NCBI GenBank assembly: GCA_964531275.1
Contig: CAZHDZ010000003.1
Span: 33,208 to 97,207 of the forward strand
Direction of reading: 5' to 3'
Origin: an uncultured Gammaproteobacteria bacterium
GTDB taxonomy: Bacteria; Patescibacteriota; Microgenomatia; Levybacterales; GWA1-39-11
Length of the DNA: 64,000 bases
The position numbers and the translations under genes were made by a program. Positions 1 to 64,000 of the stretch are shown piece by piece. Below the pieces are notes generated by a model. That model saw only the letters and a program-made list of their open reading frames with translations, ran no database searches and had not been told where the DNA came from. How positions within the stretch are numbered: the stretch's first letter is position 1; every line of letters begins with the position of its first letter.

Positions 1-333
1 GTAAGGCCTCTTATCTCTATTGGAGATCCTAAATTAATGCTTGCCGCATTTAAAAAGATACTTGTAGAGGGGATAAGCGTTAGAGGTGCTGAGGATGTAG
101 CAAGACAAGTTAAAGCTGAAATACAAAAGAAAGAGCCTCAGAAGAAGAGCGATAAGATTTATATTCCAGAGCAGGATGAAATGGCCAAGACTTTAGGTGA
201 AAAATATGGCTGGAACGTAAAATTTGATCAGTCCAGAGCCTTAGGTAAAATAGTTATTACCATAAAAGGTTCTGAGGATAGAACAGGCGAAGAGTTAAAA
301 AGAATTTATTCTAGACTATTAGAGATCGAGTAA
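1..333 (+). CDS. parB: ParB/Spo0J-like chromosome partitioning protein, C-terminal fragment; the 5' end lies outside the window and the frame is open from nt 1
   Basis: The frame is open from position 1. A GISVRGAEDVARQV segment resembles the ParB helix-turn-helix flank (LSVRxTExLV), and the C-terminal GKIVITIKGSEDRTGEELKRIYSRL resembles the ParB dimerisation end. Assignment is by memory of the family, not by search. Confidence 0.5.
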   Translation, partial: VRPLISIGDPKLMLAAFKKILVEGISVRGAEDVARQVKAEIQKKEPQKKSDKIYIPEQDEMAKTLGEKYGWNVKFDQSRALGKIVITIKGSEDRTGEELKRIYSRLLEIE

Positions 334-443
334 TACCCTCTGTGGGGCTTAAAATCGCCCCAAAATGCGCTTTTTTCTTCAAATCTGCATGAGAATCCTT
401 CTTAGTACTTTCTATTGATCAAAAACGCAGATTTATTCGCCTT

Positions 444-563
444 GCCTAGCGTAGCCAAGCTTTGCTTAGCGCAGCCAAGCTCTGCTTATCTTGAAGCTCT
501 GCTTAGCGTAGCCAAGCTCTGCTTAGCGCAGCCAAGCTCTGCTTATCTTGAAGCTCCGCTTAT
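444..563. repeat. Tandem direct repeat, 57-bp period x about 2.1, built from 20-bp subunits GCTTAGCG(T/C)AGCCAAGCTCT plus a 17-bp GCTTATCTTGAAGCTCT subunit
   Basis: Read directly from the sequence. Units lie at 444-463, 464-483, 484-500, 501-520, 521-540, 541-557 and 558-563. The array abuts the lepB stop codon. Confidence 0.85.
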
Positions 564-1120
564 ATTTCGGTGTGTCTGACCACCCTCATGTGATTTAGGG
601 GCCAATACACGAAGAAGGATTTACCAATTACAGCCTGTTTTGTTACAAATCCCCATTCTCTTGAATCAGAGCTAAATTCTCTATTATCTCCCATCGTAAA
701 GTATTGACCTTCTGGAACCACGACTTCATCACCTTCTCCTAAAAAAGAACCACTATTTGTTCTGACTGTAGCAGGAAGAAATGATGATTGATCAACTTTA
801 GTTCCATTAACATAAACTTGTCCTTCTAATATTTTGACCCTATCGCCGGGTAGTCCTATAATTCTTTTAATATAATCTTTTTCTTTGTCTGGGGGAGCAT
901 GAAATACAATAATGTCACCTCTCTTGAGTTCTTCAAGACGAAGGGACACAAGATTTGTTAATACATATTCTCCATTTTGAAACGTAGGATCCATGGAATG
1001 GCCATTTACTTGATAGGGTCTGAAAAGAAAAGCATAGATAACGACAAAAATTGCTCCCGCTATCACGAGTGTCTGAATTAGATCGAAAATTATGTAGTAA
1101 AATTTTCTGAAAAGTTCCAT
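560..1120 (-). CDS. lepB: Signal peptidase I
   Basis: N-terminal TM helix, then GHSMDPT (the catalytic Ser box SM.PT), KRIIGLPGD (the Lys box) and a GDNR..SSDSR box. 186 aa. Confidence 0.9.
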   Translation of the reverse strand: MELFRKFYYIIFDLIQTLVIAGAIFVVIYAFLFRPYQVNGHSMDPTFQNGEYVLTNLVSLRLEELKRGDIIVFHAPPDKEKDYIKRIIGLPGDRVKILEGQVYVNGTKVDQSSFLPATVRTNSGSFLGEGDEVVVPEGQYFTMGDNREFSSDSREWGFVTKQAVIGKSFFVYWPLNHMRVVRHTEI

Positions 1121-1337
1121 TTTTTATTAATATGTTATTCCAATTGTGGGACGCTAAGCATTTTTTGTCAATTTAGTAATATGTTTTCTGTTACAATACT
1201 AAAAATCAATTGCCCTAAAGCCATTTTGTCACTCGCTATAGTAGAGTGCTAAATTGAATCTGGATTTAAAATGGCCCGTCAAATCAATCCAAAGTGAAAT
1301 ATTTTAAGTATATCGAACTAGTATTAAATATATCAAA

Positions 1338-2363
1338 TTGAAACAGAAGCAAACAATCCTTTTCTTAACTAGATTATACCACCCACACATAGGAGGTGTC
1401 GAGAAGCACGTCTACATGGTTGCTCAGTCACTTTTAAATAGGGGCTATAAGGTTGTTGTTGTTACTGAGCAATTTGACTCAAGGCTTCCTCTTACTGAAG
1501 TAGCAGACAATGTTATCATTCATCGCATTCCGATAGCTAAAAAGGAAAAGCTTAAGAAATTTTGGATTTGGAGTTGGGTCATTATGAATAGGGATGTCTT
1601 TTTTAAAGCGCGTGTTATACATGTTCATGACGTTTTTTTCTGGCTTTTGCCCCTTAGGCCCTTCCTCTCTAAAAGGAATATATTTACAACCTTTCATGGT
1701 TATGAAGATTATCCTATAAAACGACGTTGGATCATTATGAGAAAGATAATTGAGAAATTATCTTATGGCACAATTTGCATTGGAGACTTCATGAAAAAAT
1801 GGTATAAGTCTTCTCCTAGCTACGTAAGTTATGGCGCCGTAGAAATGGCAAAAGCTAATGTAGATTACACAGATTCATCAGCGATATTTTTTGGTAGGCT
1901 TGAGCAACAGACAGGCATTCTAGAATACATATCAGCCTATAAAATTATAAAAAAGAAACATCCCAGGTTTAAATTGACGGTGATAGGTGATGGTCCTTTA
2001 AGAGAGATGCTCCCGAAAGGCGTAATTCATATGGGTTTTGAGGCTAATATTGAAAAATTCATAGCACCACACCGATTTATATTTGTTTCTCGTTATCTGT
2101 CAATGTTTGAGGCTATTATTCAAAAAAAAGAAGTTGTAGCAGTATTTTCTGACCCTGTGAAAAAGGATTATTTGGAAATGTCTCCTTTTAAGGATTATGT
2201 ATTCATTACTAAAAGCCCTGCTGAGATTGCTAAATATGTCGATATGAGTCTAAAAGAAGGTCAAAATAGAAAATTAATTGAAGATGCATATGTATGGGCA
2301 AGGCAGAATACGTGGAGAAAATTAGTTAATACCTACCTCAATCTATGGGGAATTGCTAAATAG
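1338..2363 (+). CDS. Glycosyltransferase, GT4-like; probable TTG start
   Basis: The N-terminus ILFLTRLYHPHIGGVEKHVYMVAQSLLNRGYKVVVVT matches the Glyco_transf_4 Rossmann N-domain pattern. The C-terminal half has a degenerate E..(A)..G motif. Confidence 0.5.
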   Translation: MKQKQTILFLTRLYHPHIGGVEKHVYMVAQSLLNRGYKVVVVTEQFDSRLPLTEVADNVIIHRIPIAKKEKLKKFWIWSWVIMNRDVFFKARVIHVHDVFFWLLPLRPFLSKRNIFTTFHGYEDYPIKRRWIIMRKIIEKLSYGTICIGDFMKKWYKSSPSYVSYGAVEMAKANVDYTDSSAIFFGRLEQQTGILEYISAYKIIKKKHPRFKLTVIGDGPLREMLPKGVIHMGFEANIEKFIAPHRFIFVSRYLSMFEAIIQKKEVVAVFSDPVKKDYLEMSPFKDYVFITKSPAEIAKYVDMSLKEGQNRKLIEDAYVWARQNTWRKLVNTYLNLWGIAK

Positions 2364-4078
2364 GCAACTACAAGTATAAGTCCGAGGATGCTGAGAATAT
2401 TTGCAAAGGTAACTATTGGGGTAGCCTCAAAAGAGAGAAGTGCGTCATACGTACCAGGGGAAAGTGAAAAACGAATTTTATTGGACTTTTGAGCATCGAT
2501 GAAGCTAAAAGGATAGTTTTTTCCATTTATGTATAGATTCCATCCCGGAAAATAATACGTATTCTCAACGAATTCAGATTTTTGTACCACATTGAGCCTA
2601 TATTTATGCCTTGTTGGCGTTTTTGAGAGCACACTAATGGTTGATTGACCGTTTACTACTTCAAGGGAGCTTTCAGGTGGAATTTTTTCCCATATATTGT
2701 TTATGTCTCTACTTATTGGAGCTGCAGGTTGTAGGCCTTCAGCCTCAGCTGTAGCAAGAGGTGCGTGATGCATGAGGTAGGAATCATTAATATCGGGAAG
2801 CATAGCTCTTGTTCCCCAATTGAGAATTGTAGAAAGCATGGCAATTGTGGCTATTCCATAAATAATTTTAGGTTTTCTTACCTTGTTGATCGATATTGCT
2901 CCAATTATGGCTAAAACAAACGCAACTGGTAGCATCATACGATAGGAAAATTGGAAATTAGTTAAAAAGGGAATTGTTTTCCAAACAAATTCAGAAAATG
3001 GAAAAAGGAGAAATAGCAGAAAAGTAAATATAGTAAGAAGAATTATGGATGTTTTTTTAAGTTTCTTTTCTATTTTGCCTCGAAATAGTGAAATTAGCAA
3101 AAATACCAGTAGCGCCAGTTGTACAAATCCCATAGGAAAAGAGAGTTGGCCGATTGGACCCTGATAAAGAAAGCCCATTCTCCAAGGCGAGATAAAATAA
3201 AGAGTGGGATTCTCAAAAGATATATGTTTTGAGAATTCGACTTGTAAGGTATGCGCAGTTCCCTCAACTACGGGTAGCCAGTAAAAACTAGTAGCAAGAA
3301 ATGCACAAAAGAGAGATATGTATATAGGTATTACCTTCCAAGCCTCTTTTTTCCAAAAAGTACCTGATAAGCCTTTCAGCCTAATTAATATGAAAAGAGG
3401 GAATAGTATTATGAATGGAGTTGCTATAAGCGTAATCGCTTGATGCGAAAGCACTAGGCAGGAGTAAGTAAAGAATAGAAGGGCGACATATCGTTTTATG
3501 GGTCTACTAGATATTCTTAACATCGAATAAAATATCAAAGGAAGGAAAGCAAAAGCAAACAGCTCTCCAAGCGCAACACGAAAATGCAAATCAACTAAGT
3601 GATATGGAGCAAACAAATATAAGATAGCACCCAACGCGCTGCTATTTTTATTTAAGAATTGTTTTAGGAGAAGATACATTCCAACTCCTGAAAGTACAAA
3701 AACTAAGGCTATAGAAAATTTTTCAGAGGCTATAAATGATATTCCAATAAATTTAGGAATTGCAATTGCATAGTATGGAAGTGGATATGTAAAGAGAAAC
3801 AACGGGTATCCATATGTTGCATTTAGTATCGAAGCCCAGTGAACAGGGAAAATTCCGAACGAAAGAGAATTCCAAAGATCATATGCCTTAGCTATATTTA
3901 TTGCAAAGTCACCACTTTGGTGTACGCCTCTTTTAAGTAGTGAAAGTAAGGGTAGTAAAGATGCAAGTAATACGAAATAAAAACTAAACTTTTCTCTTCT
4001 TCTAATAAAAAAAATCGTTATTAAGAAAATAAGAAACGCAATAAGGCTTGTTGTAACCAGTTTTTGAGGGTCTAACAT
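2333..4078 (-). CDS. Polytopic membrane protein, YfhO/GT-C-like putative lipid-linked-sugar glycosyltransferase
   Basis: About 12 predicted TM helices. The C-terminal extracytoplasmic domain carries YYFPGWNLYINGK followed by a final TM helix, the Y.PGW...(V/I)(D/N)G signature typical of YfhO-type GT-C proteins. Confidence 0.5.
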   Translation of the reverse strand: MLDPQKLVTTSLIAFLIFLITIFFIRRREKFSFYFVLLASLLPLLSLLKRGVHQSGDFAINIAKAYDLWNSLSFGIFPVHWASILNATYGYPLFLFTYPLPYYAIAIPKFIGISFIASEKFSIALVFVLSGVGMYLLLKQFLNKNSSALGAILYLFAPYHLVDLHFRVALGELFAFAFLPLIFYSMLRISSRPIKRYVALLFFTYSCLVLSHQAITLIATPFIILFPLFILIRLKGLSGTFWKKEAWKVIPIYISLFCAFLATSFYWLPVVEGTAHTLQVEFSKHISFENPTLYFISPWRMGFLYQGPIGQLSFPMGFVQLALLVFLLISLFRGKIEKKLKKTSIILLTIFTFLLFLLFPFSEFVWKTIPFLTNFQFSYRMMLPVAFVLAIIGAISINKVRKPKIIYGIATIAMLSTILNWGTRAMLPDINDSYLMHHAPLATAEAEGLQPAAPISRDINNIWEKIPPESSLEVVNGQSTISVLSKTPTRHKYRLNVVQKSEFVENTYYFPGWNLYINGKNYPFSFIDAQKSNKIRFSLSPGTYDALLSFEATPIVTFANILSILGLILVVAYLAIPHRLR

Positions 4079-4105
4079 TGGTGGTATTATATACTAACAA
4101 AATTT
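4079..4105. promoter_or_regulatory. 27-bp divergent intergenic region with overlapping face-to-face -10 boxes (minus strand TATAAT 4091-4086, plus strand TATACT 4090-4095), implying leaderless or near-leaderless divergent transcripts
   Basis: Only 27 bp separate two divergent start codons (ATG 4078 on the minus strand, ATG 4106 on the plus strand). TATAAT ends 7 nt before the minus-strand ATG and TATACT ends 10 nt before the plus-strand ATG. Neither gene has a Shine-Dalgarno sequence. Confidence 0.35.
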
Positions 4106-5032
4106 ATGAAGGCCGCACTTATTACAACAGTACTTAATGAAGAAGATTCTATTGGAAAATTTTTGGATTCCATTGTTTCCCAAACGCTAATTCCATCCGA
4201 AATAATTATCGTTGATGCCGGCTCGAAGGATAACACGATTTCTATAATTAAAAAATACTCCAAAAAACTTCCTCTAAAACTGTTTATACATAAAGGTAAC
4301 CGTTCTACCGGAAGAAATTTTGCGATTAAAAAGACAACGAGTGAATATATTGCTGTAACTGATGTTGGATGTACTCTTGATAAATTTTGGTTTGAGAGAA
4401 TTACTACTCCCCTTGCTAATAATTGTGATGTTGTCGCAGGTTTTTATAAGCCAATAACGCTCAATGTTTTTGAAAAATCATTAGCCACTTATACCTGTGT
4501 GCCAATTGATAAAGTAACACAAGATTTTCTTCCCTCATCTCGTTCTGTCTCTTTTTCAAAAAAAGCATGGACTAAAGTGGGTGGTTATCCGGAGCATCTT
4601 GATACTTGTGAGGATTTGGTTTTCGCGTCGGCGTTAAAAGCAGCAGGATTGAGATTTTCAGTAGCCAAGAACGCTCTTGTGTATTGGCAGCAGCGGAAAA
4701 ACATCATTGAGGCTTCTTGGCAATTTTATAGTTATGCGCTTGGTGATGGAATGGCAGGATACTATAGAATCCAAACCCCGTTTCTTTTTGGTAGATATAT
4801 TTTATTGGCCATAATATTATTGGCTTTTGCACATGTAAAAGATGTGATGATATTTTGGATAATTTGTCTATTAGCCGTTGGATATCTATCTTGGTCAATT
4901 AAAAAAAATTATAGGTATGTTAGGCATCCATACGCTTTTGTGTATCTGCCAATACTGCAAGTTACGTCAGATATTTTTGTTATTGCAGGTACTACTAATG
5001 GGACTCTCAAGAGGATTTTGAAAGCGATTTAA
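4106..5032 (+). CDS. GT2 glycosyltransferase with two C-terminal TM helices, GtrB/DPM1-like polyprenyl-phosphate sugar transferase
   Basis: LITTVLNEEDSIGKFLDSIVSQT...IIVDAGSKDNT matches the GT2 N-terminal motifs (DxD region). A C-terminal hydrophobic hairpin is present as in GtrB. Confidence 0.7.
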   Translation: MKAALITTVLNEEDSIGKFLDSIVSQTLIPSEIIIVDAGSKDNTISIIKKYSKKLPLKLFIHKGNRSTGRNFAIKKTTSEYIAVTDVGCTLDKFWFERITTPLANNCDVVAGFYKPITLNVFEKSLATYTCVPIDKVTQDFLPSSRSVSFSKKAWTKVGGYPEHLDTCEDLVFASALKAAGLRFSVAKNALVYWQQRKNIIEASWQFYSYALGDGMAGYYRIQTPFLFGRYILLAIILLAFAHVKDVMIFWIICLLAVGYLSWSIKKNYRYVRHPYAFVYLPILQVTSDIFVIAGTTNGTLKRILKAI

Positions 5033-5855
5033 TATTTTTCATAGTGCAGATAAATGCCCATCCGAAAAGTATATTAAGCGGAAAATATTTGGAGAAAGGA
5101 TAAAGGGCACTTATAAGATTATATAAAGCATGCTTAGTACTTTTCTTATTCTTTATGTATCCCACTTTTGTTTTTATGGTTCCAGCAAAACCATACTCAT
5201 TAAAAAGGCTTTTTAAATAGAAAAATGTTGGTTCATTAATATGTTGTATATGTTCTGCATCTGTACGCGGATCTTTAGGGAGTGCATCATAGATTTTGTT
5301 AAAAAAAATTCGATCAAAAGCACGAATAATATTATTTATGGGTCTTATATACATCGGGTATGTATAGTTATGTAGAATTTTATTGGTTCCGGTATGAGCA
5401 AAGAATATCCCATTTGGCTTTAGGACTCTTTTTACTTCTTGCATCATTTTTTTCATTTCCTGCTTGTTGAGATGCTCTATAACATCTAGTGCTATAACCT
5501 TGTCGAAGAAATTGTCATCAAAATCAAGCTTCGTAGCATTCATCTCATAAAATTCTATTTTCTTTTTAATAGTATCGGGGAAAGTTTTCTTTGCTCTATT
5601 TGCAAGGGTAATGCCATCTTTTGAATAATCAATTCCAATAGCCATTTTTGCTCTTTTGCCTAAATTAATTGTTATATCGCCTCGGCCACATCCAATATCA
5701 AGAATAGTGTCGTTTTTTCGTACATCAATTATGGATAGTAGCTCCTTAACCTCTCCAGCAAGATTTTTTCCATGCGTTTGGTTAAATTCAGATGAGCCTA
5801 GGCAAACTTTCGTGTAGTAGTCTTTGTCATATACAGTTGAGGGAATGGTTTTCAT
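5007..5855 (-). CDS. Class I SAM-dependent methyltransferase
   Basis: ILDIGCGRGDIT (motif I GxGxG), ALDVIEHL (motif II) and VLKPNGIFF (motif III). Confidence 0.75.
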   Translation of the reverse strand: MKTIPSTVYDKDYYTKVCLGSSEFNQTHGKNLAGEVKELLSIIDVRKNDTILDIGCGRGDITINLGKRAKMAIGIDYSKDGITLANRAKKTFPDTIKKKIEFYEMNATKLDFDDNFFDKVIALDVIEHLNKQEMKKMMQEVKRVLKPNGIFFAHTGTNKILHNYTYPMYIRPINNIIRAFDRIFFNKIYDALPKDPRTDAEHIQHINEPTFFYLKSLFNEYGFAGTIKTKVGYIKNKKSTKHALYNLISALYPFSKYFPLNILFGWAFICTMKNIKSLSKSS

Positions 5856-7072
5856 TTAGAAAATAGTTTAAATAATCTGTAGAGATAATAAGGAGTAATT
5901 ATTACATAAGAAATTGTAATTGCGCTAGCAGCACCGGTTATTTGAAATGTAAAGACAGACGGAATTATTAAGATAAGGAGAACAACTAAATGAATAAAAT
6001 TAACCTTGGCTAAAGTGTGTGGTATGCCAACGGATAAAAATAATGGACCTATTGGGCCAATAGAGGCTCTTAGAAATCCATATATTGCAAGTATTCTCAG
6101 AACACCTGAAGCATCTACCCATTTCGGTCCAAAAAGGATAGTAATTATTTCTTTAGGAAAAAGCAGCAGGGGAATGTTTATGAGTAAGGCAAAGATTGTC
6201 GTAAAGAGTATATGTTTTAGGAACAGTCTTTTTAAGCGTTTTTTATCTGTGTGAATTTTTGAGTATACAGGAAACATTATTTGCGACAGGACATTTGTTA
6301 TTTCATTAAAGGCCGTTGAGCCTGTTTTAAAAGCAAGATCATAAAGGCCAAGTGATGTAGGCCCTAAGATTTTTCCAACAACAATAGTGTCCAGTTGCGT
6401 TGTAAGATACGTTGATAATCCACCTGCTGTTATCCATTTTCCGTACGAAACTAGTTTTTTAAAGTACTTTTTGCTGAAAGGCTTTGAAAAATCACGAGTT
6501 GTCATTGCATACGATGTTATTAGTTCTGCTACAGTGCCAAGTAAAAGACCCATAACAAGCGCTAGCGAACTCTTGAAATAGAATGACAGTAGGATTGTTG
6601 AAAAAGTAAGAACCGCAACAGGAATTAAGCGGAAAATAAATTCTTTTTCGAATTTTAAATCTTTTTGAAAGCCTATTACATAGGGGTTCTGTAAACCTTT
6701 CAATATAGGTATTAACGCTGCAATTAGCAGAAGACCAGTAATAGAAGAATTTTGGAAAAAGGTCGCTACGAAAGGAATGGATATGATTGTTGCCAAACTT
6801 AGGAGCATTCCTCTAAGCATTGTTACCATGAGAAATGTTTTTGCTATTTTTTTCATGTCAATCTGCATATGAATTACGGCATATGAAAATCCTAGATCTG
6901 TTACTGTGTCAAATATTGTAATAATTGACACAACGATTGCGAAAGCTCCGAAGTCTGCAGGTGTTAACAATCTTGTTACTACAATTAACTTAAGTATTAC
7001 CAATCCTTGAGTGGCAATTCGAAGTGCCATCATCCAGGCAGTGCTTTTAAAAATTAGATTTCTGTAGCTCAT
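5852..7072 (-). CDS. Polysaccharide/oligosaccharide flippase, MOP superfamily, Wzx-like
   Basis: 406 aa with about 12 TM helices. The N-terminal pattern ALRIATQGLVILKLIVVTRLLTPADFGAFAIV is typical of the Polysacc_synt (PST) family. Confidence 0.65.
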   Translation of the reverse strand: MSYRNLIFKSTAWMMALRIATQGLVILKLIVVTRLLTPADFGAFAIVVSIITIFDTVTDLGFSYAVIHMQIDMKKIAKTFLMVTMLRGMLLSLATIISIPFVATFFQNSSITGLLLIAALIPILKGLQNPYVIGFQKDLKFEKEFIFRLIPVAVLTFSTILLSFYFKSSLALVMGLLLGTVAELITSYAMTTRDFSKPFSKKYFKKLVSYGKWITAGGLSTYLTTQLDTIVVGKILGPTSLGLYDLAFKTGSTAFNEITNVLSQIMFPVYSKIHTDKKRLKRLFLKHILFTTIFALLINIPLLLFPKEIITILFGPKWVDASGVLRILAIYGFLRASIGPIGPLFLSVGIPHTLAKVNFIHLVVLLILIIPSVFTFQITGAASAITISYVIITPYYLYRLFKLFSK

Positions 7073-7169
7073 ATTTCGATTATCTTGTATGCTAGTTTTA
7101 ATTGCAAATAAGGGCTAATTCGATCTGAATTTCATTTGAAATTAGTATATAATTACCCAATCAAAAGGC

Positions 7170-8198
7170 ATGAAAAAGACTGTATTAATCACTGGGGGAG
7201 CGGGTTTTATAGGTATTAATACGGCAGCATATTACATTAGGAAAAAATACAATGTCATACTTCTCGATAACCTTTCACGAAAAGGAGTGGAAAAGAATAT
7301 TAAGTGGCTGACCAAAACTCATAAAAATAATTTCAAACTGGTAAAGTACGATTTAAAAGATACTTCAAGAAAATTAGAAAACATAGTATCCAAAGCTGAC
7401 ATAATTTTTCATTTAGCTGGGCAAGTTGCAGTGACAACATCAGTTCTTGATCCCATGGCGGACTTTAGAGCAAATGCCGTTGGGACCATGAATATGCTTG
7501 AAGCAGCGCGAAAGAGTAAGAAAAATCCCATATTCATTTTTAGCTCGACAAATAAAGTCTATGGCGATTTAGAAAATATAAAAATTCAGGAAGAAAAGAC
7601 TAGATATTCTTTTAAGAATTTACCTAAGGGAATTAATGAGATGCAGGGATTAGATTTTCATTCTCCATACGGTTGTAGTAAGGGGGCGTCGGATCAGTAT
7701 GTTAGAGATTACAGCCGGATTTATGGAATGAGGACAGTAGTTTTTAGACAATCATGTATTTATGGTCCACATCAATACGGATTTGAAGATCAGGGATGGG
7801 TTGCCTGGTTCATGATTGCAGTTCATTTGAATAAAGAAATTACCATTTATGGCAATGGTAAGCAGGTTAGAGATTTATTGTATGTAGGCGATCTCATTGA
7901 AGCATATGATTTGGCAATACAGAATATAAAGACAACATCGGGGAGAGTTTATAACTTAGGAGGAGGATTAAAAAATTCAATATCGGTGTGGCTCGAATTC
8001 GGGCCAATTCTCCAAAAATTATTCAGGAAAGACATCACTATCAAGAAGGACAATCCAAGACCGGGTGACCAGTTCATATTTATTGCTGATACTAGTCGTG
8101 CAAAGAAAGATTTCGGATGGGTACCAAAAACCAATCTTCCTGCCGGCCTAAAAAAGCTGTTCACATGGATACAAGAAAATGAAAAAGAATTTAGTTAA
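7170..8198 (+). CDS. NAD-dependent sugar epimerase/dehydratase (extended SDR), CDP-paratose/tyvelose 2-epimerase-like
   Basis: TGGAGFIG Rossmann motif; YGCSKGASDQY (the catalytic YxxxK); GWVAWF, as in tyvelose-epimerase-like SDRs. Confidence 0.75.
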   Translation: MKKTVLITGGAGFIGINTAAYYIRKKYNVILLDNLSRKGVEKNIKWLTKTHKNNFKLVKYDLKDTSRKLENIVSKADIIFHLAGQVAVTTSVLDPMADFRANAVGTMNMLEAARKSKKNPIFIFSSTNKVYGDLENIKIQEEKTRYSFKNLPKGINEMQGLDFHSPYGCSKGASDQYVRDYSRIYGMRTVVFRQSCIYGPHQYGFEDQGWVAWFMIAVHLNKEITIYGNGKQVRDLLYVGDLIEAYDLAIQNIKTTSGRVYNLGGGLKNSISVWLEFGPILQKLFRKDITIKKDNPRPGDQFIFIADTSRAKKDFGWVPKTNLPAGLKKLFTWIQENEKEFS

Positions 8199-9300
8199 AA
8201 AACGTGTAGCTTTTTTCCATGAACTAGATAAGGGTGGAGCAAGGAGATCGTCCAACGAATTTTCAAAGAATATTCTACGCGAATTCGATGTTGACCTTTT
8301 TATTGTCGATGACAAACGTGATCATGCAGAAGATTTGTATTATTCAAAAGTGCACTTCTTCAAATTCAAGCCTAAATTGTGGAAAGGGAATGATTGGAAA
8401 ATAAGGCTCTATAAAGATACAATTGAGCTTATTCGATTGTATTTTCTCCATCGAAAAATTGCTAAGGTAATCAACAAAGAAGATTATGAAGCGGTATTTG
8501 TACTGCCGTCAAAATATACGCAGGCACCTTTTATTCTAAATTTTCTGGTAAAGCCCATTATATATTATTGTCAGGAGCCCTTACGTATGGTATACGAACC
8601 ATTATTTCAGGTAGGAAGAGAGGTAGGTATGGGTAGATATTATTACGAGAAGGTAAATAGATTCTTTCGAAAGCTCATTGATAAAAATAACATACAACAA
8701 GCAAACGTAATTCTTTCAAATTCCGACTATACAGGCAGAAATATCAAAAAATCATATGGGCTAAAAAGTAAGACAGTCTATATGGGTGTTGATGTCGATT
8801 TCTTTACCCCGCTTACGCGGGGCAAGAAGACATATGACATTCTTTACATTGGAGCATATGATAAATCAGAAAATTATGAATTTCTAAAAAAAGGACTTGA
8901 GGTATATGGTATAAAACCCGAAAAAGTTAGACTTGTTTTTAAAGAAAAGGAATGGATATCTAAAAATACTGGCATGAGAGACCTTTACAGGAGCGCAAAA
9001 ATTATAGTATGCCTAGGCTATAAAGAACCCTTTGGCCTGATGCCAATAGAGGCAATGTCGTGCGGGCTCCCGATTGTTGCACTAAATGACGGTGGATACA
9101 AAGAAACAGTTACTAAGCAAATAGGATATCTTGTAGATAAAAAAACTTCTCAGCTTGTTGAAGCCTTTAAAAAAGTCCTTAATGAAAATAATTACAAAAA
9201 AATGTCAAAGCAAGCTCGCGTAGAAGCCGAATCTCGTTGGTCCTGGAAACATTCCGGGGATGAACTAATAAAAATTATCAACTCAACTATTAAGTTATGA
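8179..9300 (+). CDS. GT1/GT4-family glycosyltransferase
   Basis: EPFGLMPIEAMSCGLPIVALNDGG is the classic Glycos_transf_1 E.FG...EAM..G.P motif. Confidence 0.8.
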   Translation: MKKNLVKKRVAFFHELDKGGARRSSNEFSKNILREFDVDLFIVDDKRDHAEDLYYSKVHFFKFKPKLWKGNDWKIRLYKDTIELIRLYFLHRKIAKVINKEDYEAVFVLPSKYTQAPFILNFLVKPIIYYCQEPLRMVYEPLFQVGREVGMGRYYYEKVNRFFRKLIDKNNIQQANVILSNSDYTGRNIKKSYGLKSKTVYMGVDVDFFTPLTRGKKTYDILYIGAYDKSENYEFLKKGLEVYGIKPEKVRLVFKEKEWISKNTGMRDLYRSAKIIVCLGYKEPFGLMPIEAMSCGLPIVALNDGGYKETVTKQIGYLVDKKTSQLVEAFKKVLNENNYKKMSKQARVEAESRWSWKHSGDELIKIINSTIKL

Positions 9301-11498
9301 AGCTATCAATTATATATGTCCACTACAATGCCGAAACCGAGATATTAGATTCCATTAAAAGCATTTATAAAAATCCACCAAGTGAAAGTTTTGAAATAAT
9401 TGTCGTTGACAATAATGGAAGTCGAGAATTAATGGAGGCTCTACAAAAATACACAGTAATTTATATAAAAAGTAAAAATATTGGGTTTGGTTCAGGATGT
9501 AATCTTGGTGCAAAAAAAGCTTCTGGTAAATTTTTACTTTTCCTTAACCCAGATACAAGAGTAAAAATTGGAGCGATTGATTCAATGCTTTCATTTATCA
9601 AAAAAAACCCTACTGTGGGTGTTTTGGGTCCCCGAATGTATGATGGGGCTAAACATCTGCTTCCTACCATAAATTCAAAGATTAGTCCTTTGAATGCATT
9701 GGTTGCATACTCTTTTTTAAATAGTCTTTTAAGGAATACCTCTATTGCAAGAAAATTTTGGATGATTGGAGTAAATAGAAACCAAACCCAGTTCGTGGAT
9801 GTAGTTAGTGGTGCTTGCATGTTAATTCCGGCACAAATATTTAAGCTTGTTAAAGGTTTTGATGAGAGATTTTTTCTATATTTTGAAGAGCAGGATATCT
9901 GTATAAGAATTAAAAATGAAGGATATGAGATTGTTTTCTTACCAAAAGCACAAATTGTACATTTAGGTGGAAAGAGTTTGTCAGACAAAGAACAAATAAA
10001 AAAATACTTTGAAAGAAGTAGATATCTGTACTTCCAAAAACACTTTGGATTGACAACAGCCATTTTTATCGAAGTGTTTCTTCGAAAGATTACTGTTAAT
10101 TTCTTTCTTGGCATATGTCTAATTTTAATTTCCTCTATGGTAAATACTTACGCGCAGGACAGACTGATGCTTTTTATTGGGGATGCTGCCAGAGATTACA
10201 ATGCGGCAAAGGAAATGATAGTTAGTGGTGTACCGGTGCTTGTAGGTATTCCTTCCTCTGTATCATGGCTGCATCAAGGGCCAATCTCGGTTTGGTTAAT
10301 TGCGCTTGCCCTGAAGATCTCTAACTTTAATCCGGTGGCACCGGCCTATCTCTTTGGAGTTCTTGGCGGATTAACAACTGGTCTGGTTTTTTATCTAGGT
10401 AATAAGTTATTTGGAAGAGCAGTGGGTATGGTAGCTGGTATCTTTTATGCATTCTCGCCAATGACAGTTGTCAATGCCAGGATGCCCTATCATACATCGT
10501 TGGTGCCATTATTCACGATAATCTTTTTTGTGCTTCTCTATAAGTCAAAAAAAAACATACATCTCCTTCCAGCGCTTACAATTTCCTTGGGGGCATTATT
10601 ACTCGTTGAGCTTTCGAATATCGTAGCAGCTCTGGTTGCATTTTTTTTCCTTTTTCCGCAAAGAAAATATATATCTAAAAAATTGGCTATTGCTTCGATT
10701 GCGACATTTCTAATTGGTATCTTCCCTTTTATACTGAGCGATTTTCTTAATGGACCCAGTTATTTGAAGTTTCCCCTATGGATCGTAAATAGGATTCGAT
10801 ACTTTTTCGTAGGTATGCCTACAGAAAGAGGAGTTTCAACAGTGGCAGGTATTTGGGATACTTATTATCAACAACTCTCTGGTGTTGTCATTCCACATAT
10901 TCCGGTACTGAGCATGGCGTTTTTTTGCTTGGTTATGGCAATTTCTTTGTATTCATACTACAAAGGAAGAATTAACCAGTTGCAGCTATTATTGCTTTGG
11001 TTTTTGGTACCCATAGTTTCATTCACTTTTCATAAATCTCCAGGGACGGCTTATTTTGGTCTTCTATATCCGGTAATAGCTTTGCTGTCAGCATTTGTAT
11101 TAGTGAAGTTATTTACTGCAAGACGAGCGCTCATGCTAGTCTTTGCGTACGCCTTTATAAATGGAATGCTTCTTTTAGCAAATGATTTTTTTGTGAGTAC
11201 TGAATATGCAGCAAATCCTATGCCGCCAACCTTTTACAGCTTTGGGACCACATGGAGGGTTGCAGATGAAGCAGCTCTTTCTATTGTAAATGATGCGAAA
11301 GGCTCGTTTATTACTCTTATTCCTGAAGGAACAATTTCCTTATATAAAACAGGCATAGAGCCTTATAAATATTTAATTTTTTATCATGAGGGTAAATTTT
11401 CGAATGATGGTGTAAAGTATTTGATTTCGGATAAGTTAACGGGTTCAGGCAAAATTTTATATGACAGCAGTTACGTAGTAGCAGAAAAACATGAATAA
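9297..11498 (+). CDS. Fusion protein: N-terminal GT2 (WbbL/rhamnosyltransferase-like) domain plus a C-terminal polytopic ArnT/PMT-like GT-C membrane domain
   Basis: Residues 1-260 carry IIVVDNNGS, NIGFGSGCNLG and FLNPDT (GT2). Residues 270-733 form about 11 TM helices plus a C-terminal soluble domain, with an N-terminal YAQDRL..GDAARDY loop like PMT_2/ArnT. Confidence 0.55.
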   Translation: MKLSIIYVHYNAETEILDSIKSIYKNPPSESFEIIVVDNNGSRELMEALQKYTVIYIKSKNIGFGSGCNLGAKKASGKFLLFLNPDTRVKIGAIDSMLSFIKKNPTVGVLGPRMYDGAKHLLPTINSKISPLNALVAYSFLNSLLRNTSIARKFWMIGVNRNQTQFVDVVSGACMLIPAQIFKLVKGFDERFFLYFEEQDICIRIKNEGYEIVFLPKAQIVHLGGKSLSDKEQIKKYFERSRYLYFQKHFGLTTAIFIEVFLRKITVNFFLGICLILISSMVNTYAQDRLMLFIGDAARDYNAAKEMIVSGVPVLVGIPSSVSWLHQGPISVWLIALALKISNFNPVAPAYLFGVLGGLTTGLVFYLGNKLFGRAVGMVAGIFYAFSPMTVVNARMPYHTSLVPLFTIIFFVLLYKSKKNIHLLPALTISLGALLLVELSNIVAALVAFFFLFPQRKYISKKLAIASIATFLIGIFPFILSDFLNGPSYLKFPLWIVNRIRYFFVGMPTERGVSTVAGIWDTYYQQLSGVVIPHIPVLSMAFFCLVMAISLYSYYKGRINQLQLLLLWFLVPIVSFTFHKSPGTAYFGLLYPVIALLSAFVLVKLFTARRALMLVFAYAFINGMLLLANDFFVSTEYAANPMPPTFYSFGTTWRVADEAALSIVNDAKGSFITLIPEGTISLYKTGIEPYKYLIFYHEGKFSNDGVKYLISDKLTGSGKILYDSSYVVAEKHE

Positions 11499-14199
11499 AT
11501 TTTTGGGTATTTTCTTAATAGTAATTGCCTTCATTTTTGTTTTGCATTTTTTCGGAAAAATCTTCTTACCTACAGACATACTAAATTATTTTCCATCGTT
11601 CTCGCAAAGCTCCTGGACAAAACCCCACAACTCATTACTTGCAGATCCCGTTTTTCAATTTGAACCTTGGAGAATTTTTGCAAAAGAAGAGCTACTTCGT
11701 GGAAAAATTCCTATTTGGAACAATCTTAATGCAACGGGAGTTCCTTTCCTAGCTAACATGCAGAACGCAGTATTTTTTCCTCTTAATTTCTTTTATTATG
11801 TTTTTCCCCCATCAATATCTTTATTTTTGATAGCATCTTTAAAATATGTTCTTTTTGTATTGTTCTCAATTCTATATTTAAGACAGCTTAAAATTTCTAA
11901 GTTTTCAGCAGTACTTTCTTCCCTAATTGCATCCTCAAGCTATATGGTTATTTGGTTGCAGTGGCCCCAGACAAACGTTTTTCTTTGTCTACCACTAATA
12001 CTTTTGCTTATTGAAAAGCTATCTGTATCAAAAAACAAATTTCATTATTTAGCGTTACTTTCTGTTACGTATTTTATTGCAATTACTGGAGGTCATCCAG
12101 AAACTTTTTTTAATATCTTTTTAATTGCATGTATTTATATTTTGGTCGTAATTAAAAAGAGGAATATATTTCTTATTCATGCACTGGCAGTTTTTTGGGG
12201 GTGTGTGCTAGGTTCTTTCCTGCTAGTTCCATTTATAGAATATTTGGTAAATAGTTATGCTGCTTACGCTAGATCCATTTCGAAGCATGCTGAATTGCCG
12301 TTATGGTCATTTGTTTCCTTGCTGAATCCAATTGTACTGGGAGGTCCCCAATTTTCTTTGTATAAACCATTTTCGGCATTAACGAATTTTGCCGAAACAA
12401 GCGTAGTGTTTGTTGGCCCTATTGCTGCTATTTTAGCTATTCGCATGCTTAAGTTGAAATCGTTTGGAATAAAATTTATATTTCTTGCTTTTATTTGCTT
12501 TCTCTTAGCATACTTTCCGATCTTGTCAGTTATTCCAATAGTGCATTTAAATGCAAGCAGTAGATTCGCGATATTTATACCTTTCTTTCTTTCAATAGCG
12601 GCGGGTTTCTCAATTGATCAGTTGGACAAAAAAAGTTACGCAATTAAATTTAAGCAAACATATGGTATAGGTATTTTAGGATTATCTATGATTGCTCTTT
12701 TGTTTGTGCCCACCGCAACAAATACAGAATCATTTTTCATATTCTCGGTTTCTTATATACTATTTCTCTTATTTACTTCATTTCTCTTCTTCTTGGTGTT
12801 GAGTCATTCCATCAAATTCAAGCGACTCATATTGACTACTATTATTACTTTGCAGATTATCTTCCCAGTAATAAGCTATAACGGTTTTAATAATACTGAG
12901 TCCTATTACCCCAGAAACAGTTTTATTAATTCTTTAACCAGGATAAATGATGCAAGGGTAATACAAGTCGGGAACATAAATCTTCCAGCAGATATAAACA
13001 TGGCTTATGGAATTGAAAGCGCAGAGAATTACGACGCTTTGGATATAAAAAATTACAAGGATAATTTTGATAAGGCTTTTCCATTAAAAAATCACATGGG
13101 AATAGTTGATGAAGTTTCCCCATATGCTCTCAAAAAATTTGGAATAAATACCGTCATATCTGACTACGATATTAATTTAAGGAAAATTACAGTTCAAAAA
13201 AATATTGATCAAAGGATTAGTCTCAGAAAACCTCTTGTTGTCTATTTTGAAAATAAGGAAGGAAATTTAAAGGAAATACGGTTAATAACTCAAAATTTTA
13301 ATAGATCTAATAAATGCAAAGTGCGAATCCAGTTGCTCAATGGCAAACAACTTCTTTCTTCGACATTGTTCAATTGTTTAGATGCTCGAGACAATATGTA
13401 TATTACTGTTCCAATTAGTGGCTTAAGAATAGATAGTGCTAAAAAGTATCAACTAAGATTGGAGCCAGTAGGTTTTAATTCTACTAACGAAATTGCGTTG
13501 CGAGGATCAGGTGGTATTCCTTACGTAGACTTGTTGATTGAACAAAATCAACATGAATACAAACTTCTTTATAAAGGTACCAATGTAAGTATTTTTACAG
13601 TTAATTACTCAAGTAAGATTGATTATGGAGGTACTTCTTCTATTCTTGAAAATGAGACTAATAAGATTTCAATTGTAACGAATAGTAGTAACAATTCAAA
13701 ACTAACTCTCAAAAATTCTTTTTATCCTGGCTGGGAGGCTTATATAAATAATCGCAAAGTTATTATTATTGATAGAAATCCTTTCATGTCAGTTCAGGTT
13801 CCAAAAGGAGAAAATTTAGTGGAATTTATTTATAAGCCGAAGTCGCTATACTTAGGTTCAATAGTATCTTTTATTGGTTTTTTGGTTTTGACTACTTATT
13901 TTTTGAGAAAAATTATAAAGAACAAGAAGTTCTTCGGAATTAGGAAAAAAGTTTTTTTTGAAAAGCATGCAAAATATTTTTTTTCCGGAGCTATTATTTC
14001 CGAAATCATATTGGTGACTGGACTTAAAATCTTCTCATTTGAATTTTACTATCCTATGACAACTGCAATTAATTGGTTTACTGTTCATAAATATCCTCGA
14101 CAACAAGAATACTTTTTCTTTTTACTTTTATTCTTTATCCCACTTTTTTTCGGAATTTTAAGCTGGTTAATCCTAGTAAGAAGGGGATCAAGTAAATGA
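11491..14199 (+). CDS. Large (902 aa) YfhO-like GT-C membrane protein
   Basis: N-terminal LLADPVFQFEPW...GKIPIWNNLNATGVPFLANMQNAVFFP resembles the YfhO N-region. Many TM helices. A C-terminal FYPGWEAYINNRKV precedes a final TM helix. Confidence 0.5.
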   Translation: MNKFLGIFLIVIAFIFVLHFFGKIFLPTDILNYFPSFSQSSWTKPHNSLLADPVFQFEPWRIFAKEELLRGKIPIWNNLNATGVPFLANMQNAVFFPLNFFYYVFPPSISLFLIASLKYVLFVLFSILYLRQLKISKFSAVLSSLIASSSYMVIWLQWPQTNVFLCLPLILLLIEKLSVSKNKFHYLALLSVTYFIAITGGHPETFFNIFLIACIYILVVIKKRNIFLIHALAVFWGCVLGSFLLVPFIEYLVNSYAAYARSISKHAELPLWSFVSLLNPIVLGGPQFSLYKPFSALTNFAETSVVFVGPIAAILAIRMLKLKSFGIKFIFLAFICFLLAYFPILSVIPIVHLNASSRFAIFIPFFLSIAAGFSIDQLDKKSYAIKFKQTYGIGILGLSMIALLFVPTATNTESFFIFSVSYILFLLFTSFLFFLVLSHSIKFKRLILTTIITLQIIFPVISYNGFNNTESYYPRNSFINSLTRINDARVIQVGNINLPADINMAYGIESAENYDALDIKNYKDNFDKAFPLKNHMGIVDEVSPYALKKFGINTVISDYDINLRKITVQKNIDQRISLRKPLVVYFENKEGNLKEIRLITQNFNRSNKCKVRIQLLNGKQLLSSTLFNCLDARDNMYITVPISGLRIDSAKKYQLRLEPVGFNSTNEIALRGSGGIPYVDLLIEQNQHEYKLLYKGTNVSIFTVNYSSKIDYGGTSSILENETNKISIVTNSSNNSKLTLKNSFYPGWEAYINNRKVIIIDRNPFMSVQVPKGENLVEFIYKPKSLYLGSIVSFIGFLVLTTYFLRKIIKNKKFFGIRKKVFFEKHAKYFFSGAIISEIILVTGLKIFSFEFYYPMTTAINWFTVHKYPRQQEYFFFLLLFFIPLFFGILSWLILVRRGSSK

Positions 14200-15734
14200 A
14201 AAGATATATTTGGATATTAATTGCAGCATTTTTCCTACTGTTAGTAGGTTCAGGATTGGTAATAAGCCCATTTTATGGCGACATAAATGTAATTGATGAA
14301 GGCCAATTTGGAGGTTGGATTACTCACATGTTGCATGGCCAAAAACTATATGTTGACACTTATGCCGCGTATGGACCTCTTTATATTTACCCCTTATATT
14401 TTGCCTCAAAGCTGTTCGGACCTTCAGTTTTTTTGATAAGGATTATTTATTTAGTAATAGGAACTCTTGGAGCATTGATAATCGCGAAATGGGCAATGCA
14501 GCGATTGAAAATTAAGGAATATATCCAATATATGGTATTGTCTTTGCTTATTATTATTCCTGGATTTGGCATGAGACAAGGAATGGGACTTATTGCTCTT
14601 CTTGCTTTGGATAAGGGAATTGCGAAAAATAACCCAAAATGGTGGATGATAACAGGTGCTACTGTTTGTATTACTTTTCTCGTAAGTTCTGACATGGGCA
14701 TATTTGTAGGGATCATAAGTGCTCTGTCTGTATTCATAGCTTCGATCCATGCTGAGAAGCTTAAAAGCGTGTTAATTAACACTGCTGGCTACCTAGTGGG
14801 AATAGTTGTGCCTTTTTTGATATTTTCAATTCTAGCTTACCAAGATGGATGGCTAACAGCATATATCCAAACTGTAGTTGACGATTACATCTCTTATTCC
14901 GGAATGGGTCTTCCCAATGGTCAGGCATTTCCGAATCTCTTAACGCTCTTTTTTGAAGCTAATAGTCCATGGGCCATGGTAAAAGTTATTTTGTCACGCG
15001 AAGCAATCTTATATTGGAATTATTTGTTGTACTTCTGCCTAGTTGCATTTATCGTTATAAAATTTTTATTAAAAGGTAGACTCGTTGATACTTATCTTTC
15101 CTTCATTACAATTTTCGGCTTTATGTTGTCTATGATTCTTCTTGGAAGATTTGGCCATATTCCATTTGTTATACCAATTTCTTTTATACTTATGGGATAT
15201 TTATGTTCACGTGTCCTGCTGCTTCCAAAGGGCAAACTTAAAATAGTAATTATTGTTGCAATGGTGATTTTTTCTCTTCGGTTTGTCAGCCTATATAGGC
15301 CTCATTTCGGTAGAATATTAGAAATTCCATCCAATTTTTTTCAGAATACAGCAAGTGCGTCATATATAGGTCCCATATCTATTTCTCGTGAACAAGATGA
15401 GCAGTTTTTATTTGTTCAAAAATTTGTACATGAAAATGTGGAGAAAAATGAATCTATATTTTTTCTTGGAAATGAGCCAGTAATGTATCTTGTGGCAAAT
15501 AGGACAAATCCTTCACGATTTGATCTTCCGGAGGTAATTAATTCAAAAGCAAAACGTTATGAATTGATTGAATCCTTGGAAAAAAAAGAGACTAAATATA
15601 TCCTTTATAATAAATCTTCGTGGGATGTAGATGGAGTTTCTAACGCTCAAAGATTGCCCGAGCTTATGGAATATATAGGGCAAAAATATACGAGTTCTGA
15701 GCAGCAAGGATTTGTTATTTATAAGAGGCGTTAA
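14196..15734 (+). CDS. Polytopic membrane protein with a C-terminal soluble domain, possible GT-C-type transferase
   Basis: About 10 TM helices plus a roughly 130-aa C-terminal hydrophilic domain. The architecture parallels the other GT-C-like genes in the island, but no diagnostic motif was recognised. Confidence 0.35.
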   Translation: MKRYIWILIAAFFLLLVGSGLVISPFYGDINVIDEGQFGGWITHMLHGQKLYVDTYAAYGPLYIYPLYFASKLFGPSVFLIRIIYLVIGTLGALIIAKWAMQRLKIKEYIQYMVLSLLIIIPGFGMRQGMGLIALLALDKGIAKNNPKWWMITGATVCITFLVSSDMGIFVGIISALSVFIASIHAEKLKSVLINTAGYLVGIVVPFLIFSILAYQDGWLTAYIQTVVDDYISYSGMGLPNGQAFPNLLTLFFEANSPWAMVKVILSREAILYWNYLLYFCLVAFIVIKFLLKGRLVDTYLSFITIFGFMLSMILLGRFGHIPFVIPISFILMGYLCSRVLLLPKGKLKIVIIVAMVIFSLRFVSLYRPHFGRILEIPSNFFQNTASASYIGPISISREQDEQFLFVQKFVHENVEKNESIFFLGNEPVMYLVANRTNPSRFDLPEVINSKAKRYELIESLEKKETKYILYNKSSWDVDGVSNAQRLPELMEYIGQKYTSSEQQGFVIYKRR

Positions 15735-17015
15735 TTATTTAATTGAACTTCCTTTTATAATTTTTGGTATCGGAAGAGGTATTATAAAATCTCCCTTGTA
15801 GCCTTTACTTACTAATTTAGGTATAAGCTCATCTGCAATATGCCATGAAAAAAGAAGAGCATATTCTGGCTGGTTCTTAAATAAGAGTCCCTCATCCAGT
15901 ACTGGGATGAGAGTTCCTGGCATATATTTTCCAGTTTTGTATGAACCTTTAACTTCAACGATGCAATCTAGAATAGAGTCGTCGAGTCCAGCATAGCTTG
16001 CCAGAGTTGTACCTCTTGAGGGAGCACTTATCCCATAGATTCTCTTACCCTTCTTTTTAATAGATGTAAGTAGCGTGTTAAGTTCAAGCTTGGAGATAAC
16101 AACTTTCCTTTTAAAACTCTCAAATGATTTTATGTCTGCAACCACACTCTTTTCTTTTTCTAGCAATTTCTTTACTGTTGGCTTCACCTCATATTTACCT
16201 TTCAAAGCAGCATATACGCGTATTGAGCCGCCATGTGAAGGAATTTCCTTCGCATGAAATACTTCAAGATCATGTTGTTTTAGTAGGTTGATAATACTAA
16301 TTAACGAATAGTACCTGATGTGCTCATGATAAATGGTGTCATACTGCACAGTTTTTATGAGTGGCATTAGATAATGAGATTCCGAAATAAAAACTCCATC
16401 TGGTGTTAGTAAATTCTTAATATTGTTTGTTAACTCATGAACATGTTCAATATGTGCATAAGCGTTTGTTAGTGTGACAATTTTAGCCTTTCCATATTTC
16501 TTAATGACATTCTTAGAAACTTGGGTTGTAAAGTAGTCGATAATTGTAGGTATCCCTTTCTCAATTGCGAGTTTTCCAATTTCCTCTGGTGTAATACCAA
16601 GAACTTTGTGTTTATCTTTGAAATTGCTAAGAAGATTTCCGTCGTTCGAGCCAATATCAATAATTAAATCGTTTTTAGAAAGTGATATAAGTTTTGACGA
16701 TTCTTCATATAATTCAGCGAAATTTTCTCTAAGAACTTTCGTGGTACTGCTAGTGTATGGGTAGCTTTTTGGAAATAAGATAGTTGGATCTACGATTAGA
16801 CCCATCTGCACTAAGTGGCATTTCTTGCAATAAAGTAAGTTTGCCGGAAAGCTAGGAGAGACTGTTGGAACCGTACCTATTACGGGCATTGTATTAACAG
16901 GAGGAAGATACCCTAAAAATAGTATTGAATAAAGTTTGTTATATCCGCATGACTGGCAAGAAGTTACGGGTAGACTTTGTCCTGTATTGATAGTCTTTTT
17001 AAGAGCGTCCTGCAT
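15735..17015 (-). CDS. NDP-sugar C-methyltransferase-like (TylCIII family: Zn-ribbon Methyltransf_13 plus Methyltransf_14 architecture)
   Basis: N-terminal CQSCGYNKLYSILFLGYLPPVNTMP...CKKCHLVQ Cys4 pattern. IIDIGSNDGNLLSNFK is the SAM motif I. Length 426 aa is typical of the family. Confidence 0.6.
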   Translation of the reverse strand: MQDALKKTINTGQSLPVTSCQSCGYNKLYSILFLGYLPPVNTMPVIGTVPTVSPSFPANLLYCKKCHLVQMGLIVDPTILFPKSYPYTSSTTKVLRENFAELYEESSKLISLSKNDLIIDIGSNDGNLLSNFKDKHKVLGITPEEIGKLAIEKGIPTIIDYFTTQVSKNVIKKYGKAKIVTLTNAYAHIEHVHELTNNIKNLLTPDGVFISESHYLMPLIKTVQYDTIYHEHIRYYSLISIINLLKQHDLEVFHAKEIPSHGGSIRVYAALKGKYEVKPTVKKLLEKEKSVVADIKSFESFKRKVVISKLELNTLLTSIKKKGKRIYGISAPSRGTTLASYAGLDDSILDCIVEVKGSYKTGKYMPGTLIPVLDEGLLFKNQPEYALLFSWHIADELIPKLVSKGYKGDFIIPLPIPKIIKGSSIK

Positions 17016-17052
17016 TTAAGAAAAATATTGTATAACATTGAAGGCACTATAT

Positions 17053-18003
17053 CTATAGCAACTTCTTATACCATTCGCCTGTTTTAGAAAGGCCATCGTC
17101 TAAAGACATTTGTTGCCTATATCCCAATTTTTTTATTTTGGTAATGTCAGGGCACCTTCTTGGTGTACTGCCTTTTTTTAGTTCGCCTGTTACTATTTCT
17201 ATCTCCTTGTTAAGTATCTTTGCAATTTTCTTTGTAAGATTAAGGGAACTAATTTCGTCATCATTTCCTATGTTAAATGTACTTAAATTTTTTGACTTTG
17301 TAAAAACTTCAAAGAAAGCATGCGCAAAGTCATCTATGTACATATAAGATCGTGTTTCTGAGCCCTTTCCTTGTATTCTAAATTTGGTTTTTTTGTTGCC
17401 AATCTTTAACATCCGAAGAATTAATTCGGGAATTGCATGTTCAGTGCCCATGTCCGGTCCATATATATTGTGAGGGCGGAATATGACGGTCTTTTTAAGA
17501 TATTTTGATGCCACATGTATAGCAAGAAGTTCTGAAAGTATCTTTCCGCCTCCATACGAAAAACGTGGATTATATGGATCAGGAACCACCAGTGGAATTT
17601 CTTCTGGCGTGGGTACAATAGAGGGATTTTGATAGACCTCGGAACTTGATGCAAGGAATAATTCTTCCACATTATCAAGCTTGCAGGCTTCAATTACCGA
17701 GAGCATACCATTAACCCCAATATCAAGTACTAGATCGGGGTTTGAATAAAAAAACTTTGTTCCATTCACGTATGCAAGATGAATTATTGATGTGCAGTCT
17801 TTTGCTGCACTAACCACTTTTTTCGTATTACGAATATCACACTCTATAAAATCAAAATTGCCCTCTACATTTTTGAGCTTTGATAATTTTCCACGTTGGA
17901 GATTATCCAAAACCTTAATGTCGTAACCTTGCTGAATAAGACTCTCAACGATAGATGCGCCAATAAATCCAGCACCACCAGTTATCAATATTTTCTTTTT
18001 CAT
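17053..18003 (-). CDS. Extended-SDR NAD-dependent enzyme, UDP-glucuronate decarboxylase (UXS/ArnA C-domain)-like. The ORF-track N-terminal extension to 18099 is a translation of the repeat array and is rejected.
   Basis: ILITGGAGFIGAS motif; SSSEVY; PRFSYGGGK (YxxxK); IFRPHNIYGP. These align in order with ArnA decarboxylase-domain motifs (FPSTSEVYG, RWIYSVSK, LFRPFNWMGP) recalled from memory. Confidence 0.65.
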   Translation of the reverse strand: MKKKILITGGAGFIGASIVESLIQQGYDIKVLDNLQRGKLSKLKNVEGNFDFIECDIRNTKKVVSAAKDCTSIIHLAYVNGTKFFYSNPDLVLDIGVNGMLSVIEACKLDNVEELFLASSSEVYQNPSIVPTPEEIPLVVPDPYNPRFSYGGGKILSELLAIHVASKYLKKTVIFRPHNIYGPDMGTEHAIPELILRMLKIGNKKTKFRIQGKGSETRSYMYIDDFAHAFFEVFTKSKNLSTFNIGNDDEISSLNLTKKIAKILNKEIEIVTGELKKGSTPRRCPDITKIKKLGYRQQMSLDDGLSKTGEWYKKLL

Positions 18004-18049
18004 TTGACCATTATAGACACGGGAATATTTTTCTGCAAATAAGTCGTGT

Positions 18050-18273
18050 GGAAGTTTTAGCGCAGCCAAAACCGACGCAGGAAGTTTTAGCGCAGCCAAG
18101 GTTCTGCGAAGCAGGTTCTTATCATAGCCAAAAGCAGCCCAGGAAGTTTTAGCGCAGCCAAAACCGACGCAGGAAGTTTTAGCGCAGCCAAGGTTCTGCG
18201 AAGCAGGTTCTTATCATAGCCAAAAGCAGCCCAGGAAGTTTTAGCGCAGCCAAAACCGACGCAGGAAGTTTTA
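18050..18273. repeat. Tandem direct repeat, 92-bp period x about 2.4; each period contains two copies of the 20-mer GGAAGTTTTAGCGCAGCCAA
   Basis: Read directly. Periods start at 18050, 18142 and 18234. The array lies in the divergent intergenic region between the SDR gene (minus strand) and the dehydrogenase gene (plus strand). Confidence 0.85.
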
Positions 18274-18288
18274 CTTTGTTTTCTAAAT

Positions 18289-19596
18289 ATGGTATATGTT
18301 AACGATTACATTGGCAACACTATGCAAACAAAAAAACTTATTAACACTTCTGTAATTGGAATAGGTCGCGTAGGATTGCCGCTCGCATTAGTACTTGCAG
18401 ATAGTGGCCTAAACGTTTTTGGCATAGGGAGAAATGAAGAAAAGTGTGTACAAATTAATAAAGGGGAAATGCCCTTTATGGAGGATGGTGCTTCTAAGAT
18501 TCTTAAGAAAGTTGTTGGAAAGAATTTTGTAGCCACAACAGACTATTCATTTGTAAAAAAATCAGAGTATATTATCCTAACACTGGGCACCCCGATTGAC
18601 TCCAACATGAACCCGGTTTTATCGCAGATAGAAGCGGCGCTTGCAGAAATGAAGCCCTACTTAAAGAAAGGGCAAACTTTAATTTTAAGAAGTACAGTTT
18701 CTCCTGGAACGACACAGTACGTAAAATCAATAATTAACGGTATAAGAGAATTGTCTGTTGGTGTCAATTTTTTCGTAGCATTCTGTCCGGAAAGGATAGT
18801 GGAGGGTAAAGCTATTGACGAAATAAGACTTATCCCACAAATTATTGGCGGAGTTGATCTCAAAAGCACAAAAAAAGCTGAAAAACTATTTTCGCTTATT
18901 GGATGCACAACACTTAATAGCGATGATGTGTCAGCAGAGCTCGCAAAATTGTTTACAAATATGTATAGATATATTAACTTTGCTATTGCGAATGAATTTA
19001 TGGTTGTTGCAGACAACCACGGGAAGAATATCTACAGTATCATTGACTTGGTAAACTCAAGATACAAGAGGGGAGGACTAGCAAGTCCAGGTATGACCGC
19101 GGGTCCATGCCTATTTAAAGACGGATTTTTCCTTGTGTCAGATCTTCCCTACAATGATCTTATCACGACAAGCTGGAAGATAAATGAGTCGATCCCTCTG
19201 TTCTTAGTTAAAAAGTTGAAGAATCAAATCGATCTTGATGGAAAGAAGGCTGCAATCCTGGGGATGGCTTTTAAGGCAGAAATTGATGATATACGAGAGT
19301 CATTAAGTTTTAAAGTCCGAAAGGCTCTAATGCGAGAGAATATGAAAGTCGAGCTTCATGATCCGTATGTTAAGGAATATGCCTACCAAGAAATACGGAC
19401 TGATGTTTATGACGCATGCAAAGGAGCAGACTTGATATTTGTTGCAACAAATCACCTTGAATATAAATCCTTAGATATAGCAAAACTTAGAAAGGTAGTG
19501 AAGAAGAACTGCTACGTCTGCGATATTTGGAATGTTTTTGGAACTGGTAATATTTTCTTTAATATAAAAGATCTTAAAGTTTCGCGTAAGAGTTAA
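18289..19596 (+). CDS. Nucleotide-sugar dehydrogenase (UDP-glucose / UDP-ManNAc 6-dehydrogenase family); an alternative start lies at 18322
   Basis: VIGIGRVGLPLALVLA NAD-binding motif. The central catalytic Cys region is GGLASPGMTAGPC. The C-terminal UDPG_MGDP_dh_C-like region contains GMAFKAE..DIRES. Confidence 0.8.
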   Translation: MVYVNDYIGNTMQTKKLINTSVIGIGRVGLPLALVLADSGLNVFGIGRNEEKCVQINKGEMPFMEDGASKILKKVVGKNFVATTDYSFVKKSEYIILTLGTPIDSNMNPVLSQIEAALAEMKPYLKKGQTLILRSTVSPGTTQYVKSIINGIRELSVGVNFFVAFCPERIVEGKAIDEIRLIPQIIGGVDLKSTKKAEKLFSLIGCTTLNSDDVSAELAKLFTNMYRYINFAIANEFMVVADNHGKNIYSIIDLVNSRYKRGGLASPGMTAGPCLFKDGFFLVSDLPYNDLITTSWKINESIPLFLVKKLKNQIDLDGKKAAILGMAFKAEIDDIRESLSFKVRKALMRENMKVELHDPYVKEYAYQEIRTDVYDACKGADLIFVATNHLEYKSLDIAKLRKVVKKNCYVCDIWNVFGTGNIFFNIKDLKVSRKS

Positions 19597-20366
19597 GATG
19601 CAGTTACTTTTGGTATTTTAATCCTTAACTTCTTTTTTTCACTATTGTGAAGATGTCGCATCCCGTAAAAAAACCATTTTAGATATTCTTGAAACCAAGG
19701 TCCAAGAAAGAATGTTGATTTGCCTCCATACAATCTGTCAATAGAAATGATAGGCACTTCGCCGAGTCGAAATCCTTGAGCTTGTGCTTTAACGGCTAGT
19801 TCAAATACTACTGCCCACCCAATCGGCCTAGATTCAAGGTTAATTTTTTCAAATATGTCTCGGCGAAACATTTTAAATCCAGTTGTAGAGTCGGTAAAAA
19901 CAGATCCGCAAATCTTCTGAAACAATTTATTTCCAATATTTGAAACTATGCTTTCAACCATTGAGCCGCCCAATCTTCTTCCACCATGCGCATATCTAGT
20001 GCAGCTAATTAGGTCGCATCCCTTATCCATAAGATAAACCATATCTTCAATAGCCAGTGTTGGTCCTACATCATCAACAGCAAGAAGTAAAATATACTTA
20101 CCTTGGGATTTTGAAACCCCTGCTTTGATTGCATTGATAACGCCCCGACCCAATTTATTATGCACAGGTCTTACATGCATTTTTTTCTTCATAAGAGATT
20201 TAATGACTGGTAGGGAGTCGTCATCCGGGTGATCATATATGAAAAGAATTTCATGACTTACTGTTAATACGGCAGACAAAATTTTTACCATTAGTTCAAT
20301 GTTGATGCCTTCATTGCGTACGGGAAGAAGTATAGATAATGTAGGGATATTATTTTTTGTAACCAT
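19593..20366 (-). CDS. GT2 DPM1/ArnC-like polyprenyl-phosphate sugar transferase (soluble, 257 aa)
   Basis: LSILLPVRNEGINI...YDHPDDDS...AVDDVGPT (GT2 D..D motifs). It overlaps the upstream aminotransferase by 17 nt, implying the same operon. Confidence 0.7.
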   Translation of the reverse strand: MVTKNNIPTLSILLPVRNEGINIELMVKILSAVLTVSHEILFIYDHPDDDSLPVIKSLMKKKMHVRPVHNKLGRGVINAIKAGVSKSQGKYILLLAVDDVGPTLAIEDMVYLMDKGCDLISCTRYAHGGRRLGGSMVESIVSNIGNKLFQKICGSVFTDSTTGFKMFRRDIFEKINLESRPIGWAVVFELAVKAQAQGFRLGEVPIISIDRLYGGKSTFFLGPWFQEYLKWFFYGMRHLHNSEKKKLRIKIPKVTAS

Positions 20367-21450
20367 AGAATGTTTTGATAAGAGCTATTACTTTTAAAAT
20401 GTCCTTATCGGTTAATGTGAAGGCTGAGGGAAGCCATAGTGTTTTTGGGGAGAGCAGGGAGGCATTGGTAAAATTGCCTTTGTAATTCTTATAGTATTTT
20501 TGTTTATGAATGGGGAACCAAAAACGCCTACAGTCCGCACCGTTCTTCTTTAAGAAATCATCTAGAGCATTTCTCTGTTCGCATACTGCATCCGTCCATA
20601 GTGGCAATTCTTCATTTGCGATATCAAACGGGAGAATTTCAATCTCCTTAACATCTTTCAATTTTTCCTTATATAGTATGTGATTCTTTTTCATCTTTTT
20701 TATTCTTGCAGAAAGCATAGTGAGTTGTCCAAGTCCAACGGCGGCCTGCAGGTCAGTAAACTTAAAATTGTAGCCAATGCCAGTATGAATATCATCCCCA
20801 CCCGTACCTCTTTTATCTCGGCCCTGATCTTTTAGCTCTACTATTTTTTTATAGATAGATTTATCGTCGGTAACTATAATTCCTCCTTGACCTGTAGTGA
20901 TTATTTTTGCCGGAGAAAATGAAAAACAACCTGTAACTCCAAACGTACCAAGGTATTTATTGCCCTTTTTTGACATTAGTGCTTCGGCAGCATCTTCAAT
21001 GACTGAAATATTATATTTTTTGGAAAGTCTTAATATCGTCTTCATATCTGCACCTCTGCCACTAACATGAACTGGAATAATTGCCCTTGTTTTTTTAGTG
21101 ATAACTTTTTCACAAGCGGAGATGTTGATGGTGAGAGTTGATGGATCGACATCGCAAAGTACAGCTCTTGCTCCGGTCATTTCGACTGCATTGGCCGTAG
21201 CGATAAAGGTAAGATCCGGCACAATTACTTCGTCCCCTGGCCCTATTCCAATAGCTTTCATTGATAAAAACATTGCGCTTGTTGCGTTAGGTACGGCAAG
21301 TGCATATTTTGCTCCAACTAGGTCAGCTATCTTATTTTGGAACTCAATAGTTAAAGGTCCCTCATTGGGAAATGCACTATTCAAGACTTTCTTTATATAT
21401 TTATACTCCTGTTTGCCGATTACCGGCTCCCACCATGCTATTTTTTTCAT
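20350..21450 (-). CDS. DegT/DnrJ/EryC1/StrS-family PLP-dependent sugar aminotransferase (ArnB-like); start taken at the internal MKKIAWWEP Met
   Basis: ALAVPNATSAMFLSMKAIGIGPGDEVIVPDLTFIATANAV and a later SFS.AK lysine region, typical of the DegT family. Confidence 0.85.
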   Translation of the reverse strand: MKKIAWWEPVIGKQEYKYIKKVLNSAFPNEGPLTIEFQNKIADLVGAKYALAVPNATSAMFLSMKAIGIGPGDEVIVPDLTFIATANAVEMTGARAVLCDVDPSTLTINISACEKVITKKTRAIIPVHVSGRGADMKTILRLSKKYNISVIEDAAEALMSKKGNKYLGTFGVTGCFSFSPAKIITTGQGGIIVTDDKSIYKKIVELKDQGRDKRGTGGDDIHTGIGYNFKFTDLQAAVGLGQLTMLSARIKKMKKNHILYKEKLKDVKEIEILPFDIANEELPLWTDAVCEQRNALDDFLKKNGADCRRFWFPIHKQKYYKNYKGNFTNASLLSPKTLWLPSAFTLTDKDILKVIALIKTFYGYKK

Positions 21451-21451
21451 A

Positions 21452-22237
21452 TTATTTGAACCCCTTGAAATACTTCTCTTCGACAATAACCATTTTCTTT
21501 TTCCCTATGTAAAAACTTGCAGGAGGAAATGGCTCGAATGTCATGGACCGTATAAAGTTGTATATCTTTTTTCCTTTCCAATTCCAATCAATCTCACCTC
21601 CATTGGGTAATCCCTTAGGAAAGTAGGATGCGCCTCTTTTATTTTGCGGTTGGGATTTTGGAATTGTGTTGTTTATCCAGCTGTCTATAAATTCGTTAAA
21701 AATTTCAGTTCCAAGTCTAGTAAAGTTGTCATAAACACTTTTTGCTGTATCAAAAGGCTCAACCTTAAATTTTTTCTGTATGATAATTGGTCCTGTATCT
21801 ATGCCCATGTCCATCCAATGCGCTGTTACTCCAATGTGCTTTTCGTTATTAAATAAGGCGTGCACTGTTGAATAGCGGCCTCTATATTTGGGAAGTAAAG
21901 CTGGGTGTATATTGAAGCACCCAAGTTTTGGAATCTTTAGTATTTGCTCCGGAATTAAATGTGTCCCACCAATGCTAAATATAATATCTGGATGTAAATC
22001 TATTATTTGGTTCTGAAGTTTTTTATCATTTAGTCGAGCACCCTGTATTAGTGGCAGTTTTCTTTTCTTTGCAAACTTAACAAGAGAGTCGTGCCAGGTA
22101 TCTACTCCCTTATCATCAAGATTTGCTATTACGAGATTTGGTTTGACACCCTTTTTTAAAAGTATTTTTAAGCAATCTACGCCAATTTGTTTGCCTCCTA
22201 TATATATTATCTTTTTACTTACCATATGATATCCCAA
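21452..22237 (-). CDS. Standalone sugar N-formyltransferase (Fmt/ArnA N-domain family)
   Basis: PDIIFSIGGTHLIPEQIL...CFNIHPALLPKYRGRYSTVHALFNNEKHIGVTAHWMDMGIDTGPII aligns with the Formyl_trans_N catalytic region (N..H..LLPKYRG, D.G). A C-terminal Formyl_trans_C-like segment follows. Confidence 0.8.
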   Translation of the reverse strand: MGYHMVSKKIIYIGGKQIGVDCLKILLKKGVKPNLVIANLDDKGVDTWHDSLVKFAKKRKLPLIQGARLNDKKLQNQIIDLHPDIIFSIGGTHLIPEQILKIPKLGCFNIHPALLPKYRGRYSTVHALFNNEKHIGVTAHWMDMGIDTGPIIIQKKFKVEPFDTAKSVYDNFTRLGTEIFNEFIDSWINNTIPKSQPQNKRGASYFPKGLPNGGEIDWNWKGKKIYNFIRSMTFEPFPPASFYIGKKKMVIVEEKYFKGFK

Positions 22238-22355
22238 TTAACAGCGAGTTATGGTTCTTGCAATGTCATAGTATAAACTATTGTTGCCAAACACAAGCTT
22301 TTATAGACAGTAATCTTGCTGAATTATATAGCCTTAATCCATACTATTTCAATTA

Positions 22356-23345
22356 GTGTATAATCGTATGAACATGTTGGCGAATAGCTATACCCAAAGC
22401 GATCGAGTATTTTTTAAAGGAAAAAATATTTTGCTAACTGGTGGAAATGGCTTTCTAGGAAGATACGTCAAAGAACAACTCATCCAACTTAAGCCTCGAT
22501 CTATTTTAATTCCGGATTCCAAGAAAGATGATTTAAGAATTGTTAAAAATGTAAAAAGACTTTTAAAGGACATTGATATTGTAATTCACCTAGCAGCAAA
22601 CGTGGGTGGGATAGAATATAACAAGAACTATCCGGGAACGCTTTTCTATGAGAACCTCATAATGGGTACTCAGCTGATGGAGGAAGCAAGAAAAGCTAGT
22701 GTGATTAAATTCGTTGCTCTTGGCACTATATGCGCATATCCAAAATTTGCGCCTATACCATTCAAAGAAGAGGATATCTGGAATGGTTATCCAGAAGAGA
22801 CAAATGCCCCTTATGGATTAGCAAAGAAAATGCTTCTTGTCCAATCACAGGCTTATCGTGCTCAGTTCAATTTCAATTCAATTTATCTCTTGCCCGTTAA
22901 TTTATATGGACCTGGTGACAACTTTAATGAGAAATCTTCACATGTAATTCCGGCATTAATCAAGAAGATCGAATTAGCAAAAAATAATAACATTCCTGTT
23001 GTTGAAGTCTGGGGAACTGGTAATGCAACGAGAGAATTCTTGTATGTGGAGGATTGTGCTCGCGCAATAGTTTTGGCTACTGCAAGATATGAGAGTTCGG
23101 AGCCAGTTAATTTAGGGGCCGGTTTTGAAATTTCAATTAAGGAACTTGCCTTAAAGATAAAAAAAATATGCAATTACAAAGGTGAATTGAAGTTTGATGC
23201 TAAGATGCCTGACGGACAACCAAGAAGGATGCTTGATACAAAAAGAGCTGTTAAAGGATTTGGATTTAAGGCTGTAACACCATTTTCAACTGGGCTTAAA
23301 AATACTGTGGAATGGTATAAGAAGAATTACAAGAAATTAGCTTAA
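22356..23345 (+). CDS. GDP-L-fucose synthase-like NDP-4-keto-6-deoxy-sugar 3,5-epimerase/4-reductase (SDR). The track start is GTG 22356; ATG 22368 or 22374 is more likely.
   Basis: HLAANVGGI; ALGTICAYPK; NAPYGLAKK (YxxxK); LPVNLYGPGDNF; SHVIPALIKK. These match the Fcl/WcaG pattern from memory. Confidence 0.6.
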   Translation: MYNRMNMLANSYTQSDRVFFKGKNILLTGGNGFLGRYVKEQLIQLKPRSILIPDSKKDDLRIVKNVKRLLKDIDIVIHLAANVGGIEYNKNYPGTLFYENLIMGTQLMEEARKASVIKFVALGTICAYPKFAPIPFKEEDIWNGYPEETNAPYGLAKKMLLVQSQAYRAQFNFNSIYLLPVNLYGPGDNFNEKSSHVIPALIKKIELAKNNNIPVVEVWGTGNATREFLYVEDCARAIVLATARYESSEPVNLGAGFEISIKELALKIKKICNYKGELKFDAKMPDGQPRRMLDTKRAVKGFGFKAVTPFSTGLKNTVEWYKKNYKKLA

Positions 23346-24059
23346 TTTCGCTGTGCCTGCCTTTATTATAGACTGCAATATTAGCGCCCCGTCTTTTATT
23401 GGCGAAACTTGAGAGTGGCCAGTATTTCTTCTCGTATAGCTTACCGGTACTTCTACTAGCTTGTATTTAAGTCTTACGCTTTTTATAACAGTTTCTGCTT
23501 CGTATCCGAAATGACGTTCTTTTATTTTAAGTTTAGTGAATTTATTTCTTCTAATAGCTTTAAATCCGGCAAGAGAATCTGTAATGTATCTACCGCATGC
23601 AATTGATGTTGCAACCGAAAGTAAAAAATTTCCTAGAGTTCTGACAAATGGTGCATCCGCTTGGTTTTTTCGTTTTCCAATGGCTATGTCAGCTCCTTTA
23701 TCAAGAGCGTTGACTAAAAGTTGGATTTCAGTTGGTCTGAATTGGTAATCAGCATCTATTTGAACAATATATTCACCATTTGATTTAAGAGCTGCATCGC
23801 GGAAGTCAATTCCTTTACCTCTTTTTTTACCAAATTCAAAAACAATAGCTTTTTCTTTCTTTGCAATTTCTACAGTTCTATCTTGTGAACCACCATCAGC
23901 AACAACAATTTCATATGTGTAATTTTTTTTCATAGTATTAATTTGGCGAATCATCTTGCCAATACTTTTTTCTTCGTTGTAGGTGGGGAGTATGATGCTA
24001 ACTTTAGGAATAATTTTTTTACCTGTTTTCATCTGTAAGATTTTACTATAATATACCAT
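23337..24059 (-). CDS. GT2 DPM1/GtrB-like glycosyltransferase (soluble); an alternative start lies at 24032
   Basis: VSIILPTYNEEKSIGKMI...VVADGGSQDRT...IDADYQ (GT2 motifs). Confidence 0.7.
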   Translation of the reverse strand: MVYYSKILQMKTGKKIIPKVSIILPTYNEEKSIGKMIRQINTMKKNYTYEIVVADGGSQDRTVEIAKKEKAIVFEFGKKRGKGIDFRDAALKSNGEYIVQIDADYQFRPTEIQLLVNALDKGADIAIGKRKNQADAPFVRTLGNFLLSVATSIACGRYITDSLAGFKAIRRNKFTKLKIKERHFGYEAETVIKSVRLKYKLVEVPVSYTRRNTGHSQVSPIKDGALILQSIIKAGTAKLS

Positions 24060-24077
24060 ACACTTCTAATTGCAAGA

Positions 24078-24992
24078 ATGAAAAGAATTATAGTTACCGG
24101 AGGCTCAGGATATGTGGGGGCAGAGGTTGTAGAGTTGCTTATTAAAAAAAAGTATTCAGTTTTGGTTGTTGATAAGCAATCTATCTACAAAAATTCAAAA
24201 GCCACATTTCTAAAAAAAGACCTTTTATCTGAGAAAGGCTTAGCGCGTGTTTTTCAACAAACTGATTCAGTAATACACTTAGCTGCAGAAGTCGGTGGTG
24301 TTTCTTTTGCTAATAATTATCCTGCAACAATCATTCACAACAATGCATTAATTGATTTGAACTGCATCAAAGCTGCGGCTGCTGCACATGTTAGAAAATA
24401 TTTGTATGTTTCGAGCTCTCTTGTCTATGAACAAGCAATAAAATTTCCGCTAAAGGAAGCTGATACTTTACATATTCCGCCCCCACACTTGTCCTACGGT
24501 GCAGAAAAGCTTTTTGGGGAGTCGTTATGTGAAGCTTTTTTTCAAGAGTTTGATTTGCAATATGCTGTATGTAGGCTTTTTAATGTATATGGAATAAATG
24601 CTGCGGGTTTTGGAGATCCCAATGGACATGTTATCCCAGATATCATTAGCAAGGTGAAAGAGTCATCTGGAAAGGTTGAGATCTGGGGGAGAAAAAATAT
24701 AAGAAGAAATTTCACACATGTTTCGGACATTGCACGGGGAATTGTAGCGGCACTCGAGAATGAAAATAAAAATGAAGTATTTAATATTGCAGATAAAAAT
24801 GAGTACTCAATTGAAGATGTGACATTGACTTTATGGAAACTTTTAAGAAAGCCTGGATTGCCAAATTTTTATTATGTTAAGAAAAACAAACAAGACGTAT
24901 TAAGAAATTTTGCATCAGTTAATAAAGCAATGAAGATACTAAATTGGAGAACTAAAACGTCCTTGCAAGATGGATTAAAAGCTATGATTTAA
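24078..24992 (+). CDS. NAD-dependent epimerase/dehydratase (SDR)
   Basis: VTGGSGYVGAEV Rossmann motif; YVSSSLVY; LSYGAEK (YxxxK). Confidence 0.7.
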   Translation: MKRIIVTGGSGYVGAEVVELLIKKKYSVLVVDKQSIYKNSKATFLKKDLLSEKGLARVFQQTDSVIHLAAEVGGVSFANNYPATIIHNNALIDLNCIKAAAAAHVRKYLYVSSSLVYEQAIKFPLKEADTLHIPPPHLSYGAEKLFGESLCEAFFQEFDLQYAVCRLFNVYGINAAGFGDPNGHVIPDIISKVKESSGKVEIWGRKNIRRNFTHVSDIARGIVAALENENKNEVFNIADKNEYSIEDVTLTLWKLLRKPGLPNFYYVKKNKQDVLRNFASVNKAMKILNWRTKTSLQDGLKAMI

Positions 24993-25885
24993 TTTGTCTT
25001 CGCGATAACTGCAAACTCATCCTTGGGTAAAAAAGACATCCGAATTTTAGTAAGTAGTTTTAGTGATGACATTTTTTTAAATTGATTTTTAAATAAAGGT
25101 GAATTTTCGGATAACCGATCAAGAAAATATGAAAGAGGGTAATCACGTCTATAAAGATATATTTCCACTATCTTAAATCCTGCTTTTTCTAAAAGTAATG
25201 AAAGATTTTCTGGAGTAAAAAGTGTTATATGCATTCTCACAAAAAATGGATGACGATCGCCGAGAATTCTAACCAGAAAGTTACTAATGTTGGGTGTGCC
25301 AAGTATTAATAGGCCATCTTTATTAAGAATTTTTTTTGCCAAAAGAATCTCACTCATGGGGTCTGGCACATGTTCAATGACATCCCACATAGTCACAATA
25401 TCGAATTTCTTGTTTTTTATATCTGAAAGCGTTTTTCCGTATATAGGAAAACCTTTTTTCTTAACATAACTTGTCGCCCATCTGCTTGGGTCAAGCCCTG
25501 CAACTTTAAAACCGTTTTTAGAAGCAGCCTCAATAAAAAAACCACAAAAACACCCCACGTCTAGAAGTGTTCCTTTCTTTCTATGCGTCTTTAGTTTTTT
25601 TACATGTTTTTTGATGAGATGCATTCTATATTTTTTAGTTTTCAAATAATCGGGATCTTCGACAGCTTCATATCCTTCCATAAATTTATCCAAATTTTCA
25701 CGGGGATTTGTAAAGATAGTTTTGCAGTCTTTACATTCAACTATCCTTGCATGTTTTTTAATGCCGGTAAGAGTATTCCTTAGATCATTCTGGATTATAT
25801 CTGGATTAAGATCACCTGTTTTAAGTGTGCTTTTAAAAAGTATTCTTTTTCTACTTGAATTGCAAACTGGACATTCTTTTTTCAT
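24989..25885 (-). CDS. SAM-dependent methyltransferase with an N-terminal Cys4 zinc ribbon
   Basis: CPVCNSS...CKDCKTIF; LLDVGCFCGFF (motif I); DIVTMWDVIEHV. Confidence 0.7.
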   Translation of the reverse strand: MKKECPVCNSSRKRILFKSTLKTGDLNPDIIQNDLRNTLTGIKKHARIVECKDCKTIFTNPRENLDKFMEGYEAVEDPDYLKTKKYRMHLIKKHVKKLKTHRKKGTLLDVGCFCGFFIEAASKNGFKVAGLDPSRWATSYVKKKGFPIYGKTLSDIKNKKFDIVTMWDVIEHVPDPMSEILLAKKILNKDGLLILGTPNISNFLVRILGDRHPFFVRMHITLFTPENLSLLLEKAGFKIVEIYLYRRDYPLSYFLDRLSENSPLFKNQFKKMSSLKLLTKIRMSFLPKDEFAVIAKTN

Positions 25886-25927
25886 AATACTGATGTTTAT
25901 TGATGCTATAATAGCGTATCTTCATTC

Positions 25928-27424
25928 ATGGCAGTAGGCAAAACAGTTATTATCGTTTTTCTTTTATTTATTGTCTCAATACTAACTCGAATCCCGTTGG
26001 TTGAGAATATGCATTCTCATACCGACAGCTCTTCTATTACCTTGGCCCTTGTTAATTACGACTTAAATCAAGAAACTCCTGCGCCACCTGGCTATCCACT
26101 GTATTTAACATTCGGAAAACTCATCTATTATATAGTAAGAGATCCTCATCAGGCTTTAATTATAGTAAGCATTATATCAACTGCATTAGGTGCCCTTGGC
26201 TTTTACTTTTTGGGGAAATATTTAGACCATGAAAACACCGGAATTATAAGTGCAATTGTTTTCTTGTCTTCACCCGCAATCTTTTTCTTTGGTCTAACTA
26301 TTTATCCTTACTTGTTCATGATAGGAATCGAAGTTTTATTCGTTTTCTTTGCCTACATTACAATTTTTAAGAAAAGAAATACAGCTATTTTTATTGGCGT
26401 CTTTTATGCTTTACTTTTGGGAATAAGGCCTCAGGAGATTCTTTTAACCCTCCCCCTAGCCGTATATGTAATCTATAAATTGTCAAATAAAGCGAAGCTT
26501 CATGCTCTTGTTGCATTTGGAGTCATAACCATAGCATGGTTAATGCCCTTCATTTTTGTAAATGGTGGAGTAAGGAATTACTATTATATTCTAAGCAATG
26601 GAGCTTCTGAAGCATTGCCATTACCATCTTTTAATCCACTTATTTATAAACGTTTTGAGCTTCTGAACGGGGCATTTGTAACCCTGGGTGTTTCAAGTAT
26701 TTTCGCCATTTATCAGCTTATAAAAATGCTGATTGGGAATAAAAAAACTAATTATCTTATTCTCCTTGCATTATGGGCAATACCTTCGCTTCTGTTTAAT
26801 TTATTCATCAGAACGGAGCACGCTGGTTATCAACAAGGTTATTTAATGCCATGTATTTTATTAGCAAGTATTGCATTGAGGAGGGTATATTCTGTTAGGA
26901 AAATTCTGGCAATCGTATGCATTGCAATTGTTGTTCTGATCAATCTTTATATATTTTTTTACAACAGGGACCCTCTCTATCAAAAGCCTTATAGGCAGTC
27001 CTCATTTCACTATACAGACATTGTGAGAAACGATTATGTTCTCTCCGAAAAATTTAAATATATCAAGAGTAACTTTGCGCCTGATAAGACCATTATATTT
27101 GCAGGACCCTATTTCTGGAGACATGTAAGGTACTATTTACCTGAATTCGAAATATATATGATAGGGCGATTATTTGAAGAAGAAGATTCTAACCTGCTTA
27201 TAAAAGCATATGGATTGCGCTTTGAAAAAATTTGGAATACCAACAGAACTCTAGATTTACCAGATAAGGTAACAAGCATAGTCATTTTTGATGATGAGGG
27301 AAGTAGTTTTGAAATAAATAAAAAACGAATTGTAAAATTTAAAGGCATAACTAGTTTGACAATTGTTCCGGTTTCAAGGGCAATGCAGATTGGATATCAT
27401 AAAATTTATACAGTTATTAAATGA
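25928..27424 (+). CDS. Polytopic membrane protein (about 11 TM helices) with a C-terminal soluble domain, possible PMT/ArnT-like GT-C
   Basis: Hydrophobicity pattern. An N-terminal periplasmic loop carries PPGYPLYL. No firm motif was found. Confidence 0.35.
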   Translation: MAVGKTVIIVFLLFIVSILTRIPLVENMHSHTDSSSITLALVNYDLNQETPAPPGYPLYLTFGKLIYYIVRDPHQALIIVSIISTALGALGFYFLGKYLDHENTGIISAIVFLSSPAIFFFGLTIYPYLFMIGIEVLFVFFAYITIFKKRNTAIFIGVFYALLLGIRPQEILLTLPLAVYVIYKLSNKAKLHALVAFGVITIAWLMPFIFVNGGVRNYYYILSNGASEALPLPSFNPLIYKRFELLNGAFVTLGVSSIFAIYQLIKMLIGNKKTNYLILLALWAIPSLLFNLFIRTEHAGYQQGYLMPCILLASIALRRVYSVRKILAIVCIAIVVLINLYIFFYNRDPLYQKPYRQSSFHYTDIVRNDYVLSEKFKYIKSNFAPDKTIIFAGPYFWRHVRYYLPEFEIYMIGRLFEEEDSNLLIKAYGLRFEKIWNTNRTLDLPDKVTSIVIFDDEGSSFEINKKRIVKFKGITSLTIVPVSRAMQIGYHKIYTVIK

Positions 27425-27867
27425 GAAAAATAGTTCTTATTCTTTTTGTCAGCACCTTGTACTTATGGTTTGGGATAAGTATTGTTAGGACTTTTATTAA
27501 TCTGGGAAAATTTGTTGTGTCAGAAATGCATCTTGTGCTGTCTTCCGAAGAGCAAAGGAGGCGCGAAACATACGGGGAACTCTATGATTTCTGCATTTTC
27601 GTGAATGATAATACAACAGAAAGGTCTACAATATATTTTTTGACAAGTGATGTGCATGCTTTTTATTTTTGTAGATACGAGGTTTATCCTCGGAAAATGT
27701 TTTTAATAAAAGATCTTAATAGTACTAGTGCATATACAATAAAAGAAAATGATTATCTACTCGTACTTCAGTCGAATAATATACAGTTAATTAATGATGC
27801 ATATGGTTTTGGGCTTATAAAAAAGTATAAGCCTAGTTCTTTAGTTGGGGCTCTTTACAGAAAATGA
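27421..27867 (+). CDS. Hypothetical protein, one N-terminal TM helix plus a soluble domain
   Basis: ORF translationally coupled to both neighbours (4-nt overlaps). No recognisable motif. Confidence 0.3.
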   Translation: MRKIVLILFVSTLYLWFGISIVRTFINLGKFVVSEMHLVLSSEEQRRRETYGELYDFCIFVNDNTTERSTIYFLTSDVHAFYFCRYEVYPRKMFLIKDLNSTSAYTIKENDYLLVLQSNNIQLINDAYGFGLIKKYKPSSLVGALYRK

Positions 27868-29186
27868 ATACATTAATAGTTTTACTCACGCTTTTTTTTA
27901 CTGGATTACTTGGATTTAGCGTATTGCATCTCCTGGGTATCTTCGGAAAAGGAGGATTACGTGAAAGAATTTTATTTTCTTTTGGTGTAGGTGTTGGCAT
28001 TATGATGCTGCAAATGTACTTCTATTCGCGAGCGGGAATTGTTTGGGATCCTAATAACATCGTTGTTCCCTGGGGAATTCTTTATATTGCTGCCTTACTG
28101 AAACATTCTATATCCTTGCCAAACTCTAGAATAGTTGTTCCAAAATCAAGAAAAGTAAAAGCTTTATTCATTTTGGTGGTGTTATTAGGCGGCTTTACTT
28201 TAATTGAATCAATATTGCGACCTCTTAATGCATGGGATGGTTATGCGAGTTGGCTATTTAGATCCAAAATGTATTTTGTTGAAGGCTCAATAGACCCGTC
28301 ACTCGTTACCTATCTGCCTACAGAATACCCCCCCTTAGTTAGTATGATGGGAACGTTTCTATACACATTCCTTGGCCAAATTGATGACAGGTCGATATTG
28401 GTAACCTATGCGGTGTTTTATATAAGTTTGGGTGCAATTTTTTATAATTCATTAAAAACAAAATCTGGCAATTTTTTAGCCATACTCTTTACCTTCCTTC
28501 TTCTGTCGACTCAAAATCTAATACGTCACAGTGGACGTTTTGAAGCAGGACAAGCCGACGTTATTCTAGGTTATTATATTTTCTTGTCATTCTTGCTATT
28601 TATTAGAGTATTGAAGGATATTTCTTCTAAAAACTTACTTATTTTACACTTCATGCTTTTGATATCTGCATTAATAAAGAATGATAGTGTGCCACTCGTT
28701 TTGATTACAGAGTTTGTTGTGCTAGTTGTTACAATTTTCCGGTTTGGTTTTAAAAAAGTACTGTTATCGCTAGTATTTTTTGTACCTTTCCTTGATTGGC
28801 AATATTTCAAGCATCTTGAGGGTGTACCTTCCTCACCTGAATATATTAGTACGATCGTTCATCCAGAACGAATTCCTGTTGTTCTTAAGGAATTCACTAA
28901 AGAGCTCGTAAATATAAAGAATTGGAATTTGCTGTGGATAGCATTTGTTTTAAGCATGATTCTTGTTACTTTTAGAAAATTAAATACCGAGGTTTTCATT
29001 GCTTTTGCGATCATAATAATTGACATTATTGTTTTAGCTTCTGTTTTTTTTGTTACGACGCCAAATCCGTCTGAGCACATACCTAATGTCCTCAATCGCG
29101 CCCTTTTACACATAGCACCTGTTGGAGTTTATGCTATATGTATGTGTTCTGCTTTGTTAAAATTAAAACTGATACATGAAAAGTAA
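27864..29186 (+). CDS. Polytopic membrane protein (about 12 TM helices), function unknown (glycan-island membrane component)
   Basis: Hydrophobicity only. Confidence 0.35.
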   Translation: MNTLIVLLTLFFTGLLGFSVLHLLGIFGKGGLRERILFSFGVGVGIMMLQMYFYSRAGIVWDPNNIVVPWGILYIAALLKHSISLPNSRIVVPKSRKVKALFILVVLLGGFTLIESILRPLNAWDGYASWLFRSKMYFVEGSIDPSLVTYLPTEYPPLVSMMGTFLYTFLGQIDDRSILVTYAVFYISLGAIFYNSLKTKSGNFLAILFTFLLLSTQNLIRHSGRFEAGQADVILGYYIFLSFLLFIRVLKDISSKNLLILHFMLLISALIKNDSVPLVLITEFVVLVVTIFRFGFKKVLLSLVFFVPFLDWQYFKHLEGVPSSPEYISTIVHPERIPVVLKEFTKELVNIKNWNLLWIAFVLSMILVTFRKLNTEVFIAFAIIIIDIIVLASVFFVTTPNPSEHIPNVLNRALLHIAPVGVYAICMCSALLKLKLIHEK

Positions 29187-29883
29187 AAAAGCATACATGG
29201 GTGTAAAGACTCTCGAGGTTCTTGAAGGAGCAGATAACTATAATGCGTGGATCGCTTCAAGAATTCTTCCACACATTCAAAGCCCAGCCTTAGAAATAGG
29301 AGCAGGAACAGGTAATATTTCTGATTTTCTGTCCTCCGTAGAGGATCTTACCCTAACTGACATAGATGAAGAGCTCGTTAAGCACCTAAGAGGTCGTTTT
29401 AAAGGTAAAGGAAATATTACAACAGAAATATTTGATATCACAAGGAAATTTTACAAAATTACCAATAAATTTAAGACTATATACAGTGTGAATGTTCTTG
29501 AGCATATTAAAGACGACAATTTAGCTTTGAAAAATATGCACAGGCTCTTAGAGCATGACGGTAGAGTTATTATTCTGGTACCAGCCAAAAAAAGAGCGTA
29601 TAAAACTTTAGATAAGCACCTGGGACATTATAGGAGATATGAAAAGACTGAACTATCAGCCTTGATGCAACAGGCCGGTTTTGAGTTGGAGTATATAAAT
29701 TACTTTAACGTTGTTGGTCTCTTGAGTTGGATAGTAAGAGATTATATTGGTGGAAGTCAAGCTCATTTAAAAAAAGAGCATGTAAAATTATTTGATGCAA
29801 TTGTACCAATCCTCAGAATTGTGGAGCCAAAATCAAATTTACCTTTCGGAATATCTCTTATTGCAGTGGGAAAAAAGATATAA
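29176..29883 (+). CDS. Class I SAM-dependent methyltransferase
   Basis: ALEIGAGTGNISDFL (motif I); SVNVLEHIKDD; LLEHDGRVIILVP. Confidence 0.7.
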   Translation: MKSKKAYMGVKTLEVLEGADNYNAWIASRILPHIQSPALEIGAGTGNISDFLSSVEDLTLTDIDEELVKHLRGRFKGKGNITTEIFDITRKFYKITNKFKTIYSVNVLEHIKDDNLALKNMHRLLEHDGRVIILVPAKKRAYKTLDKHLGHYRRYEKTELSALMQQAGFELEYINYFNVVGLLSWIVRDYIGGSQAHLKKEHVKLFDAIVPILRIVEPKSNLPFGISLIAVGKKI

Positions 29884-29890
29884 TAAGCAA

Positions 29891-30634
29891 ATGGATAACT
29901 CTCTTACAATAGTTGTGCTTACCCATAACGATGAACTTAAGATTGTCGACTGTCTAGAATCTTTAGTATTTGCTGACGAGCTTGTAATAGTTGATGATAA
30001 TTCCACAGACAGAACAACAGAACTATGCAAGCAATTTACTAAAAACATATTTACCCACTCTCTTAGTTCAAATTTTGCAAATCAAAGAAATTTTGCCTTG
30101 AACCGAGCTAAAAGTAAGTGGGTATTTTTTGTAGACTCTGATGAAATTGTATCTAAGGCACTTAGGGATCAGATTCTTAAAGCCATTAAGTTAAAGGATT
30201 TCGCCGGATATTATATAAAAAGAATAGATCGCATGTGGGGAAAAAATCTGACCCATGGTGAGGTAGGAAAAGTAAGATTATTAAGACTTGGAAGACGTGA
30301 GAGTGGGAAGTGGCATGGCAAGGTGCACGAAACCTGGAGAATAATCGGCAGAACAGGGGAGCTTTCAGAGCCGTTGCTGCATATACCGCACGCAACTGTC
30401 TTTGACTTTGTAGAAGATGTCGACGAATATTCCTCCTTGCGCGCAGAAGAACTCATTGAGAAGGGTGTTAAGTCATCCGCATTTGATGTTATTGCATATC
30501 CTTCAGCAAAATTTATCCAAAATTACGTTTTAAGGAAGGGTTACAAAGATGGGATTCCTGGCTTTATTTACGCAATGCTTATGAGCTTCCATTCCTTTCT
30601 AGTTAGAGGTAAAATCTACTTAAGAAAGAGGTAA
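29891..30634 (+). CDS. GT2 glycosyltransferase. Start taken at MDNSLTIVV; the track start 29792 overlaps the previous gene and is rejected.
   Basis: LTIVVLTHNDE...ELVIVDDNSTDRT...FFVDSDE (GT2 DxD motifs). Confidence 0.7.
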   Translation: MDNSLTIVVLTHNDELKIVDCLESLVFADELVIVDDNSTDRTTELCKQFTKNIFTHSLSSNFANQRNFALNRAKSKWVFFVDSDEIVSKALRDQILKAIKLKDFAGYYIKRIDRMWGKNLTHGEVGKVRLLRLGRRESGKWHGKVHETWRIIGRTGELSEPLLHIPHATVFDFVEDVDEYSSLRAEELIEKGVKSSAFDVIAYPSAKFIQNYVLRKGYKDGIPGFIYAMLMSFHSFLVRGKIYLRKR

Positions 30635-30685
30635 CGTCCTGCCTCACTGTCCCCAACTCTGCATGAGATATAAATTAGTATTTGT

Positions 30686-32281
30686 TTGTTGGATTACGTT
30701 TGTAATTCTTTTATATTTTTATCATTTATTTTGCCGAAGGGGTATATGTTTGCAATAGCACTTCTTATAGGAGGTTACTCCTACGCAATATTATTTCTTG
30801 GACTTTTCCATTGGTTGTCTTTTATTCCCGTCTTATTAACAACTTTTATTTTTGTCGTGCTTGTTTTAAAAAATTTTAGATTACCTAGGATAGATCTTGA
30901 TAGATCAGAAATGATTATCATTTCCATAATAGTGGTTCTTGCAATAGTTAATTTAATAGGAGCGCTTGGGCCTGAGTTGGCGTTTGACGCACTTTGGTAT
31001 CATCTCCCAATTCCTCAGCTTTTTATAAATAATAACTCTGTCTATTTTATTGAAGGTAATCTTTTTTACTATTCCTTGATGCCAAAATTGGTAGAAATGT
31101 TGTATATACCAGCCCTTCTTCTTGCCAATGAAATACCTGCAAAATTGATTCATTATATATTTGGGATTTTATGCTGTGTTGCTACGTATAAGATTTCTAG
31201 ATTATACCTGGGAAGAAAAGAAAGTCTCTTGTGCGTGTTAGCTTTCTATTCCAATTTAGTTATTTCCTGGCTTTCAATTACTGCATACTCAGATCTTGCA
31301 CGAGTTTTCTTCGAAGCAACAGGCTTCTACTATTTGCTACTCTTTCTAAAAAATAGAACCCAAAAAACACTGTTGGCAAGTGGGTTAATTTTTGGATTGG
31401 CTATATGCACAAAAATACTGTCTGCAAGTTCTTTAGTAGTTGTTATCCCGATTTTCTTAAAGAATTTTTGGAAGAATAAGAGATGGGGAATCGAAAGCTA
31501 TATTGTTTTTGTTAGCGTTGCAGTTGCCTTAAGCATGCCTTGGTTAATAATAGCCTATTTCTATACGGGTAACCCATTTTACCCACTATTTACCCATTTA
31601 GGACTAAGAAACTTCTCGTTAGACCTTTTAAGCCCGTATGTATTTTTACAAACCTTTGTAAAAGCATTGTTGTTTGCTGATGATCCCATAAGTCCTCTTT
31701 ATCTCATTACTTTGCCGCTTATTTTTTACAAAAGAGTAATTCTTTACAAAAAATATGCGCCATTACTTATGTATGTAGTTTTTTCTGCTCTTGTTTGGTA
31801 TTTCTTTACACAAAGTGGCGGAGCTCGGTTTTTAAGCCTTCTATTGCCAGTTCTTACGGTACTATGCTACCTCTCGGTTAAAGAATTGGGGTGGGAATTT
31901 GCAAGGAGAGCAATCACTGCAACAATAATCATAATTTCATTTGCCACAATTTTATATAGAGGTGCTGCAAACGCTAAATATACCCCTGTAATATTGGGAC
32001 ATCAGACAAGGCAAGATTTTTTAATGGCTAACTTGAATTTTAATTTTGGGGATTTTTATGATGAAAATAGTGAAATAAGAGACATTGTTGGGAATGATTT
32101 GGTCCTTATTTCAGGAGTTCACAATTTATATTATGTAGATTTTAATTACACACTTTCAGAGTGGGATAATGCGTACAAAGCAAAGTATATATTAATTCAG
32201 GGTAATGTACCCCCTGTTTATAATCAGCTGTTAAGTATTTATAAGAATGATAAGACAAATGTAACATTATACAAATTATGA
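30686..32281 (+). CDS. Polytopic membrane protein, ArnT/PMT_2-like GT-C candidate
   Basis: About 12 TM helices. The first periplasmic loop carries FDALWYH...YFIEGNLFYYSLMPK, reminiscent of GT39/GT83 loop-1 acidic motifs. The C-terminal soluble domain is about 150 aa. Confidence 0.4.
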   Translation: MLDYVCNSFIFLSFILPKGYMFAIALLIGGYSYAILFLGLFHWLSFIPVLLTTFIFVVLVLKNFRLPRIDLDRSEMIIISIIVVLAIVNLIGALGPELAFDALWYHLPIPQLFINNNSVYFIEGNLFYYSLMPKLVEMLYIPALLLANEIPAKLIHYIFGILCCVATYKISRLYLGRKESLLCVLAFYSNLVISWLSITAYSDLARVFFEATGFYYLLLFLKNRTQKTLLASGLIFGLAICTKILSASSLVVVIPIFLKNFWKNKRWGIESYIVFVSVAVALSMPWLIIAYFYTGNPFYPLFTHLGLRNFSLDLLSPYVFLQTFVKALLFADDPISPLYLITLPLIFYKRVILYKKYAPLLMYVVFSALVWYFFTQSGGARFLSLLLPVLTVLCYLSVKELGWEFARRAITATIIIISFATILYRGAANAKYTPVILGHQTRQDFLMANLNFNFGDFYDENSEIRDIVGNDLVLISGVHNLYYVDFNYTLSEWDNAYKAKYILIQGNVPPVYNQLLSIYKNDKTNVTLYKL

Positions 32282-33471
32282 AACAAATAATAGTTTTTCT
32301 TACATATGTATATATATTTCTTTTGCCATTTGGTAATTTATTTAGAATAAAAGTAACCAATGGGGTTCAGATTGTTCCACAAGATATTATCGTAGGCCTA
32401 ATTGCCTTACTCATAAGTTCCTTTCTTCTTGTAACTAAAAAAGAGTTATTTACCCACAGATTTATTAAATATCAGCTCTTATTTTTGGGAGTCGGGACCG
32501 TCAGTCTGTTTTTGAACTTTATATTACATAGAGATGTCTCCCTAATTGTTTCTTTGCTTTACTCCGTACGCTATTTTTCGTACTTAATGCTTTTTTTTGT
32601 AGGAGTATATTTTCTCAAAGCAGATCTTTTATCAAAGTTATTGTATGGGGCATTGATAGTTTTTCTTATATTAGGCTTTGTGCAATATTTTTTCTTTTAC
32701 GATTTAAGGCCACTTTTCTATCTTGGTTGGGATAATCATCTCTATAGATTAACTTCGACCCTATATGATCCAAATTTCACTGGAATTTTTCTAAGTATAT
32801 TATTTTGGTTAAGCATTTTTTTCTCCACAACATTGTCTTACAGAAAAGCATTGCCTCATATTTTTATTGGGTTTGCTTCAGTTGTTGGAATATATCTTAC
32901 TTTCTCAAGAACCTCGCTTGTGGGATTGGTTGTAGGAATATTAGTATATGGTCTTTTAAAAAAACAATATAAAACGCTTACGGTAACTATAGCTGTACTT
33001 TCCGTATTAGTTCTATTCCTTTCAGACACACACATAGAAGGCCTCAATCCATTTAGGGTAGCATCTACTAACCAGCGCTTAACAAGCATTTCTCAAACAA
33101 TCACTATTATTGAAAAAAACCCAATACTTGGAGTAGGCTTTAATGCATATAGGTATGCTCAGTTGAGGTATGGGTTGAGGGAGCCTGTTGGTGCATCGGT
33201 TAGTAACTCTGATGCGGGTGCCGATAATAGTCTGCTTTTTGCAGTAGCTACCACTGGTTTTATTGGAATTGTAATATATCTGTTGTCATTTATTTCGCTT
33301 TTTAAGGATTATTTTTCGAACAAGAGTACTTTTTCATATATTCTCATTGCTATCCTTTCAGGTTTAATTATGGGAAGTTTTTTTACGAATATACTGTTCT
33401 TTACTCCCATAATTGGAGTGCTTTTTATGCTTATTCCCTTGAAGTTAGGTAAAATTAAGGTTGATAAGTAA
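32278..33471 (+). CDS. O-antigen ligase/polymerase-like (Wzy_C domain) membrane protein
   Basis: GIYLTFSRTSLVGLVVGIL and GVGFNAYRY...GADNSLLFAVATTGFIGIVIYL match the Wzy_C pattern (SR(T/G)..; G.G.G..; HNsyL...e.G..G). Confidence 0.6.
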   Translation: MKQIIVFLTYVYIFLLPFGNLFRIKVTNGVQIVPQDIIVGLIALLISSFLLVTKKELFTHRFIKYQLLFLGVGTVSLFLNFILHRDVSLIVSLLYSVRYFSYLMLFFVGVYFLKADLLSKLLYGALIVFLILGFVQYFFFYDLRPLFYLGWDNHLYRLTSTLYDPNFTGIFLSILFWLSIFFSTTLSYRKALPHIFIGFASVVGIYLTFSRTSLVGLVVGILVYGLLKKQYKTLTVTIAVLSVLVLFLSDTHIEGLNPFRVASTNQRLTSISQTITIIEKNPILGVGFNAYRYAQLRYGLREPVGASVSNSDAGADNSLLFAVATTGFIGIVIYLLSFISLFKDYFSNKSTFSYILIAILSGLIMGSFFTNILFFTPIIGVLFMLIPLKLGKIKVDK

Positions 33472-34180
33472 CTTTGATGTTTTTTTGAGTAGAAATGCCT
33501 GCAGGATTTCTTGCCTCAATAACTATTTGATTTTCACCATCATTAAGTTGGAGTTGATACTCAAATTCTCCGGTTGAATCTACTATCGCACGAAAGGAAT
33601 TTACCGTAACCGTATTGTCTGCATCAGTATTGCCTTTAATTTGAATGCTTTTATCTGCCTTAGTAAATGTTGCATTGTCGATAGGATTTAAAATTTCCAA
33701 CTTAGGTTTTTCGGTGATATAGCTTACAGTAAAATCGGGCGTGAATGGACTTGTTTTGTCATTTAGGACATACCGAGCCTTCACAGAATTAGAACCCTTT
33801 TTAATGGCCAAATTCTGGACATTAAAGTCAGATTTGTTATTGAGTTCTATTTCGTCTTCCAAGTCGTCGTTTACATATATTTCAATGATTCCCTTAGAGT
33901 CTGGTGCAGTGCCGCTAAATGATATATTGGCGCTTTGTGTTGCTTCAGGAATACCTGAAAGCGATGGGGGCTGAAGAAGCTCTTTGCCGGTAATAGGGGT
34001 GTCGTTAGAATCACCACCTCGGAGTGTATACACCGCATTTCCGAAGAGGTTGATCAAGAGAGGTCCAAACTGAATCAGTATAACAATTAATGCAACTGAA
34101 GCTATCCCAAATACCAATGCTTGGCGTTTGTTCTGCTTTTCGCTGGTCCGTGAGAGTCGTGAGGATCTTTTTGGTCGCAT
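33455..34180 (-). CDS. Hypothetical membrane-anchored extracytoplasmic beta-rich protein (Ig-like fold suspected)
   Basis: Basic N-terminus, one TM helix, then a Ser/Thr/Asn-rich beta-strand-pattern ectodomain. It lies 1 nt downstream of atpC on the same strand. Confidence 0.4.
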   Translation of the reverse strand: MRPKRSSRLSRTSEKQNKRQALVFGIASVALIVILIQFGPLLINLFGNAVYTLRGGDSNDTPITGKELLQPPSLSGIPEATQSANISFSGTAPDSKGIIEIYVNDDLEDEIELNNKSDFNVQNLAIKKGSNSVKARYVLNDKTSPFTPDFTVSYITEKPKLEILNPIDNATFTKADKSIQIKGNTDADNTVTVNSFRAIVDSTGEFEYQLQLNDGENQIVIEARNPAGISTQKNIKVTYQP

Positions 34181-34181
34181 A

Positions 34182-34586
34182 TTATGCGTGATGCTTTATT
34201 TTATCAGCGACTTTAAGTTCGAGCAAGGATTTTTGAAGTTCTTTTTCAGCCATTATGAGATCTGCTGTGCTTTGTTTGTTCTGAATGAAATCTTCTGCTC
34301 TTTTTTTAGCCTCAAGGGCTTTGGCGGTTTGTATATCCTCAGCCTTGATTGCGAAGTCAGAAAGAACAGTTACTTTCTCGCCAACTTCAAGAAATCCACC
34401 AACGAGAGCAATCATCTGTTTTTTGCCATTCTTGCTGATTGTCATAATTCCTTCTGCTAATTTAGAAAAGAGGGGAGTGTGATGGGGAAGTATTGAGATA
34501 TCGCCTTTTTCTGTGGGAAGTGTAACCTCATCAACTGAGTCGTTATAGATTTGCCCTAAAGGCGAGAGAATAACCAGTTGAAACAT
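34182..34586 (-). CDS. atpC: F1 ATP synthase epsilon subunit
   Basis: Position at the end of the atp operon. An N-terminal beta-sandwich pattern (LVILSPLGQIY..VDEVTLPTEKGDISILPHHTP) and a C-terminal helical hairpin. Confidence 0.85.
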   Translation of the reverse strand: MFQLVILSPLGQIYNDSVDEVTLPTEKGDISILPHHTPLFSKLAEGIMTISKNGKKQMIALVGGFLEVGEKVTVLSDFAIKAEDIQTAKALEAKKRAEDFIQNKQSTADLIMAEKELQKSLLELKVADKIKHHA

Positions 34587-34591
34587 AAGAA

Positions 34592-35983
<1,392 letters not shown>

Positions 35984-36835
35984 TTAGATTTGTGCGCTGT
36001 TAGCAAGATCGAGAATCTCATTTGTGATTCTTTCTTGACGAGACTTATTATAAACAAGGTTCAAGTATTCGGCAATATCAAAAGCGTTATTCTTGGCATT
36101 TTGCATCGCAACCATTTGAGCGGCTTGCTCTGACGTAAATGCTTGAATGAGTGAATTATAGAGTTGTATCTCCAAGTAATATGGAAGTAATTCTGTAAGC
36201 ATTTCTTCCTTTCCAGGTTCAAATATAGAAGATTCATTTGGATCTAGAGAAATTTCTGTATTAAAAGTAAGTGGAAGCAGGTGTTTTATGGTTGGTGTCT
36301 GAAGGAAAAATGAAACAAAATCTGCATATAGGACCTCAACTACATTTACACTATTCTCATTCATTTGCTCATCAATTATCGTCTTTAATTGATACACAAG
36401 CGAGTAATCAGGCAAGGAACTGCCCATAGGATATGAAGCAAGCAATTCAAAGCTTAATTTAGAAGCAAACATCCCGGCTTTTTTACCAACAGTTACAACC
36501 TTTACTTTTGAGCTGTCACATTCAATCATTTTCTTATAGAGATTGGTATTTAAAGACCCACAAAGACCTCTATCTGGGCTAATTATGATAAGGAGCTTGT
36601 TCTCATTCTTCTCATTGCTTCCTAAATATTTATGAGAGAAAGTTTTTTTATTTACAGACACCGCAATTTTCGAGGTTGTTTCAGTAATACTATCTGCGTA
36701 AGGTTTGTTGTTAGCGGAAGCAATTTGGGCCTTCTTAATCTTAGAAGCCGCAATCATTTCTAACGCTTTTGCAATTTGGGCAATATTTTTAGAAGTTTTG
36801 ATTCTTCTTTTCAGAAGTTGGAGATTTTGGGCCAT
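35984..36835 (-). CDS. atpG: F1 ATP synthase gamma subunit
   Basis: Operon position between atpA and atpD. The C-terminus ITNEILD is typical of gamma. 283 aa. Confidence 0.85.
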   Translation of the reverse strand: MAQNLQLLKRRIKTSKNIAQIAKALEMIAASKIKKAQIASANNKPYADSITETTSKIAVSVNKKTFSHKYLGSNEKNENKLLIIISPDRGLCGSLNTNLYKKMIECDSSKVKVVTVGKKAGMFASKLSFELLASYPMGSSLPDYSLVYQLKTIIDEQMNENSVNVVEVLYADFVSFFLQTPTIKHLLPLTFNTEISLDPNESSIFEPGKEEMLTELLPYYLEIQLYNSLIQAFTSEQAAQMVAMQNAKNNAFDIAEYLNLVYNKSRQERITNEILDLANSAQI

Positions 36836-36838
36836 GAC

Positions 36839-38353
36839 TTACTTGAATGTTTTTTTAAAGCTTTCGATAACTGATTTTAGCTCTGCAATAGTTTTTTCAT
36901 CCATTTTGTCTCCTTTTTCTAGTTTTTGAATGAGTTTCTTGTTCTTAACTTTAATGAAATCGAATACTTTTTCTTCAAATGTGCGAATTTTATCAAGAGG
37001 GAAATCGTCTAAGAGCCCTGTTGCTGCAGAGTAAATGCTTACAACCTGCTGATATTCTGACATTGGAGTATATTGTGGTTGTTTTAGGATCTCATTAACC
37101 CTTTTGCCCCTTTCAATTTTTTGAAGAGTTGCATCGTCAAGGTCTGATCCAAATTGAGCAAATGCAGCTAGTTCTCTAAATTGTGCACTTTCAAGCCTAA
37201 GAGGACCGGCGATCTGTTTCATGATTTTTGTTTGTGCAGCACCGCCAACCCTCGATACTGACTGTCCGGTGTTAATAGCTGGTCTTACTCCAGAATTGAA
37301 GAGATCATTCTCAAGGTAAATCTGTCCGTCGGTTATGGAGATAACATTGGTTGGAATGTATGCTGAGTTATCAGCAGCCTGAGTTTCAATGATGGGAAGT
37401 GCAGTAAGTGACCCCCCACCAAGGGTATCTGCCATTCTCGATGATCTTTCAAGAATTCTGGAATGGAGATAGAAGATGTCTCCAGGATAGGCTTCGCGTC
37501 CAGCTGGTCTCTTAAGAAGAAGGGATAATTGTCTGTATGCCCAAGCGTGTTTTGAGAAATCGTCGAATACAACGAGGACATCTTCGCCCTTGTCCATGAA
37601 ATATTCACCAATTGCTGTTGCAGCGAATGGGGCAAGGTACTGAAGAGCTGCCGAATCAGAAGCTGACGCAGCAACTACAATTGTGTAGTCCATGGCTCCT
37701 TCTTCAGTGAGTTTTCCGATAATCCTTGCGATATTACTTCTTTTTTGTCCGATTGCGCAATATATACAAATAACTCTTTTAAGTCCTAAATCATTTTTCT
37801 TTTGATTGATGATAGTATCAATGGCGATTGCTGTTTTCCCAGTGTTTCTATCTCCAATAATAAGTTCTCTTTGGCCACGTCCAATTGGGGTCATTGCATC
37901 AATAGCCTTAATTCCGGTTTTAAGAGGGGTATCTACTGGTTGTCTATCTACTACGCCGGGTGCAATTTTTTCAAGTGGGTATAGTGGTCCTTTTGTTGAT
38001 AGTTTTTTCTCATCAAGGGGATTTTGAAGGGGGTCCATGACGCGTCCGATCATTTCTTCATTCCCATTGATTCCAAGAATTCTTCCTGTCGTTTTAATTT
38101 TATCTCCTTCTTTTATGTTCTCGCCTTCTGAGAGAAGGATAATCGAGGTATAGTCTTCATTAAGATTGAACGAAAGACCTCGAGCCCCATTCTCAAATTC
38201 GACTTCTTCTCCAAAGCCGACTTTTGAAAGACCTGTTGCTTGTACAATCCCGTCACCAACGCTATCAACGATTCCAACATTCTCCATTTTAGGATCAAAA
38301 TGGACTGTTGAAAGTCTTTTTTCAATTTGTTTTATTAAATCGTCATTTTTCAT
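36839..38353 (-). CDS. atpA: F1 ATP synthase alpha subunit
   Basis: GDRNTGKTAIAIDTIINQ Walker A motif and 504 aa. Confidence 0.95.
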   Translation of the reverse strand: MKNDDLIKQIEKRLSTVHFDPKMENVGIVDSVGDGIVQATGLSKVGFGEEVEFENGARGLSFNLNEDYTSIILLSEGENIKEGDKIKTTGRILGINGNEEMIGRVMDPLQNPLDEKKLSTKGPLYPLEKIAPGVVDRQPVDTPLKTGIKAIDAMTPIGRGQRELIIGDRNTGKTAIAIDTIINQKKNDLGLKRVICIYCAIGQKRSNIARIIGKLTEEGAMDYTIVVAASASDSAALQYLAPFAATAIGEYFMDKGEDVLVVFDDFSKHAWAYRQLSLLLKRPAGREAYPGDIFYLHSRILERSSRMADTLGGGSLTALPIIETQAADNSAYIPTNVISITDGQIYLENDLFNSGVRPAINTGQSVSRVGGAAQTKIMKQIAGPLRLESAQFRELAAFAQFGSDLDDATLQKIERGKRVNEILKQPQYTPMSEYQQVVSIYSAATGLLDDFPLDKIRTFEEKVFDFIKVKNKKLIQKLEKGDKMDEKTIAELKSVIESFKKTFK

Positions 38354-38363
38354 ATAATTTTCC

Positions 38364-38714
38364 TCAATTTTTCAACTTTTCTATTGTGTCATTTATATAT
38401 TTTTTAAACGTAAAGTCAACTACCATGTCGTCATTTACTATCTTTAGTCCCGCACCAAGACTTTCGTCATGAAGCTCAACTATTTCTTTATCATTATATA
38501 TCCCTTTTAGCATTTTTAGTGCCTCAGTGGACAGTTTGTCAGAAGAGCTTACGTAAATTCTCTTCTTATTCAAAGCATTTTTATAGAAAGCCAAGAATGT
38601 TTTCAGTTCCTGCTTTCCTAAATATTCTAATACAAATTGTTCTATATCTGCTGGGATAGTTTTACTATCAGCAGCTATATGGGCAAGTTTTCTAATTTTT
38701 TGTTTGTTTATCAT
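38364..38714 (-). CDS. atpH: ATP synthase delta (OSCP) subunit, unusually short (116 aa)
   Basis: Operon position. The C-terminal half (VSSSDKLSTEAL...ESLGAGLKIVNDDMVVDFTFKKYIND) fits the OSCP C-domain pattern. The N-terminal domain is reduced. Confidence 0.7.
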   Translation of the reverse strand: MINKQKIRKLAHIAADSKTIPADIEQFVLEYLGKQELKTFLAFYKNALNKKRIYVSSSDKLSTEALKMLKGIYNDKEIVELHDESLGAGLKIVNDDMVVDFTFKKYINDTIEKLKN

Positions 38715-39207
38715 GGTTAATTTTAGACAAACCCTTTTTAAGCAGAGCGTCCCGGTCTTTCTTGTCGAAAAGATCTACAAGAACTGACTCTAGAATTTGT
38801 CTTGAGATTTCTAGGGAAACGTCTCTTGCTTCCTTTTTAAAATTCTCTCGTTCTAGAGCAATTTGTTCCTTAGTAGATTCCATCATTTTATCAAGATCAG
38901 ATTTTGTCTGAGCCATCATGCTGTCGCGAGACTCTTGTGCCTCTTTACGTGCTTCAGCTATGATGTTCTCAGCTTCTTTTCCAGCCTTATTTAGAATCTC
39001 TTCTTTTGATTCTTCAGCCTTTTCTAAGGCCATAGTTGCTGCTTCGGCATCCTTTAGGCCTTTCTTGATTGCTGCTTTTCTTTTTTGGAGCGTATCTAGA
39101 ATCGGTTTGTATAAAAACTTCTTAAAGATAAAAGCGATTACCAAAAAATTAACTATTTGTGCAGCAAATAGCTTTAAATCAAATCCAAATTGCTCAAATA
39201 TTTCCAT
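38692..39207 (-). CDS. atpF: Fo ATP synthase subunit b
   Basis: A single N-terminal TM helix followed by a long charged helical region with EA/KK repeats. Operon position. Confidence 0.85.
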   Translation of the reverse strand: MEIFEQFGFDLKLFAAQIVNFLVIAFIFKKFLYKPILDTLQKRKAAIKKGLKDAEAATMALEKAEESKEEILNKAGKEAENIIAEARKEAQESRDSMMAQTKSDLDKMMESTKEQIALERENFKKEARDVSLEISRQILESVLVDLFDKKDRDALLKKGLSKINHDKQTKN

Positions 39208-39245
39208 ACTTTAATAGAAGTATATTTCTACTGTTGCAGAAATAA

Positions 39246-39464
39246 CTATTTAATAAAGGCCAAAATCAGTGAATAAATAGCGATAGCCTCAGCAAACGCC
39301 ATTCCCAAAAGCATGGCAGGAAGGATTTTAGTAGAAGCTTCGGGATTTCTTCCGATAGCTTCCATAGCTTTGTAACCAATGATTGCAATTGCAAGAGCTG
39401 GAAGTACACCTCCAAGCGCAATTGTTGCACCACCTGTTAATGCAAACTCCATATTAATGACCAC
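39246..39464 (-). CDS. atpE: Fo ATP synthase subunit c
   Basis: Two-helix hairpin with GRNPE loop and the carboxylate in AFAEAIAIY. About 70 aa. Confidence 0.9.
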   Translation of the reverse strand: MVINMEFALTGGATIALGGVLPALAIAIIGYKAMEAIGRNPEASTKILPAMLLGMAFAEAIAIYSLILAFIK

Positions 39465-40413
39465 CTCCTTCCGAAGATGTTGTCGCGAGTAATGACATAA
39501 ATACCATAGTTAGCATAGCAAATACTAGTGCTTGCACTAGTGCCACAATCACTTCAAGCAGTAAAAATGGGATTGGTGCTAGAAATGCTGAGTAGGCAGC
39601 AAGACCAGCTACTGTAACAAGAACTACCTCTCCTGCAAATATATTACCAAAAAGCCTAAATGAAAGTGAAAATATTTTAACACCTTCAAGGAGGAATTCA
39701 AGTAGTCCAATTGCGAGATTGATAGGATTTTTAGAAAGGAACTTTTTTGCGTAACCCACTAAGCCATTGTAGCGGAAAGCAATAATATGTGTCATAACAA
39801 CTGATATTGTGGCAAGTGCAAGTGTTAAATTGAAGTCACTAGTTGCTCCTCTTAAGATTGGAAGTAGATGTTTTGAGCTTTCTGTTGTTGCGTGTGCTGG
39901 CTCCTCATGCGCAGTATCACTTGCAGAAGTTGTTGTCGCATGATTATTAGATGATGTTGCTTCATGAGGTGCCGTTTCATGAAGATCTATCTCATGGGCT
40001 GTACTTGGTGTTTCATTACCGTTTTCAGTTGCTGCCGGTGCTGTTGTTGTCGCTTTCTCGGTAGAATGTTGTGCAGTACTCTCATGCGCAGGACCTTTTT
40101 CCCAAATGCCAATTGTTCCAAATCCCGGGAGTAGGGCGATAAAGTTTGCAATGAGAATGAAAAAGAAAAAAGATGCAAACCAGGGAAATATTGTTTTGGC
40201 TTTTGTACCCGCGATTGACTCTGTTAGATCATAAAGATAGTCTATTGCGGGCTCAAAAATAGATTGAAGGCCTGTAGGGACAATTCTAATTCTTTTATAA
40301 ACCACAAATACTAATGCCACTATAACAACATCCACAAGAAGGGTTGCGATTAAAGTATTCGTGACGGGAAATCCGCCAATTTCAGTGATAAGTTCTGGTC
40401 TTAGTGAGGCCAT
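39454..40413 (-). CDS. atpB: Fo ATP synthase subunit a, carrying an atypical His/Thr/Ala/Glu-rich insertion of about 85 aa
   Basis: The C-terminal helices carry the conserved LSFRLFGNIFAGE and LVQALVFAMLTMVF motifs. The insertion HESTAQHSTEKATTT...AHEEPAHATTESSKH lies between predicted TM2 and TM3. Confidence 0.85.
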   Translation of the reverse strand: MASLRPELITEIGGFPVTNTLIATLLVDVVIVALVFVVYKRIRIVPTGLQSIFEPAIDYLYDLTESIAGTKAKTIFPWFASFFFFILIANFIALLPGFGTIGIWEKGPAHESTAQHSTEKATTTAPAATENGNETPSTAHEIDLHETAPHEATSSNNHATTTSASDTAHEEPAHATTESSKHLLPILRGATSDFNLTLALATISVVMTHIIAFRYNGLVGYAKKFLSKNPINLAIGLLEFLLEGVKIFSLSFRLFGNIFAGEVVLVTVAGLAAYSAFLAPIPFLLLEVIVALVQALVFAMLTMVFMSLLATTSSEGGGH

Positions 40414-40425
40414 TTACAGTTTTCA

Positions 40426-40454
40426 ATTTTAAGTGAGTGCAGAATTTAAGTCAA
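40426..40454 (-). promoter_or_regulatory. Sigma70-like promoter candidate for the atp operon (-35 TTGACT, 16-nt spacer, -10 TAAAAT), ending about 12 nt before the atpB ATG
   Basis: Minus-strand reading: TTGACTtaaattctgcactcacTTAAAAT. The genome is AT-rich, so chance matches are likely. Confidence 0.3.
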
Positions 40455-40478
40455 GCGTAATATACGTTGACAAGAATA

Positions 40479-43400
40479 CTAATTTAATATTCTAACTCCA
40501 TCAACAATAATAACCGGAAGGTCTTCTTTAAAGTCTAGCTTTCCTTCGATAATGACAATAGCATCTTTTACAAGATAAATTTTTGAACGTTCAAAAATCT
40601 TAGGAAAAACAACACATTCGATACTCACTCCTAAATGGTCCTCGAGTGTTATAAAGGCCATTTCTTCATTTGAACGTTTGGTAAAAATCTTTTTAATAGT
40701 TGACACTAGTCCTCCAATTTTTACTTTCGTGCCATTTTTAACTTCAGGAAGATCTGATATTTTGTGTGTTGCAAATGTAAAAAGAGAATTAAGCTTGTGA
40801 TTTAAGGGATGATCAGACAAGAAAAAACCGAGCAATTCTCTCTCAAACATTAATTTTTCACTTTCGGTAAAGTCTTCAATTTCTTCAAGATCTGTATTTA
40901 TAGTAGGTGTAATTTCCGGAAGATCTCCGAAAAGACTAATCTGATTTAAATCCTTCTTAGAGGGTTTTTTAGTAATAGCGCTTACTGCGTTTGCTGCTGC
41001 CGAGAGGAGACCTGCTCTTTTACCAAAATCATCAAATGCTCCAGCTTTAATAAGACTTTCCATTGTTTTTTTATTTACCTTTGAGAGATCAACTCTGCTA
41101 CAAAAATCGGAAAGACTTTTGAATTCACCGTTGCCCCTGGCTTCTAAGATCGTAGAAATAGCTGCAGTGCCAACATTTTTAACAGCAGAAAGGCCAAAAC
41201 GGACTTTATTTTCTTCAATTGAAAAGTCTGCCAATGAAGCATTAACATTAGGTCCTAGCACATCAATCTTAAGTCTTTTGCATTCGGCAACTGCAATTGA
41301 TATCTTTTCATTCTTTAGTGGTCCTGTTGATCCACGAGACTCAGCAGTAAGTAGGGCAGTCATAAATTCTACTGGGTAATGAGCCTTAAGATATGCGGTT
41401 CTGAAAGCTATAGTTGCATAGCAAGAAGCATGAGCTTTATTGAATCCATAGCCAGCAAATGGAGCTATTAGTTCAAATATCTCTTCAGCCTTTTTCTGAG
41501 TAAGACCGTTCTTAACCGCGCCTTGAAGAAATATTTCTTTTTGTTTTTTCATTTCAGCCGGAATTTTTTTACCCATAGCTTTACGGAACTTATCGGCATC
41601 AAGCCATGTGTAGCCTGCTAATGCGATGGTTGTTAGGAGAACGTCATCTTGGTAGGTAAGGATTCCGTACGAATTAGTCAAAATTTCTTTTAAGCGGGGG
41701 TCAGGAAATGAAATCTTCGAAGGATCATGTTTTCGAGCAATAAAATCAGGAATATTTTGCATCGGTCCCGGACGATATAGCGCTACCATTGCCATAACAT
41801 CAAAGATAGTAGTGGGTTTTAATTCTTTTATGTACCTTCTCATTCCAGAAGACTCAAGTTGGAATATTCCAGTCGTTTCACCACTGGCAAGGAGTCTATA
41901 TGTTGGTGGGTCGTCGTATGAAAGTTTTTGGAAATCTATTTCCTGATTTTGATTTTCTTTTATAAATCGCAAAGATTCTTGGATAATAGTTAGATTTCGA
42001 AGACCCAAAAAATCCATCTTAAGAAGTCCCACGCCGTCTTCTCCAACTGTGTACATATCATATTGGGTTACTATCTTGTCACCGTTCGTTTCTTTTTGAA
42101 GCGGTACATATTCAGTAAGGTCTTTATCTGCAATAACAACTCCCGCAGCATGTACTGATGCATGGCGAGCTACGCCATTAAGCTTACTGGCAAGTGTAAG
42201 GAGTCTTTTTGTTTCCGGCTCAGTTGTGTATGCAGCTTTTAGCTCTGGACTTTGTGTTAGTGCAAGGTCAATTGTCATATGGTGGCCTTGCCAGCCTGGG
42301 GGAATCATTTTAGAAATTCTGTCAGGTTGAGCATATGGCATGCCCAATGCACGGCCTGCATCCCTTACGGAGCCCCTTGCTTCCATTGTTCCAAAAGTAA
42401 TAATTTGTGCCACTTTATCTTTTCCATATTTTTGAGTTACGTACTCGATCACTTCATCTCGTCTTGTATCAGCAAAATCAAGATCAATATCGGGAGCCGA
42501 TGGTCTTTCCGGATTTAAGAATCTTTCAAACGGGAGGTTGAAATAGAATGGATCAACGTCAGTAATCCTTAGAATATATGAGACAACAGAGCCCGCAGCA
42601 GATCCTCTTCCAGGTCCAACGCTTATTCCTCGATCTTTCGCCCAATTTACAAAATCTGCAACAGTTAAGAAGTATGTCTCGTAGCCCTTTTTTAAAATGA
42701 CATCTATCTCATAGTCAATACGTTGTCGAATTTCTTCAGTAATATTTTCGTAGCGAAATGGTAGTCGTTCTTCTATAATTTTCTTAAAATATTCAGCGGC
42801 AGTAAGGCCATTAGGAACATCATATTGCGGCATTATCCATTTACCAAGTGTCAATTCCAGGTTACACATTTCCGCAATTTTTACAGTATTTTCAATGACC
42901 TCAGGCATATCCTTAAACGCCTCATTCATTTCCTTTGCAGACTTTAAGTAAAAGTCGGGTGAGTCAAGCATTGTTAATTTTCTATTCTCATCTAAAATTG
43001 TTGTTTGGGTGCCTATGCAAAGTAAGATTTCTTGACCTTCAGCATCATCTTTCTGAATGTAGTGATTATCGTTTGTTGCAACCAATTTAACTTCAAATTC
43101 CTTTCCTAGAACTTGCAACTTTTTGTTAAGTTCTTCTTGTCCCGGAACACTTATATGTCGTTGCACTTCAAGAAAAAGATTTTCTCTTGTGTATATATCG
43201 ATTAATTTTTGAAGCCTTTTTTTTGCTAGTTCTTCCTGTCCCGCAAGTAAAGGTTCGCTGACATATCCGCTTATACAAGCAGTCAAGCATATAAGCCCCT
43301 CGCTGTGTTTTTTGAGTAATTCAAGGTCTGTTCTTGGCTTGTAATAGAAGCCTTCCAAGTGAGAAGTTGTGATTATTTTTATCAAGTTTTTATAACCAGT

Positions 43401-43688
43401 TAAGTTTTTTGCGAGAAGAATAAGGTGGTTGTAATCCTTGTCCACTCCGGCTTCTTTATCATGCAGACTTCTTTTCGCTACGTAAATTTCACATCCTATA
43501 ATTGGTTTAATTCCTTCAGCAAGGCATTTCTTATAGAACTTAATTGTCCCATACATATTTCCGTGATCTGTTATTGCAAGAGAGGTCATTCCAAGCTTTT
43601 TTGCATGTTCAACCATTGGGTCAATACGTGACAATCCGTCGAGTAATGAATATTCCGAGTGATTATGTAGATGAACAAAATCTTTCAT
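40479..43688 (-). CDS. dnaE: DNA polymerase III alpha subunit
   Basis: N-terminal PHP domain (HLHNHSEYSLLDG). Length 1069 aa. Central polymerase core motifs (GVVIADKDLTEYVPLQ) and a C-terminal OB-fold region. Confidence 0.95.
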   Translation of the reverse strand: MKDFVHLHNHSEYSLLDGLSRIDPMVEHAKKLGMTSLAITDHGNMYGTIKFYKKCLAEGIKPIIGCEIYVAKRSLHDKEAGVDKDYNHLILLAKNLTGYKNLIKIITTSHLEGFYYKPRTDLELLKKHSEGLICLTACISGYVSEPLLAGQEELAKKRLQKLIDIYTRENLFLEVQRHISVPGQEELNKKLQVLGKEFEVKLVATNDNHYIQKDDAEGQEILLCIGTQTTILDENRKLTMLDSPDFYLKSAKEMNEAFKDMPEVIENTVKIAEMCNLELTLGKWIMPQYDVPNGLTAAEYFKKIIEERLPFRYENITEEIRQRIDYEIDVILKKGYETYFLTVADFVNWAKDRGISVGPGRGSAAGSVVSYILRITDVDPFYFNLPFERFLNPERPSAPDIDLDFADTRRDEVIEYVTQKYGKDKVAQIITFGTMEARGSVRDAGRALGMPYAQPDRISKMIPPGWQGHHMTIDLALTQSPELKAAYTTEPETKRLLTLASKLNGVARHASVHAAGVVIADKDLTEYVPLQKETNGDKIVTQYDMYTVGEDGVGLLKMDFLGLRNLTIIQESLRFIKENQNQEIDFQKLSYDDPPTYRLLASGETTGIFQLESSGMRRYIKELKPTTIFDVMAMVALYRPGPMQNIPDFIARKHDPSKISFPDPRLKEILTNSYGILTYQDDVLLTTIALAGYTWLDADKFRKAMGKKIPAEMKKQKEIFLQGAVKNGLTQKKAEEIFELIAPFAGYGFNKAHASCYATIAFRTAYLKAHYPVEFMTALLTAESRGSTGPLKNEKISIAVAECKRLKIDVLGPNVNASLADFSIEENKVRFGLSAVKNVGTAAISTILEARGNGEFKSLSDFCSRVDLSKVNKKTMESLIKAGAFDDFGKRAGLLSAAANAVSAITKKPSKKDLNQISLFGDLPEITPTINTDLEEIEDFTESEKLMFERELLGFFLSDHPLNHKLNSLFTFATHKISDLPEVKNGTKVKIGGLVSTIKKIFTKRSNEEMAFITLEDHLGVSIECVVFPKIFERSKIYLVKDAIVIIEGKLDFKEDLPVIIVDGVRILN

Positions 43689-43691
43689 AAA

Positions 43692-44621
43692 TTAGGCAAC
43701 CTGTTGTAATTGTTGAAATGAGAATCGATCTTGATCGGGGACAGCAATAAAAGTCGTATCGCGTCCTGCATTTTTCGCTTCTGCAACTGCAGCACTTGCT
43801 CGGCTTAATAATTGCAAACCGTTTTCCCCTGGTTGTAATTTTGTTGCCCCAAAGCTTAAGGTAACGACTTTGGGAATTCCTTCCTCTGATATCTCATTGT
43901 CTTTTAAAGTGTCTTTTGGGTGCATTTCTTGTAATGCCTTTGCACTCATTTCTTTATAAAGGCGTGAATATCTTCCGGTAATTGATGCTATTTTTTCTTC
44001 ATCTGTTGCTTCCGGTTTTTCTTCTATTCGAACATTGTTAAGATTTATTAACTGTACAAACTCTTCCCCACCAAAACGTGAGATTAATTCGTCATTTCTT
44101 GCCAAATTGCCCATAAGTCTTAAAAGATTGTCACCACCTGTGTGATTGTAGATTGTATTTATGTATTTAAATCTGTCTAGGTCAATAAATACAGCCCATA
44201 AATTACTGTTAGGATCCTGATGTGATGTTTCTACTTGGGAATCTATAGTCTCTTCAAGCCATCTCCGATTTTTCAAACCAGTAAGCTGATCCGTATAGCC
44301 TTGAATTTCTATACCGGCTCTTCGTAATGCATCCTGTTCTGCGAATTTTGATTTACTGACAAAATCTATTCCATTTTCAAGCATTAGATCTTGAACATCC
44401 GCTAGATGTCTCCTGAATATCCCATCATAGTAGTCATCTAGTTCGGCTGGAACTGCTTCTAGTTTATCTAATTGGTCATTTTCTTCACGATCAAAAATAT
44501 TAAGTTTTCCTTTCGTAGGGCCGAACCGATCCCACCATCTGTCAACTATAATTGCTGCCTCAGGGGTTCCTGCTTCGGGTATATGGGGGGGTGTGATTTT
44601 TGCTCCTAAACCTTCAGTCAT
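43692..44621 (-). CDS. GGDEF-domain diguanylate cyclase with an N-terminal domain of unknown function of about 120 aa; no TM helices
   Basis: DQLTGLKNRRWLEE; FIDLDRFKYINTIYNHTGGDNLL; RFGGEEF (a GG[DE]EF active-site motif); SFGATKL...AVAEAKNAGRDT. Confidence 0.8.
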   Translation of the reverse strand: MTEGLGAKITPPHIPEAGTPEAAIIVDRWWDRFGPTKGKLNIFDREENDQLDKLEAVPAELDDYYDGIFRRHLADVQDLMLENGIDFVSKSKFAEQDALRRAGIEIQGYTDQLTGLKNRRWLEETIDSQVETSHQDPNSNLWAVFIDLDRFKYINTIYNHTGGDNLLRLMGNLARNDELISRFGGEEFVQLINLNNVRIEEKPEATDEEKIASITGRYSRLYKEMSAKALQEMHPKDTLKDNEISEEGIPKVVTLSFGATKLQPGENGLQLLSRASAAVAEAKNAGRDTTFIAVPDQDRFSFQQLQQVA

Positions 44622-44625
44622 TGAA

Positions 44626-46020
44626 TCATTCTAGCATCTTAAGAAGGGTTTTTCTAATCTGATCCATGTCTTTGGCTTCTGGTAATGACTTTCTGATAGC
44701 ACCTATCAGATATCCCAACACCTGAACTTTACCTGCTTTGTATTCTGTAACAATCTGTGAATTTTCACTTATAACTTTACTAATTCCTGCGGTAAGTTTG
44801 GCCTCATCAAAACTTTCTATAGTGTTTTCTTCTTTAATTGTAGTAACTAGTGCAGTGGGATCTATCTTTTCCAAATCCGGTTTTTTATTAATAACAAAAT
44901 TTGCTATTGTTTTTGCATCAACATGTAAATTCTTGCCCTCAGAAACTGCAGCTTCAAAGAAATTACAAAGAACAATATCCCTGGTTAAGATCTCAGCATT
45001 GTATTCCGAAAGACCAAATTCGTTAACAAATCGAATAACTCGAGCTTGTGGAAGTTCTGGAAGCGATTGCTTAAGTTCTTCGACTTTACTATCAGAAAAA
45101 TTAATTGGGGGAAGATCTGGCTCTGGAAAATATCTATAGTCATGAGCTTCCTCTTTTGATCTTTGGCTTACTGTTTTGTTTTTGAATTCATTCCAGCCCC
45201 GCGTTTCCTGAAGAGGAACCTCTCCTTTATCAAGAAGCTCTTTATGTCTTTTTTCTTCAAACTTAATAGCATTTTCAACAAATTTAAACGAATTGATATT
45301 TTTTACCTCGACTTTATATTTTGCTAATTCCTTTTGTCCTGGAGGTCTTAGCGAAATATTTGGTTCAAGTCTCATTTGCCCTTTGTCCATATCTGCATCG
45401 CTTACTCCCAGGAAGCGGATGATTTTTTGTAATTCCTGCAGAAATATTCTTGCCTCTTCACCGGTTCTAATGTCAGGTTCTGTGACTATCTCAACGAGAG
45501 GTACACTTGATCTGTTGAAGTCAATGAGGCTTACTTCTTTCCCGTCAACTGTTGCATGGGTAAGTTTACCTGTATCTTCTTCCATATGTACCCTTGTAAT
45601 GCCAATTCTTTTTATTGCTCCGTTAACTTTGATATCAAGATATCCCTTTTCACCAAAAGGATGTAAAAATTGTGACGTCTGAAATCCCTTAGCAAGATCG
45701 GGATAAAAATAATTTTTCCTTTCAAAATATGAGTCTTGATTCACCATGCAATTAAGTGCAAGTCCAATTTGAACACAGGACTCTATTGCTTTTTGATTGG
45801 TGTAGGGGAGGGCACCAGGAAGTCCTAGGCAAATCGGACAAGTTTTGGTATTGGGTTTATCTGACAGATTTGGAACAGGGCAGCTACAGAACATTTTTGT
45901 AGTAGTTGCAAGCTCTACGTGGATTTCCATCCCTACAACTGTTTCGTAATCGCTGACGCTCATAGCGCTGACGCTTAAAATTGGTGGTTGGTGGTTGGTG
46001 TTTGGTGATTGGGAATTCAT
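44626..46020 (-). CDS. gatB: Asp/Glu-tRNA amidotransferase subunit B
   Basis: GMEIHVEL, MEEDTGKL and the C-terminal GatB_Yqey-like tail. The start codon overlaps the gatA stop (ATGA). Confidence 0.9.
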   Translation of the reverse strand: MNSQSPNTNHQPPILSVSAMSVSDYETVVGMEIHVELATTTKMFCSCPVPNLSDKPNTKTCPICLGLPGALPYTNQKAIESCVQIGLALNCMVNQDSYFERKNYFYPDLAKGFQTSQFLHPFGEKGYLDIKVNGAIKRIGITRVHMEEDTGKLTHATVDGKEVSLIDFNRSSVPLVEIVTEPDIRTGEEARIFLQELQKIIRFLGVSDADMDKGQMRLEPNISLRPPGQKELAKYKVEVKNINSFKFVENAIKFEEKRHKELLDKGEVPLQETRGWNEFKNKTVSQRSKEEAHDYRYFPEPDLPPINFSDSKVEELKQSLPELPQARVIRFVNEFGLSEYNAEILTRDIVLCNFFEAAVSEGKNLHVDAKTIANFVINKKPDLEKIDPTALVTTIKEENTIESFDEAKLTAGISKVISENSQIVTEYKAGKVQVLGYLIGAIRKSLPEAKDMDQIRKTLLKMLE

Positions 46021-47420
46021 ATGTTTGGCAATTTCAGATACATCTTTGTTTGTTGTTCAAAGGCGTAACCCGTTTTGAAGAGTAATTCCTCAGAAAAATG
46101 TGGTCCAATAAATTGAATTCCAATTGGTAGTTCGTCTTTGCTAAATCCAGCAGGGACTGATATCCCGGGAACACCAGCAAGATTAATGGTTACTGTTAAT
46201 GCGTCTGATAGATACATAGCAAGCGGGTCATTTGCCTTCTCACCAAATTTCCATGGTGGGGTAGGAGAAACAGGAGATACTATTACGTCAACTTTTTTAT
46301 ATGCGTCCTCAAAGTCTTTAGTTATGAGAGTTCTTACCTGCATAGCCTTTTTATAATAAGCGTCATAATATCCAGAAGAGAGTGTAAAAGTTCCGAGCAT
46401 TATTCTTCTTTTTGCTTCTTTTCCAAAGTGAGATCTATCCGCCCCAAATCTTATGCCATCATATCGAGCTAGGTTGGAGCTTACTTCTGAAGGCTGAATA
46501 ATATAATAGACTGCAATTCCTTCATCCGTATGAGGAAGAGAAATTTCAAGAATCTCAGCTCCGAGATTTTGAAGAATTTTAAGACTATTTTCGAATACTT
46601 CTTTGACGTCAGGACTTAGCCCTGTACCTACATATTCTTTTGGCACTCCAATTCTCATGCCCTTTATATCTTTGCCAATACTTTTTGTATAGTCAGTACT
46701 TTTGCCTTCAGCTAGCGTAGAATCATATCCGTCCTGTCCTGCCGTTGCATTAAGAATTATTGCTGAGTCTTTTACGGTTTTTGAGAAGTGTCCAATTGAG
46801 TCGAGGGAAGAAGCCATCGAAATAACTCCATAGCGACTCACCAATCCATAAGTAGGTTTTAGGCCGACGGTATTGGTGAAGCTTGCAGGAAGTCTAATAG
46901 ACCCTCCTGTATCCGTTCCGGTTGAGAAGGGTACCATGCCAGCAGCAACTGAGGCACTTGAGCCAGAAGAAGATCCTCCAGGAACGTACTCAGTATTCCA
47001 GGGATTGAGTGTATTTCCAAAGTCACTATTTTCACCACTTGATCCATGCGCCCATGCATCGTGATTTAGTTTGCCTAATGATATTGCTCCATTCTCTTCC
47101 AGCCTTGTAATAGCAGTGGACGTGTAGGGTGGAATATAATCTTTCAGAACATTTGATGCGGCAGTTGTCCTGACACCTTTGGTCAAGAACATATCTTTTA
47201 TTCCAAAGGGCACTCCATGTAGAGGATTAATTATATCTTTCCCTTCCAGTAGTGCGGCCTTTTTTTTAGCGTTTTCTTGATCGATAGTAATAAACGCATT
47301 AAGAGATGGATTTAATGCATTAACCCTTTCAAGATATGAGTTAATTATTTCGCTTACGCTGAACTCATGCTTTTTGTATCCCTCAATAATGTCACTGATT
47401 GTTAAATCTTGGATATTCAT
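46017..47420 (-). CDS. gatA: Asp/Glu-tRNA amidotransferase subunit A (amidase)
   Basis: Amidase signature GGSSSGSSASVAAG with the catalytic Ser-cisSer-Lys context. 467 aa. Confidence 0.95.
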   Translation of the reverse strand: MNIQDLTISDIIEGYKKHEFSVSEIINSYLERVNALNPSLNAFITIDQENAKKKAALLEGKDIINPLHGVPFGIKDMFLTKGVRTTAASNVLKDYIPPYTSTAITRLEENGAISLGKLNHDAWAHGSSGENSDFGNTLNPWNTEYVPGGSSSGSSASVAAGMVPFSTGTDTGGSIRLPASFTNTVGLKPTYGLVSRYGVISMASSLDSIGHFSKTVKDSAIILNATAGQDGYDSTLAEGKSTDYTKSIGKDIKGMRIGVPKEYVGTGLSPDVKEVFENSLKILQNLGAEILEISLPHTDEGIAVYYIIQPSEVSSNLARYDGIRFGADRSHFGKEAKRRIMLGTFTLSSGYYDAYYKKAMQVRTLITKDFEDAYKKVDVIVSPVSPTPPWKFGEKANDPLAMYLSDALTVTINLAGVPGISVPAGFSKDELPIGIQFIGPHFSEELLFKTGYAFEQQTKMYLKLPNI

Positions 47421-47423
47421 GCT

Positions 47424-47714
47424 TTAACTTGTTGTATCAACTGTTTGACTAACTACAAACATTTCATTGTGTATGCTTTTCCCTCCAGAAAGTGCTTCTT
47501 CCTGTGAGAGGCTTTGGTGTGAGATTTTATCTTCTCGGGTTTTATTTACAAGACCAGTTACTTGCGCTGTGGGGTTCACTTTTGAGGTGTCAACAGAGTC
47601 TAACTTTTCTATGTAGCCAACAATGTCATTTAGTTGCTTATCAAATTCTTTTTCTTCATCCGTAGTAATAGTCAAGTTGGCGAGTTTTGCTACCTTTGCA
47701 ACATCAATTTTCAT
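47424..47714 (-). CDS. gatC: Asp/Glu-tRNA amidotransferase subunit C
   Basis: 96 aa; MKIDVAKVAKLANLTITTDEEKEF..L..I..YIEKL pattern, lying upstream of gatA. Confidence 0.8.
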   Translation of the reverse strand: MKIDVAKVAKLANLTITTDEEKEFDKQLNDIVGYIEKLDSVDTSKVNPTAQVTGLVNKTREDKISHQSLSQEEALSGGKSIHNEMFVVSQTVDTTS

Positions 47715-47721
47715 GCCTATA

Positions 47722-47750
47722 AGTATACTGTCTTGAGGCTATCGTAGCAA
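47722..47750 (-). promoter_or_regulatory. Promoter candidate for gatCAB (-35 TTGCTA, 17-nt spacer, -10 TATACT), ending 7 nt before the gatC ATG, which implies leaderless mRNA
   Basis: Minus-strand reading: TTGCTAcgatagcctcaagacagTATACTtataggcATG. Confidence 0.3.
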
Positions 47751-47871
47751 TACTCAACTGCGTTTAATCTCGCAAGAGTTAATCAAGAATTTAAGATATA
47801 AATTTTGATGAATATTAAATAGCTCAACTAACGGTATCTTCTGCTACAGTGATCTGGATTACTGCAGTGCG

Positions 47872-48282
47872 TTAGCGTTTTGCATCTGACCGTTTAGCTC
47901 CCGTGTAGACATTCTTTTTATAAACCAATTGTGATCCTCCGACCTTTCTGAATTTCTTTGCCATGTAGTCTTTTTCTGTTTTGTCTTTTCTTTTAAGCAC
48001 AAGTTCAAAACATTTGGGATAGCTTCTTAACTGTCTTGCGACCCAAGCAATAGTTGAAACGCCTACCTTGGAGAGATCAGCTATATCTTTAAAGGTACTT
48101 TCATTAATTAAGCTTTCTGCGATTTGAATTCTTCTGCCGATTCTAATTTTTTCATCTTCGGTAAGCAATCCATTAATTAATTCATTTACCTCAGTGCCAT
48201 CCCTAGCAGCAAGAAAAGCGTCACGAAGACGATTCATTGCGCAATATGTTTCGCTTTTTGTGAGAAAACTATATCTATACAT
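47872..48282 (-). CDS. TrpR-fold YerC/YecD-like DNA-binding protein with a basic C-terminal extension
   Basis: NELINGLLTEDEKIRIGRRIQIAESLINESTFKDIADLSKVGVSTIAWVARQLR aligns with the B. subtilis YerC pattern (NELLSLSQRFEVAKML...ISEKTGASTATISRVNRSL) recalled from memory. Confidence 0.6.
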   Translation of the reverse strand: MYRYSFLTKSETYCAMNRLRDAFLAARDGTEVNELINGLLTEDEKIRIGRRIQIAESLINESTFKDIADLSKVGVSTIAWVARQLRSYPKCFELVLKRKDKTEKDYMAKKFRKVGGSQLVYKKNVYTGAKRSDAKR

Positions 48283-48369
48283 CTTTTGCTCCAGTAATAC
48301 AGATTACCGAAGTGAAATTAACAAATGATTAAAAAAAAGTATGTGGATAGGGTTTAGGGGCCTGGTGGG

Positions 48370-49137
48370 TTATTTGATACCGAGTCTAGAGACAAGAACC
48401 TCTTTAGCTTTTTTGGCAAGGACATCATTGAAAGCAAGCTTTATTTTCTTATCGTATTTATTTTCAATCGCTATTTCCAGAAGCTCTATAGCTAGCTCAG
48501 GGTTAGATGGTAGGATCGGTCCATGCATGTAGGTGCCAATAGAGTTTTTATAGTGTATCCCCTCGGTTTTGTCTTCTCCATTGTTGCCATATCCATGAAT
48601 AACCTTGGCAAATGCCATTGTATTATCTTTTAAATATGTTCTGCCGCCATGGTTTTCAAATCCAACATACGTTTTATTCTTGCGGAGGACAACAATATTG
48701 CCAATAAGTCTTTCCTTCTTTGGATCACTTTCCGTTGACATATCAAAAACGCCTAATCCTGGTATTTCTTTGCCATAAGCATCCTTATAATAATTACCTA
48801 AAAATTGATAAGCTCCACAAATGTAGAGTCCGGGGATTCCATCTTCAACCATTTTTGTAAGAGTAGTGCCCTTTTTTTCAATTAAATCTCGATTTACAAT
48901 TTCCTGCTGGAGGTCCTGTGCACCTCCCATAAACAACATATCACAGGTTTTAAGAACCGTATTGTCAGTATCTTGATCAATCCTCAATATCTCTACGTTT
49001 ATATTATGATCTTCGGCTATTCGTCGCAAAACAATAATATTGCCACGGTCGCCGTACGTAGACATAAGTTCTGGATATAACCATCCAATGGTAATTTTAG
49101 GATTTAAAATATTTATCTTCGTATGTTTTGTGTTCAT
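48370..49137 (-). CDS. gatD: Lipid II isoglutaminyl synthase glutaminase subunit GatD (CobB/CobQ-like class I glutamine amidotransferase)
   Basis: GIPGLYICGAYQFLG (catalytic Cys), GFENHGGRTY and GYGNNGEDKTEGIHYKNSIGTYMHGPILPSN match S. aureus GatD motif by motif. Confidence 0.9.
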   Translation of the reverse strand: MNTKHTKINILNPKITIGWLYPELMSTYGDRGNIIVLRRIAEDHNINVEILRIDQDTDNTVLKTCDMLFMGGAQDLQQEIVNRDLIEKKGTTLTKMVEDGIPGLYICGAYQFLGNYYKDAYGKEIPGLGVFDMSTESDPKKERLIGNIVVLRKNKTYVGFENHGGRTYLKDNTMAFAKVIHGYGNNGEDKTEGIHYKNSIGTYMHGPILPSNPELAIELLEIAIENKYDKKIKLAFNDVLAKKAKEVLVSRLGIK

Positions 49138-49175
49138 ATTTTAGTTTTCGATCACTAACCGCCATTTACTGATCG

Positions 49176-50459
49176 CTAAAGTATCGATTTTCCCGAAATT
49201 AATTTTCTTATTTCAAGCATTGCTGAATATGTCGGAAGAATTGTTAACCTTTGTCCTTCAGGGGTATTATTGAAAGCGTTCTGGTATGATGCGTTAAGAT
49301 TGTCACTCACTTCATGGGTGACACCTGCAAAAAGAAGTCTATTGGCCATATCATAAGCTCTATCTCCCGATACGAATACTTTTATTTTTGTCTTTTTTAA
49401 TACTTCAAAGTCTACATCCCAAATCCATGAAATATCTCTTCCATCGGGTATCCTGTCATTAAGAAGAATTAAAAGATTCGAGCTTTTATTTTCAATAGCT
49501 ACTTTTATACTTTCATTAAATCCTGTTGGATTTTTTGATAACAAATACATTATTCGCCTATTATTTATAGAAACTTCCTCCTGCCTCCCGAAGGCAGGCC
49601 GAAGTGTTATGAGAGAATTGAGAATATCCTTTTCTTTATATTCAAATTCGTGTCTTAGAACGGTAGCTGCAGCGTTAAGGTTATACTGATTATACGTTCC
49701 TAATAATTGAGAAGGGATTTCCAAGTTTTCTGATTTAGGATTTGAGTAAGAGCAGTTTGGGCATATGTAATTTCCGAGATGAGAGTAGGAAATCGTAATG
49801 TAGTCAAGCTGGAAATTGCATTTAGGACAAGTTGTGGAATCAACAGCATGACTGAGCGAGCGATTATTCTTATATTTTGGCGGAACGGTAAAGTAGATGT
49901 GTTTGGGAGCACGCGAGGCTACATACGCTATGAGAGGGTCATCTGCATTTGCTACAACGGTTGTTGACGTGCTCAATTTTTCGAATGAATGTATCCATTT
50001 TTCTGCTGTTGTATTTACTTCCCCGTAACGGTCAAGTTGATCACGGAAAAGGTTGAGAAGAATAATTGCGTTTGGATTTGGAATTTCTTTAAGAATTACA
50101 GGAAGAGAGTTCTCATCTGTTTCAAAAATTATAACTTTTTTACTGAGTTTTCCTGAAAGATTTACGTCGGCAACAAGAGTAGAGGCTAATCCATTTATAA
50201 GATTTGCACCAGAATTATTTGTAAGTACTGAATGCCCAATTTGTTCAAGTGCGTGAGAAAGAGCCTTTGTTGTAGTGGTTTTGCCATTGGTTCCGGCAAC
50301 AAGGATAATTTTCAGATCCGGATTCTTTGATATAACTTTTCTAATGAGCTTTGGATTTATTTTTAAGGCAATGTGGCCGGGCCAGGTTGATCCAGATCCT
50401 AGATTTATTATTTTGCCTATTTTAAGAACAGTTTTACCTAACAGTAGACCATGACGCAT
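49176..50459 (-). CDS. murT: Lipid II isoglutaminyl synthase Mur-ligase-like subunit MurT
   Basis: VAGTNGKTTTTKAL, FRDQLDRYGEV, ADDP, the Cys4 ribbon CPKCNFQLDY...CPNCSY, and the C-terminal DUF1727 motif DGRDISWIWDVDFE. Confidence 0.9.
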   Translation of the reverse strand: MRHGLLLGKTVLKIGKIINLGSGSTWPGHIALKINPKLIRKVISKNPDLKIILVAGTNGKTTTTKALSHALEQIGHSVLTNNSGANLINGLASTLVADVNLSGKLSKKVIIFETDENSLPVILKEIPNPNAIILLNLFRDQLDRYGEVNTTAEKWIHSFEKLSTSTTVVANADDPLIAYVASRAPKHIYFTVPPKYKNNRSLSHAVDSTTCPKCNFQLDYITISYSHLGNYICPNCSYSNPKSENLEIPSQLLGTYNQYNLNAAATVLRHEFEYKEKDILNSLITLRPAFGRQEEVSINNRRIMYLLSKNPTGFNESIKVAIENKSSNLLILLNDRIPDGRDISWIWDVDFEVLKKTKIKVFVSGDRAYDMANRLLFAGVTHEVSDNLNASYQNAFNNTPEGQRLTILPTYSAMLEIRKLISGKSIL

Positions 50460-50477
50460 AACTTTTAGTATACCAAA

Positions 50478-51374
50478 CTACATGCTTCGAAGGATCTTGA
50501 TTCGCTCCTCGGCGGGAGGATGTGTGGAGAATAATTTTAACAAAAAGGAAGACCCTTTTTTGGTATCTGTTTTGAATGGGTTTTCTATATATAAGTGTGC
50601 GGTTGCATTACTTGCTGATTTCAATTGATGCTTATCTAGAGCAATTTTCTCAAGAGCACGAGCCAATGCTTCGGGGTGTCTAGTGAGTAATGCCCCATCC
50701 GCGTCAGCTAAGAATTCACGTCTTCTTGATACAGCAAACTGTATCAGCATGGCAGCGATAGGTGCAAGTATAGCTGCGACAATTCCAAGTATCAAAAATA
50801 GGCCATTATTGCTGCTTCTATTATCATCTCTCCCTCCCCACAAAAGGTTTCTCATGAAAAAATCGGCCAGTATTGCAATTGATCCAGCAAGTATGCTTAC
50901 GACTCCCATAAGCCGTGTATCGTAATTTTTGACATGGGAAAGCTCGTGTCCGATCACACCTTCTAGCTCAGCTTCTGAAAGTATATCCAAAAGACCGGTA
51001 GTTGCAGCAACAACCGCATGCTTTGGGTCGCGACCTGTAGCAAAAGCATTCGGAGCAGGGTCGTTAATAACATAGACTTTTGGCTTTGGTAATCCCGAGG
51101 CAATACTTAAATTTTCTACTGAGTTATAGAGAACTCTGTGTTGGTCTCTTTTCGCTTCAACAGCTCCACTCATTGACAGTACGATCTTGTCTGAATAGTA
51201 ATAAGAAACAAATGACATTACACCTGAAATGATGAGCATAATTCCTACGAAGGACATTCCGTATCCAAGAGCACGTCCTAATAGAATTGATACACCCAGG
51301 AATAAGAGAATAAAAACACCCATCATAAGCAAGGTTTTTAGTTTGTTTGATGAAATTTGGCTGTAAATAGTCAT
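50478..51374 (-). CDS. htpX: Membrane zinc metalloprotease HtpX (M48)
   Basis: HELSHVKNYD (HExxH), N-terminal TM helices and a downstream EFLADADGA motif. Confidence 0.85.
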   Translation of the reverse strand: MTIYSQISSNKLKTLLMMGVFILLFLGVSILLGRALGYGMSFVGIMLIISGVMSFVSYYYSDKIVLSMSGAVEAKRDQHRVLYNSVENLSIASGLPKPKVYVINDPAPNAFATGRDPKHAVVAATTGLLDILSEAELEGVIGHELSHVKNYDTRLMGVVSILAGSIAILADFFMRNLLWGGRDDNRSSNNGLFLILGIVAAILAPIAAMLIQFAVSRRREFLADADGALLTRHPEALARALEKIALDKHQLKSASNATAHLYIENPFKTDTKKGSSFLLKLFSTHPPAEERIKILRSM

Positions 51375-51446
51375 AGTTAAAAATTTATCTAAACAAAAAA
51401 TGTCTTCAATTTTCTCGCTGAGATTTTGTTATAAATTTTCACGATA

Positions 51447-52013
51447 TCAGAAATTTATTTTCGGAGTTTTCTTTTCTTCTTCATCTGCTTCGAAGAATTC
51501 ATAGGCTTTAAAGCCAAATTGTGAAGCAATAAGCGCAGCAGGAAATGTTTGGATCTTGGTGTTGTACGCAAGAACATTTGAATTATAGAATTGTCGTGAA
51601 TAACTTACCTTATCTTCTGTATCAGACAGTTCATCCTGAAGGTCTTTGAAGTTGTCGCTAGCTTTTAGATCGGGATAACTCTCAGCAACTGCAAACAATG
51701 ATTTAAGAGCTCCAGTAAGCATATTGTCGGCCTCTGCTTTTTCGTGTAAAGAGTCGGCTTTCATAAGCATACTTCGAGCTTTGGTCACATTTTCAAATAC
51801 TTCTTTTTCATGCTTGGCATAGCCCTTAACAGTCTCGAGAAGATTTGGGATTAGGTCGGCTCGTCTTTTAAGTTGAACATCAATTCCGCTGAGTGCTTCT
51901 TTTATTCTTTCACGAAGAGTAACTAGTGAATTATACGTAAGCCAAATATAGGCAATGAATGCTAGTACGACAAAAATTATTATTCCGATCCACATGTTCA
52001 TAGTAAGAATCAA
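51447..52013 (-). CDS. lemA: LemA family protein
   Basis: N-terminal TM helix followed by the LemA signature [47 protein letters not shown]. Confidence 0.85.
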
Positions 52014-52042
52014 TTATGACATATTTCAGGTTTGATTTCAAA

Positions 52043-53812
52043 TTAGGAGTTAATCCACTCTTCAAGCTCTTTGTAATCCCATGTGTTGATGATATCTTCT
52101 TTTTCTGCCCATCCCCGTCTTGCTACGGCTACTCCATAAGGCATATTATCCATGTGAGACACTGCATGGCTATCGGTGTCTATAACAAATTTAACTCCAC
52201 AGGTTTTTGCTTCTCGTACAAGTGTGTCTGCAAGATCTAATCGTGTTGGCCAGGAATTAATTTCTAGGGCTTTGTTGTGCTCTTTCGCAAATGCAAATAG
52301 TTCTTTCCAATCAACTTCATAAGGATCTCTTTGGTTGATAAGTCGGCCGGAGGGGTGGGCAAAAATTTTTGCCTTTGGATGCGAGAGTCCACTTAAAATT
52401 CTCTTCATCATCTTGTCTCTTGGAGTTCTGAAGGAAGAGTGGATGCTCACTATTGCCATGTCCAGCAAATCTAAACATCTATCGCTTAGTGCTAATTTGC
52501 CATTAACAAGGATATCAACTTCAAGTAAATTAATTATTCGAATACTTTTAGTACTCTTTTTAAGTTGTTCTATTTTTTTGTTCCTTTTCAAAAGTATAGA
52601 GTAAATTTCTTCCTCAGTATGATTTCCAACGCTAGGATTATGCTCTGAAAAACCGAAATATTTGTAGCCTAGTTTCTCAGCTTTCTTTAGCATGTCTTCC
52701 ATCGTATCTTGACCTAGATCGTGACTTGGTTCTATTGGATAATTTGAGTGAATATGAAAGTCACCTTTTATATCTTCTAGAGTAACGAGTTTCGGTAGTT
52801 TGTTGTTGAGTGCGGCTTCAATTTCTCCCTGGTTTTCACGTATTTCTGGGGGGATCCAAGAAAGACCCAGGAATTTATAGAACTCCTTTTCATCTTCAAA
52901 GGTTTTGAGTGTTCCGTCTTTTAGCTTGATGCCTTTTTCCGAAAGCGAATACCCTTTTTTGAGGGCAAACTCTCGTAGTGCGACATTATGCTCTTTACTA
53001 CCAGAAAAATGTTGTAGAAGTGACCCCAACATATTAGGCTTGAGTACCATAAGATCAACCTGCTTATTTCCAGACAGTATTATTGAAGAAGTGATTTCTC
53101 CTCTTTCAATTATTCTGTCTTTATACGGATAGTTATTGAAATGATCTAATACTGCGTCTGGGTTGTTAGAGCTTACTGCTATGTCTACGTCTCCTATGGT
53201 TGACTTCATTCGCCTGAGGCTACCAAGAGTAAAAGCTTGTAGGACATTTTTATCCTTTTTTAGATAGGCAAGCATTGTGACGGATATTTCTGATGCCACT
53301 GCAAGAACCATTCTTGAGGATTTAGTTTTGCCGAGTCTATACTCATCTATAGCACGCTTAATATCACTCTGAGATTTCTCTCCAAACCCTTCAAGTGCGG
53401 ATATTTTATTCTCTATTGCCAGCTTATACACGTCTTCAATAGCACTTCCGGGATCCGTTAACTTAAAATTCTCAACAAGCTTAAAAGCTTTTTTGGGTCC
53501 AAAGGTGGGAATATCTAGCAGGGGAAATATTGCCGGTGAAACGTTTTTAAGGACAGTATCGAAGTGCTCAACTTCTCCAGTATTAAAAAGCTCAAGAATA
53601 TGATTTCTAATACTTGGTCCTACCCCTGAAAGTTTGTCCAGGGAATTATCTGTAAGGAGGTCCTTTACTTCTGTGACGCTTGACTCAATCGAATCTGCAG
53701 CTTTTTGATAGGCAAGGATTTGAAATTTATATTTTCCTTCGTTTTGGATAGTGTATGCTGCAGCAACTTGTCTTAAAAGCCGAGAAATTTGTTCATTTGT
53801 GAACGAGTGCAT
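52043..53812 (-). CDS. polX: DNA polymerase/3'-5' exonuclease PolX (Pol beta-like N-terminal domain plus PHP C-terminal domain). Start taken at MHSF...; the track start 54007 would run into tRNA-Asp.
   Basis: An HhH/Pol-beta fingers and palm region (GFGEKSQSDIKRAI; DVDIAVSS) and a C-terminal PHP domain (HIHSNYPIEPSHD...DTDSHAV). Confidence 0.8.
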   Translation of the reverse strand: MHSFTNEQISRLLRQVAAAYTIQNEGKYKFQILAYQKAADSIESSVTEVKDLLTDNSLDKLSGVGPSIRNHILELFNTGEVEHFDTVLKNVSPAIFPLLDIPTFGPKKAFKLVENFKLTDPGSAIEDVYKLAIENKISALEGFGEKSQSDIKRAIDEYRLGKTKSSRMVLAVASEISVTMLAYLKKDKNVLQAFTLGSLRRMKSTIGDVDIAVSSNNPDAVLDHFNNYPYKDRIIERGEITSSIILSGNKQVDLMVLKPNMLGSLLQHFSGSKEHNVALREFALKKGYSLSEKGIKLKDGTLKTFEDEKEFYKFLGLSWIPPEIRENQGEIEAALNNKLPKLVTLEDIKGDFHIHSNYPIEPSHDLGQDTMEDMLKKAEKLGYKYFGFSEHNPSVGNHTEEEIYSILLKRNKKIEQLKKSTKSIRIINLLEVDILVNGKLALSDRCLDLLDMAIVSIHSSFRTPRDKMMKRILSGLSHPKAKIFAHPSGRLINQRDPYEVDWKELFAFAKEHNKALEINSWPTRLDLADTLVREAKTCGVKFVIDTDSHAVSHMDNMPYGVAVARRGWAEKEDIINTWDYKELEEWINS

Positions 53813-54013
53813 ATACCAAATAGTACCATAAATCGACCGTTTTGGAAGTCCAAATTGCTCTGTTTGAGGCCATTGACGTATAGGAGCTGAGTTGATAGAA
53901 TAATCAGACCAAAACTGAAGAAAGGTTGGGGGTGATCCATTTACAGCGCTTCGCGTTGGGATGGTAGTCGAAGTCCAATAAAGACTTCTCCTCCACCCCA
54001 AAAACACAGTTTT

Positions 54014-54087
54014 TGGGGTGGTAGCTCAGTTGATTAGAGCGCTTCCCTGTCACGGAAGAGGTCGCGGGTTTGAGTCCCGTTCACCCC
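54014..54087 (+). tRNA. tRNA-Asp (anticodon GTC)
   Basis: Cloverleaf folded by hand: acceptor GGGGTGG/TCACCCC, D-arm GCTC/GAGC, anticodon stem CTTCC/GGAAG with loop CTGTCAC, T-arm GCGGG/CCCGT with loop TTTGAGT, discriminator G. Confidence 0.9.
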
Positions 54088-54187
54088 GCAAATACAATAA
54101 CTTGTAAAGCTCGTCTAATAAAACGATCTACAGGAAAAATAACAATCTGCTCAGTCTGCTCACATCTTCTGCCTGGAAAGGAGTTTT

Positions 54188-54880
54188 ATGCCAAAAAAAT
54201 CTACAAAACAAGAAGAAAATGCTTTTGACATTCAAAAGCTGATGCAAAATTCGGATTCATACAAAAGTCTGATATACGGAATCGTAACCGTCGTTGTGCT
54301 TTTTATCGTAATTGCGCTTGGAGTAAGAACCTTGTCTCAAAATAGAGCAGAGGTTGATAACCAAGCAGCGATGACAGATGAAGCAAAAGACGTTCTTACA
54401 AGTTCTTACACAGTGCAAGAAGGGGAAACTCTTTGGAGCATTGCTGAAAAATCATACGGTGATGGATACGCTTGGGTTGAAATAGCTAAGGCAAACAAAA
54501 TATCCGAAGCTGACTCAATCGAGAAGGGCCAAAAACTTATCATTCCAAAAATTACACCAACAAAAGTAGAAGTTGCAATGGTATCGCCAACTACAGTTCC
54601 AACTGAAGTTGTTAAGCCAACTGCACCATCTACCCCTACGCCTGTTGTTACAAAAGCACCACAAGCTATGGATAATGGTGCACAAAAGGGTATGGAGGAC
54701 GCTAATGTAATGCAAAAAATTACAGCCAATACATACACTGTTGTTGCTGGTGACAATCTTTGGACTATTGCTGTTAGAGCATATGGAGACGGATACAAAT
54801 GGGTAGATATTGCCAAGAATAACAATCTTGATAATCCTAACCTTATTTTCTCCGGAAATGTCCTTAAGCTTTCTCGTTAA
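54188..54880 (+). CDS. Membrane-anchored protein with two LysM domains (peptidoglycan binding)
   Basis: N-terminal TM helix. Two LysM repeats: YTVQEGETLWSIAEKSYGDGYAWVEIAKANKI and YTVVAGDNLWTIAVRAYGDGYKWVDIAKNNNL. An AGGAG ribosome-binding site lies 7 nt upstream. Confidence 0.85.
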   Translation: MPKKSTKQEENAFDIQKLMQNSDSYKSLIYGIVTVVVLFIVIALGVRTLSQNRAEVDNQAAMTDEAKDVLTSSYTVQEGETLWSIAEKSYGDGYAWVEIAKANKISEADSIEKGQKLIIPKITPTKVEVAMVSPTTVPTEVVKPTAPSTPTPVVTKAPQAMDNGAQKGMEDANVMQKITANTYTVVAGDNLWTIAVRAYGDGYKWVDIAKNNNLDNPNLIFSGNVLKLSR

Positions 54881-55056
54881 CCTTGGCTGCGCTAAGCTAA
54901 TCTTGGCTTCGCTAAGCTAATCTTGGCTTCGCTAAGCTAATCTTGGCTGCGCTAAGCTAATCTTGGCTGCGTTAAGCTAATCTTGGCTGCGCTAAGAAAA
55001 TCTTGGCTTCGCTAAGAAAATCTTGGCTTCGCTAAGAAAATCTTGGCTTCGCTAAG
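54881..55056. repeat. Tandem direct repeat, nine copies of a 20-bp unit TCTTGGCT(G/T)CGCTAAG(CT/AA)AA; its reverse complement contains TTAGCGCAGCCAAGA
   Basis: Read directly. It begins one nt after the LysM gene stop codon. Confidence 0.9.
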
Positions 55057-55204
55057 GTAGCTCGGTAATAGGTTGTTCGCTGCAAGGAGCGCAACGCTAC
55101 TTAATCGTGGTGGTGTATACTATTGGAGTCATTGAGACGGCGAGAAGTAAAGTTTTTCGAATATCTATTTTGCTGTGCAAATTAGATTAAGTTCAGTGAA
55201 CGCT

Positions 55205-55223
55205 CGTTAAGCTTCGCTTAACG
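55205..55223. promoter_or_regulatory. Perfect 8-bp inverted repeat with a 3-nt spacer, CGTTAAGC-ttc-GCTTAACG, 13 nt upstream of tRNA-Gly; operator- or hairpin-like
   Basis: Read directly. The half-site resembles the tandem-repeat core (TTAGC..GCYAA). Confidence 0.4.
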
Positions 55224-55235
55224 TGAGATGCTTCC

Positions 55236-55306
55236 GCGGGGTTCGTATACCGGTAGTATACTACCTTCCCAAGGTAGGGAAGCCAGTTCGATTCTGGTAC
55301 CCCGCT
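55236..55306 (+). tRNA. tRNA-Gly (anticodon CCC)
   Basis: Cloverleaf folded by hand: acceptor GCGGGGT/ACCCCGC, D-stem GTAT/GTAT (two G-U wobble pairs) with loop ACCGGTA, anticodon stem CTACC/GGTAG with loop TTCCCAA, T-arm GCCAG/CTGGT with loop TTCGATT, discriminator T. Confidence 0.85.
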
Positions 55307-55316
55307 CACGTATAGT

Positions 55317-55637
55317 ATGAAGAGCCATATAGTAGAAACTCTGACTGGTCTTGGCATATGCTTATTGGGATTTGTCCTCGGATTTTTAAATCTCGTGGAT
55401 ATTACTAATGCATCACTTTTTTCCTCACTTATAGCGCTTTGTCTTATTATCGTAGGAACAATAGTTCTTTTCAAAGCAGGGAGACGAGATAGACACGCCG
55501 TAAAATTACCTCCTGTAAGTTATGACAGAAACGAAAAATCTTTGGTGGACAAGCATAATGAATTTGCGCATCACTACGCTAAGACATCTCAAATGAGAGA
55601 TAAATTAAAAGTTATTAAACACTCAGGACACGATTAA
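55317..55637 (+). CDS. Small two-TM membrane protein, paralogue 1 of a tandem pair
   Basis: Two hydrophobic helices, then KAGRRD...LVDKHNEF...RDKLKVIKHSG. It shares KAGR.D / (V/L)(D/E)KHN / RDKLK with the next ORF. Confidence 0.5.
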   Translation: MKSHIVETLTGLGICLLGFVLGFLNLVDITNASLFSSLIALCLIIVGTIVLFKAGRRDRHAVKLPPVSYDRNEKSLVDKHNEFAHHYAKTSQMRDKLKVIKHSGHD

Positions 55638-55673
55638 TTGCAATAATATTTCCAATTTACTATTCTTGTATGT

Positions 55674-56024
55674 ATGAAGAAAATACTTCTTGGTAGCTTA
55701 ATTGGCCTTCTATTATTGGGAGGAGGGTTTGTTAGTGTTTATTTGGGAATGCAGGGAATTTCTGAAGGAGGTTCACCGATACTCCTAGTTGTCGGACTTA
55801 TTTCATTTTGCGGCGGTCTGGGGGTGTTATATAAGGCTGGAAGAATTGATGCATTTAAATCGAAGTTTGCCGAAACTCCAGCTGTCGCTACGCCTGAAGG
55901 TGAAAGTGTTTTGGAAAAGCACAATAAAATCATATCTGAATGGAATGAGACAAATAATAAAAGAGATAAGCTTAAGATGCTCGAAGCAGCCGGTGCTGCA
56001 GACGAAGGAAAGACATTAAGCTAG
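55674..56024 (+). CDS. Small two-TM membrane protein, paralogue 2 of a tandem pair
   Basis: Same architecture and shared motifs as 55317..55637. Confidence 0.5.
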   Translation: MKKILLGSLIGLLLLGGGFVSVYLGMQGISEGGSPILLVVGLISFCGGLGVLYKAGRIDAFKSKFAETPAVATPEGESVLEKHNKIISEWNETNNKRDKLKMLEAAGAADEGKTLS

Positions 56025-56070
56025 GATTGTGGTAACTTATTAGGTTAGGATTGAGTTTTTAAACCTGTTA

Positions 56071-57594
56071 ATGAATTTATCTAGAATAAAGAGCTTTGCA
56101 TTAGATCATTGGGAAGCCATCCTACTGGTATCTCTTATTGTCATCTCCTTAGTGCTGCGATTTTACAATTTTCCCTTTCGCTATGGTTTGGGGGATGAGC
56201 CGGTTAGGGATGCAGCTGTTGCTATTGAAAGCGTTAGGCAAGTGCAAATTCCACTAACGGGTCCTTTTTCTTCAGCCGGTCAATTTACCTTTGGTCCATG
56301 GTATTATTATCAGCTAATTATGGCGCGGGCACTATTGCCTATCGCATATAGTCCATGGATATTTCTAACCTTCGCGTCGGTTGTTTGTATTTTTCTTCTG
56401 TATAAAATTGGAAATTTTTTCGGAAAAGGACTTGGTCTGCTTCTCGCCTTTTTAGGTGCTATATCTCCATCTCTTATTCTTTCGGGAACTCATTTAACAA
56501 ATCCTAATCTCTCAAATTTGTTTGCATTTTTATCTGTGTACCTATTTCTGAGATTAATAAAAAAGGACAAGTCGTTAAAGACCAGTATTGCATTCGGTCT
56601 TTCGTTGGGAATTGCAATTAATATACATTACCAAATGATGGGGCTATTAATACTTCCTGTTCTTTTTGCTCTGCTCAATTATAAAAAATATAAGCAAATT
56701 CTTTTAATTGGCTTTGGACTTTTTATTGCTTTTATTCCACTTCTAATTTTTGATTTACTTAATCACTGGTTCAATTTCAGTCATATTTTTTATTACTACA
56801 CAGAGGGAAAGAATTTAATTTATGTACCAAATAGATGGTTATTTTACGTACGAGACTTTTGGCCATCATACATAGAGGAAGTAACGGGTTTTCCACCGCT
56901 TGCAGGAATTATTGGAGCGCTACTGTTTATTGCTGTTACTGCGCTCTCTATATATCAGCGTAAAATTACAAAGCCAATGGTTCTTCTGCTTGTGGCATTT
57001 GCGGTAAATTTCTTGCTACTTAGATATTATTGGGGTGAAAGATTTTTTGGGTATTTGAATTATATTCGTCCATTCGTGATACTTTTTGAGGGGTATTTGC
57101 TATATGCACTTGTCCAATTTATTCCAGCAAGAAAGATAAAGGTACTCGTTTTTTCAGGAATTGTTGTTGTAATACTTGCTATCAATGCTCCAAAAGTTGG
57201 TCAGCTTTTTGAAAAAGACAAGTTTTCAATATCTGTACACGAAGCGAAACAGGAACTATACAGTAATTACCCAAATGAAAAATTTGATCTCTATATTTGT
57301 CCAGGGCCAGGAAATACTTATTATTCATCACGATCTCATTCTTTAGTTTTTCTTCTAGATGATGAAAAGATGCTATCTGAAAAAGGGAAGCCGGTTGCGT
57401 ACTTTAATAGTGACTGTTATCCAACAGGAATAGATAATGTAGAAGAGGCAAATTTTGTTAGAATAAAAAATACCGATTTGGTCGATCTTTCTTACCACAC
57501 AACAGCATCTATAAGCGCTATGAAGTGGCAAAGACATTCGTTAAGGCTCATTAGTGATACAACGACAAGATGGTGGTTTAATGAACAACCATAG
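56071..57594 (+). CDS. ArnT/PMT_2-like GT-C membrane glycosyltransferase candidate
   Basis: About 11 TM helices. The first loop RFYNFPFRYGLGDEPVRDAAVA...GPFSSAGQFTFGPWYYY is ArnT-like (acidic loop plus aromatic patch). The C-terminal soluble domain is about 130 aa. Confidence 0.5.
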   Translation: MNLSRIKSFALDHWEAILLVSLIVISLVLRFYNFPFRYGLGDEPVRDAAVAIESVRQVQIPLTGPFSSAGQFTFGPWYYYQLIMARALLPIAYSPWIFLTFASVVCIFLLYKIGNFFGKGLGLLLAFLGAISPSLILSGTHLTNPNLSNLFAFLSVYLFLRLIKKDKSLKTSIAFGLSLGIAINIHYQMMGLLILPVLFALLNYKKYKQILLIGFGLFIAFIPLLIFDLLNHWFNFSHIFYYYTEGKNLIYVPNRWLFYVRDFWPSYIEEVTGFPPLAGIIGALLFIAVTALSIYQRKITKPMVLLLVAFAVNFLLLRYYWGERFFGYLNYIRPFVILFEGYLLYALVQFIPARKIKVLVFSGIVVVILAINAPKVGQLFEKDKFSISVHEAKQELYSNYPNEKFDLYICPGPGNTYYSSRSHSLVFLLDDEKMLSEKGKPVAYFNSDCYPTGIDNVEEANFVRIKNTDLVDLSYHTTASISAMKWQRHSLRLISDTTTRWWFNEQP

Positions 57595-57625
57595 ACGCTA
57601 GTATAGGATGCAATCAAATTCCTCG

Positions 57626-57654
57626 TTGACACGATTTGGCCTATTTGATAATAT
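57626..57654 (+). promoter_or_regulatory. Strong sigma70-like promoter candidate for pyrG (-35 TTGACA, 17-nt spacer, -10 TAATAT). The predicted start site coincides with the GTG start codon at 57660, implying leaderless mRNA.
   Basis: TTGACAcgatttggcctatttgaTAATATaaatcGTG. An in-frame TAA at 57654-57656 fixes the start codon at 57660. Confidence 0.4.
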
Positions 57655-57659
57655 AAATC

Positions 57660-59324
57660 GTGCCGCTCAAGAAATTAAATACTAAATACATTTTCGTGTC
57701 TGGAGGAGTAATCTCCGGAATCGGAAAAGGACTCACTGCCTCATCGATATCTTTTCTTCTCAAATCAGCAGGATACAAAGTAGCTCCAATTAAATTCGAG
57801 AATTATCTTAATCTTGATGCCGGAACAATAAATCCAATAGAGCATGGTGATCCATTTCTTTGCGAAGATGGAACCGAAGCGGATATGGATATAGGTTCTT
57901 ACGAAAAATTCCTCTCAGAGGATATGGGTAAAGAAAATTTCGTAACAATGGGTCGTATTTACCAAACAGTTATTGATCGAGAAAGAAGGTTTGAATATAA
58001 CGGGGAAGACGTAGAAGCAATCCCGCATATTACAGATGAAATCATATCTCGGATTAAGCATGTTGCTAAGGTTAAAGACGCAGATATCGTTGTTATAGAG
58101 CTTGGCGGAACTGCAGGAGAATATCAGAATCTCTTTTACTATGAAGCTTCACGCATCCTTACCTTAAAAAATCCTGGTGATGTTATTCATGTGCATGTGA
58201 GTTATGTACCAACACCCTCCCATCTTGGAGAGCCTAAGACGAAACCAACACAGCTTTCGGTAAGAACTCTCAATTCTATGGGAATTCAGCCAGACTTCAT
58301 AATTGCACGTTCTGCAAGATATTTAGATCAAAGAAGAAGAGATCGTTTTGCGCTTTTCTGCAACATGCATCCTGAGGATATTATTTCAAATCCAGATGTT
58401 GATAGTGTGTATGAAATTCCATTGGTTTTGACTAAGCAGGGTCTTGAAAAGCGTATCTTTATGAAGCTTGGACTTCCTCAGAAAACACCGGCTCTTGCTT
58501 CTTGGGAAAAGTTAGTTGAGAAAATAAAATCTAAGAAAAGCAAGACGGTTGAAATCGCTATTGTCGGCAAATATTTTGGCACTGGAGAATATCAGTTGAG
58601 GGATTCATACGCTGCATTGCTGGATGCTATAGAGCATGCTTCGTGGAGCGCTGATGTGGAGGTTGTTACTCGATGGGTTAATGCAGAAAAAGTTGAGAAA
58701 GAAGGAGCTGAGGCAGTTATCGGAAAGCCAGATGGGATCATTGTTCCAATTGGATGGGGCGAGCGCGGCTCAGAAGGGATGATAAAAGCAGTAGAGTATT
58801 CTCTTGATAAAAAAATACCTTATCTTGGACTTTGCTACGGTATGCAACTTGCTGTTGTTGGATTTGCTCGTCATGTTCTGGGATGGAGAGATGCCAATAC
58901 AACTGAGAATGACCAAAAAACAAAACACCCAGTTATTCATATGATAGAAAATCAAAAAGAGCTTATGGAACGAAGAGCCTACGGAGGAACGATGAGATTG
59001 GGAGCATGGGACGCTTTGGTAAAAGAAGGTACAAGAGCATATGATATTTACGGAAAAGCAGGCCAATTCATAAAAGGAAAGAAGGGTTTGACTTCCGAAA
59101 GACATAGGCATCGTTACGAATTCAATAATGCATTCGCTAAAGAAATCGAAGAAAAGGGCCTTATTATATCTGCAAGATCAGTTGTCGAGAATTTAGTTGA
59201 AATTATTGAGCTTCCTAAGAGTGACCATCCATTCTTCATGGGTACCCAGGGTCACCCAGAATATAAGAGTAGACCTCAGAGTCCACATCCGCTGTTTGTA
59301 GAGTTCCTCAAAGCAACTAAGTAA
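57660..59324 (+). CDS. pyrG: CTP synthase (GTG start)
   Basis: N-terminal KYIFVSGGVISGIGKG (synthetase P-loop-like) and a C-terminal GATase domain with GLCYGMQ (the catalytic Cys). 554 aa. Confidence 0.95.
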   Translation: MPLKKLNTKYIFVSGGVISGIGKGLTASSISFLLKSAGYKVAPIKFENYLNLDAGTINPIEHGDPFLCEDGTEADMDIGSYEKFLSEDMGKENFVTMGRIYQTVIDRERRFEYNGEDVEAIPHITDEIISRIKHVAKVKDADIVVIELGGTAGEYQNLFYYEASRILTLKNPGDVIHVHVSYVPTPSHLGEPKTKPTQLSVRTLNSMGIQPDFIIARSARYLDQRRRDRFALFCNMHPEDIISNPDVDSVYEIPLVLTKQGLEKRIFMKLGLPQKTPALASWEKLVEKIKSKKSKTVEIAIVGKYFGTGEYQLRDSYAALLDAIEHASWSADVEVVTRWVNAEKVEKEGAEAVIGKPDGIIVPIGWGERGSEGMIKAVEYSLDKKIPYLGLCYGMQLAVVGFARHVLGWRDANTTENDQKTKHPVIHMIENQKELMERRAYGGTMRLGAWDALVKEGTRAYDIYGKAGQFIKGKKGLTSERHRHRYEFNNAFAKEIEEKGLIISARSVVENLVEIIELPKSDHPFFMGTQGHPEYKSRPQSPHPLFVEFLKATK

Positions 59325-59342
59325 CTTTTTCGCACGAAAAAG
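59325..59342. terminator. Short AT-rich hairpin CTTTTTC-gcac-GAAAAAG between the convergent pyrG and rplS genes; weak bidirectional terminator candidate
   Basis: Read directly. The stem is entirely A-T and the flanking runs are A/T-rich rather than clean T-runs. Confidence 0.2.
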
Positions 59343-59408
59343 AATTATTAAATTAAATTCGGGAAATTAAAAAAATCGGGTTTTTAGTGTGAAAAAGCAG
59401 CAAGCTTG

Positions 59409-59750
59409 TTATTTACTTGCTTTTGCAGCCTTTGCTTTAAGAATCTTTTTTGACACTTTTACAGTCTTTTTAGTAGCTTTCTTTCTGGTCTTTTTCTTCT
59501 TAATCTCAATATTTTCAAGCTTTACAATCGAAGGAGAATTAACAGCAAAGAGTCTGTCGACGTCAACTCCATCAATAAATTGTCTTACGGTAACCATTTT
59601 ATTTTCTAGAGATCCTCTAGATTTCACGATTTTACCTTGGAAAGCTACAATTCTTTCTTTTTTTCCTTCAACAATTTTTTGAAATACTTTAACAGCATTT
59701 CCGGTTCGTAGATCTAGTTCTACTGGTGTTTGGTCGGCTTGCTTTTCCAT
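59409..59750 (-). CDS. rplS: Ribosomal protein bL19 with a Lys-rich C-terminal extension of about 30 aa
   Basis: GNAVKVFQKIVEGKKERIVAFQGKIVKSRGSLENKMVTVRQFIDGVDVDRLFAVNSPSI aligns with E. coli bL19 ([33 protein letters not shown]...). The tail is KKKKTRKKATKKTVKVSKKILKAKAAKASK. Confidence 0.75.
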   Translation of the reverse strand: MEKQADQTPVELDLRTGNAVKVFQKIVEGKKERIVAFQGKIVKSRGSLENKMVTVRQFIDGVDVDRLFAVNSPSIVKLENIEIKKKKTRKKATKKTVKVSKKILKAKAAKASK

Positions 59751-59814
59751 AGAGTCATATTATACAGCAATTGGTGTGCCTATTTCAACTCAAATACGCT
59801 CAACATTATTATTG

Positions 59815-61119
59815 CTATTCTTCGATGTCATCCTCAGGGTCGTATGGCTGATCATTCACAGGCTTTATGAGGAAATCTTTCATGTCACGGTGACCTACAA
59901 TGACGGGATATTTGAGGTTAGATCTGTCTACAATTGAAGCTACAGTATTGATTTTCTTGCCTCCAAGCACAAATGACGCCTTAACTGTTGGTCGAAAACT
60001 CTCACCGCTTGCTGATTTTACGAAAACCTTTTCCTCAAGAGATTTTAGTCCCAAAAGTTCGGCAAATTTTTTATCAACAGATGTTCTAAAGGCTCCTGTA
60101 TCAAGTTTTGCCTTAACGGTAATTGGCTCGCCATTTCTGTAAAATGTCACTTCTTGAATGATTGTTAATATTCTTGGAGTTATACTTACCTTTTCTGAGA
60201 ACGACTCAGTAAATAAGTTCTTTGCAATCTCAACACCTCTTTCAAATGTAGGTGTATTCATGTTTTCAACCCGCTCTAGTCTCGATCTGAGGGATGCTTT
60301 ATTGGCATTCTGAATAGAAAGGCCAGGACGCGCATTTACCTCAAGCACCATTGGTCCCTCATGACCATCAAAGACTACGTCAATTCCTGCGTATCCTAGT
60401 CCGGTAGTTTCTTGGGTTTTTGAGGACAGAAGTAGAACCTCATCCCAATGAGGAATCTTTATTCCACGTGTTTTTATCTTAGTATTTGGAATTACATTTA
60501 CCTCTTGGTCGTATAGGATGGCATGGGTTGTGATTCCTGTTCTGATATCAATGCCAAATCCAATAGCTCCCTGATGTAGGTTTGCTTTCCCGTGAGACTC
60601 TTGAGTTGACAGTCTCATCATCGCCATAACCGGGATACGATTAAAAACAATAACTCGAATGTCAGGAATACCATAGCCAGTCAATTTTTTAAAGAAAGGG
60701 TGGGGGTGAAGCCTTTCTTCTATGAAAGCGTTATCGGGAAGAAATTTTAATGAATACGCGCCTTCAAGAATATCGAGGATATGGGATTCCAGCTGTTTTA
60801 TGGTATACGTTTGACCATCGGCAGTTGTTGCAATATTATCTTCCCATTTTCTGATGGGAAGTATTCCAGATCCCGCATATCCGCGAGCGGGCTTTATGAC
60901 AAATCCCCGGGCAGGAAGATTTGACCAGTCATAGCTTGTGATGGAATCACGATCATAAAAGATATTGAACATGTTGGGGGATTTAATGCCATTTTGAATA
61001 AGGACACTTTTCATCAATAACTTATCATCCGCAATTTTTTTCGCCTCTGCGGAGTTATATTTACGGATATATAGGAAATTGCGGGCATTCATGCCCAAGA
61101 TGTCTCTACTTACTGGCAT
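59815..61119 (-). CDS. Fusion: RimK-related ATP-grasp (alpha-L-glutamate-ligase-like) N-terminal domain of about 320 aa plus a C-terminal retropepsin-like aspartic protease domain (DTGA motif)
   Basis: N-terminal GMNARNFLYIRKYN...DDKLLMKSVL resembles the rimK-related-ligase family N-region. ATP-grasp central motifs are present (GSGILPI; DIRVIVFN; EVNARPG). The C-terminal VKAKLDTGAFRTSVD carries the D-T-G-A aspartyl protease signature. Confidence 0.6.
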   Translation of the reverse strand: MPVSRDILGMNARNFLYIRKYNSAEAKKIADDKLLMKSVLIQNGIKSPNMFNIFYDRDSITSYDWSNLPARGFVIKPARGYAGSGILPIRKWEDNIATTADGQTYTIKQLESHILDILEGAYSLKFLPDNAFIEERLHPHPFFKKLTGYGIPDIRVIVFNRIPVMAMMRLSTQESHGKANLHQGAIGFGIDIRTGITTHAILYDQEVNVIPNTKIKTRGIKIPHWDEVLLLSSKTQETTGLGYAGIDVVFDGHEGPMVLEVNARPGLSIQNANKASLRSRLERVENMNTPTFERGVEIAKNLFTESFSEKVSITPRILTIIQEVTFYRNGEPITVKAKLDTGAFRTSVDKKFAELLGLKSLEEKVFVKSASGESFRPTVKASFVLGGKKINTVASIVDRSNLKYPVIVGHRDMKDFLIKPVNDQPYDPEDDIEE

Positions 61120-62023
61120 GGCGCATTATTGAGGAAAACCTAAAATATTCCATTAGTCTAAGTCCGAAATACCTACCAATGATTATATTAAGAGGGATTA
61201 ATAATAGAGTGAATTCCGGGTAGAGCAGGATTGTATTTCTTAAGTAGATTGATGACAAGAGAAGGAATCCAAGTATTCCGATAGCAAAGGTCACCATTGA
61301 AATAATTATCATTTCTTGGGCACTTCTTTCTTGCTGTACCGAAATAATTTGCTCAGACAAAAGGATGAGAAGAAGAACAGGAAAAATAGATAGCTGTTTT
61401 ACAACCAAAATTCCTCCCATAGCACTGACTGTTAGAACTAAGAAAAGGAAAAAAGACACGATGAACATTGAAAATGCCATCTTAGGAAGCTGCATGATAC
61501 GTAATTTTTTAAGTAATATTCTTGCGACTGTTGAGCCAAAAATGATTGTGGCAAGCAGAATTAGTCCTGCCGTAATACCGGTAGAAAGAAGAGTTATAGA
61601 AAGCGCAACAGGTACAAGCATTCCAATACTTGGAAGGCCAACTACATGTCTGATGAACGCTATTATCGTAGCGAGCATAGGGAGTAATAGAATAAGTATT
61701 ATTGTTCTTGAAGGGACACCTGATTTTACGGATGCCTGAACCAAGAAAGCCATTATGTTTGTGACTGATAGCTGATCTGCAGGACGTTGCTTAAATAGTA
61801 GGAGAGCCTGATCGTCCTCAGGTCCTTCAGGTCGCGTGACGTCTTCTTGCTTTATTTTGGCAATCGCCTCAGCTTCTCTAGCTGATTCGGATGCGGTGGC
61901 AGAGTCGGTTGCAACAGGCTCTAATGAGTCTGGAATCGTATTAAAAAAATCCTGAGCATGTGCTCTTGAAGGTATAGCAAAAAATGTGAAACAAAGAAGG
62001 AAGGCAAGGAGAAGGTGTTTCAT
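61106..62023 (-). CDS. Signal-peptide protein with a low-complexity ectodomain of about 75 aa plus seven TM helices (7TM_transglut-like partner of the ATP-grasp/protease module)
   Basis: An N-terminal signal peptide with AHA cleavage context. Seven hydrophobic segments counted by eye. It overlaps the downstream ATP-grasp gene by 14 nt, implying an operon. Confidence 0.5.
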   Translation of the reverse strand: MKHLLLAFLLCFTFFAIPSRAHAQDFFNTIPDSLEPVATDSATASESAREAEAIAKIKQEDVTRPEGPEDDQALLLFKQRPADQLSVTNIMAFLVQASVKSGVPSRTIILILLLPMLATIIAFIRHVVGLPSIGMLVPVALSITLLSTGITAGLILLATIIFGSTVARILLKKLRIMQLPKMAFSMFIVSFFLFLVLTVSAMGGILVVKQLSIFPVLLLILLSEQIISVQQERSAQEMIIISMVTFAIGILGFLLLSSIYLRNTILLYPEFTLLLIPLNIIIGRYFGLRLMEYFRFSSIMRHASK

Positions 62024-62059
62024 ATGTCTATGGTATCAAATTGACCTGATTGCTTCAAC

Positions 62060-63895
62060 TTAACCTTTTCGTGAGTTAATCTTTCTTTCAGTTGCAGATA
62101 GCCATTTCTTTCTCATGCGAATATTTTGAGGGGTAACCTCCAGCAATTCGTCGCTATTTATAAAATCCAAAGCCTGTTCTAGGCTCATTTCCGTAGGAGT
62201 ATCGATCTGAACAGACATATCAGACGTTGAAGATCTAATATTTGTCATTTTTTTGCCTTTTGTAACGTTGATTTCCATATCCTGTTCTCTCGTTGATATT
62301 CCAATAAGCATACCCTCATATACAGGAGTATTAGGTCTTATGAATAACGTTCCACGCTCTTGAGCATTTTCGAGCCCATATGAAAGAGCTGTTCCTGAAT
62401 CAAATGATATGAGTACTCCTGGACGAGCCTCTTCTATTGCTGATTCTTCTTTTGGAAAATATCCTAAAAAGAATGTATTGAGCTCTACAGTCCCACGAGT
62501 TTTTGTAAGCAGGATATTTCGTACACCAAGAAGGTTCTTGCTTGACACTTTGTAGACAAATCTTGTTATTTCTCCTGGTTCTTGCGTCATATTGATCATG
62601 TTTGCCTTTCTTTTTGCAAACTCTTCAGTGATTGCACCTATGTAGTCAGCTGCTACATCAATAGTCACTTCTTCAAAAGGCTCACATACCTTCCCATCAA
62701 TAGTTTTGTAAATAACTTGAGGTTTTGAAATTTCCATTTCAAATCCTTCGCGTCTCATGTTCTCAATAAGAACAGCTAAATGAAGTTCTCCACGACCTGA
62801 CACTGCAAAATTCGACGTAGCTTCGTCTGGTTCTATTTTCAGACCAAGATTTGTCTCCTTTTCCTTCATGAGCCTATCCTTGATCTGTGATGAGGAGAAT
62901 AATTTACCTTCTTTTCCAAGGAAAGGGCTAGTGTTTGGACCAATGGTAATTCTGATAGTTGGATCATCAACATGAATTTTAGGAAGACTCTTAGGAGAGG
63001 ACGGATCAGTAACAGTTTGGCCAATGGTTAGATTTGGAATTCCTGCTATAGCAACAATATCCCCGGCATAAACAGCCTCAACCTCAACTCTATCAAGTCC
63101 TATGCTTGTAAATAATTTCTGAACCCTGCTTGTCCCGATAACCTTATCTTCATCAACTAATGAGACCATATCTCCTTTTTTGAGTTGTCCCTTCGTTACC
63201 TTACCGATACAAATTTTCCCTACATGTGGATCTGAATCGAGAGTTGAGATAAGCATTTGAAATGGTTGATCTTCATTTTTGACGCTATTGGGAATTTCGC
63301 TTACGATTGCTTCAAAAAGAGGGGAAAGATCTCCGGGCATTTCACTCGTGTAGTTAGTGGGCAAAGTGTCAAAAGCTTTTCCGTCACGTCCTACTGCAAA
63401 AAGAGTTTTGAAGTTAAGATGGTCATCGTGAGTTGCAAGATCCAAGAAAAGTCCTTCAACTTCTTGAATAATCTCATTTGGTCGTGCATCTTTCTTGTCG
63501 ATCTTATTGATAAGAAGAATTATCTTAAGGTGTTGCTCGAGGGCTTTTTTAAGTACAAATTTTGTTTGAGGAAGTGGACCTTCAACAGCATCAACAAGAA
63601 GGATAGCACCATCCGCCATATTAAGGATGCGCTCAACTTCTCCTCCAAAGTCAGCATGGCCTGGTGTATCGATGATATTGATCTTTACATCTTTGTACTT
63701 AACTGAATTGTTCTTTGAAAGAATTGTAATACCCTTTTCTTTTTCTAGATCGTTAGAATCCATGATAAGGGTCTCAGTCATTTCCTTTTGGTTGTCTCGG
63801 AAAGTGTGAGTTTGCTTAAGCAAAGAGTCCACAAGAGTGGTCTTGCCGTGGTCAACGTGAGCGATTATTGCGATATTTCTAATTTGTTGGTCCAT
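62060..63895 (-). CDS. typA: Translational GTPase TypA/BipA
   Basis: IRNIAIIAHVDHGKTTLVDSLL (G1 motif), DTPGH and NKID G-motifs, EF-G-like domain II and the TypA-specific C-terminal domain. 611 aa. Confidence 0.95.
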   Translation of the reverse strand: MDQQIRNIAIIAHVDHGKTTLVDSLLKQTHTFRDNQKEMTETLIMDSNDLEKEKGITILSKNNSVKYKDVKINIIDTPGHADFGGEVERILNMADGAILLVDAVEGPLPQTKFVLKKALEQHLKIILLINKIDKKDARPNEIIQEVEGLFLDLATHDDHLNFKTLFAVGRDGKAFDTLPTNYTSEMPGDLSPLFEAIVSEIPNSVKNEDQPFQMLISTLDSDPHVGKICIGKVTKGQLKKGDMVSLVDEDKVIGTSRVQKLFTSIGLDRVEVEAVYAGDIVAIAGIPNLTIGQTVTDPSSPKSLPKIHVDDPTIRITIGPNTSPFLGKEGKLFSSSQIKDRLMKEKETNLGLKIEPDEATSNFAVSGRGELHLAVLIENMRREGFEMEISKPQVIYKTIDGKVCEPFEEVTIDVAADYIGAITEEFAKRKANMINMTQEPGEITRFVYKVSSKNLLGVRNILLTKTRGTVELNTFFLGYFPKEESAIEEARPGVLISFDSGTALSYGLENAQERGTLFIRPNTPVYEGMLIGISTREQDMEINVTKGKKMTNIRSSTSDMSVQIDTPTEMSLEQALDFINSDELLEVTPQNIRMRKKWLSATERKINSRKG

Positions 63896-63900
63896 TAATC

Positions 63901-63926
63901 AAAAAAAGACACGACCTTGCCGTGTC
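63901..63926 (-). terminator. Intrinsic-terminator-like element (hairpin GACACG-N7-CGTGTC followed by U7 on the minus strand) whose U-tract ends 6 nt before the typA start codon; candidate attenuator or 5'-leader structure
   Basis: Read directly. A TATAAT box lies about 7 nt upstream of the hairpin on the minus strand (plus-strand ATTATA at 63940-63945). Confidence 0.35.
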
Positions 63927-64000
63927 CTGTAGTTTGTATTATAGCAAAAAAAACGTATAATTTACAGCATGAAGACAATAAAGCGAATTCCTATAACAAA

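Follow-up and report, generated by a model that had tools for sequence, protein, structure and literature searches.

A six-gene cassette in a Levybacteria genome most likely directs a methyl-branched, N-formylated amino sugar onto a lipid carrier

Two described systems bear on the locus presented here, the Arn pathway of lipid A modification and the Wbp pathway of di-N-acyl-uronic acids. In the latter, WbpA, WbpD and WbpE represent a dehydrogenase, a hexapeptide N-acetyltransferase and an aminotransferase, respectively, while the oxidase, WbpB, is of the Gfo/Idh/MocA type and not an extended SDR. Methyltransferases of the TylC3/TcaB9 type, also related to this locus, have 6-deoxy sugars as their known substrates.

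In a genome of Levybacteria (candidate phyla radiation), a six-gene cassette (Table 1) most likely builds, on a lipid carrier, an unusual amino sugar that is methyl-branched and N-formylated and would decorate the cell surface. It lies in a 64-kb stretch of DNA, referred to here as the window, which had been interpreted from its letters alone as carrying an Arn-like pathway (the sequence-only reading). The coordinates and strands proposed in that reading for the six ORFs proved correct, and profile-HMM searches matched every one strongly to a Pfam family. As the ORFs are long and E-values descend to about 1e-97, chance matches are no concern. The 17-nt overlap between the aminotransferase and GT2 genes was confirmed as well, but the supposed 3-nt overlap of the formyltransferase and aminotransferase genes is a 1-nt spacer (stop codon TAA at 21454..21452, ATG at 21450..21448). 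The dehydrogenase and GT2 genes are convergent and overlap by 4 nt; the GT-C-fold gene and the C-methyltransferase gene are also convergent, with zero gap.

Table 1. Features of the cassette and its surroundings (positions in the window)
Feature	Position	Strand	Family or basis
Sugar N-formyltransferase (FT)	21452..22237	-	Formyl_trans_N and partial C domain
PLP-dependent nucleotide-sugar aminotransferase (AT)	20350..21450	-	DegT_DnrJ_EryC1
GT2 glycosyltransferase, 257 aa	19593..20366	-	Glycos_transf_2
Nucleotide-sugar 6-dehydrogenase (DH)	18289..19596	+	UDPG_MGDP_dh N, central and C domains
Tandem repeat	18050..18273		SDR/DH divergent intergenic region
Extended SDR	17053..18003	-	Epimerase/extended SDR
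SAM-dependent NDP-4-keto-sugar C-methyltransferase (C-MT)	15735..17015	-	Methyltransf_13/23/14
GT-C-fold polytopic membrane protein, 512 aa	14196..15734	+	AF2 model and Foldseek
Two membrane glycosyltransferase genes	9297..14199	+	GT2-PMT_2 fusion 9297..11498 and YfhO-like 11491..14199 (Pfam)

The cassette is widespread, horizontally shared and nearly unchanged in many uncultured bacteria and archaea, the present locus being its Levybacteria version. A scan seeded with GT2, which is better conserved than any other cassette gene, confirmed a homologue in at least 145 GTDB species genomes; 1919 homologues were found at E<=1e-10, the best 120 of which, from bacteria and archaea, are 58-100% identical. 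Among the 54 non-redundant loci with enough flank for adjacency counts, GT2 is adjoined by DH in 52, AT in 51, SDR in 49 and C-MT in 47, and the order DH-acyltransferase-AT-GT2-SDR-CMT prevails (35 loci). Carriers include Patescibacteria, DPANN and methanogen-related archaea, Omnitrophota, Acidobacteriota, Verrucomicrobiota, Planctomycetota and Chloroflexota, with identical gene order in Omnitrophota, Woesearchaeota and Levybacteria. This synteny, kept across phyla and across domains, bears out the view of the six genes as a single functional module. The idea of a formyl pathway special to organisms without LPS fared differently, since diderm phyla or archaea account for most of the carriers found and, in the majority, an acetyl-type transferase replaces the formyltransferase. 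The N-acyl slot is thus swappable: 8 loci have FT there, 52 have a hexapeptide acyltransferase and none has both. A literature search found no paper describing this cassette, and we know of no glycan that contains such a sugar.

The formyltransferase, for which an independent gene call on a metagenome contig places the likely start at the ATG at 22225 (257 aa), matches Formyl_trans_N at 2.6e-26. The NCBIfam models PRK06988 (183 bits) and ArnA (159 bits) each score under their cut-off, while in the PDB the ArnA formyltransferase domain comes first (106 bits, against 104 for WlaRD). FT is 27% identical to residues 1-305 of E. coli ArnA, with FT FNIHPALLPKYRGR aligned to ArnA FNLHGSLLPKYRGR and FT DTG to ArnA DAG; it therefore shares the aligned catalytic N-x-H and D of the ArnA N domain, but stands alone. 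AT matches DegT_DnrJ_EryC1 at 7e-97 and probably aminates at C4. Its PDB relatives are 7b0m (195 bits), perosamine synthetase (188), 8vr3/8vr5 (171), ArnB (166) and WbpE (148), and an alignment with E. coli ArnB gives 33% identity and pairs the PLP lysines (FSFSPAKIIT vs FSFHAIKNIT). The C-methyltransferase (Methyltransf_13/23/14, 1.2e-37) is closest in the PDB to the D-mycarose 3-C-methyltransferase 4rv9 (215 bits), whose substrates are NDP-4-keto sugars, ahead of TcaB9 (165) and 5t64 (147); it is of the TylC3/TcaB9 type and carries a four-Cys zinc motif (the cysteines in CQSC...CKKC). Its gene directly follows SDR in 47 of the 54 loci, at 53-67% identity across domains, and such a conserved 3-C-methyltransferase points to a branched sugar.

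The dehydrogenase had been taken for Ugd, an identity that did not hold: it groups with UDP-ManNAc dehydrogenases, an outcome that the sequence-only reading had itself named as counting against an Arn-like pathway, and its sequence suggests a distinct subfamily nearest to these enzymes. TIGR03026 scores 328 bits, over its cut-off, followed by archaeal UDP-ManNAc dehydrogenase (233), AglM (146) and E. coli Ugd (34); in the PDB, the family profile ranks 4r16 (255), Cap5O (247), 3g79 (195), CalS8 (180) and UGDH (167). Because the active site is a mosaic, UGDH-like in AGPCLFKD and WecC-like in CPERI, motifs do not fix the substrate. Two DH lineages that share only about 35% identity fill this slot. 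That a dehydrogenase is kept despite such a replacement argues for C6 oxidation as part of the pathway, and hence for SDR as a decarboxylase and not a 4,6-dehydratase.

We propose that SDR (Epimerase, 1e-42) is a 4-oxidase/decarboxylase yielding an NDP-4-keto-pentose, with a likeness to UXS and ArnA at the motif level only. Across 73 SDRs from cassettes, S-S-S-E-V-Y is invariant; it lines up with TSE in ArnA, hUXS1, 8vr2 and Gmd, and not with TDE in RmlB or SST in the 4-epimerase. PRxxY and TRAF also match UXS. At the motif level, these matches to UXS, ArnA and 8vr2 exclude an epimerase. The UXS/ArnA-C-like character assigned earlier thus stands for the Ser-x-Glu motif, but not for the profile, which ranks the GDP-sugar 4-epimerase 8rdg (176 bits) and the undescribed SDR 8vr2 (165) over UXS1 (156), with ArnA outside the top 35 PDB matches, although SDR is the best match in the window to the ArnA C domain (24% identity). 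Since this ranking is ambiguous and Ser-x-Glu also occurs in GDP-mannose 4,6-dehydratase, the case for decarboxylation comes mainly from the conserved partner dehydrogenase.

If SDR were instead a 4,6-dehydratase, AT and FT would make an NDP-4-formamido-4,6-dideoxy-hexose for a Wzx/Wzy glycan, such as N-formyl-perosamine or a viosamine-like sugar, possibly 3-C-methylated as in kansosamine-type sugars, and DH would serve another sugar. LegB and dTDP-glucose 4,6-dehydratase are indeed the first NCBIfam models for SDR, perosamine synthetases are the best described PDB relatives of AT (above ArnB), FT is about equally similar to the GDP-perosamine formyltransferase 5vys and to ArnA, and the 6-deoxy substrates of TylC3/TcaB9-type enzymes would fit. 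The window also holds Wzx (5852..7072), a Wzy_C protein (32278..33471) and an RmlB-like SDR (7170..8198); however, the Wzx and Wzy genes lie 10-13 kb from the cassette and show no conserved linkage to it. SDR lacks the RmlB-type T-D-E and scores only 36 bits against Gmd, the cassette has neither a nucleotidyltransferase nor a second glycosyltransferase for a separate uronic acid, and its sole glycosyltransferase has a polyprenyl-phosphate glycosyltransferase fold. As DH is linked as tightly as any gene, even through its replacement, we consider this route, the fallback of the sequence-only reading, unlikely.

The carboxylate might also be kept, so that DH forms an NDP-(N-acetyl)hexuronate, SDR oxidises C4 (or C3) without decarboxylation and a 4-formamido (or 3-amino) C-methyl hexuronic acid, kin to the WbpA/B/E/D products, is loaded on the lipid carrier. 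The grouping of DH with N-acetyl-hexosamine dehydrogenases and the match of AT to WbpE are consistent with this, and the commonest cassette form combines the enzyme classes of WbpA, WbpD and WbpE. The cassette nevertheless has no counterpart of WbpB, SDR shares the Glu of the decarboxylases, and 4-keto-hexuronates, being beta-keto acids, decarboxylate readily; retention therefore appears quite unlikely.

An AF2 model of GT2 (pLDDT 84) predicts the fold of polyprenyl-phosphate sugar synthases. The best 24 Foldseek matches in the PDB (TM 0.6-0.7) are all DPMS, ArnC or GtrB, as are all PDB sequence matches. The earlier view of GT2 as ArnC-like holds for this fold; however, E. coli ArnC has membrane helices while GT2 has none (maximum 19-residue hydropathy 2.62 in ArnC and 1.84 in GT2), and ArnC is closer to another GT2 in the window, 23337..24059. 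A soluble or peripheral GT2 could transfer the sugar to a cytoplasmic acceptor (a small molecule, lipid head group or nascent glycan), with the polytopic neighbours unrelated. This would agree with the missing helix, with soluble enzymes (GpgS, mannosylglycerate synthase) appearing from rank 25 at similar TM-scores, with the several families of neighbouring membrane proteins, and with a search for a flippase that found none. Human-type DPM1 is equally TM-less, though, the matches ranked above the soluble enzymes all belong to the polyprenyl-phosphate group, and 53 loci have a large polytopic protein beside the cassette, the classifiable ones being GT-C or PMT, which makes a cytoplasmic acceptor improbable.

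These flanking proteins form 34 unrelated sequence clusters; the Pfam-matching ones are PMT/PMT_2, with PMT_2 matched in only 2 of 10 sampled. In the window, PMT_2 matches are present as expected at 9297..11498, 30686..32281 and 56071..57594, but none of these is the best partner, the adjacent GT-C-fold protein fitting better. The latter has no Pfam or NCBIfam match; the best 28 Foldseek matches of its model (pLDDT 86.5) are all GT-C (STT3/AglB/PglB, AftA, ArnT 5f15 at TM 0.50, Emb, PMT). D34-E35, immediately past the first membrane helix, is invariant, and the protein is a distant relative of cassette-flanking GT-Cs (L004, hhalign 68-70%; L027/L028, 88%). It is a candidate for the extracytoplasmic transferase using the lipid-linked sugar. 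Its gene is co-operonic with the two upstream genes (starts and stops overlap by 8 and 4 nt), and the trio also follows the cassette in the Levybacteria-type loci L005, L006, L012 and L057, although it is uncertain that those two genes are part of the cassette.

The tandem repeat is perfect (92-nt unit x 2.4, made of 30-32-nt sub-repeats) and may be regulatory. The closest relative, L006, has a perfect 33-nt x 2.7 repeat in the equivalent slot. The mechanical SDR ORF continues to a TTG at 18099, the added stretch merely reading through the repeat.

The reading we favour, with reasonable though far from full confidence, is that the cassette makes a 4-amino-4-deoxy-pentose, lipid-linked, N-acylated and C-methyl-branched, for extracytoplasmic glycosylation. 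From the families and folds assigned to the proteins, their catalytic motifs and the conserved linkage of the genes, all observed here, we infer the substrate, step order, decarboxylation, methylation site, lipid carrier and acceptor as follows. DH would oxidise C6 of a common nucleotide hexose, with UDP-GlcNAc/UDP-ManNAc types slightly favoured over UDP-Glc, and SDR would oxidise C4 and decarboxylate, giving the NDP-4-keto-pentose. The C-methyltransferase would then methylate the carbon beside the keto group, most likely C3, and AT would aminate C4. The amine would be formylated by the ArnA-N-like FT, or acylated by the hexapeptide acyltransferase in most other lineages. At the membrane surface, GT2 would load the sugar onto polyprenyl phosphate and, after flipping by some flippase, a GT-C enzyme, here probably the adjacent one, would pass it to a protein or wall acceptor.

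In line with the sequence-only reading, the ORFs scanned in the window include no gene family of lipid A or LPS, and no ArnD homologue was found; searches for ArnE/F and ArnT homologues also found none. The Arn-like logic it proposed stands, with a nucleotide-sugar dehydrogenase, the SDR motif, AT, FT, the GT2 fold and an adjoining GT-C, but the actual Arn pathway does not, because DH is of the UDP-ManNAc type, the SDR likeness is at motif level, homologues of ArnD, ArnE/F and ArnT were not found and a 3-C-methyltransferase is conserved. The cassette thus works much like the Arn lipid A pathway, yet is a different pathway.

The six genes of the cassette lie at the coordinates and on the strands that had been read from the sequence alone, and the family assignment of each is unambiguous. 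An identical sequence is present on a metagenome contig, where an independent gene call gives the same genes and places the start of the formyltransferase (FT) at the ATG at 22225. The 17-nt overlap claimed between the aminotransferase (AT) and the GT2 is correct; the 3-nt overlap claimed between FT and AT is a misreading, since the junction is a 1-nt spacer. Extension of the SDR reading frame to the TTG at 18099 was rejected as not real coding sequence, as it runs through an intergenic tandem repeat. This repeat lies between the divergent SDR and 6-dehydrogenase (DH) genes; the 20-mer GGAAGTTTTAGCGCAGCCAA occurs in it five times and nowhere else in the window. In the closest relative, locus L006, the same slot (12125..12214) is filled by a different perfect repeat, with a 33-nt unit present 2.7 times, and the two repeats have AAAACCGACG in common. 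Because a different perfect repeat with this common element stands in the same slot, the observation argues for a regulatory or copy-number-variable element rather than an assembly artefact.

Coordinates of the cassette genes and of other features of the window
Feature	Position	Strand	Description
C-MT	15735..17015	-	three-domain sugar C-methyltransferase
SDR	17053..18003	-	extended SDR
DH	18289..19596	+	nucleotide-sugar 6-dehydrogenase, all three domains
GT2	19593..20366	-	257 aa
AT	20350..21450	-	DegT aminotransferase
FT	21452..22237	-	formyltransferase
Tandem repeat	18050..18273		perfect; 92-nt unit x 2.4, sub-repeats of 30-32 nt
RmlB-like gene	7170..8198		separate from the cassette
Membrane-protein operon	9297..15734		GT2-PMT_2 fusion, YfhO-like 902-aa protein, GT-C-fold 512-aa protein; stop/start overlaps of 8 nt and 4 nt
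GT-C-fold protein	14196..15734		512 aa, polytopic; last gene of this operon, adjoining C-MT
Second module	22356..29186		whole module
Second module	22356..23345		GDP-fucose-synthase-like SDR
Second module	23337..24059		AglJ/DPM/ArnC-like 240-aa GT2; of all window proteins the most similar to E. coli ArnC
Second module	24078..24992		another SDR
Second module	24989..25885		methyltransferase
Second module	25928..27424		weak-PMT_2 polytopic protein
Second module			148-aa one-helix protein (ORF at 27421) and 440-aa polytopic protein
PMT_2 protein	56071..57594		near the ATP-grasp region
ATP-grasp region	59815..62023		'sugar-transfer associated' ATP-grasp protein (PF14397, 2e-70) whose C-terminal region is aspartyl-protease-like, adjoining a 7TM_transglut membrane protein

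Other genes of the window include those for an F-type ATP synthase, DnaE, GatA/B, MurT/GatD and PolX. All named DnaE homologues at 70-86% identity belong to Candidatus Levybacteria/Levyibacteriota or are labelled Patescibacteria; judged by homology, the host is Levybacteria-like. No lipid A or LPS families, including lpx genes, were found among the ORFs scanned in the 64-kb window. CPR bacteria are not known to synthesize LPS. Four related loci (L006, L007, L040 and L057) have the gene content and order of this Levybacteria window, yet their metagenome-assembled genomes (MAGs) are labelled 'uncultured Gammaproteobacteria bacterium'. The GT2 of L006 is 87% identical to that of the window. These labels are probably wrong.

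The cassette is widespread. The GT2 family is highly conserved: at E<=1e-10 it comprises 1919 cluster representatives, and the top 120 are 58-100% identical to the window GT2 and about 257 aa long. When the GT2 alignment was scanned against one genome per GTDB species, 145 matches were confirmed, and 80 loci were fetched, all of them from MAGs; the cassette is thus present in at least 145 species-level genomes. Among the fetched loci, archaeal hosts are Woesearchaeota, Nanoarchaeota, Altiarchaeota, Methanoperedens and Methanosarcinales, and bacterial hosts are Patescibacteria, Omnitrophota, Acidobacteriota (many), Verrucomicrobiota, Planctomycetota, Chloroflexota, Nitrospirota, Nitrospinota, Leptospirales and others. 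The sequence-only reading had set the pathway in an organism with no sign of LPS; it is not peculiar to such an organism, as diderm bacteria and archaea make up most of the carriers found. The genes around GT2 recur in three distant members of its family: an Omnitrophota MAG carries a PMT-like GT-C gene, DH, FT, AT, GT2, SDR and C-MT on a single strand; a Woesearchaeota MAG carries DH, a hexapeptide acyltransferase, AT, GT2, SDR, C-MT and a PMT_2 protein; and a Levybacteria MAG carries FT, AT, GT2, an inverted DH, SDR and C-MT, followed by the three membrane proteins known from the window.

Linkage was counted by tblastn with the window proteins in 54 non-redundant loci with enough flanking sequence. 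Adjacent to GT2 were DH in 52, AT in 51, SDR in 49, C-MT in 47 and FT in only 5, and the order DH-(gap)-AT-GT2-SDR-CMT was seen in 35. The gap is occupied by a hexapeptide-repeat acyltransferase of ~182 aa. This acyltransferase is found in 52 of the 80 loci and FT in eight (six of Patescibacteria type, one Omnitrophota, one Altiarchaeales); the two share one slot and never co-occur, so that the N-acyl group is cleanly swapped in place. Archaeal loci are identical to the window at 59% for AT, 62-65% for GT2, 49% for SDR and 62-67% for C-MT. Such high values between organisms of different domains point to horizontal spread of the cassette. In 28 related loci, a Nudix hydrolase of ~191 aa (Nudix box GHVEKGETPEEAARRELTEETG; for example, 7554..8120 in L073) lies upstream of the cassette DH, ~3.6 kb upstream of GT2, and shares its strand in 25; neither the window nor the Levybacteria-type loci carry this gene.

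The first enzyme of the proposed route, DH, passes the general NDP-sugar dehydrogenase model and scores 233 bits with the archaeal UDP-ManNAc dehydrogenase model, 146 with AglM, 128 with TuaD and 34 with the E. coli-type Ugd model. A family profile built from 40 cassette dehydrogenases and run against the PDB ranked the UDP-ManNAc dehydrogenases 4r16 (255 bits) and Cap5O (247) ahead of 3g79, CalS8 (180) and the best UGDH (167). By these comparisons, the nearest relatives of DH are UDP-ManNAc dehydrogenases, and E. coli Ugd is remote. DH had been read as a UDP-sugar 6-dehydrogenase and as the candidate for the Ugd step, and the grouping with UDP-ManNAc dehydrogenases that had been listed as a sign against the Arn reading is what we found. 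Two DH lineages, ~35% identical, fill the cassette slot: the window type, which measures ~420-460 aa and runs against the other cassette genes, in six Levybacteria-like loci, and a common type of ~396 aa that is co-directional (for example, 6900..8090 in L004). It looks as though the gene was replaced while its function was retained. In a Woesearchaeota locus (L002, 3825..6796), the cassette is directly preceded by a genuine UDP-glucose 6-dehydrogenase (584 bits with the TuaD model), together with a nucleotidyltransferase and a further SDR; since this organism has a separate UDP-glucose 6-dehydrogenase, the cassette DH is not simply its Ugd. Active-site motifs were also considered as a guide to the substrate and set aside, because both lineages have a mosaic of AGPCLxKD (UGDH-like) and CPERI/V (WecC-like) that permits no decision. 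An N-acetyl-hexosamine nucleotide would be somewhat favoured, because of the similarity to UDP-ManNAc dehydrogenases, the lack of a nucleotidyltransferase in the cassette and the universal availability of UDP-GlcNAc.

For SDR, overall similarity is uninformative and the active site is more telling. Its family profile matched 8rdg (176 bits), 8vr2 (165), human UXS1 (156) and dTDP-glucose dehydratases (at most 141), and ArnA was absent from the 35 best PDB matches; identity to the C-domain of E. coli ArnA is 24%, and the ArnA model gives 60 bits against a cut-off of 777. The best match, 8rdg, is a GDP-sugar 4-epimerase (PMC12171764). All of 73 cassette SDRs have the motif S-S-S-E-V-Y without variation, in alignment with T-S-E of ArnA, UXS1, 8vr2 and Gmd; at this position, RmlB-type dehydratases have T-D-E and epimerases S-S-T, S-S-C or S-S-L. 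PRxxY ahead of the catalytic Tyr and TRAF downstream of it also match UXS, and Y-x3-K is common to SDR and the ArnA C-domain. The motifs would suit the description of SDR as UXS/ArnA-C-like; overall similarity, in which a GDP-sugar 4-epimerase comes first and UXS1 third, does not single it out.

A 4-epimerase, suggested by the match to 8rdg and by analogy with TviB/TviC, was rejected: judged by its motif, SDR is excluded as an epimerase because an invariant Glu stands where epimerases have other residues, and both AT and C-MT need a keto sugar. A product that retains its carboxylate would agree with the grouping of DH with N-acetyl-hexosamine dehydrogenases; against it stands the Glu that SDR has in common with the decarboxylases, and we regard it as quite unlikely. 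An RmlB-type 4,6-dehydratase was also rejected, as SDR lacks T-D-E and the window carries a separate RmlB-like gene. The Glu of the T/S-S-E motif is present in Gmd too, and among the best matches of AT are perosamine synthetases, so that a formylated 6-deoxy-amino-hexose made for a Wzx/Wzy glycan had to be weighed. Decarboxylation would nevertheless be preferred to a Gmd-like dehydration because DH is obligatory and C6 cannot be a carboxylate and a methyl group at once; the hexose reading appears unlikely. We retain a decarboxylating SDR as the preferred reading.

The remaining tailoring enzymes fit an amino sugar with an added branch. FT is most similar to the formyltransferase domain of ArnA (106 bits) and to other sugar N-formyltransferases; it has 27% identity with the ArnA N-domain, the Asn-x-His and Asp of the catalytic triad being aligned, and scores below the equivalog cut-offs (159 of 777 bits for ArnA, 183 of 316 for PRK06988). 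AT has 7b0m, perosamine synthetases, 8vr3/8vr5 and ArnB as its best matches; a third of its residues (33%) are identical in E. coli ArnB, the PLP lysines of the two align, and it reaches 204 of 631 bits with the ArnB model. C-MT contains Methyltransf_13, Methyltransf_23 and Methyltransf_14, each above the Pfam cut-off, and the four cysteines of its zinc site are visible in the sequence. In the PDB, it matches the D-mycarose 3-C-methyltransferase 4rv9 with 215 bits over residues 12-421 and TcaB9 with 165. By architecture and similarity, it belongs with the NDP-4-keto-sugar 3-C-methyltransferases (TylC3/TcaB9/KijD1). D-mycarose 3-C-methyltransferase and TcaB9 act on the carbon beside the 4-keto group of an NDP-sugar. 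The earlier suggestion that the sugar is C-methylated gains from this, C-MT being an extra, conserved member of the cassette.

The AF2 model of GT2 (pLDDT 84) has exclusively Pyrococcus DPMS, Salmonella ArnC and GtrB among its 24 best Foldseek neighbours in the PDB, and these three are also its only sequence matches there. At the level of the fold, GT2 is therefore predicted to charge polyprenyl phosphate at the cytoplasmic face. Put forward earlier as the candidate for the ArnC step, it is not an ArnC orthologue: the two C-terminal helices of ArnC are missing, the ArnC model gives 39 bits against a cut-off of 529, and E. coli ArnC is only 24% identical over 171 residues (47 bits), while it is closer to the GT2 of the second module (30%, 73 bits). 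GT2 has no membrane helix (maximum hydropathy 1.84 versus 2.62 in ArnC) and, in the AF2 model, ends in an aromatic-rich helix at residues 221-239. The lack of a membrane helix would suit a GT2 working independently of a lipid carrier; set against the uniform fold neighbours, we think this improbable and keep the lipid-linked reading. The second module is kept in the Levybacteria-type loci L005-L007 and L057 and is probably a second lipid-linked sugar system.

Beside the cassette, a polytopic protein (>=380 aa, >=8 hydrophobic segments) is found directly in 53 loci. Those that can be classified are PMT/PMT_2 proteins (L002, L004, L037 and L079). A single conserved GT-C family was rejected, as 61 flanking proteins fall into 34 unrelated sequence clusters, with a PMT_2 match in only two of ten sampled. 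In the window, about eight candidate GT-C enzymes can be counted (PMT_2, YfhO, PTPS_related and orphan polytopic proteins), and the GT-C neighbours named before omitted the one that adjoins the cassette, the 512-aa protein. This protein has no match in Pfam or NCBIfam, and only flanking proteins of L004 and L027/L028 are distantly related to it. The top 28 PDB matches of its AF2 model (pLDDT 86.5) are all GT-C proteins: STT3, AglB, PglB, AftA, ArnT (5f15), Emb and PMT. D34-E35 are invariant and lie just past the first helix; in GT-C enzymes, the catalytic aspartates are located just after the first helix (PMC11127046). By hhalign, its family matches E. coli ArnT with a probability of 0.05%.

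With E. coli proteins as tblastn queries, ArnD, ArnE/F and ArnT gave no significant match in the window; in 85 related loci, ArnD and ArnT likewise gave none, and ArnE matched in one locus only. No genuine small multi-helix ORF that could be a GtrA-like flippase was found in the window; two candidates were rejected as antisense artefacts inside other genes, and the 148-aa ORF of the second module has one helix and no family. The cassette clusters of related loci contain no extra conserved small membrane protein. A flippase may be encoded elsewhere.

From these families, folds, motifs and linkages, we infer the following with respect to substrate, decarboxylation, methylation site, carrier and acceptor. 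C6 oxidation, followed by C4 oxidation with decarboxylation, would yield an NDP-4-keto-pentose, which would be C-methylated, probably at C3. The C-methylated keto sugar would be aminated at C4 and then N-formylated. The finished sugar would be placed on polyprenyl phosphate and flipped, and a GT-C enzyme would hand it to the acceptor. An Arn-like route to which a branching step has been added is the most economical reading and, on balance, probably the right one. More tentatively, with somewhat less than even confidence, we propose that the product is a 4-formamido (elsewhere 4-acetamido) 4-deoxy-3-C-methyl-pentose, possibly also 2-acetamido, undescribed in any glycan, which is passed on polyprenyl phosphate to lineage-specific GT-C enzymes by a mobile cross-domain surface-decoration module of CPR bacteria, DPANN and methanogen-related archaea, and many uncultured diderm phyla. 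In the literature searched, the coverage of which was incomplete so that this is absence of evidence only, no published description of the cassette was found, nor anything relevant on ArnT or Ara4N in CPR bacteria or on a C-methyltransferase acting with polyprenyl phosphate or a 4-keto-pentose.

The present picture of cell-surface chemistry in CPR bacteria and DPANN archaea is close to blank, although this chemistry probably governs attachment to hosts. The cassette is compact and testable: core enzymes from Levybacteria and from archaea share 49-67% identity, and each of the seven proteins is a normal soluble or membrane enzyme open to expression and assay. Its predicted sugar should stand out by mass in glycoproteomics of enrichment cultures. 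The formyl/acetyl swap, together with the variable GT-C partner, offers a natural experiment in the recombination of donor and acceptor modules. Arn-type chemistry appears not to be confined to lipid A modification. If the proposal is true, the cassette would be one of few conserved cell-envelope traits linking CPR bacteria, DPANN/methanogen-related archaea and uncultured diderms. If DH and the decarboxylase use an N-acetylated uronate and C-MT intervenes, it would also be a new branch of nucleotide-sugar metabolism.

Among known systems, the Arn pathway (PmrHFIJKLM; E. coli, Salmonella, Burkholderia) is alike in chemical logic, from C6 oxidation through GT-C transfer outside the cytoplasm, and AT and FT are recognizable relatives of ArnB and the ArnA N-domain. 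A split ArnA, with separate formyltransferase and decarboxylase, occurs in Burkholderia. The cassette differs in its DH, which is not Ugd-like, in its GT2, which is not an ArnC orthologue, in an SDR distant from the ArnA C-domain, in lacking homologues of ArnD, ArnE/F and ArnT, and in adding a conserved C-MT; moreover, the window host probably lacks lipid A, and most versions acetylate rather than formylate. What stands of the Arn-like pathway is therefore its logic, while most tests of Arn membership (DH, GT2, ArnD, ArnE/F and ArnT) turned out negative.

C-MT has the same three domains and zinc site as the enzymes of the TylC3/MtfC, TcaB9 and KijD1 pathways (macrolide, tetronate and kijanimicin sugars), in which an NDP-4-keto sugar is methylated before transamination or reduction. 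Those pathways handle dTDP-2,6-dideoxy-4-keto-hexoses in actinomycete secondary metabolism, whereas C-MT has a C6 dehydrogenase and a lipid-carrier GT2 as its partners, in loci that serve the primary cell surface of uncultured phyla. In calicheamicin/AT2433 biosynthesis, the CalS8 dehydrogenase, CalS9 decarboxylase and CalS13 aminotransferase make a 4-amino-4-deoxy-pentose. The order of dehydrogenase, decarboxylase and C4 aminotransferase is alike, and CalS8 is one of the closer solved relatives of DH; however, the product is transferred by a soluble glycosyltransferase onto an aglycone, without lipid carrier, N-formylation or C-methylation. Among the best solved relatives are 8vr2, which has T-S-E in common with SDR, and 8vr3/8vr5 (171 bits to AT), which we take to be the uronate 4-oxidase/decarboxylase and the aminotransferase of the triacetamido-L-arabinose pathway of Psychrobacter cryohalolentis. 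If this assignment holds, they provide a direct precedent for the decarboxylation of an N-acetylated uronate; unlike the cassette, they involve neither C-methylation nor a lipid-carrier step.

The hallmarks of three-component systems are a polyprenyl-phosphate-charging enzyme, a flippase and a GT-C transferase (PMC11127046). Both the GT2 fold and the GT-C fold of such systems (GtrA/GtrB/GtrC; CsbB/GtcA/YfhO; Citrobacter pentofuranose) are present in the window. Known systems of this kind use a ready-made nucleotide sugar or PRPP, whereas the cassette brings five dedicated tailoring enzymes with its GT2; its GT2 is without membrane anchor, no flippase gene is linked, and the GT-C partner varies by lineage. 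We regard the cassette as a variant of three-component surface glycosylation that has its own amino-pentose pathway, Arn-like but branched.

Follow-up and report, generated by a model that had tools for sequence, protein, structure and literature searches.

The diguanylate cyclases PleD, WspR and DgcZ (YdeH) carry a GGDEF domain together with REC, CZB or another recognised sensor domain, and the inhibitory site (I-site) of canonical cyclases reads RxxD. SiaD (Pseudomonas aeruginosa, PDB 7e6g) and DgcB (Caulobacter, 6ttr) are short soluble proteins of 250-310 aa in which a helical region precedes the GGDEF domain. Their genomic context is a signalling operon, and SiaD requires the partner protein SiaC from its own operon. 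Variable cassettes, such as capsule and O-antigen loci, hsdS alleles and defence hot spots, have a fixed position, sharp homology breaks at their borders, deeply diverged alleles which are incongruent with the flanks, and empty sites.

Diguanylate cyclase genes have already been reported in ultra-small CPR genomes, and their frequency is raised 1.7-fold in MAGs of ultra-small prokaryotes attached to sediment (PMC9938205). A sequence-only reading of this DNA had remarked that reduced genomes usually have few second-messenger genes, but the presence of a cyclase in such a genome is therefore not unusual in itself. Nothing was found in the literature on a GGDEF gene located between gatB and dnaE, nor on diguanylate cyclases in Levybacteria, and to the extent that the literature could be searched the comparative result presented here is new.

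The window, that is the whole 64-kb stretch of DNA which was analysed, contains a gene for a GGDEF protein in a slot between gatB and dnaE (Table 1). The favoured reading, to which we assign a probability of about 60%, is that its product would be a soluble stand-alone diguanylate cyclase, co-expressed with gatCAB and dnaE from an expression slot of this lineage whose occupants appear to have been exchanged repeatedly. The enzyme is ordinary, while its genomic behaviour is unusual; the organisation is new through the combination of a lineage-restricted N-terminal module with an operon-embedded, exchangeable slot.

Table 1. Positions of the slot gene, its neighbours and the features of its product in the window
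Feature	Position (nt)	Strand	Remarks
dnaE (DNA polymerase III alpha)	40479..43688	-	Conserved downstream flank of the slot; Pfam
Junction, ORF stop to dnaE start	43689..43691	-	3 nt; dnaE ATG next
Slot ORF	43692..44621	-	309 aa + stop; encodes the type A GGDEF protein, soluble and stand-alone
GGDEF catalytic domain	43707..44297	-	aa 109-305; Pfam, AF2 (pLDDT >90), Foldseek
GGEEF A-site motif	44058..44072	-	aa 184-188; invariant in type-A clade
I-site position, R175-N-D-E178	44088..44099	-	RxxE, not RxxD
DQLTGLKNRR entry motif	44262..44291	-	aa 111-120; DxLTGLxNRR
N-terminal region	44298..44621	-	aa 1-108; clade-restricted
Junction, gatB stop to ORF start	44622..44625	-	4 nt
gatB	44626..46020	-	Conserved upstream flank of the slot; Pfam GatB_N, E=2e-111
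gatA	46017-47420	-	Upstream, in the same tightly packed unit as gatB
gatC	47424-47714	-	Upstream, same unit; gatA and gatC together span 46017..47714

Catalytic domain of the slot protein

GGDEF (PF00990) was the sole Pfam family identified in the slot protein (E=5.9e-23; 81.8 bits, cut-off 23.8). The generic NCBIfam domain model TIGR00254 was also matched (81.3 bits, cut-off 37.4), while none of the NCBIfam equivalog models was reached. These scans confirm the earlier claim of a complete domain carrying GGEEF and the DxLTGLxNRR entry motif. Between GGEEF and the following core strand there are approximately 22 aa more than in PleD, and the PF00990 match is consequently reported in two stretches.

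The residues outside the GGEEF motif were inspected for degeneracy by alignment to a PleD reference sequence in which the residue numbers agree with R359xxD362 and G368GEEF. All were present, in agreement with the proposal of an active-looking cyclase. The metal-binding residues D327 and E370 of PleD correspond to D147 and E186, the guanine-binding residues N335 and D344 to N155 and D164, and the residues which bind the transition state and phosphate, R366, K442 and R446, to R182, K283 and R287, respectively. The Asp at position 164 argues for GTP rather than ATP as substrate. The protein has the same fold as PleD, WspR and DgcZ and, like them, every catalytic, metal-, guanine- and phosphate-binding residue; GGEEF is also the motif of PleD.

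The I-site is where the protein departs from these enzymes. The sequence-only reading had placed the inhibitory site downstream of the active site, but it lies five residues upstream of GGEEF. As in canonical cyclases it begins with Arg, but it reads RxxE instead of the RxxD which is present in most other slot members; R175 and E178 are invariant across the type-A clade (defined below), and the motif may still provide some product feedback. A four-residue deletion precedes the I-site position, characterised enzymes have a shorter helix alpha3 and shorter loops following GGEEF, and, unlike PleD, WspR and DgcZ, the protein has no REC, CZB or other recognised sensor domain.

A search of PDB sequences gave 47 matches, all to GGDEF-domain proteins and the majority to named diguanylate cyclases, with sequence identity of 30% or less to any solved or named enzyme. 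An AF2 model based on the seven-sequence alignment of the clade was poor (pLDDT 55); a 65-sequence alignment raised pLDDT above 90 over aa 110-305, an improvement confined to the GGDEF domain. Among the best 50 Foldseek matches in the PDB almost all were diguanylate cyclases or other GGDEF-domain proteins, headed by DgcZ, SiaD, SadC, WspR and PleD (E about 1e-13 to 1e-9, probability 1.00). Based upon the computed fold, residues and selection, the slot protein is probably an active stand-alone diguanylate cyclase, which would condense two molecules of GTP to c-di-GMP.

N-terminal region and operon context

The N-terminal region had been described as an unrecognised domain of about 120 aa without transmembrane helices. 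It was matched by no Pfam family and the slot protein, which is acidic, is indeed free of transmembrane helices (maximum Kyte-Doolittle 19-aa mean 0.49), but the region is shorter, at about 108 aa. Four helices were predicted at aa 20-33, 45-54, 59-82 and 87-108, and the motifs WWxRFGP (aa 29-35) and FRRHLxxVQDLM (aa 69-80) were identified. Within the clade this is the best conserved part of the protein, with the conserved stretches EAGTPEAA, WWxRFGP, FDRE and YYxGxFRRHLxxxQDLMxxNGID. The remote-homology check recommended with the earlier reading, carried out with a profile of aa 1-108 against 1.84 billion representative proteins, recovered only the protein's own GGDEF family: five of the six matches belonged to it, while the sixth (P0084) was a repeat protein in which a 20-aa stretch was matched eight times, and was rejected as spurious. 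The region is a lineage-restricted module without detectable relatives in that protein set and may represent a new sensor or docking element.

AF2 modelled the N-terminal region with low confidence (pLDDT 35-68), and in this model helix 87-108 runs into the GGDEF domain. SiaD was the best match among PDB sequences, in an alignment covering residues 89-193 of the query and hence beginning in the pre-domain helix. The slot protein resembles SiaD and DgcB in its size and in its arrangement of a short helical region before GGDEF, but over its first 90 residues it is similar to neither of them, no partner corresponding to SiaC occurs at the slot, and the genes around it are housekeeping genes rather than those of a signalling operon. 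Because the last helix is continuous with the domain, as in the SiaD stalk, and the SiaD alignment starts at residue 89, this helix is probably a dimerisation stalk. It would enter the DxLTGL motif as the stalk or coiled coil does in SiaD, DgcB and WspR, and the helical N-terminal region would bring two GGDEF domains together.

Six close homologues (69-72% identity) were found; each lies on a short metagenome contig, in the order gatB-ORF-dnaE. The next-best match in 5.8 billion proteins was just 31% identical, and a search of species-representative genomes with the protein as query gave no match.

The placement of the gene directly after gatB and before dnaE on the same strand was confirmed by reading both junctions in the sequence, and the gatB/ORF junction is identical in four related loci (L002, L004, L005 and L008). 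An intergenic region of 157 nt precedes gatC, and an ATP synthase operon follows downstream on the strand of gatCAB-ORF-dnaE. No ORF of 60 aa or more was present on the opposite strand inside the slot ORF. Consensus scans revealed no terminator-like sites at either ORF junction; promoter- and terminator-like matches were as numerous as in shuffled sequence or fewer, and the scans are uninformative in this respect. Since no promoter or terminator was detected and the spacing is 4 and 3 nt, co-transcription with gatCAB and dnaE is the most likely arrangement, and the ORF is probably translationally coupled to gatB and dnaE as well. If so, cyclase dosage would follow housekeeping expression and regulation would act on the protein.

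The GC content of the slot gene (0.389) and its GC3 (0.265) are those of the neighbouring genes. The suggestions that the ORF is not a real gene and that it is a recent foreign insertion were rejected on the basis of conservation, purifying selection and native GC3.

Occupants of the gatB-dnaE slot

With the dnaE N-terminus as query, 80 loci were collected from species-representative genomes. Those with names belonged to Candidatus Levybacteria/Levyibacteriota and, in some cases, to Gottesmanbacteria, Roizmanbacteria and Microgenomates, all within the Microgenomates group of Patescibacteria/CPR. Many of the closest records bear the name uncultured Gammaproteobacteria, evidently in error. Genomes of the lineage are about 1 Mb in size.

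Adjacency of gatB and dnaE was general in these loci. A same-strand GGDEF ORF of 200-365 aa lay between them in approximately 37 of the 80, and in approximately 23 there was nothing (gap of at most 171 nt). Members of an unrelated family, 176-202 aa long and without detectable homology, were present in four loci, an opposite-strand methyltransferase in two and an IS200 transposase in one, while a few had short ORFs or unclear content. At the 34 loci where junction gaps were determined the medians were +1 nt from gatB to the ORF, a junction with 12 ATGA overlaps, and +2 nt from the ORF to dnaE; most gaps fell between -4 and +4 nt.

All 44 of the aligned slot proteins matched PF00990, the only other family being the related Cas10 palm family, with two weak matches. 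Mean column identity was just 15%, and the invariant or nearly invariant columns were D111, T114, D147, N155, G163, D164, R182, G184, G185, E187 and K283, so that conservation falls almost exactly on catalytic residues. A profile of the slot family retrieved canonical cyclases at about 1e-49; no separable subfamily emerged from it, the family collapsing onto generic GGDEF cyclases. The four alternative ORFs (L010, L011, L016 and L057) had no match in Pfam, NCBIfam, PADLOC, PDB sequences or the 5.8-billion protein set, nor to GGDEF by hhalign; the pattern VGG...K.P..RKDIDh in these ORFs might, at a guess, belong to a minimal nucleotidyltransferase fold.

The sequence-only reading had described c-di-GMP signalling as hard-wired into a unit for tRNA amidation and replication. 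The embedding in the operon is real, being kept in all six close homologues and in the GGDEF loci counted above, but the term hard-wired does not hold, as gatB lies directly beside dnaE in approximately 23 relatives and others have an unrelated ORF, a methyltransferase or IS200 in this place. With the slot empty in so many relatives the function is dispensable. Given these empty slots, the unrelated occupants and the GGDEF genes of sister genomes at only about 25% identity, the slot gene is an accessory gene, exchangeable within its slot in the operon, and the arrangement of GGDEF between gatB and dnaE is a trait of the lineage, not a one-off. The junction would accordingly serve in Levybacteria and Microgenomates as a fixed expression slot with a GGDEF cyclase as its usual occupant. 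About half of the sampled genomes in a lineage of this genome size thus appear to keep a c-di-GMP synthase gene wedged between genes of tRNA amidation and replication, and the role of c-di-GMP in ultra-small, uncultivable bacteria which are probably attached to hosts can be studied from this defined locus.

Exchange of slot genes and alternative readings

The genome closest to the window is L008, with 94-95% amino-acid identity in dnaE and 84-88% in gatB. The DNA of the two is about 80% identical across gatA and gatB as far as position 44613, which lies 8 nt inside the ORF, and the alignment picks up again only at 43694, in the ORF stop codon; the slot proteins are about 25% identical. Equally sharp breaks in homology at the ORF borders were found for L005/L010, L020/L023, L002/L009 and L010/L011.

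Grouping by slot type was incongruent with pairing by flanks. The flanks join the window with L008 (dnaE 94%, gatB 84% amino-acid identity), L005 with L010 (90% and 87%) and L012 with L013 (93% and 85%). The slot proteins, by amino-acid identity, place the window with L002 and L005 (type A, 69-72%), L008 with L012 and L013 (type B, 51-82%), and L010 with L011 (an unrelated family, 32%). Over the GGDEF part the L008 slot gene aligns with that of L012 at the DNA level, and it is therefore a type-B orthologue and not a fast-diverged type A gene. Over all pairs, slot identity and dnaE identity were related with r=0.20 and a bimodal distribution: among 18 pairs with dnaE identity of 85% or more, slot identity was 61-82% in two and 16-30%, the level of distant genomes, in sixteen.

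Type A genes had pN values of 0.18-0.21, compared with 0.18-0.19 for gatB, with saturated synonymous sites (pS 0.82-0.83). As a result of such saturation in most pairs dN/dS was estimable for few, and was about 0.03 for the L004/L005 slot gene. Within type A the slot gene is as constrained as gatB, and for this reason whole-allele replacement explains the data better than steady rapid divergence. No mosaic flanks marking crossovers were detected at a resolution of 150 nt, the sister relationship holding right up to the slot. At the level of sequence comparison, the occupants are shown to have been exchanged repeatedly among related genomes, and this exchange would account for the many deeply diverged alleles which share little beyond catalytic residues. 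The motif [WF][WFLN]xRF is common to types A and B and L009, all of the window's clade, and is retained across types which are otherwise at most 37% identical. Its absence from more distant loci suggests that alleles circulate within a gene pool at the level of the clade.

The slot has all the features named above for variable cassettes. It differs from these in consisting of one gene, for which no separate promoter was detected, within a housekeeping operon, and in encoding a second-messenger synthase instead of a surface or restriction determinant; mobile-element signatures are absent save for the IS200 in one locus. Between close relatives this single gene is exchanged as a whole, and the loci thus supply naturally swapped alleles on near-isogenic flanks, a series in which it can be asked whether signalling enzymes undergo serotype-like diversifying selection.

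Other readings of the locus were weighed, namely a conflict cassette, a receptor or scaffold, a coupling ORF and a cyclase with another product, and none has support comparable to that for a co-expressed cyclase in an exchanged slot. The first is compatible with the cyclase reading. The protein would still be a nucleotide cyclase, but with a role in an arms race, such as phage defence or the recognition of, and attachment to, host cells by an episymbiont. The slot would then be a dedicated, recombination-exchanged expression site for hypervariable nucleotide-signalling enzymes, where GGDEF alleles, deeply diverged and numbering dozens, occur beside one or more unrelated families of small proteins. 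Conflict or a partner-specific interaction of the signal or the sensor domain (such as phage pressure or host-cell attachment) would place these alleles under diversifying or balancing selection and so preserve them, and recombination at the gatB and dnaE flanks would shuffle them. The bimodal slot identity uncoupled from the flanks, the sharp breaks in five genome pairs, the incongruence of types A and B and of the unrelated 176-aa family, and the clade-specific motif kept across types all point in this direction, as does the enrichment of CPR diguanylate cyclase genes in attached populations (PMC9938205). Against it, no PADLOC-DB 2.0 defence model was matched by the window protein or by seven other slot proteins, the neighbours are purely housekeeping genes with no effector-like partner adjoining, selection within a type is ordinary purifying selection, and neutral turnover of alleles at a dispensable locus could give the same pattern. 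We regard selection through conflict as a tentative and rather unlikely explanation; were it true, a new type of variable locus would have to be recognised in CPR bacteria, with the first second-messenger synthase to act as a serotype-style cassette.

A degenerate or repurposed domain, which would make no c-di-GMP and act as a receptor for GTP or c-di-GMP or as a scaffold touching GatCAB or DnaE, is still more doubtful. It is in line with the lack of partners in the sequence covered: the earlier statement that the window has no PilZ or other effector was upheld by a Pfam scan of its 45 proteins, which revealed no PilZ, EAL, HD-GYP or T2SSE_N (MshEN) domain and no GGDEF other than the slot ORF, and no c-di-GMP riboswitch was found in the 64 kb. 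The same was true of 1.13 Mb of related dnaE loci, where EAL and HD-GYP had no match, no effector (PilZ, MshEN, riboswitch) was found and every GGDEF match was located in the slot. The non-canonical I-site, the physical coupling of the gene to dnaE and gatB, and the variant motifs GGEEL, GGEEI, AGDEF, GADEF and GADET in a few slot members are also consistent with repurposing. However, catalytic and substrate-binding residues are all intact in this protein and in most of the family. Conservation across the family is confined to catalytic positions, whereas a scaffold for DnaE or GatB should keep a conserved surface, and the slot is empty in many relatives.

Alternatively, the ORF could be a placeholder which hands ribosomes on between gatB and dnaE; what counts would then be translational coupling or spacing, and it would hardly matter which protein is encoded. 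This would account for the many unrelated occupants, and is in line with the extremely tight junctions on both sides at 34 loci, the unrelated 176-202 aa ORFs in the same place with the same spacing, and the high sequence turnover in the slot. It is very improbable in view of the catalytic residues conserved across about 40 highly diverged occupants, a type-A pN equal to that of gatB, and the genomes in which gatB abuts dnaE directly.

The GGDEF fold is able to make other dinucleotides, as established for GacA of Geobacter, and Hypr enzymes have Ser at the position of PleD D344. A Hypr-type cyclase making cGAMP or c-di-AMP is the least credible of the alternatives: that position is occupied by Asn in four slot members (L033, L051, L053 and L059), but the window protein and its clade have neither Asn nor the Ser of Hypr enzymes there and retain the Asp (D164) which pairs with guanine.

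Other occupants of the gatB-dnaE slot

The slot between gatB and dnaE, which holds a GGDEF gene in the window, carries an unrelated open reading frame in four of the related genomes (dnaE loci L010, L011, L016 and L057). The products, of 176-202 aa, form one family, and the spacing around their genes is as tight as that around the GGDEF slot genes. No matches to this family were obtained in Pfam, NCBIfam, PADLOC or the PDB, similarity to GGDEF was not found with hhalign, and the family comprised only 11 clusters within the 5.8 billion proteins searched. Its conserved motif, G-hh-VGG..K.P.RKDIDh, followed further on by P...E and G..IEL, resembles, and may represent, a minimal nucleotidyltransferase signature. 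In a few genomes an IS200-like transposase or a SAM methyltransferase lies inside the gatB-dnaE gap on the opposite strand; the junction therefore accepts insertions generally, and not GGDEF genes alone.

In a second Levybacteria clade the slot proteins of L020, L021, L022, L023 and L025 all begin alike, with a sequence resembling MPDGS(S/P)AP, but are otherwise 16-30% identical. Between L020 and L023 the DNA homology extends approximately 30 nt inside the slot ORF. This start parallels the clade-specific N-terminal motif of the window's clade, and hints either at crossovers just within the 5' end or at first codons constrained through coupling to gatB.

Loci L008-L015 and many others come from MAGs that serve as species representatives in GTDB and whose records (CAZ.../CAY... 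TPA assemblies) bear the title "uncultured Gammaproteobacteria bacterium". By their dnaE and gatB identities and their synteny, many of these MAGs clearly belong to Levybacteria/Microgenomates, so that the record names are wrong.

Features of the window and of related dnaE loci (L-numbers)
Feature	Position	Strand	Remark
Glycan or cell-envelope synthesis cluster, ~32 kb	1338-33471
ATP synthase subunit a (AtpB)	39454-40413	-
Trp-repressor-like small DNA-binding protein (PF01371)	47872-48282	-	directly upstream of gatC
MurT and GatD (CobB/CobQ-like amidotransferase) pair	48370-50459	-	peptidoglycan iso-glutamine amidation
Small tandem membrane protein 1	55317-55637	+	sub-threshold SLATT_6 match
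Small tandem membrane protein 2	55674-56024	+
ATP-grasp protein (ATPgrasp_ST) and overlapping 7TM protein	59815-62023	-
Opposite-strand insert (IS200-like transposase or SAM methyltransferase)	L061:7231-7968	-
Same	L039:7284-7922	-
Same	L067:6860-7636	-
Unrelated slot ORF	L010:7465-7995
Same	L011:7461-7997
Same	L016:7390-7998
Same	L057:7444-7995

Neighbours of the operon

The Trp-repressor-like gene is separated by 157 nt from gatC, on the same strand, and its product might regulate the gatCAB-GGDEF-dnaE unit. The MurT/GatD pair adjoins the gatCAB operon. AtpB carries, between transmembrane segments, a low-complexity insertion of about 90 aa (about aa 108-195, HESTAQHSTEKATTTAPAATENGNETPSTAHEIDLHETAPHEATSSNNHATTTSASDTAHEEPAHATTESSKH) in which His, Thr, Ala, Glu and Ser are abundant.

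Other genes of the window

SLATT_6 is a 2TM effector domain linked with nucleotide-signalling conflict systems. The match of the first small membrane protein to it (E=0.006, 16.6 bits) fell below the cut-off of 27.1 and is probably due to chance. The ATPgrasp_ST protein has a C-terminal aspartyl-protease-like domain fused to it, and its gene overlaps by 14 nt that of the 7TM protein, which is of a type that usually comes fused to an inactive transglutaminase. The glycan or envelope cluster is big for a reduced genome. Its glycosyltransferases comprise several of the GT2 and GT4 families and five membrane enzymes of the PMT_2/YfhO type. It also encodes a Wzy-like ligase and a flippase, sugar epimerases and dehydratases, and, in addition, methyltransferases, a formyltransferase and an aminotransferase of the DegT type.
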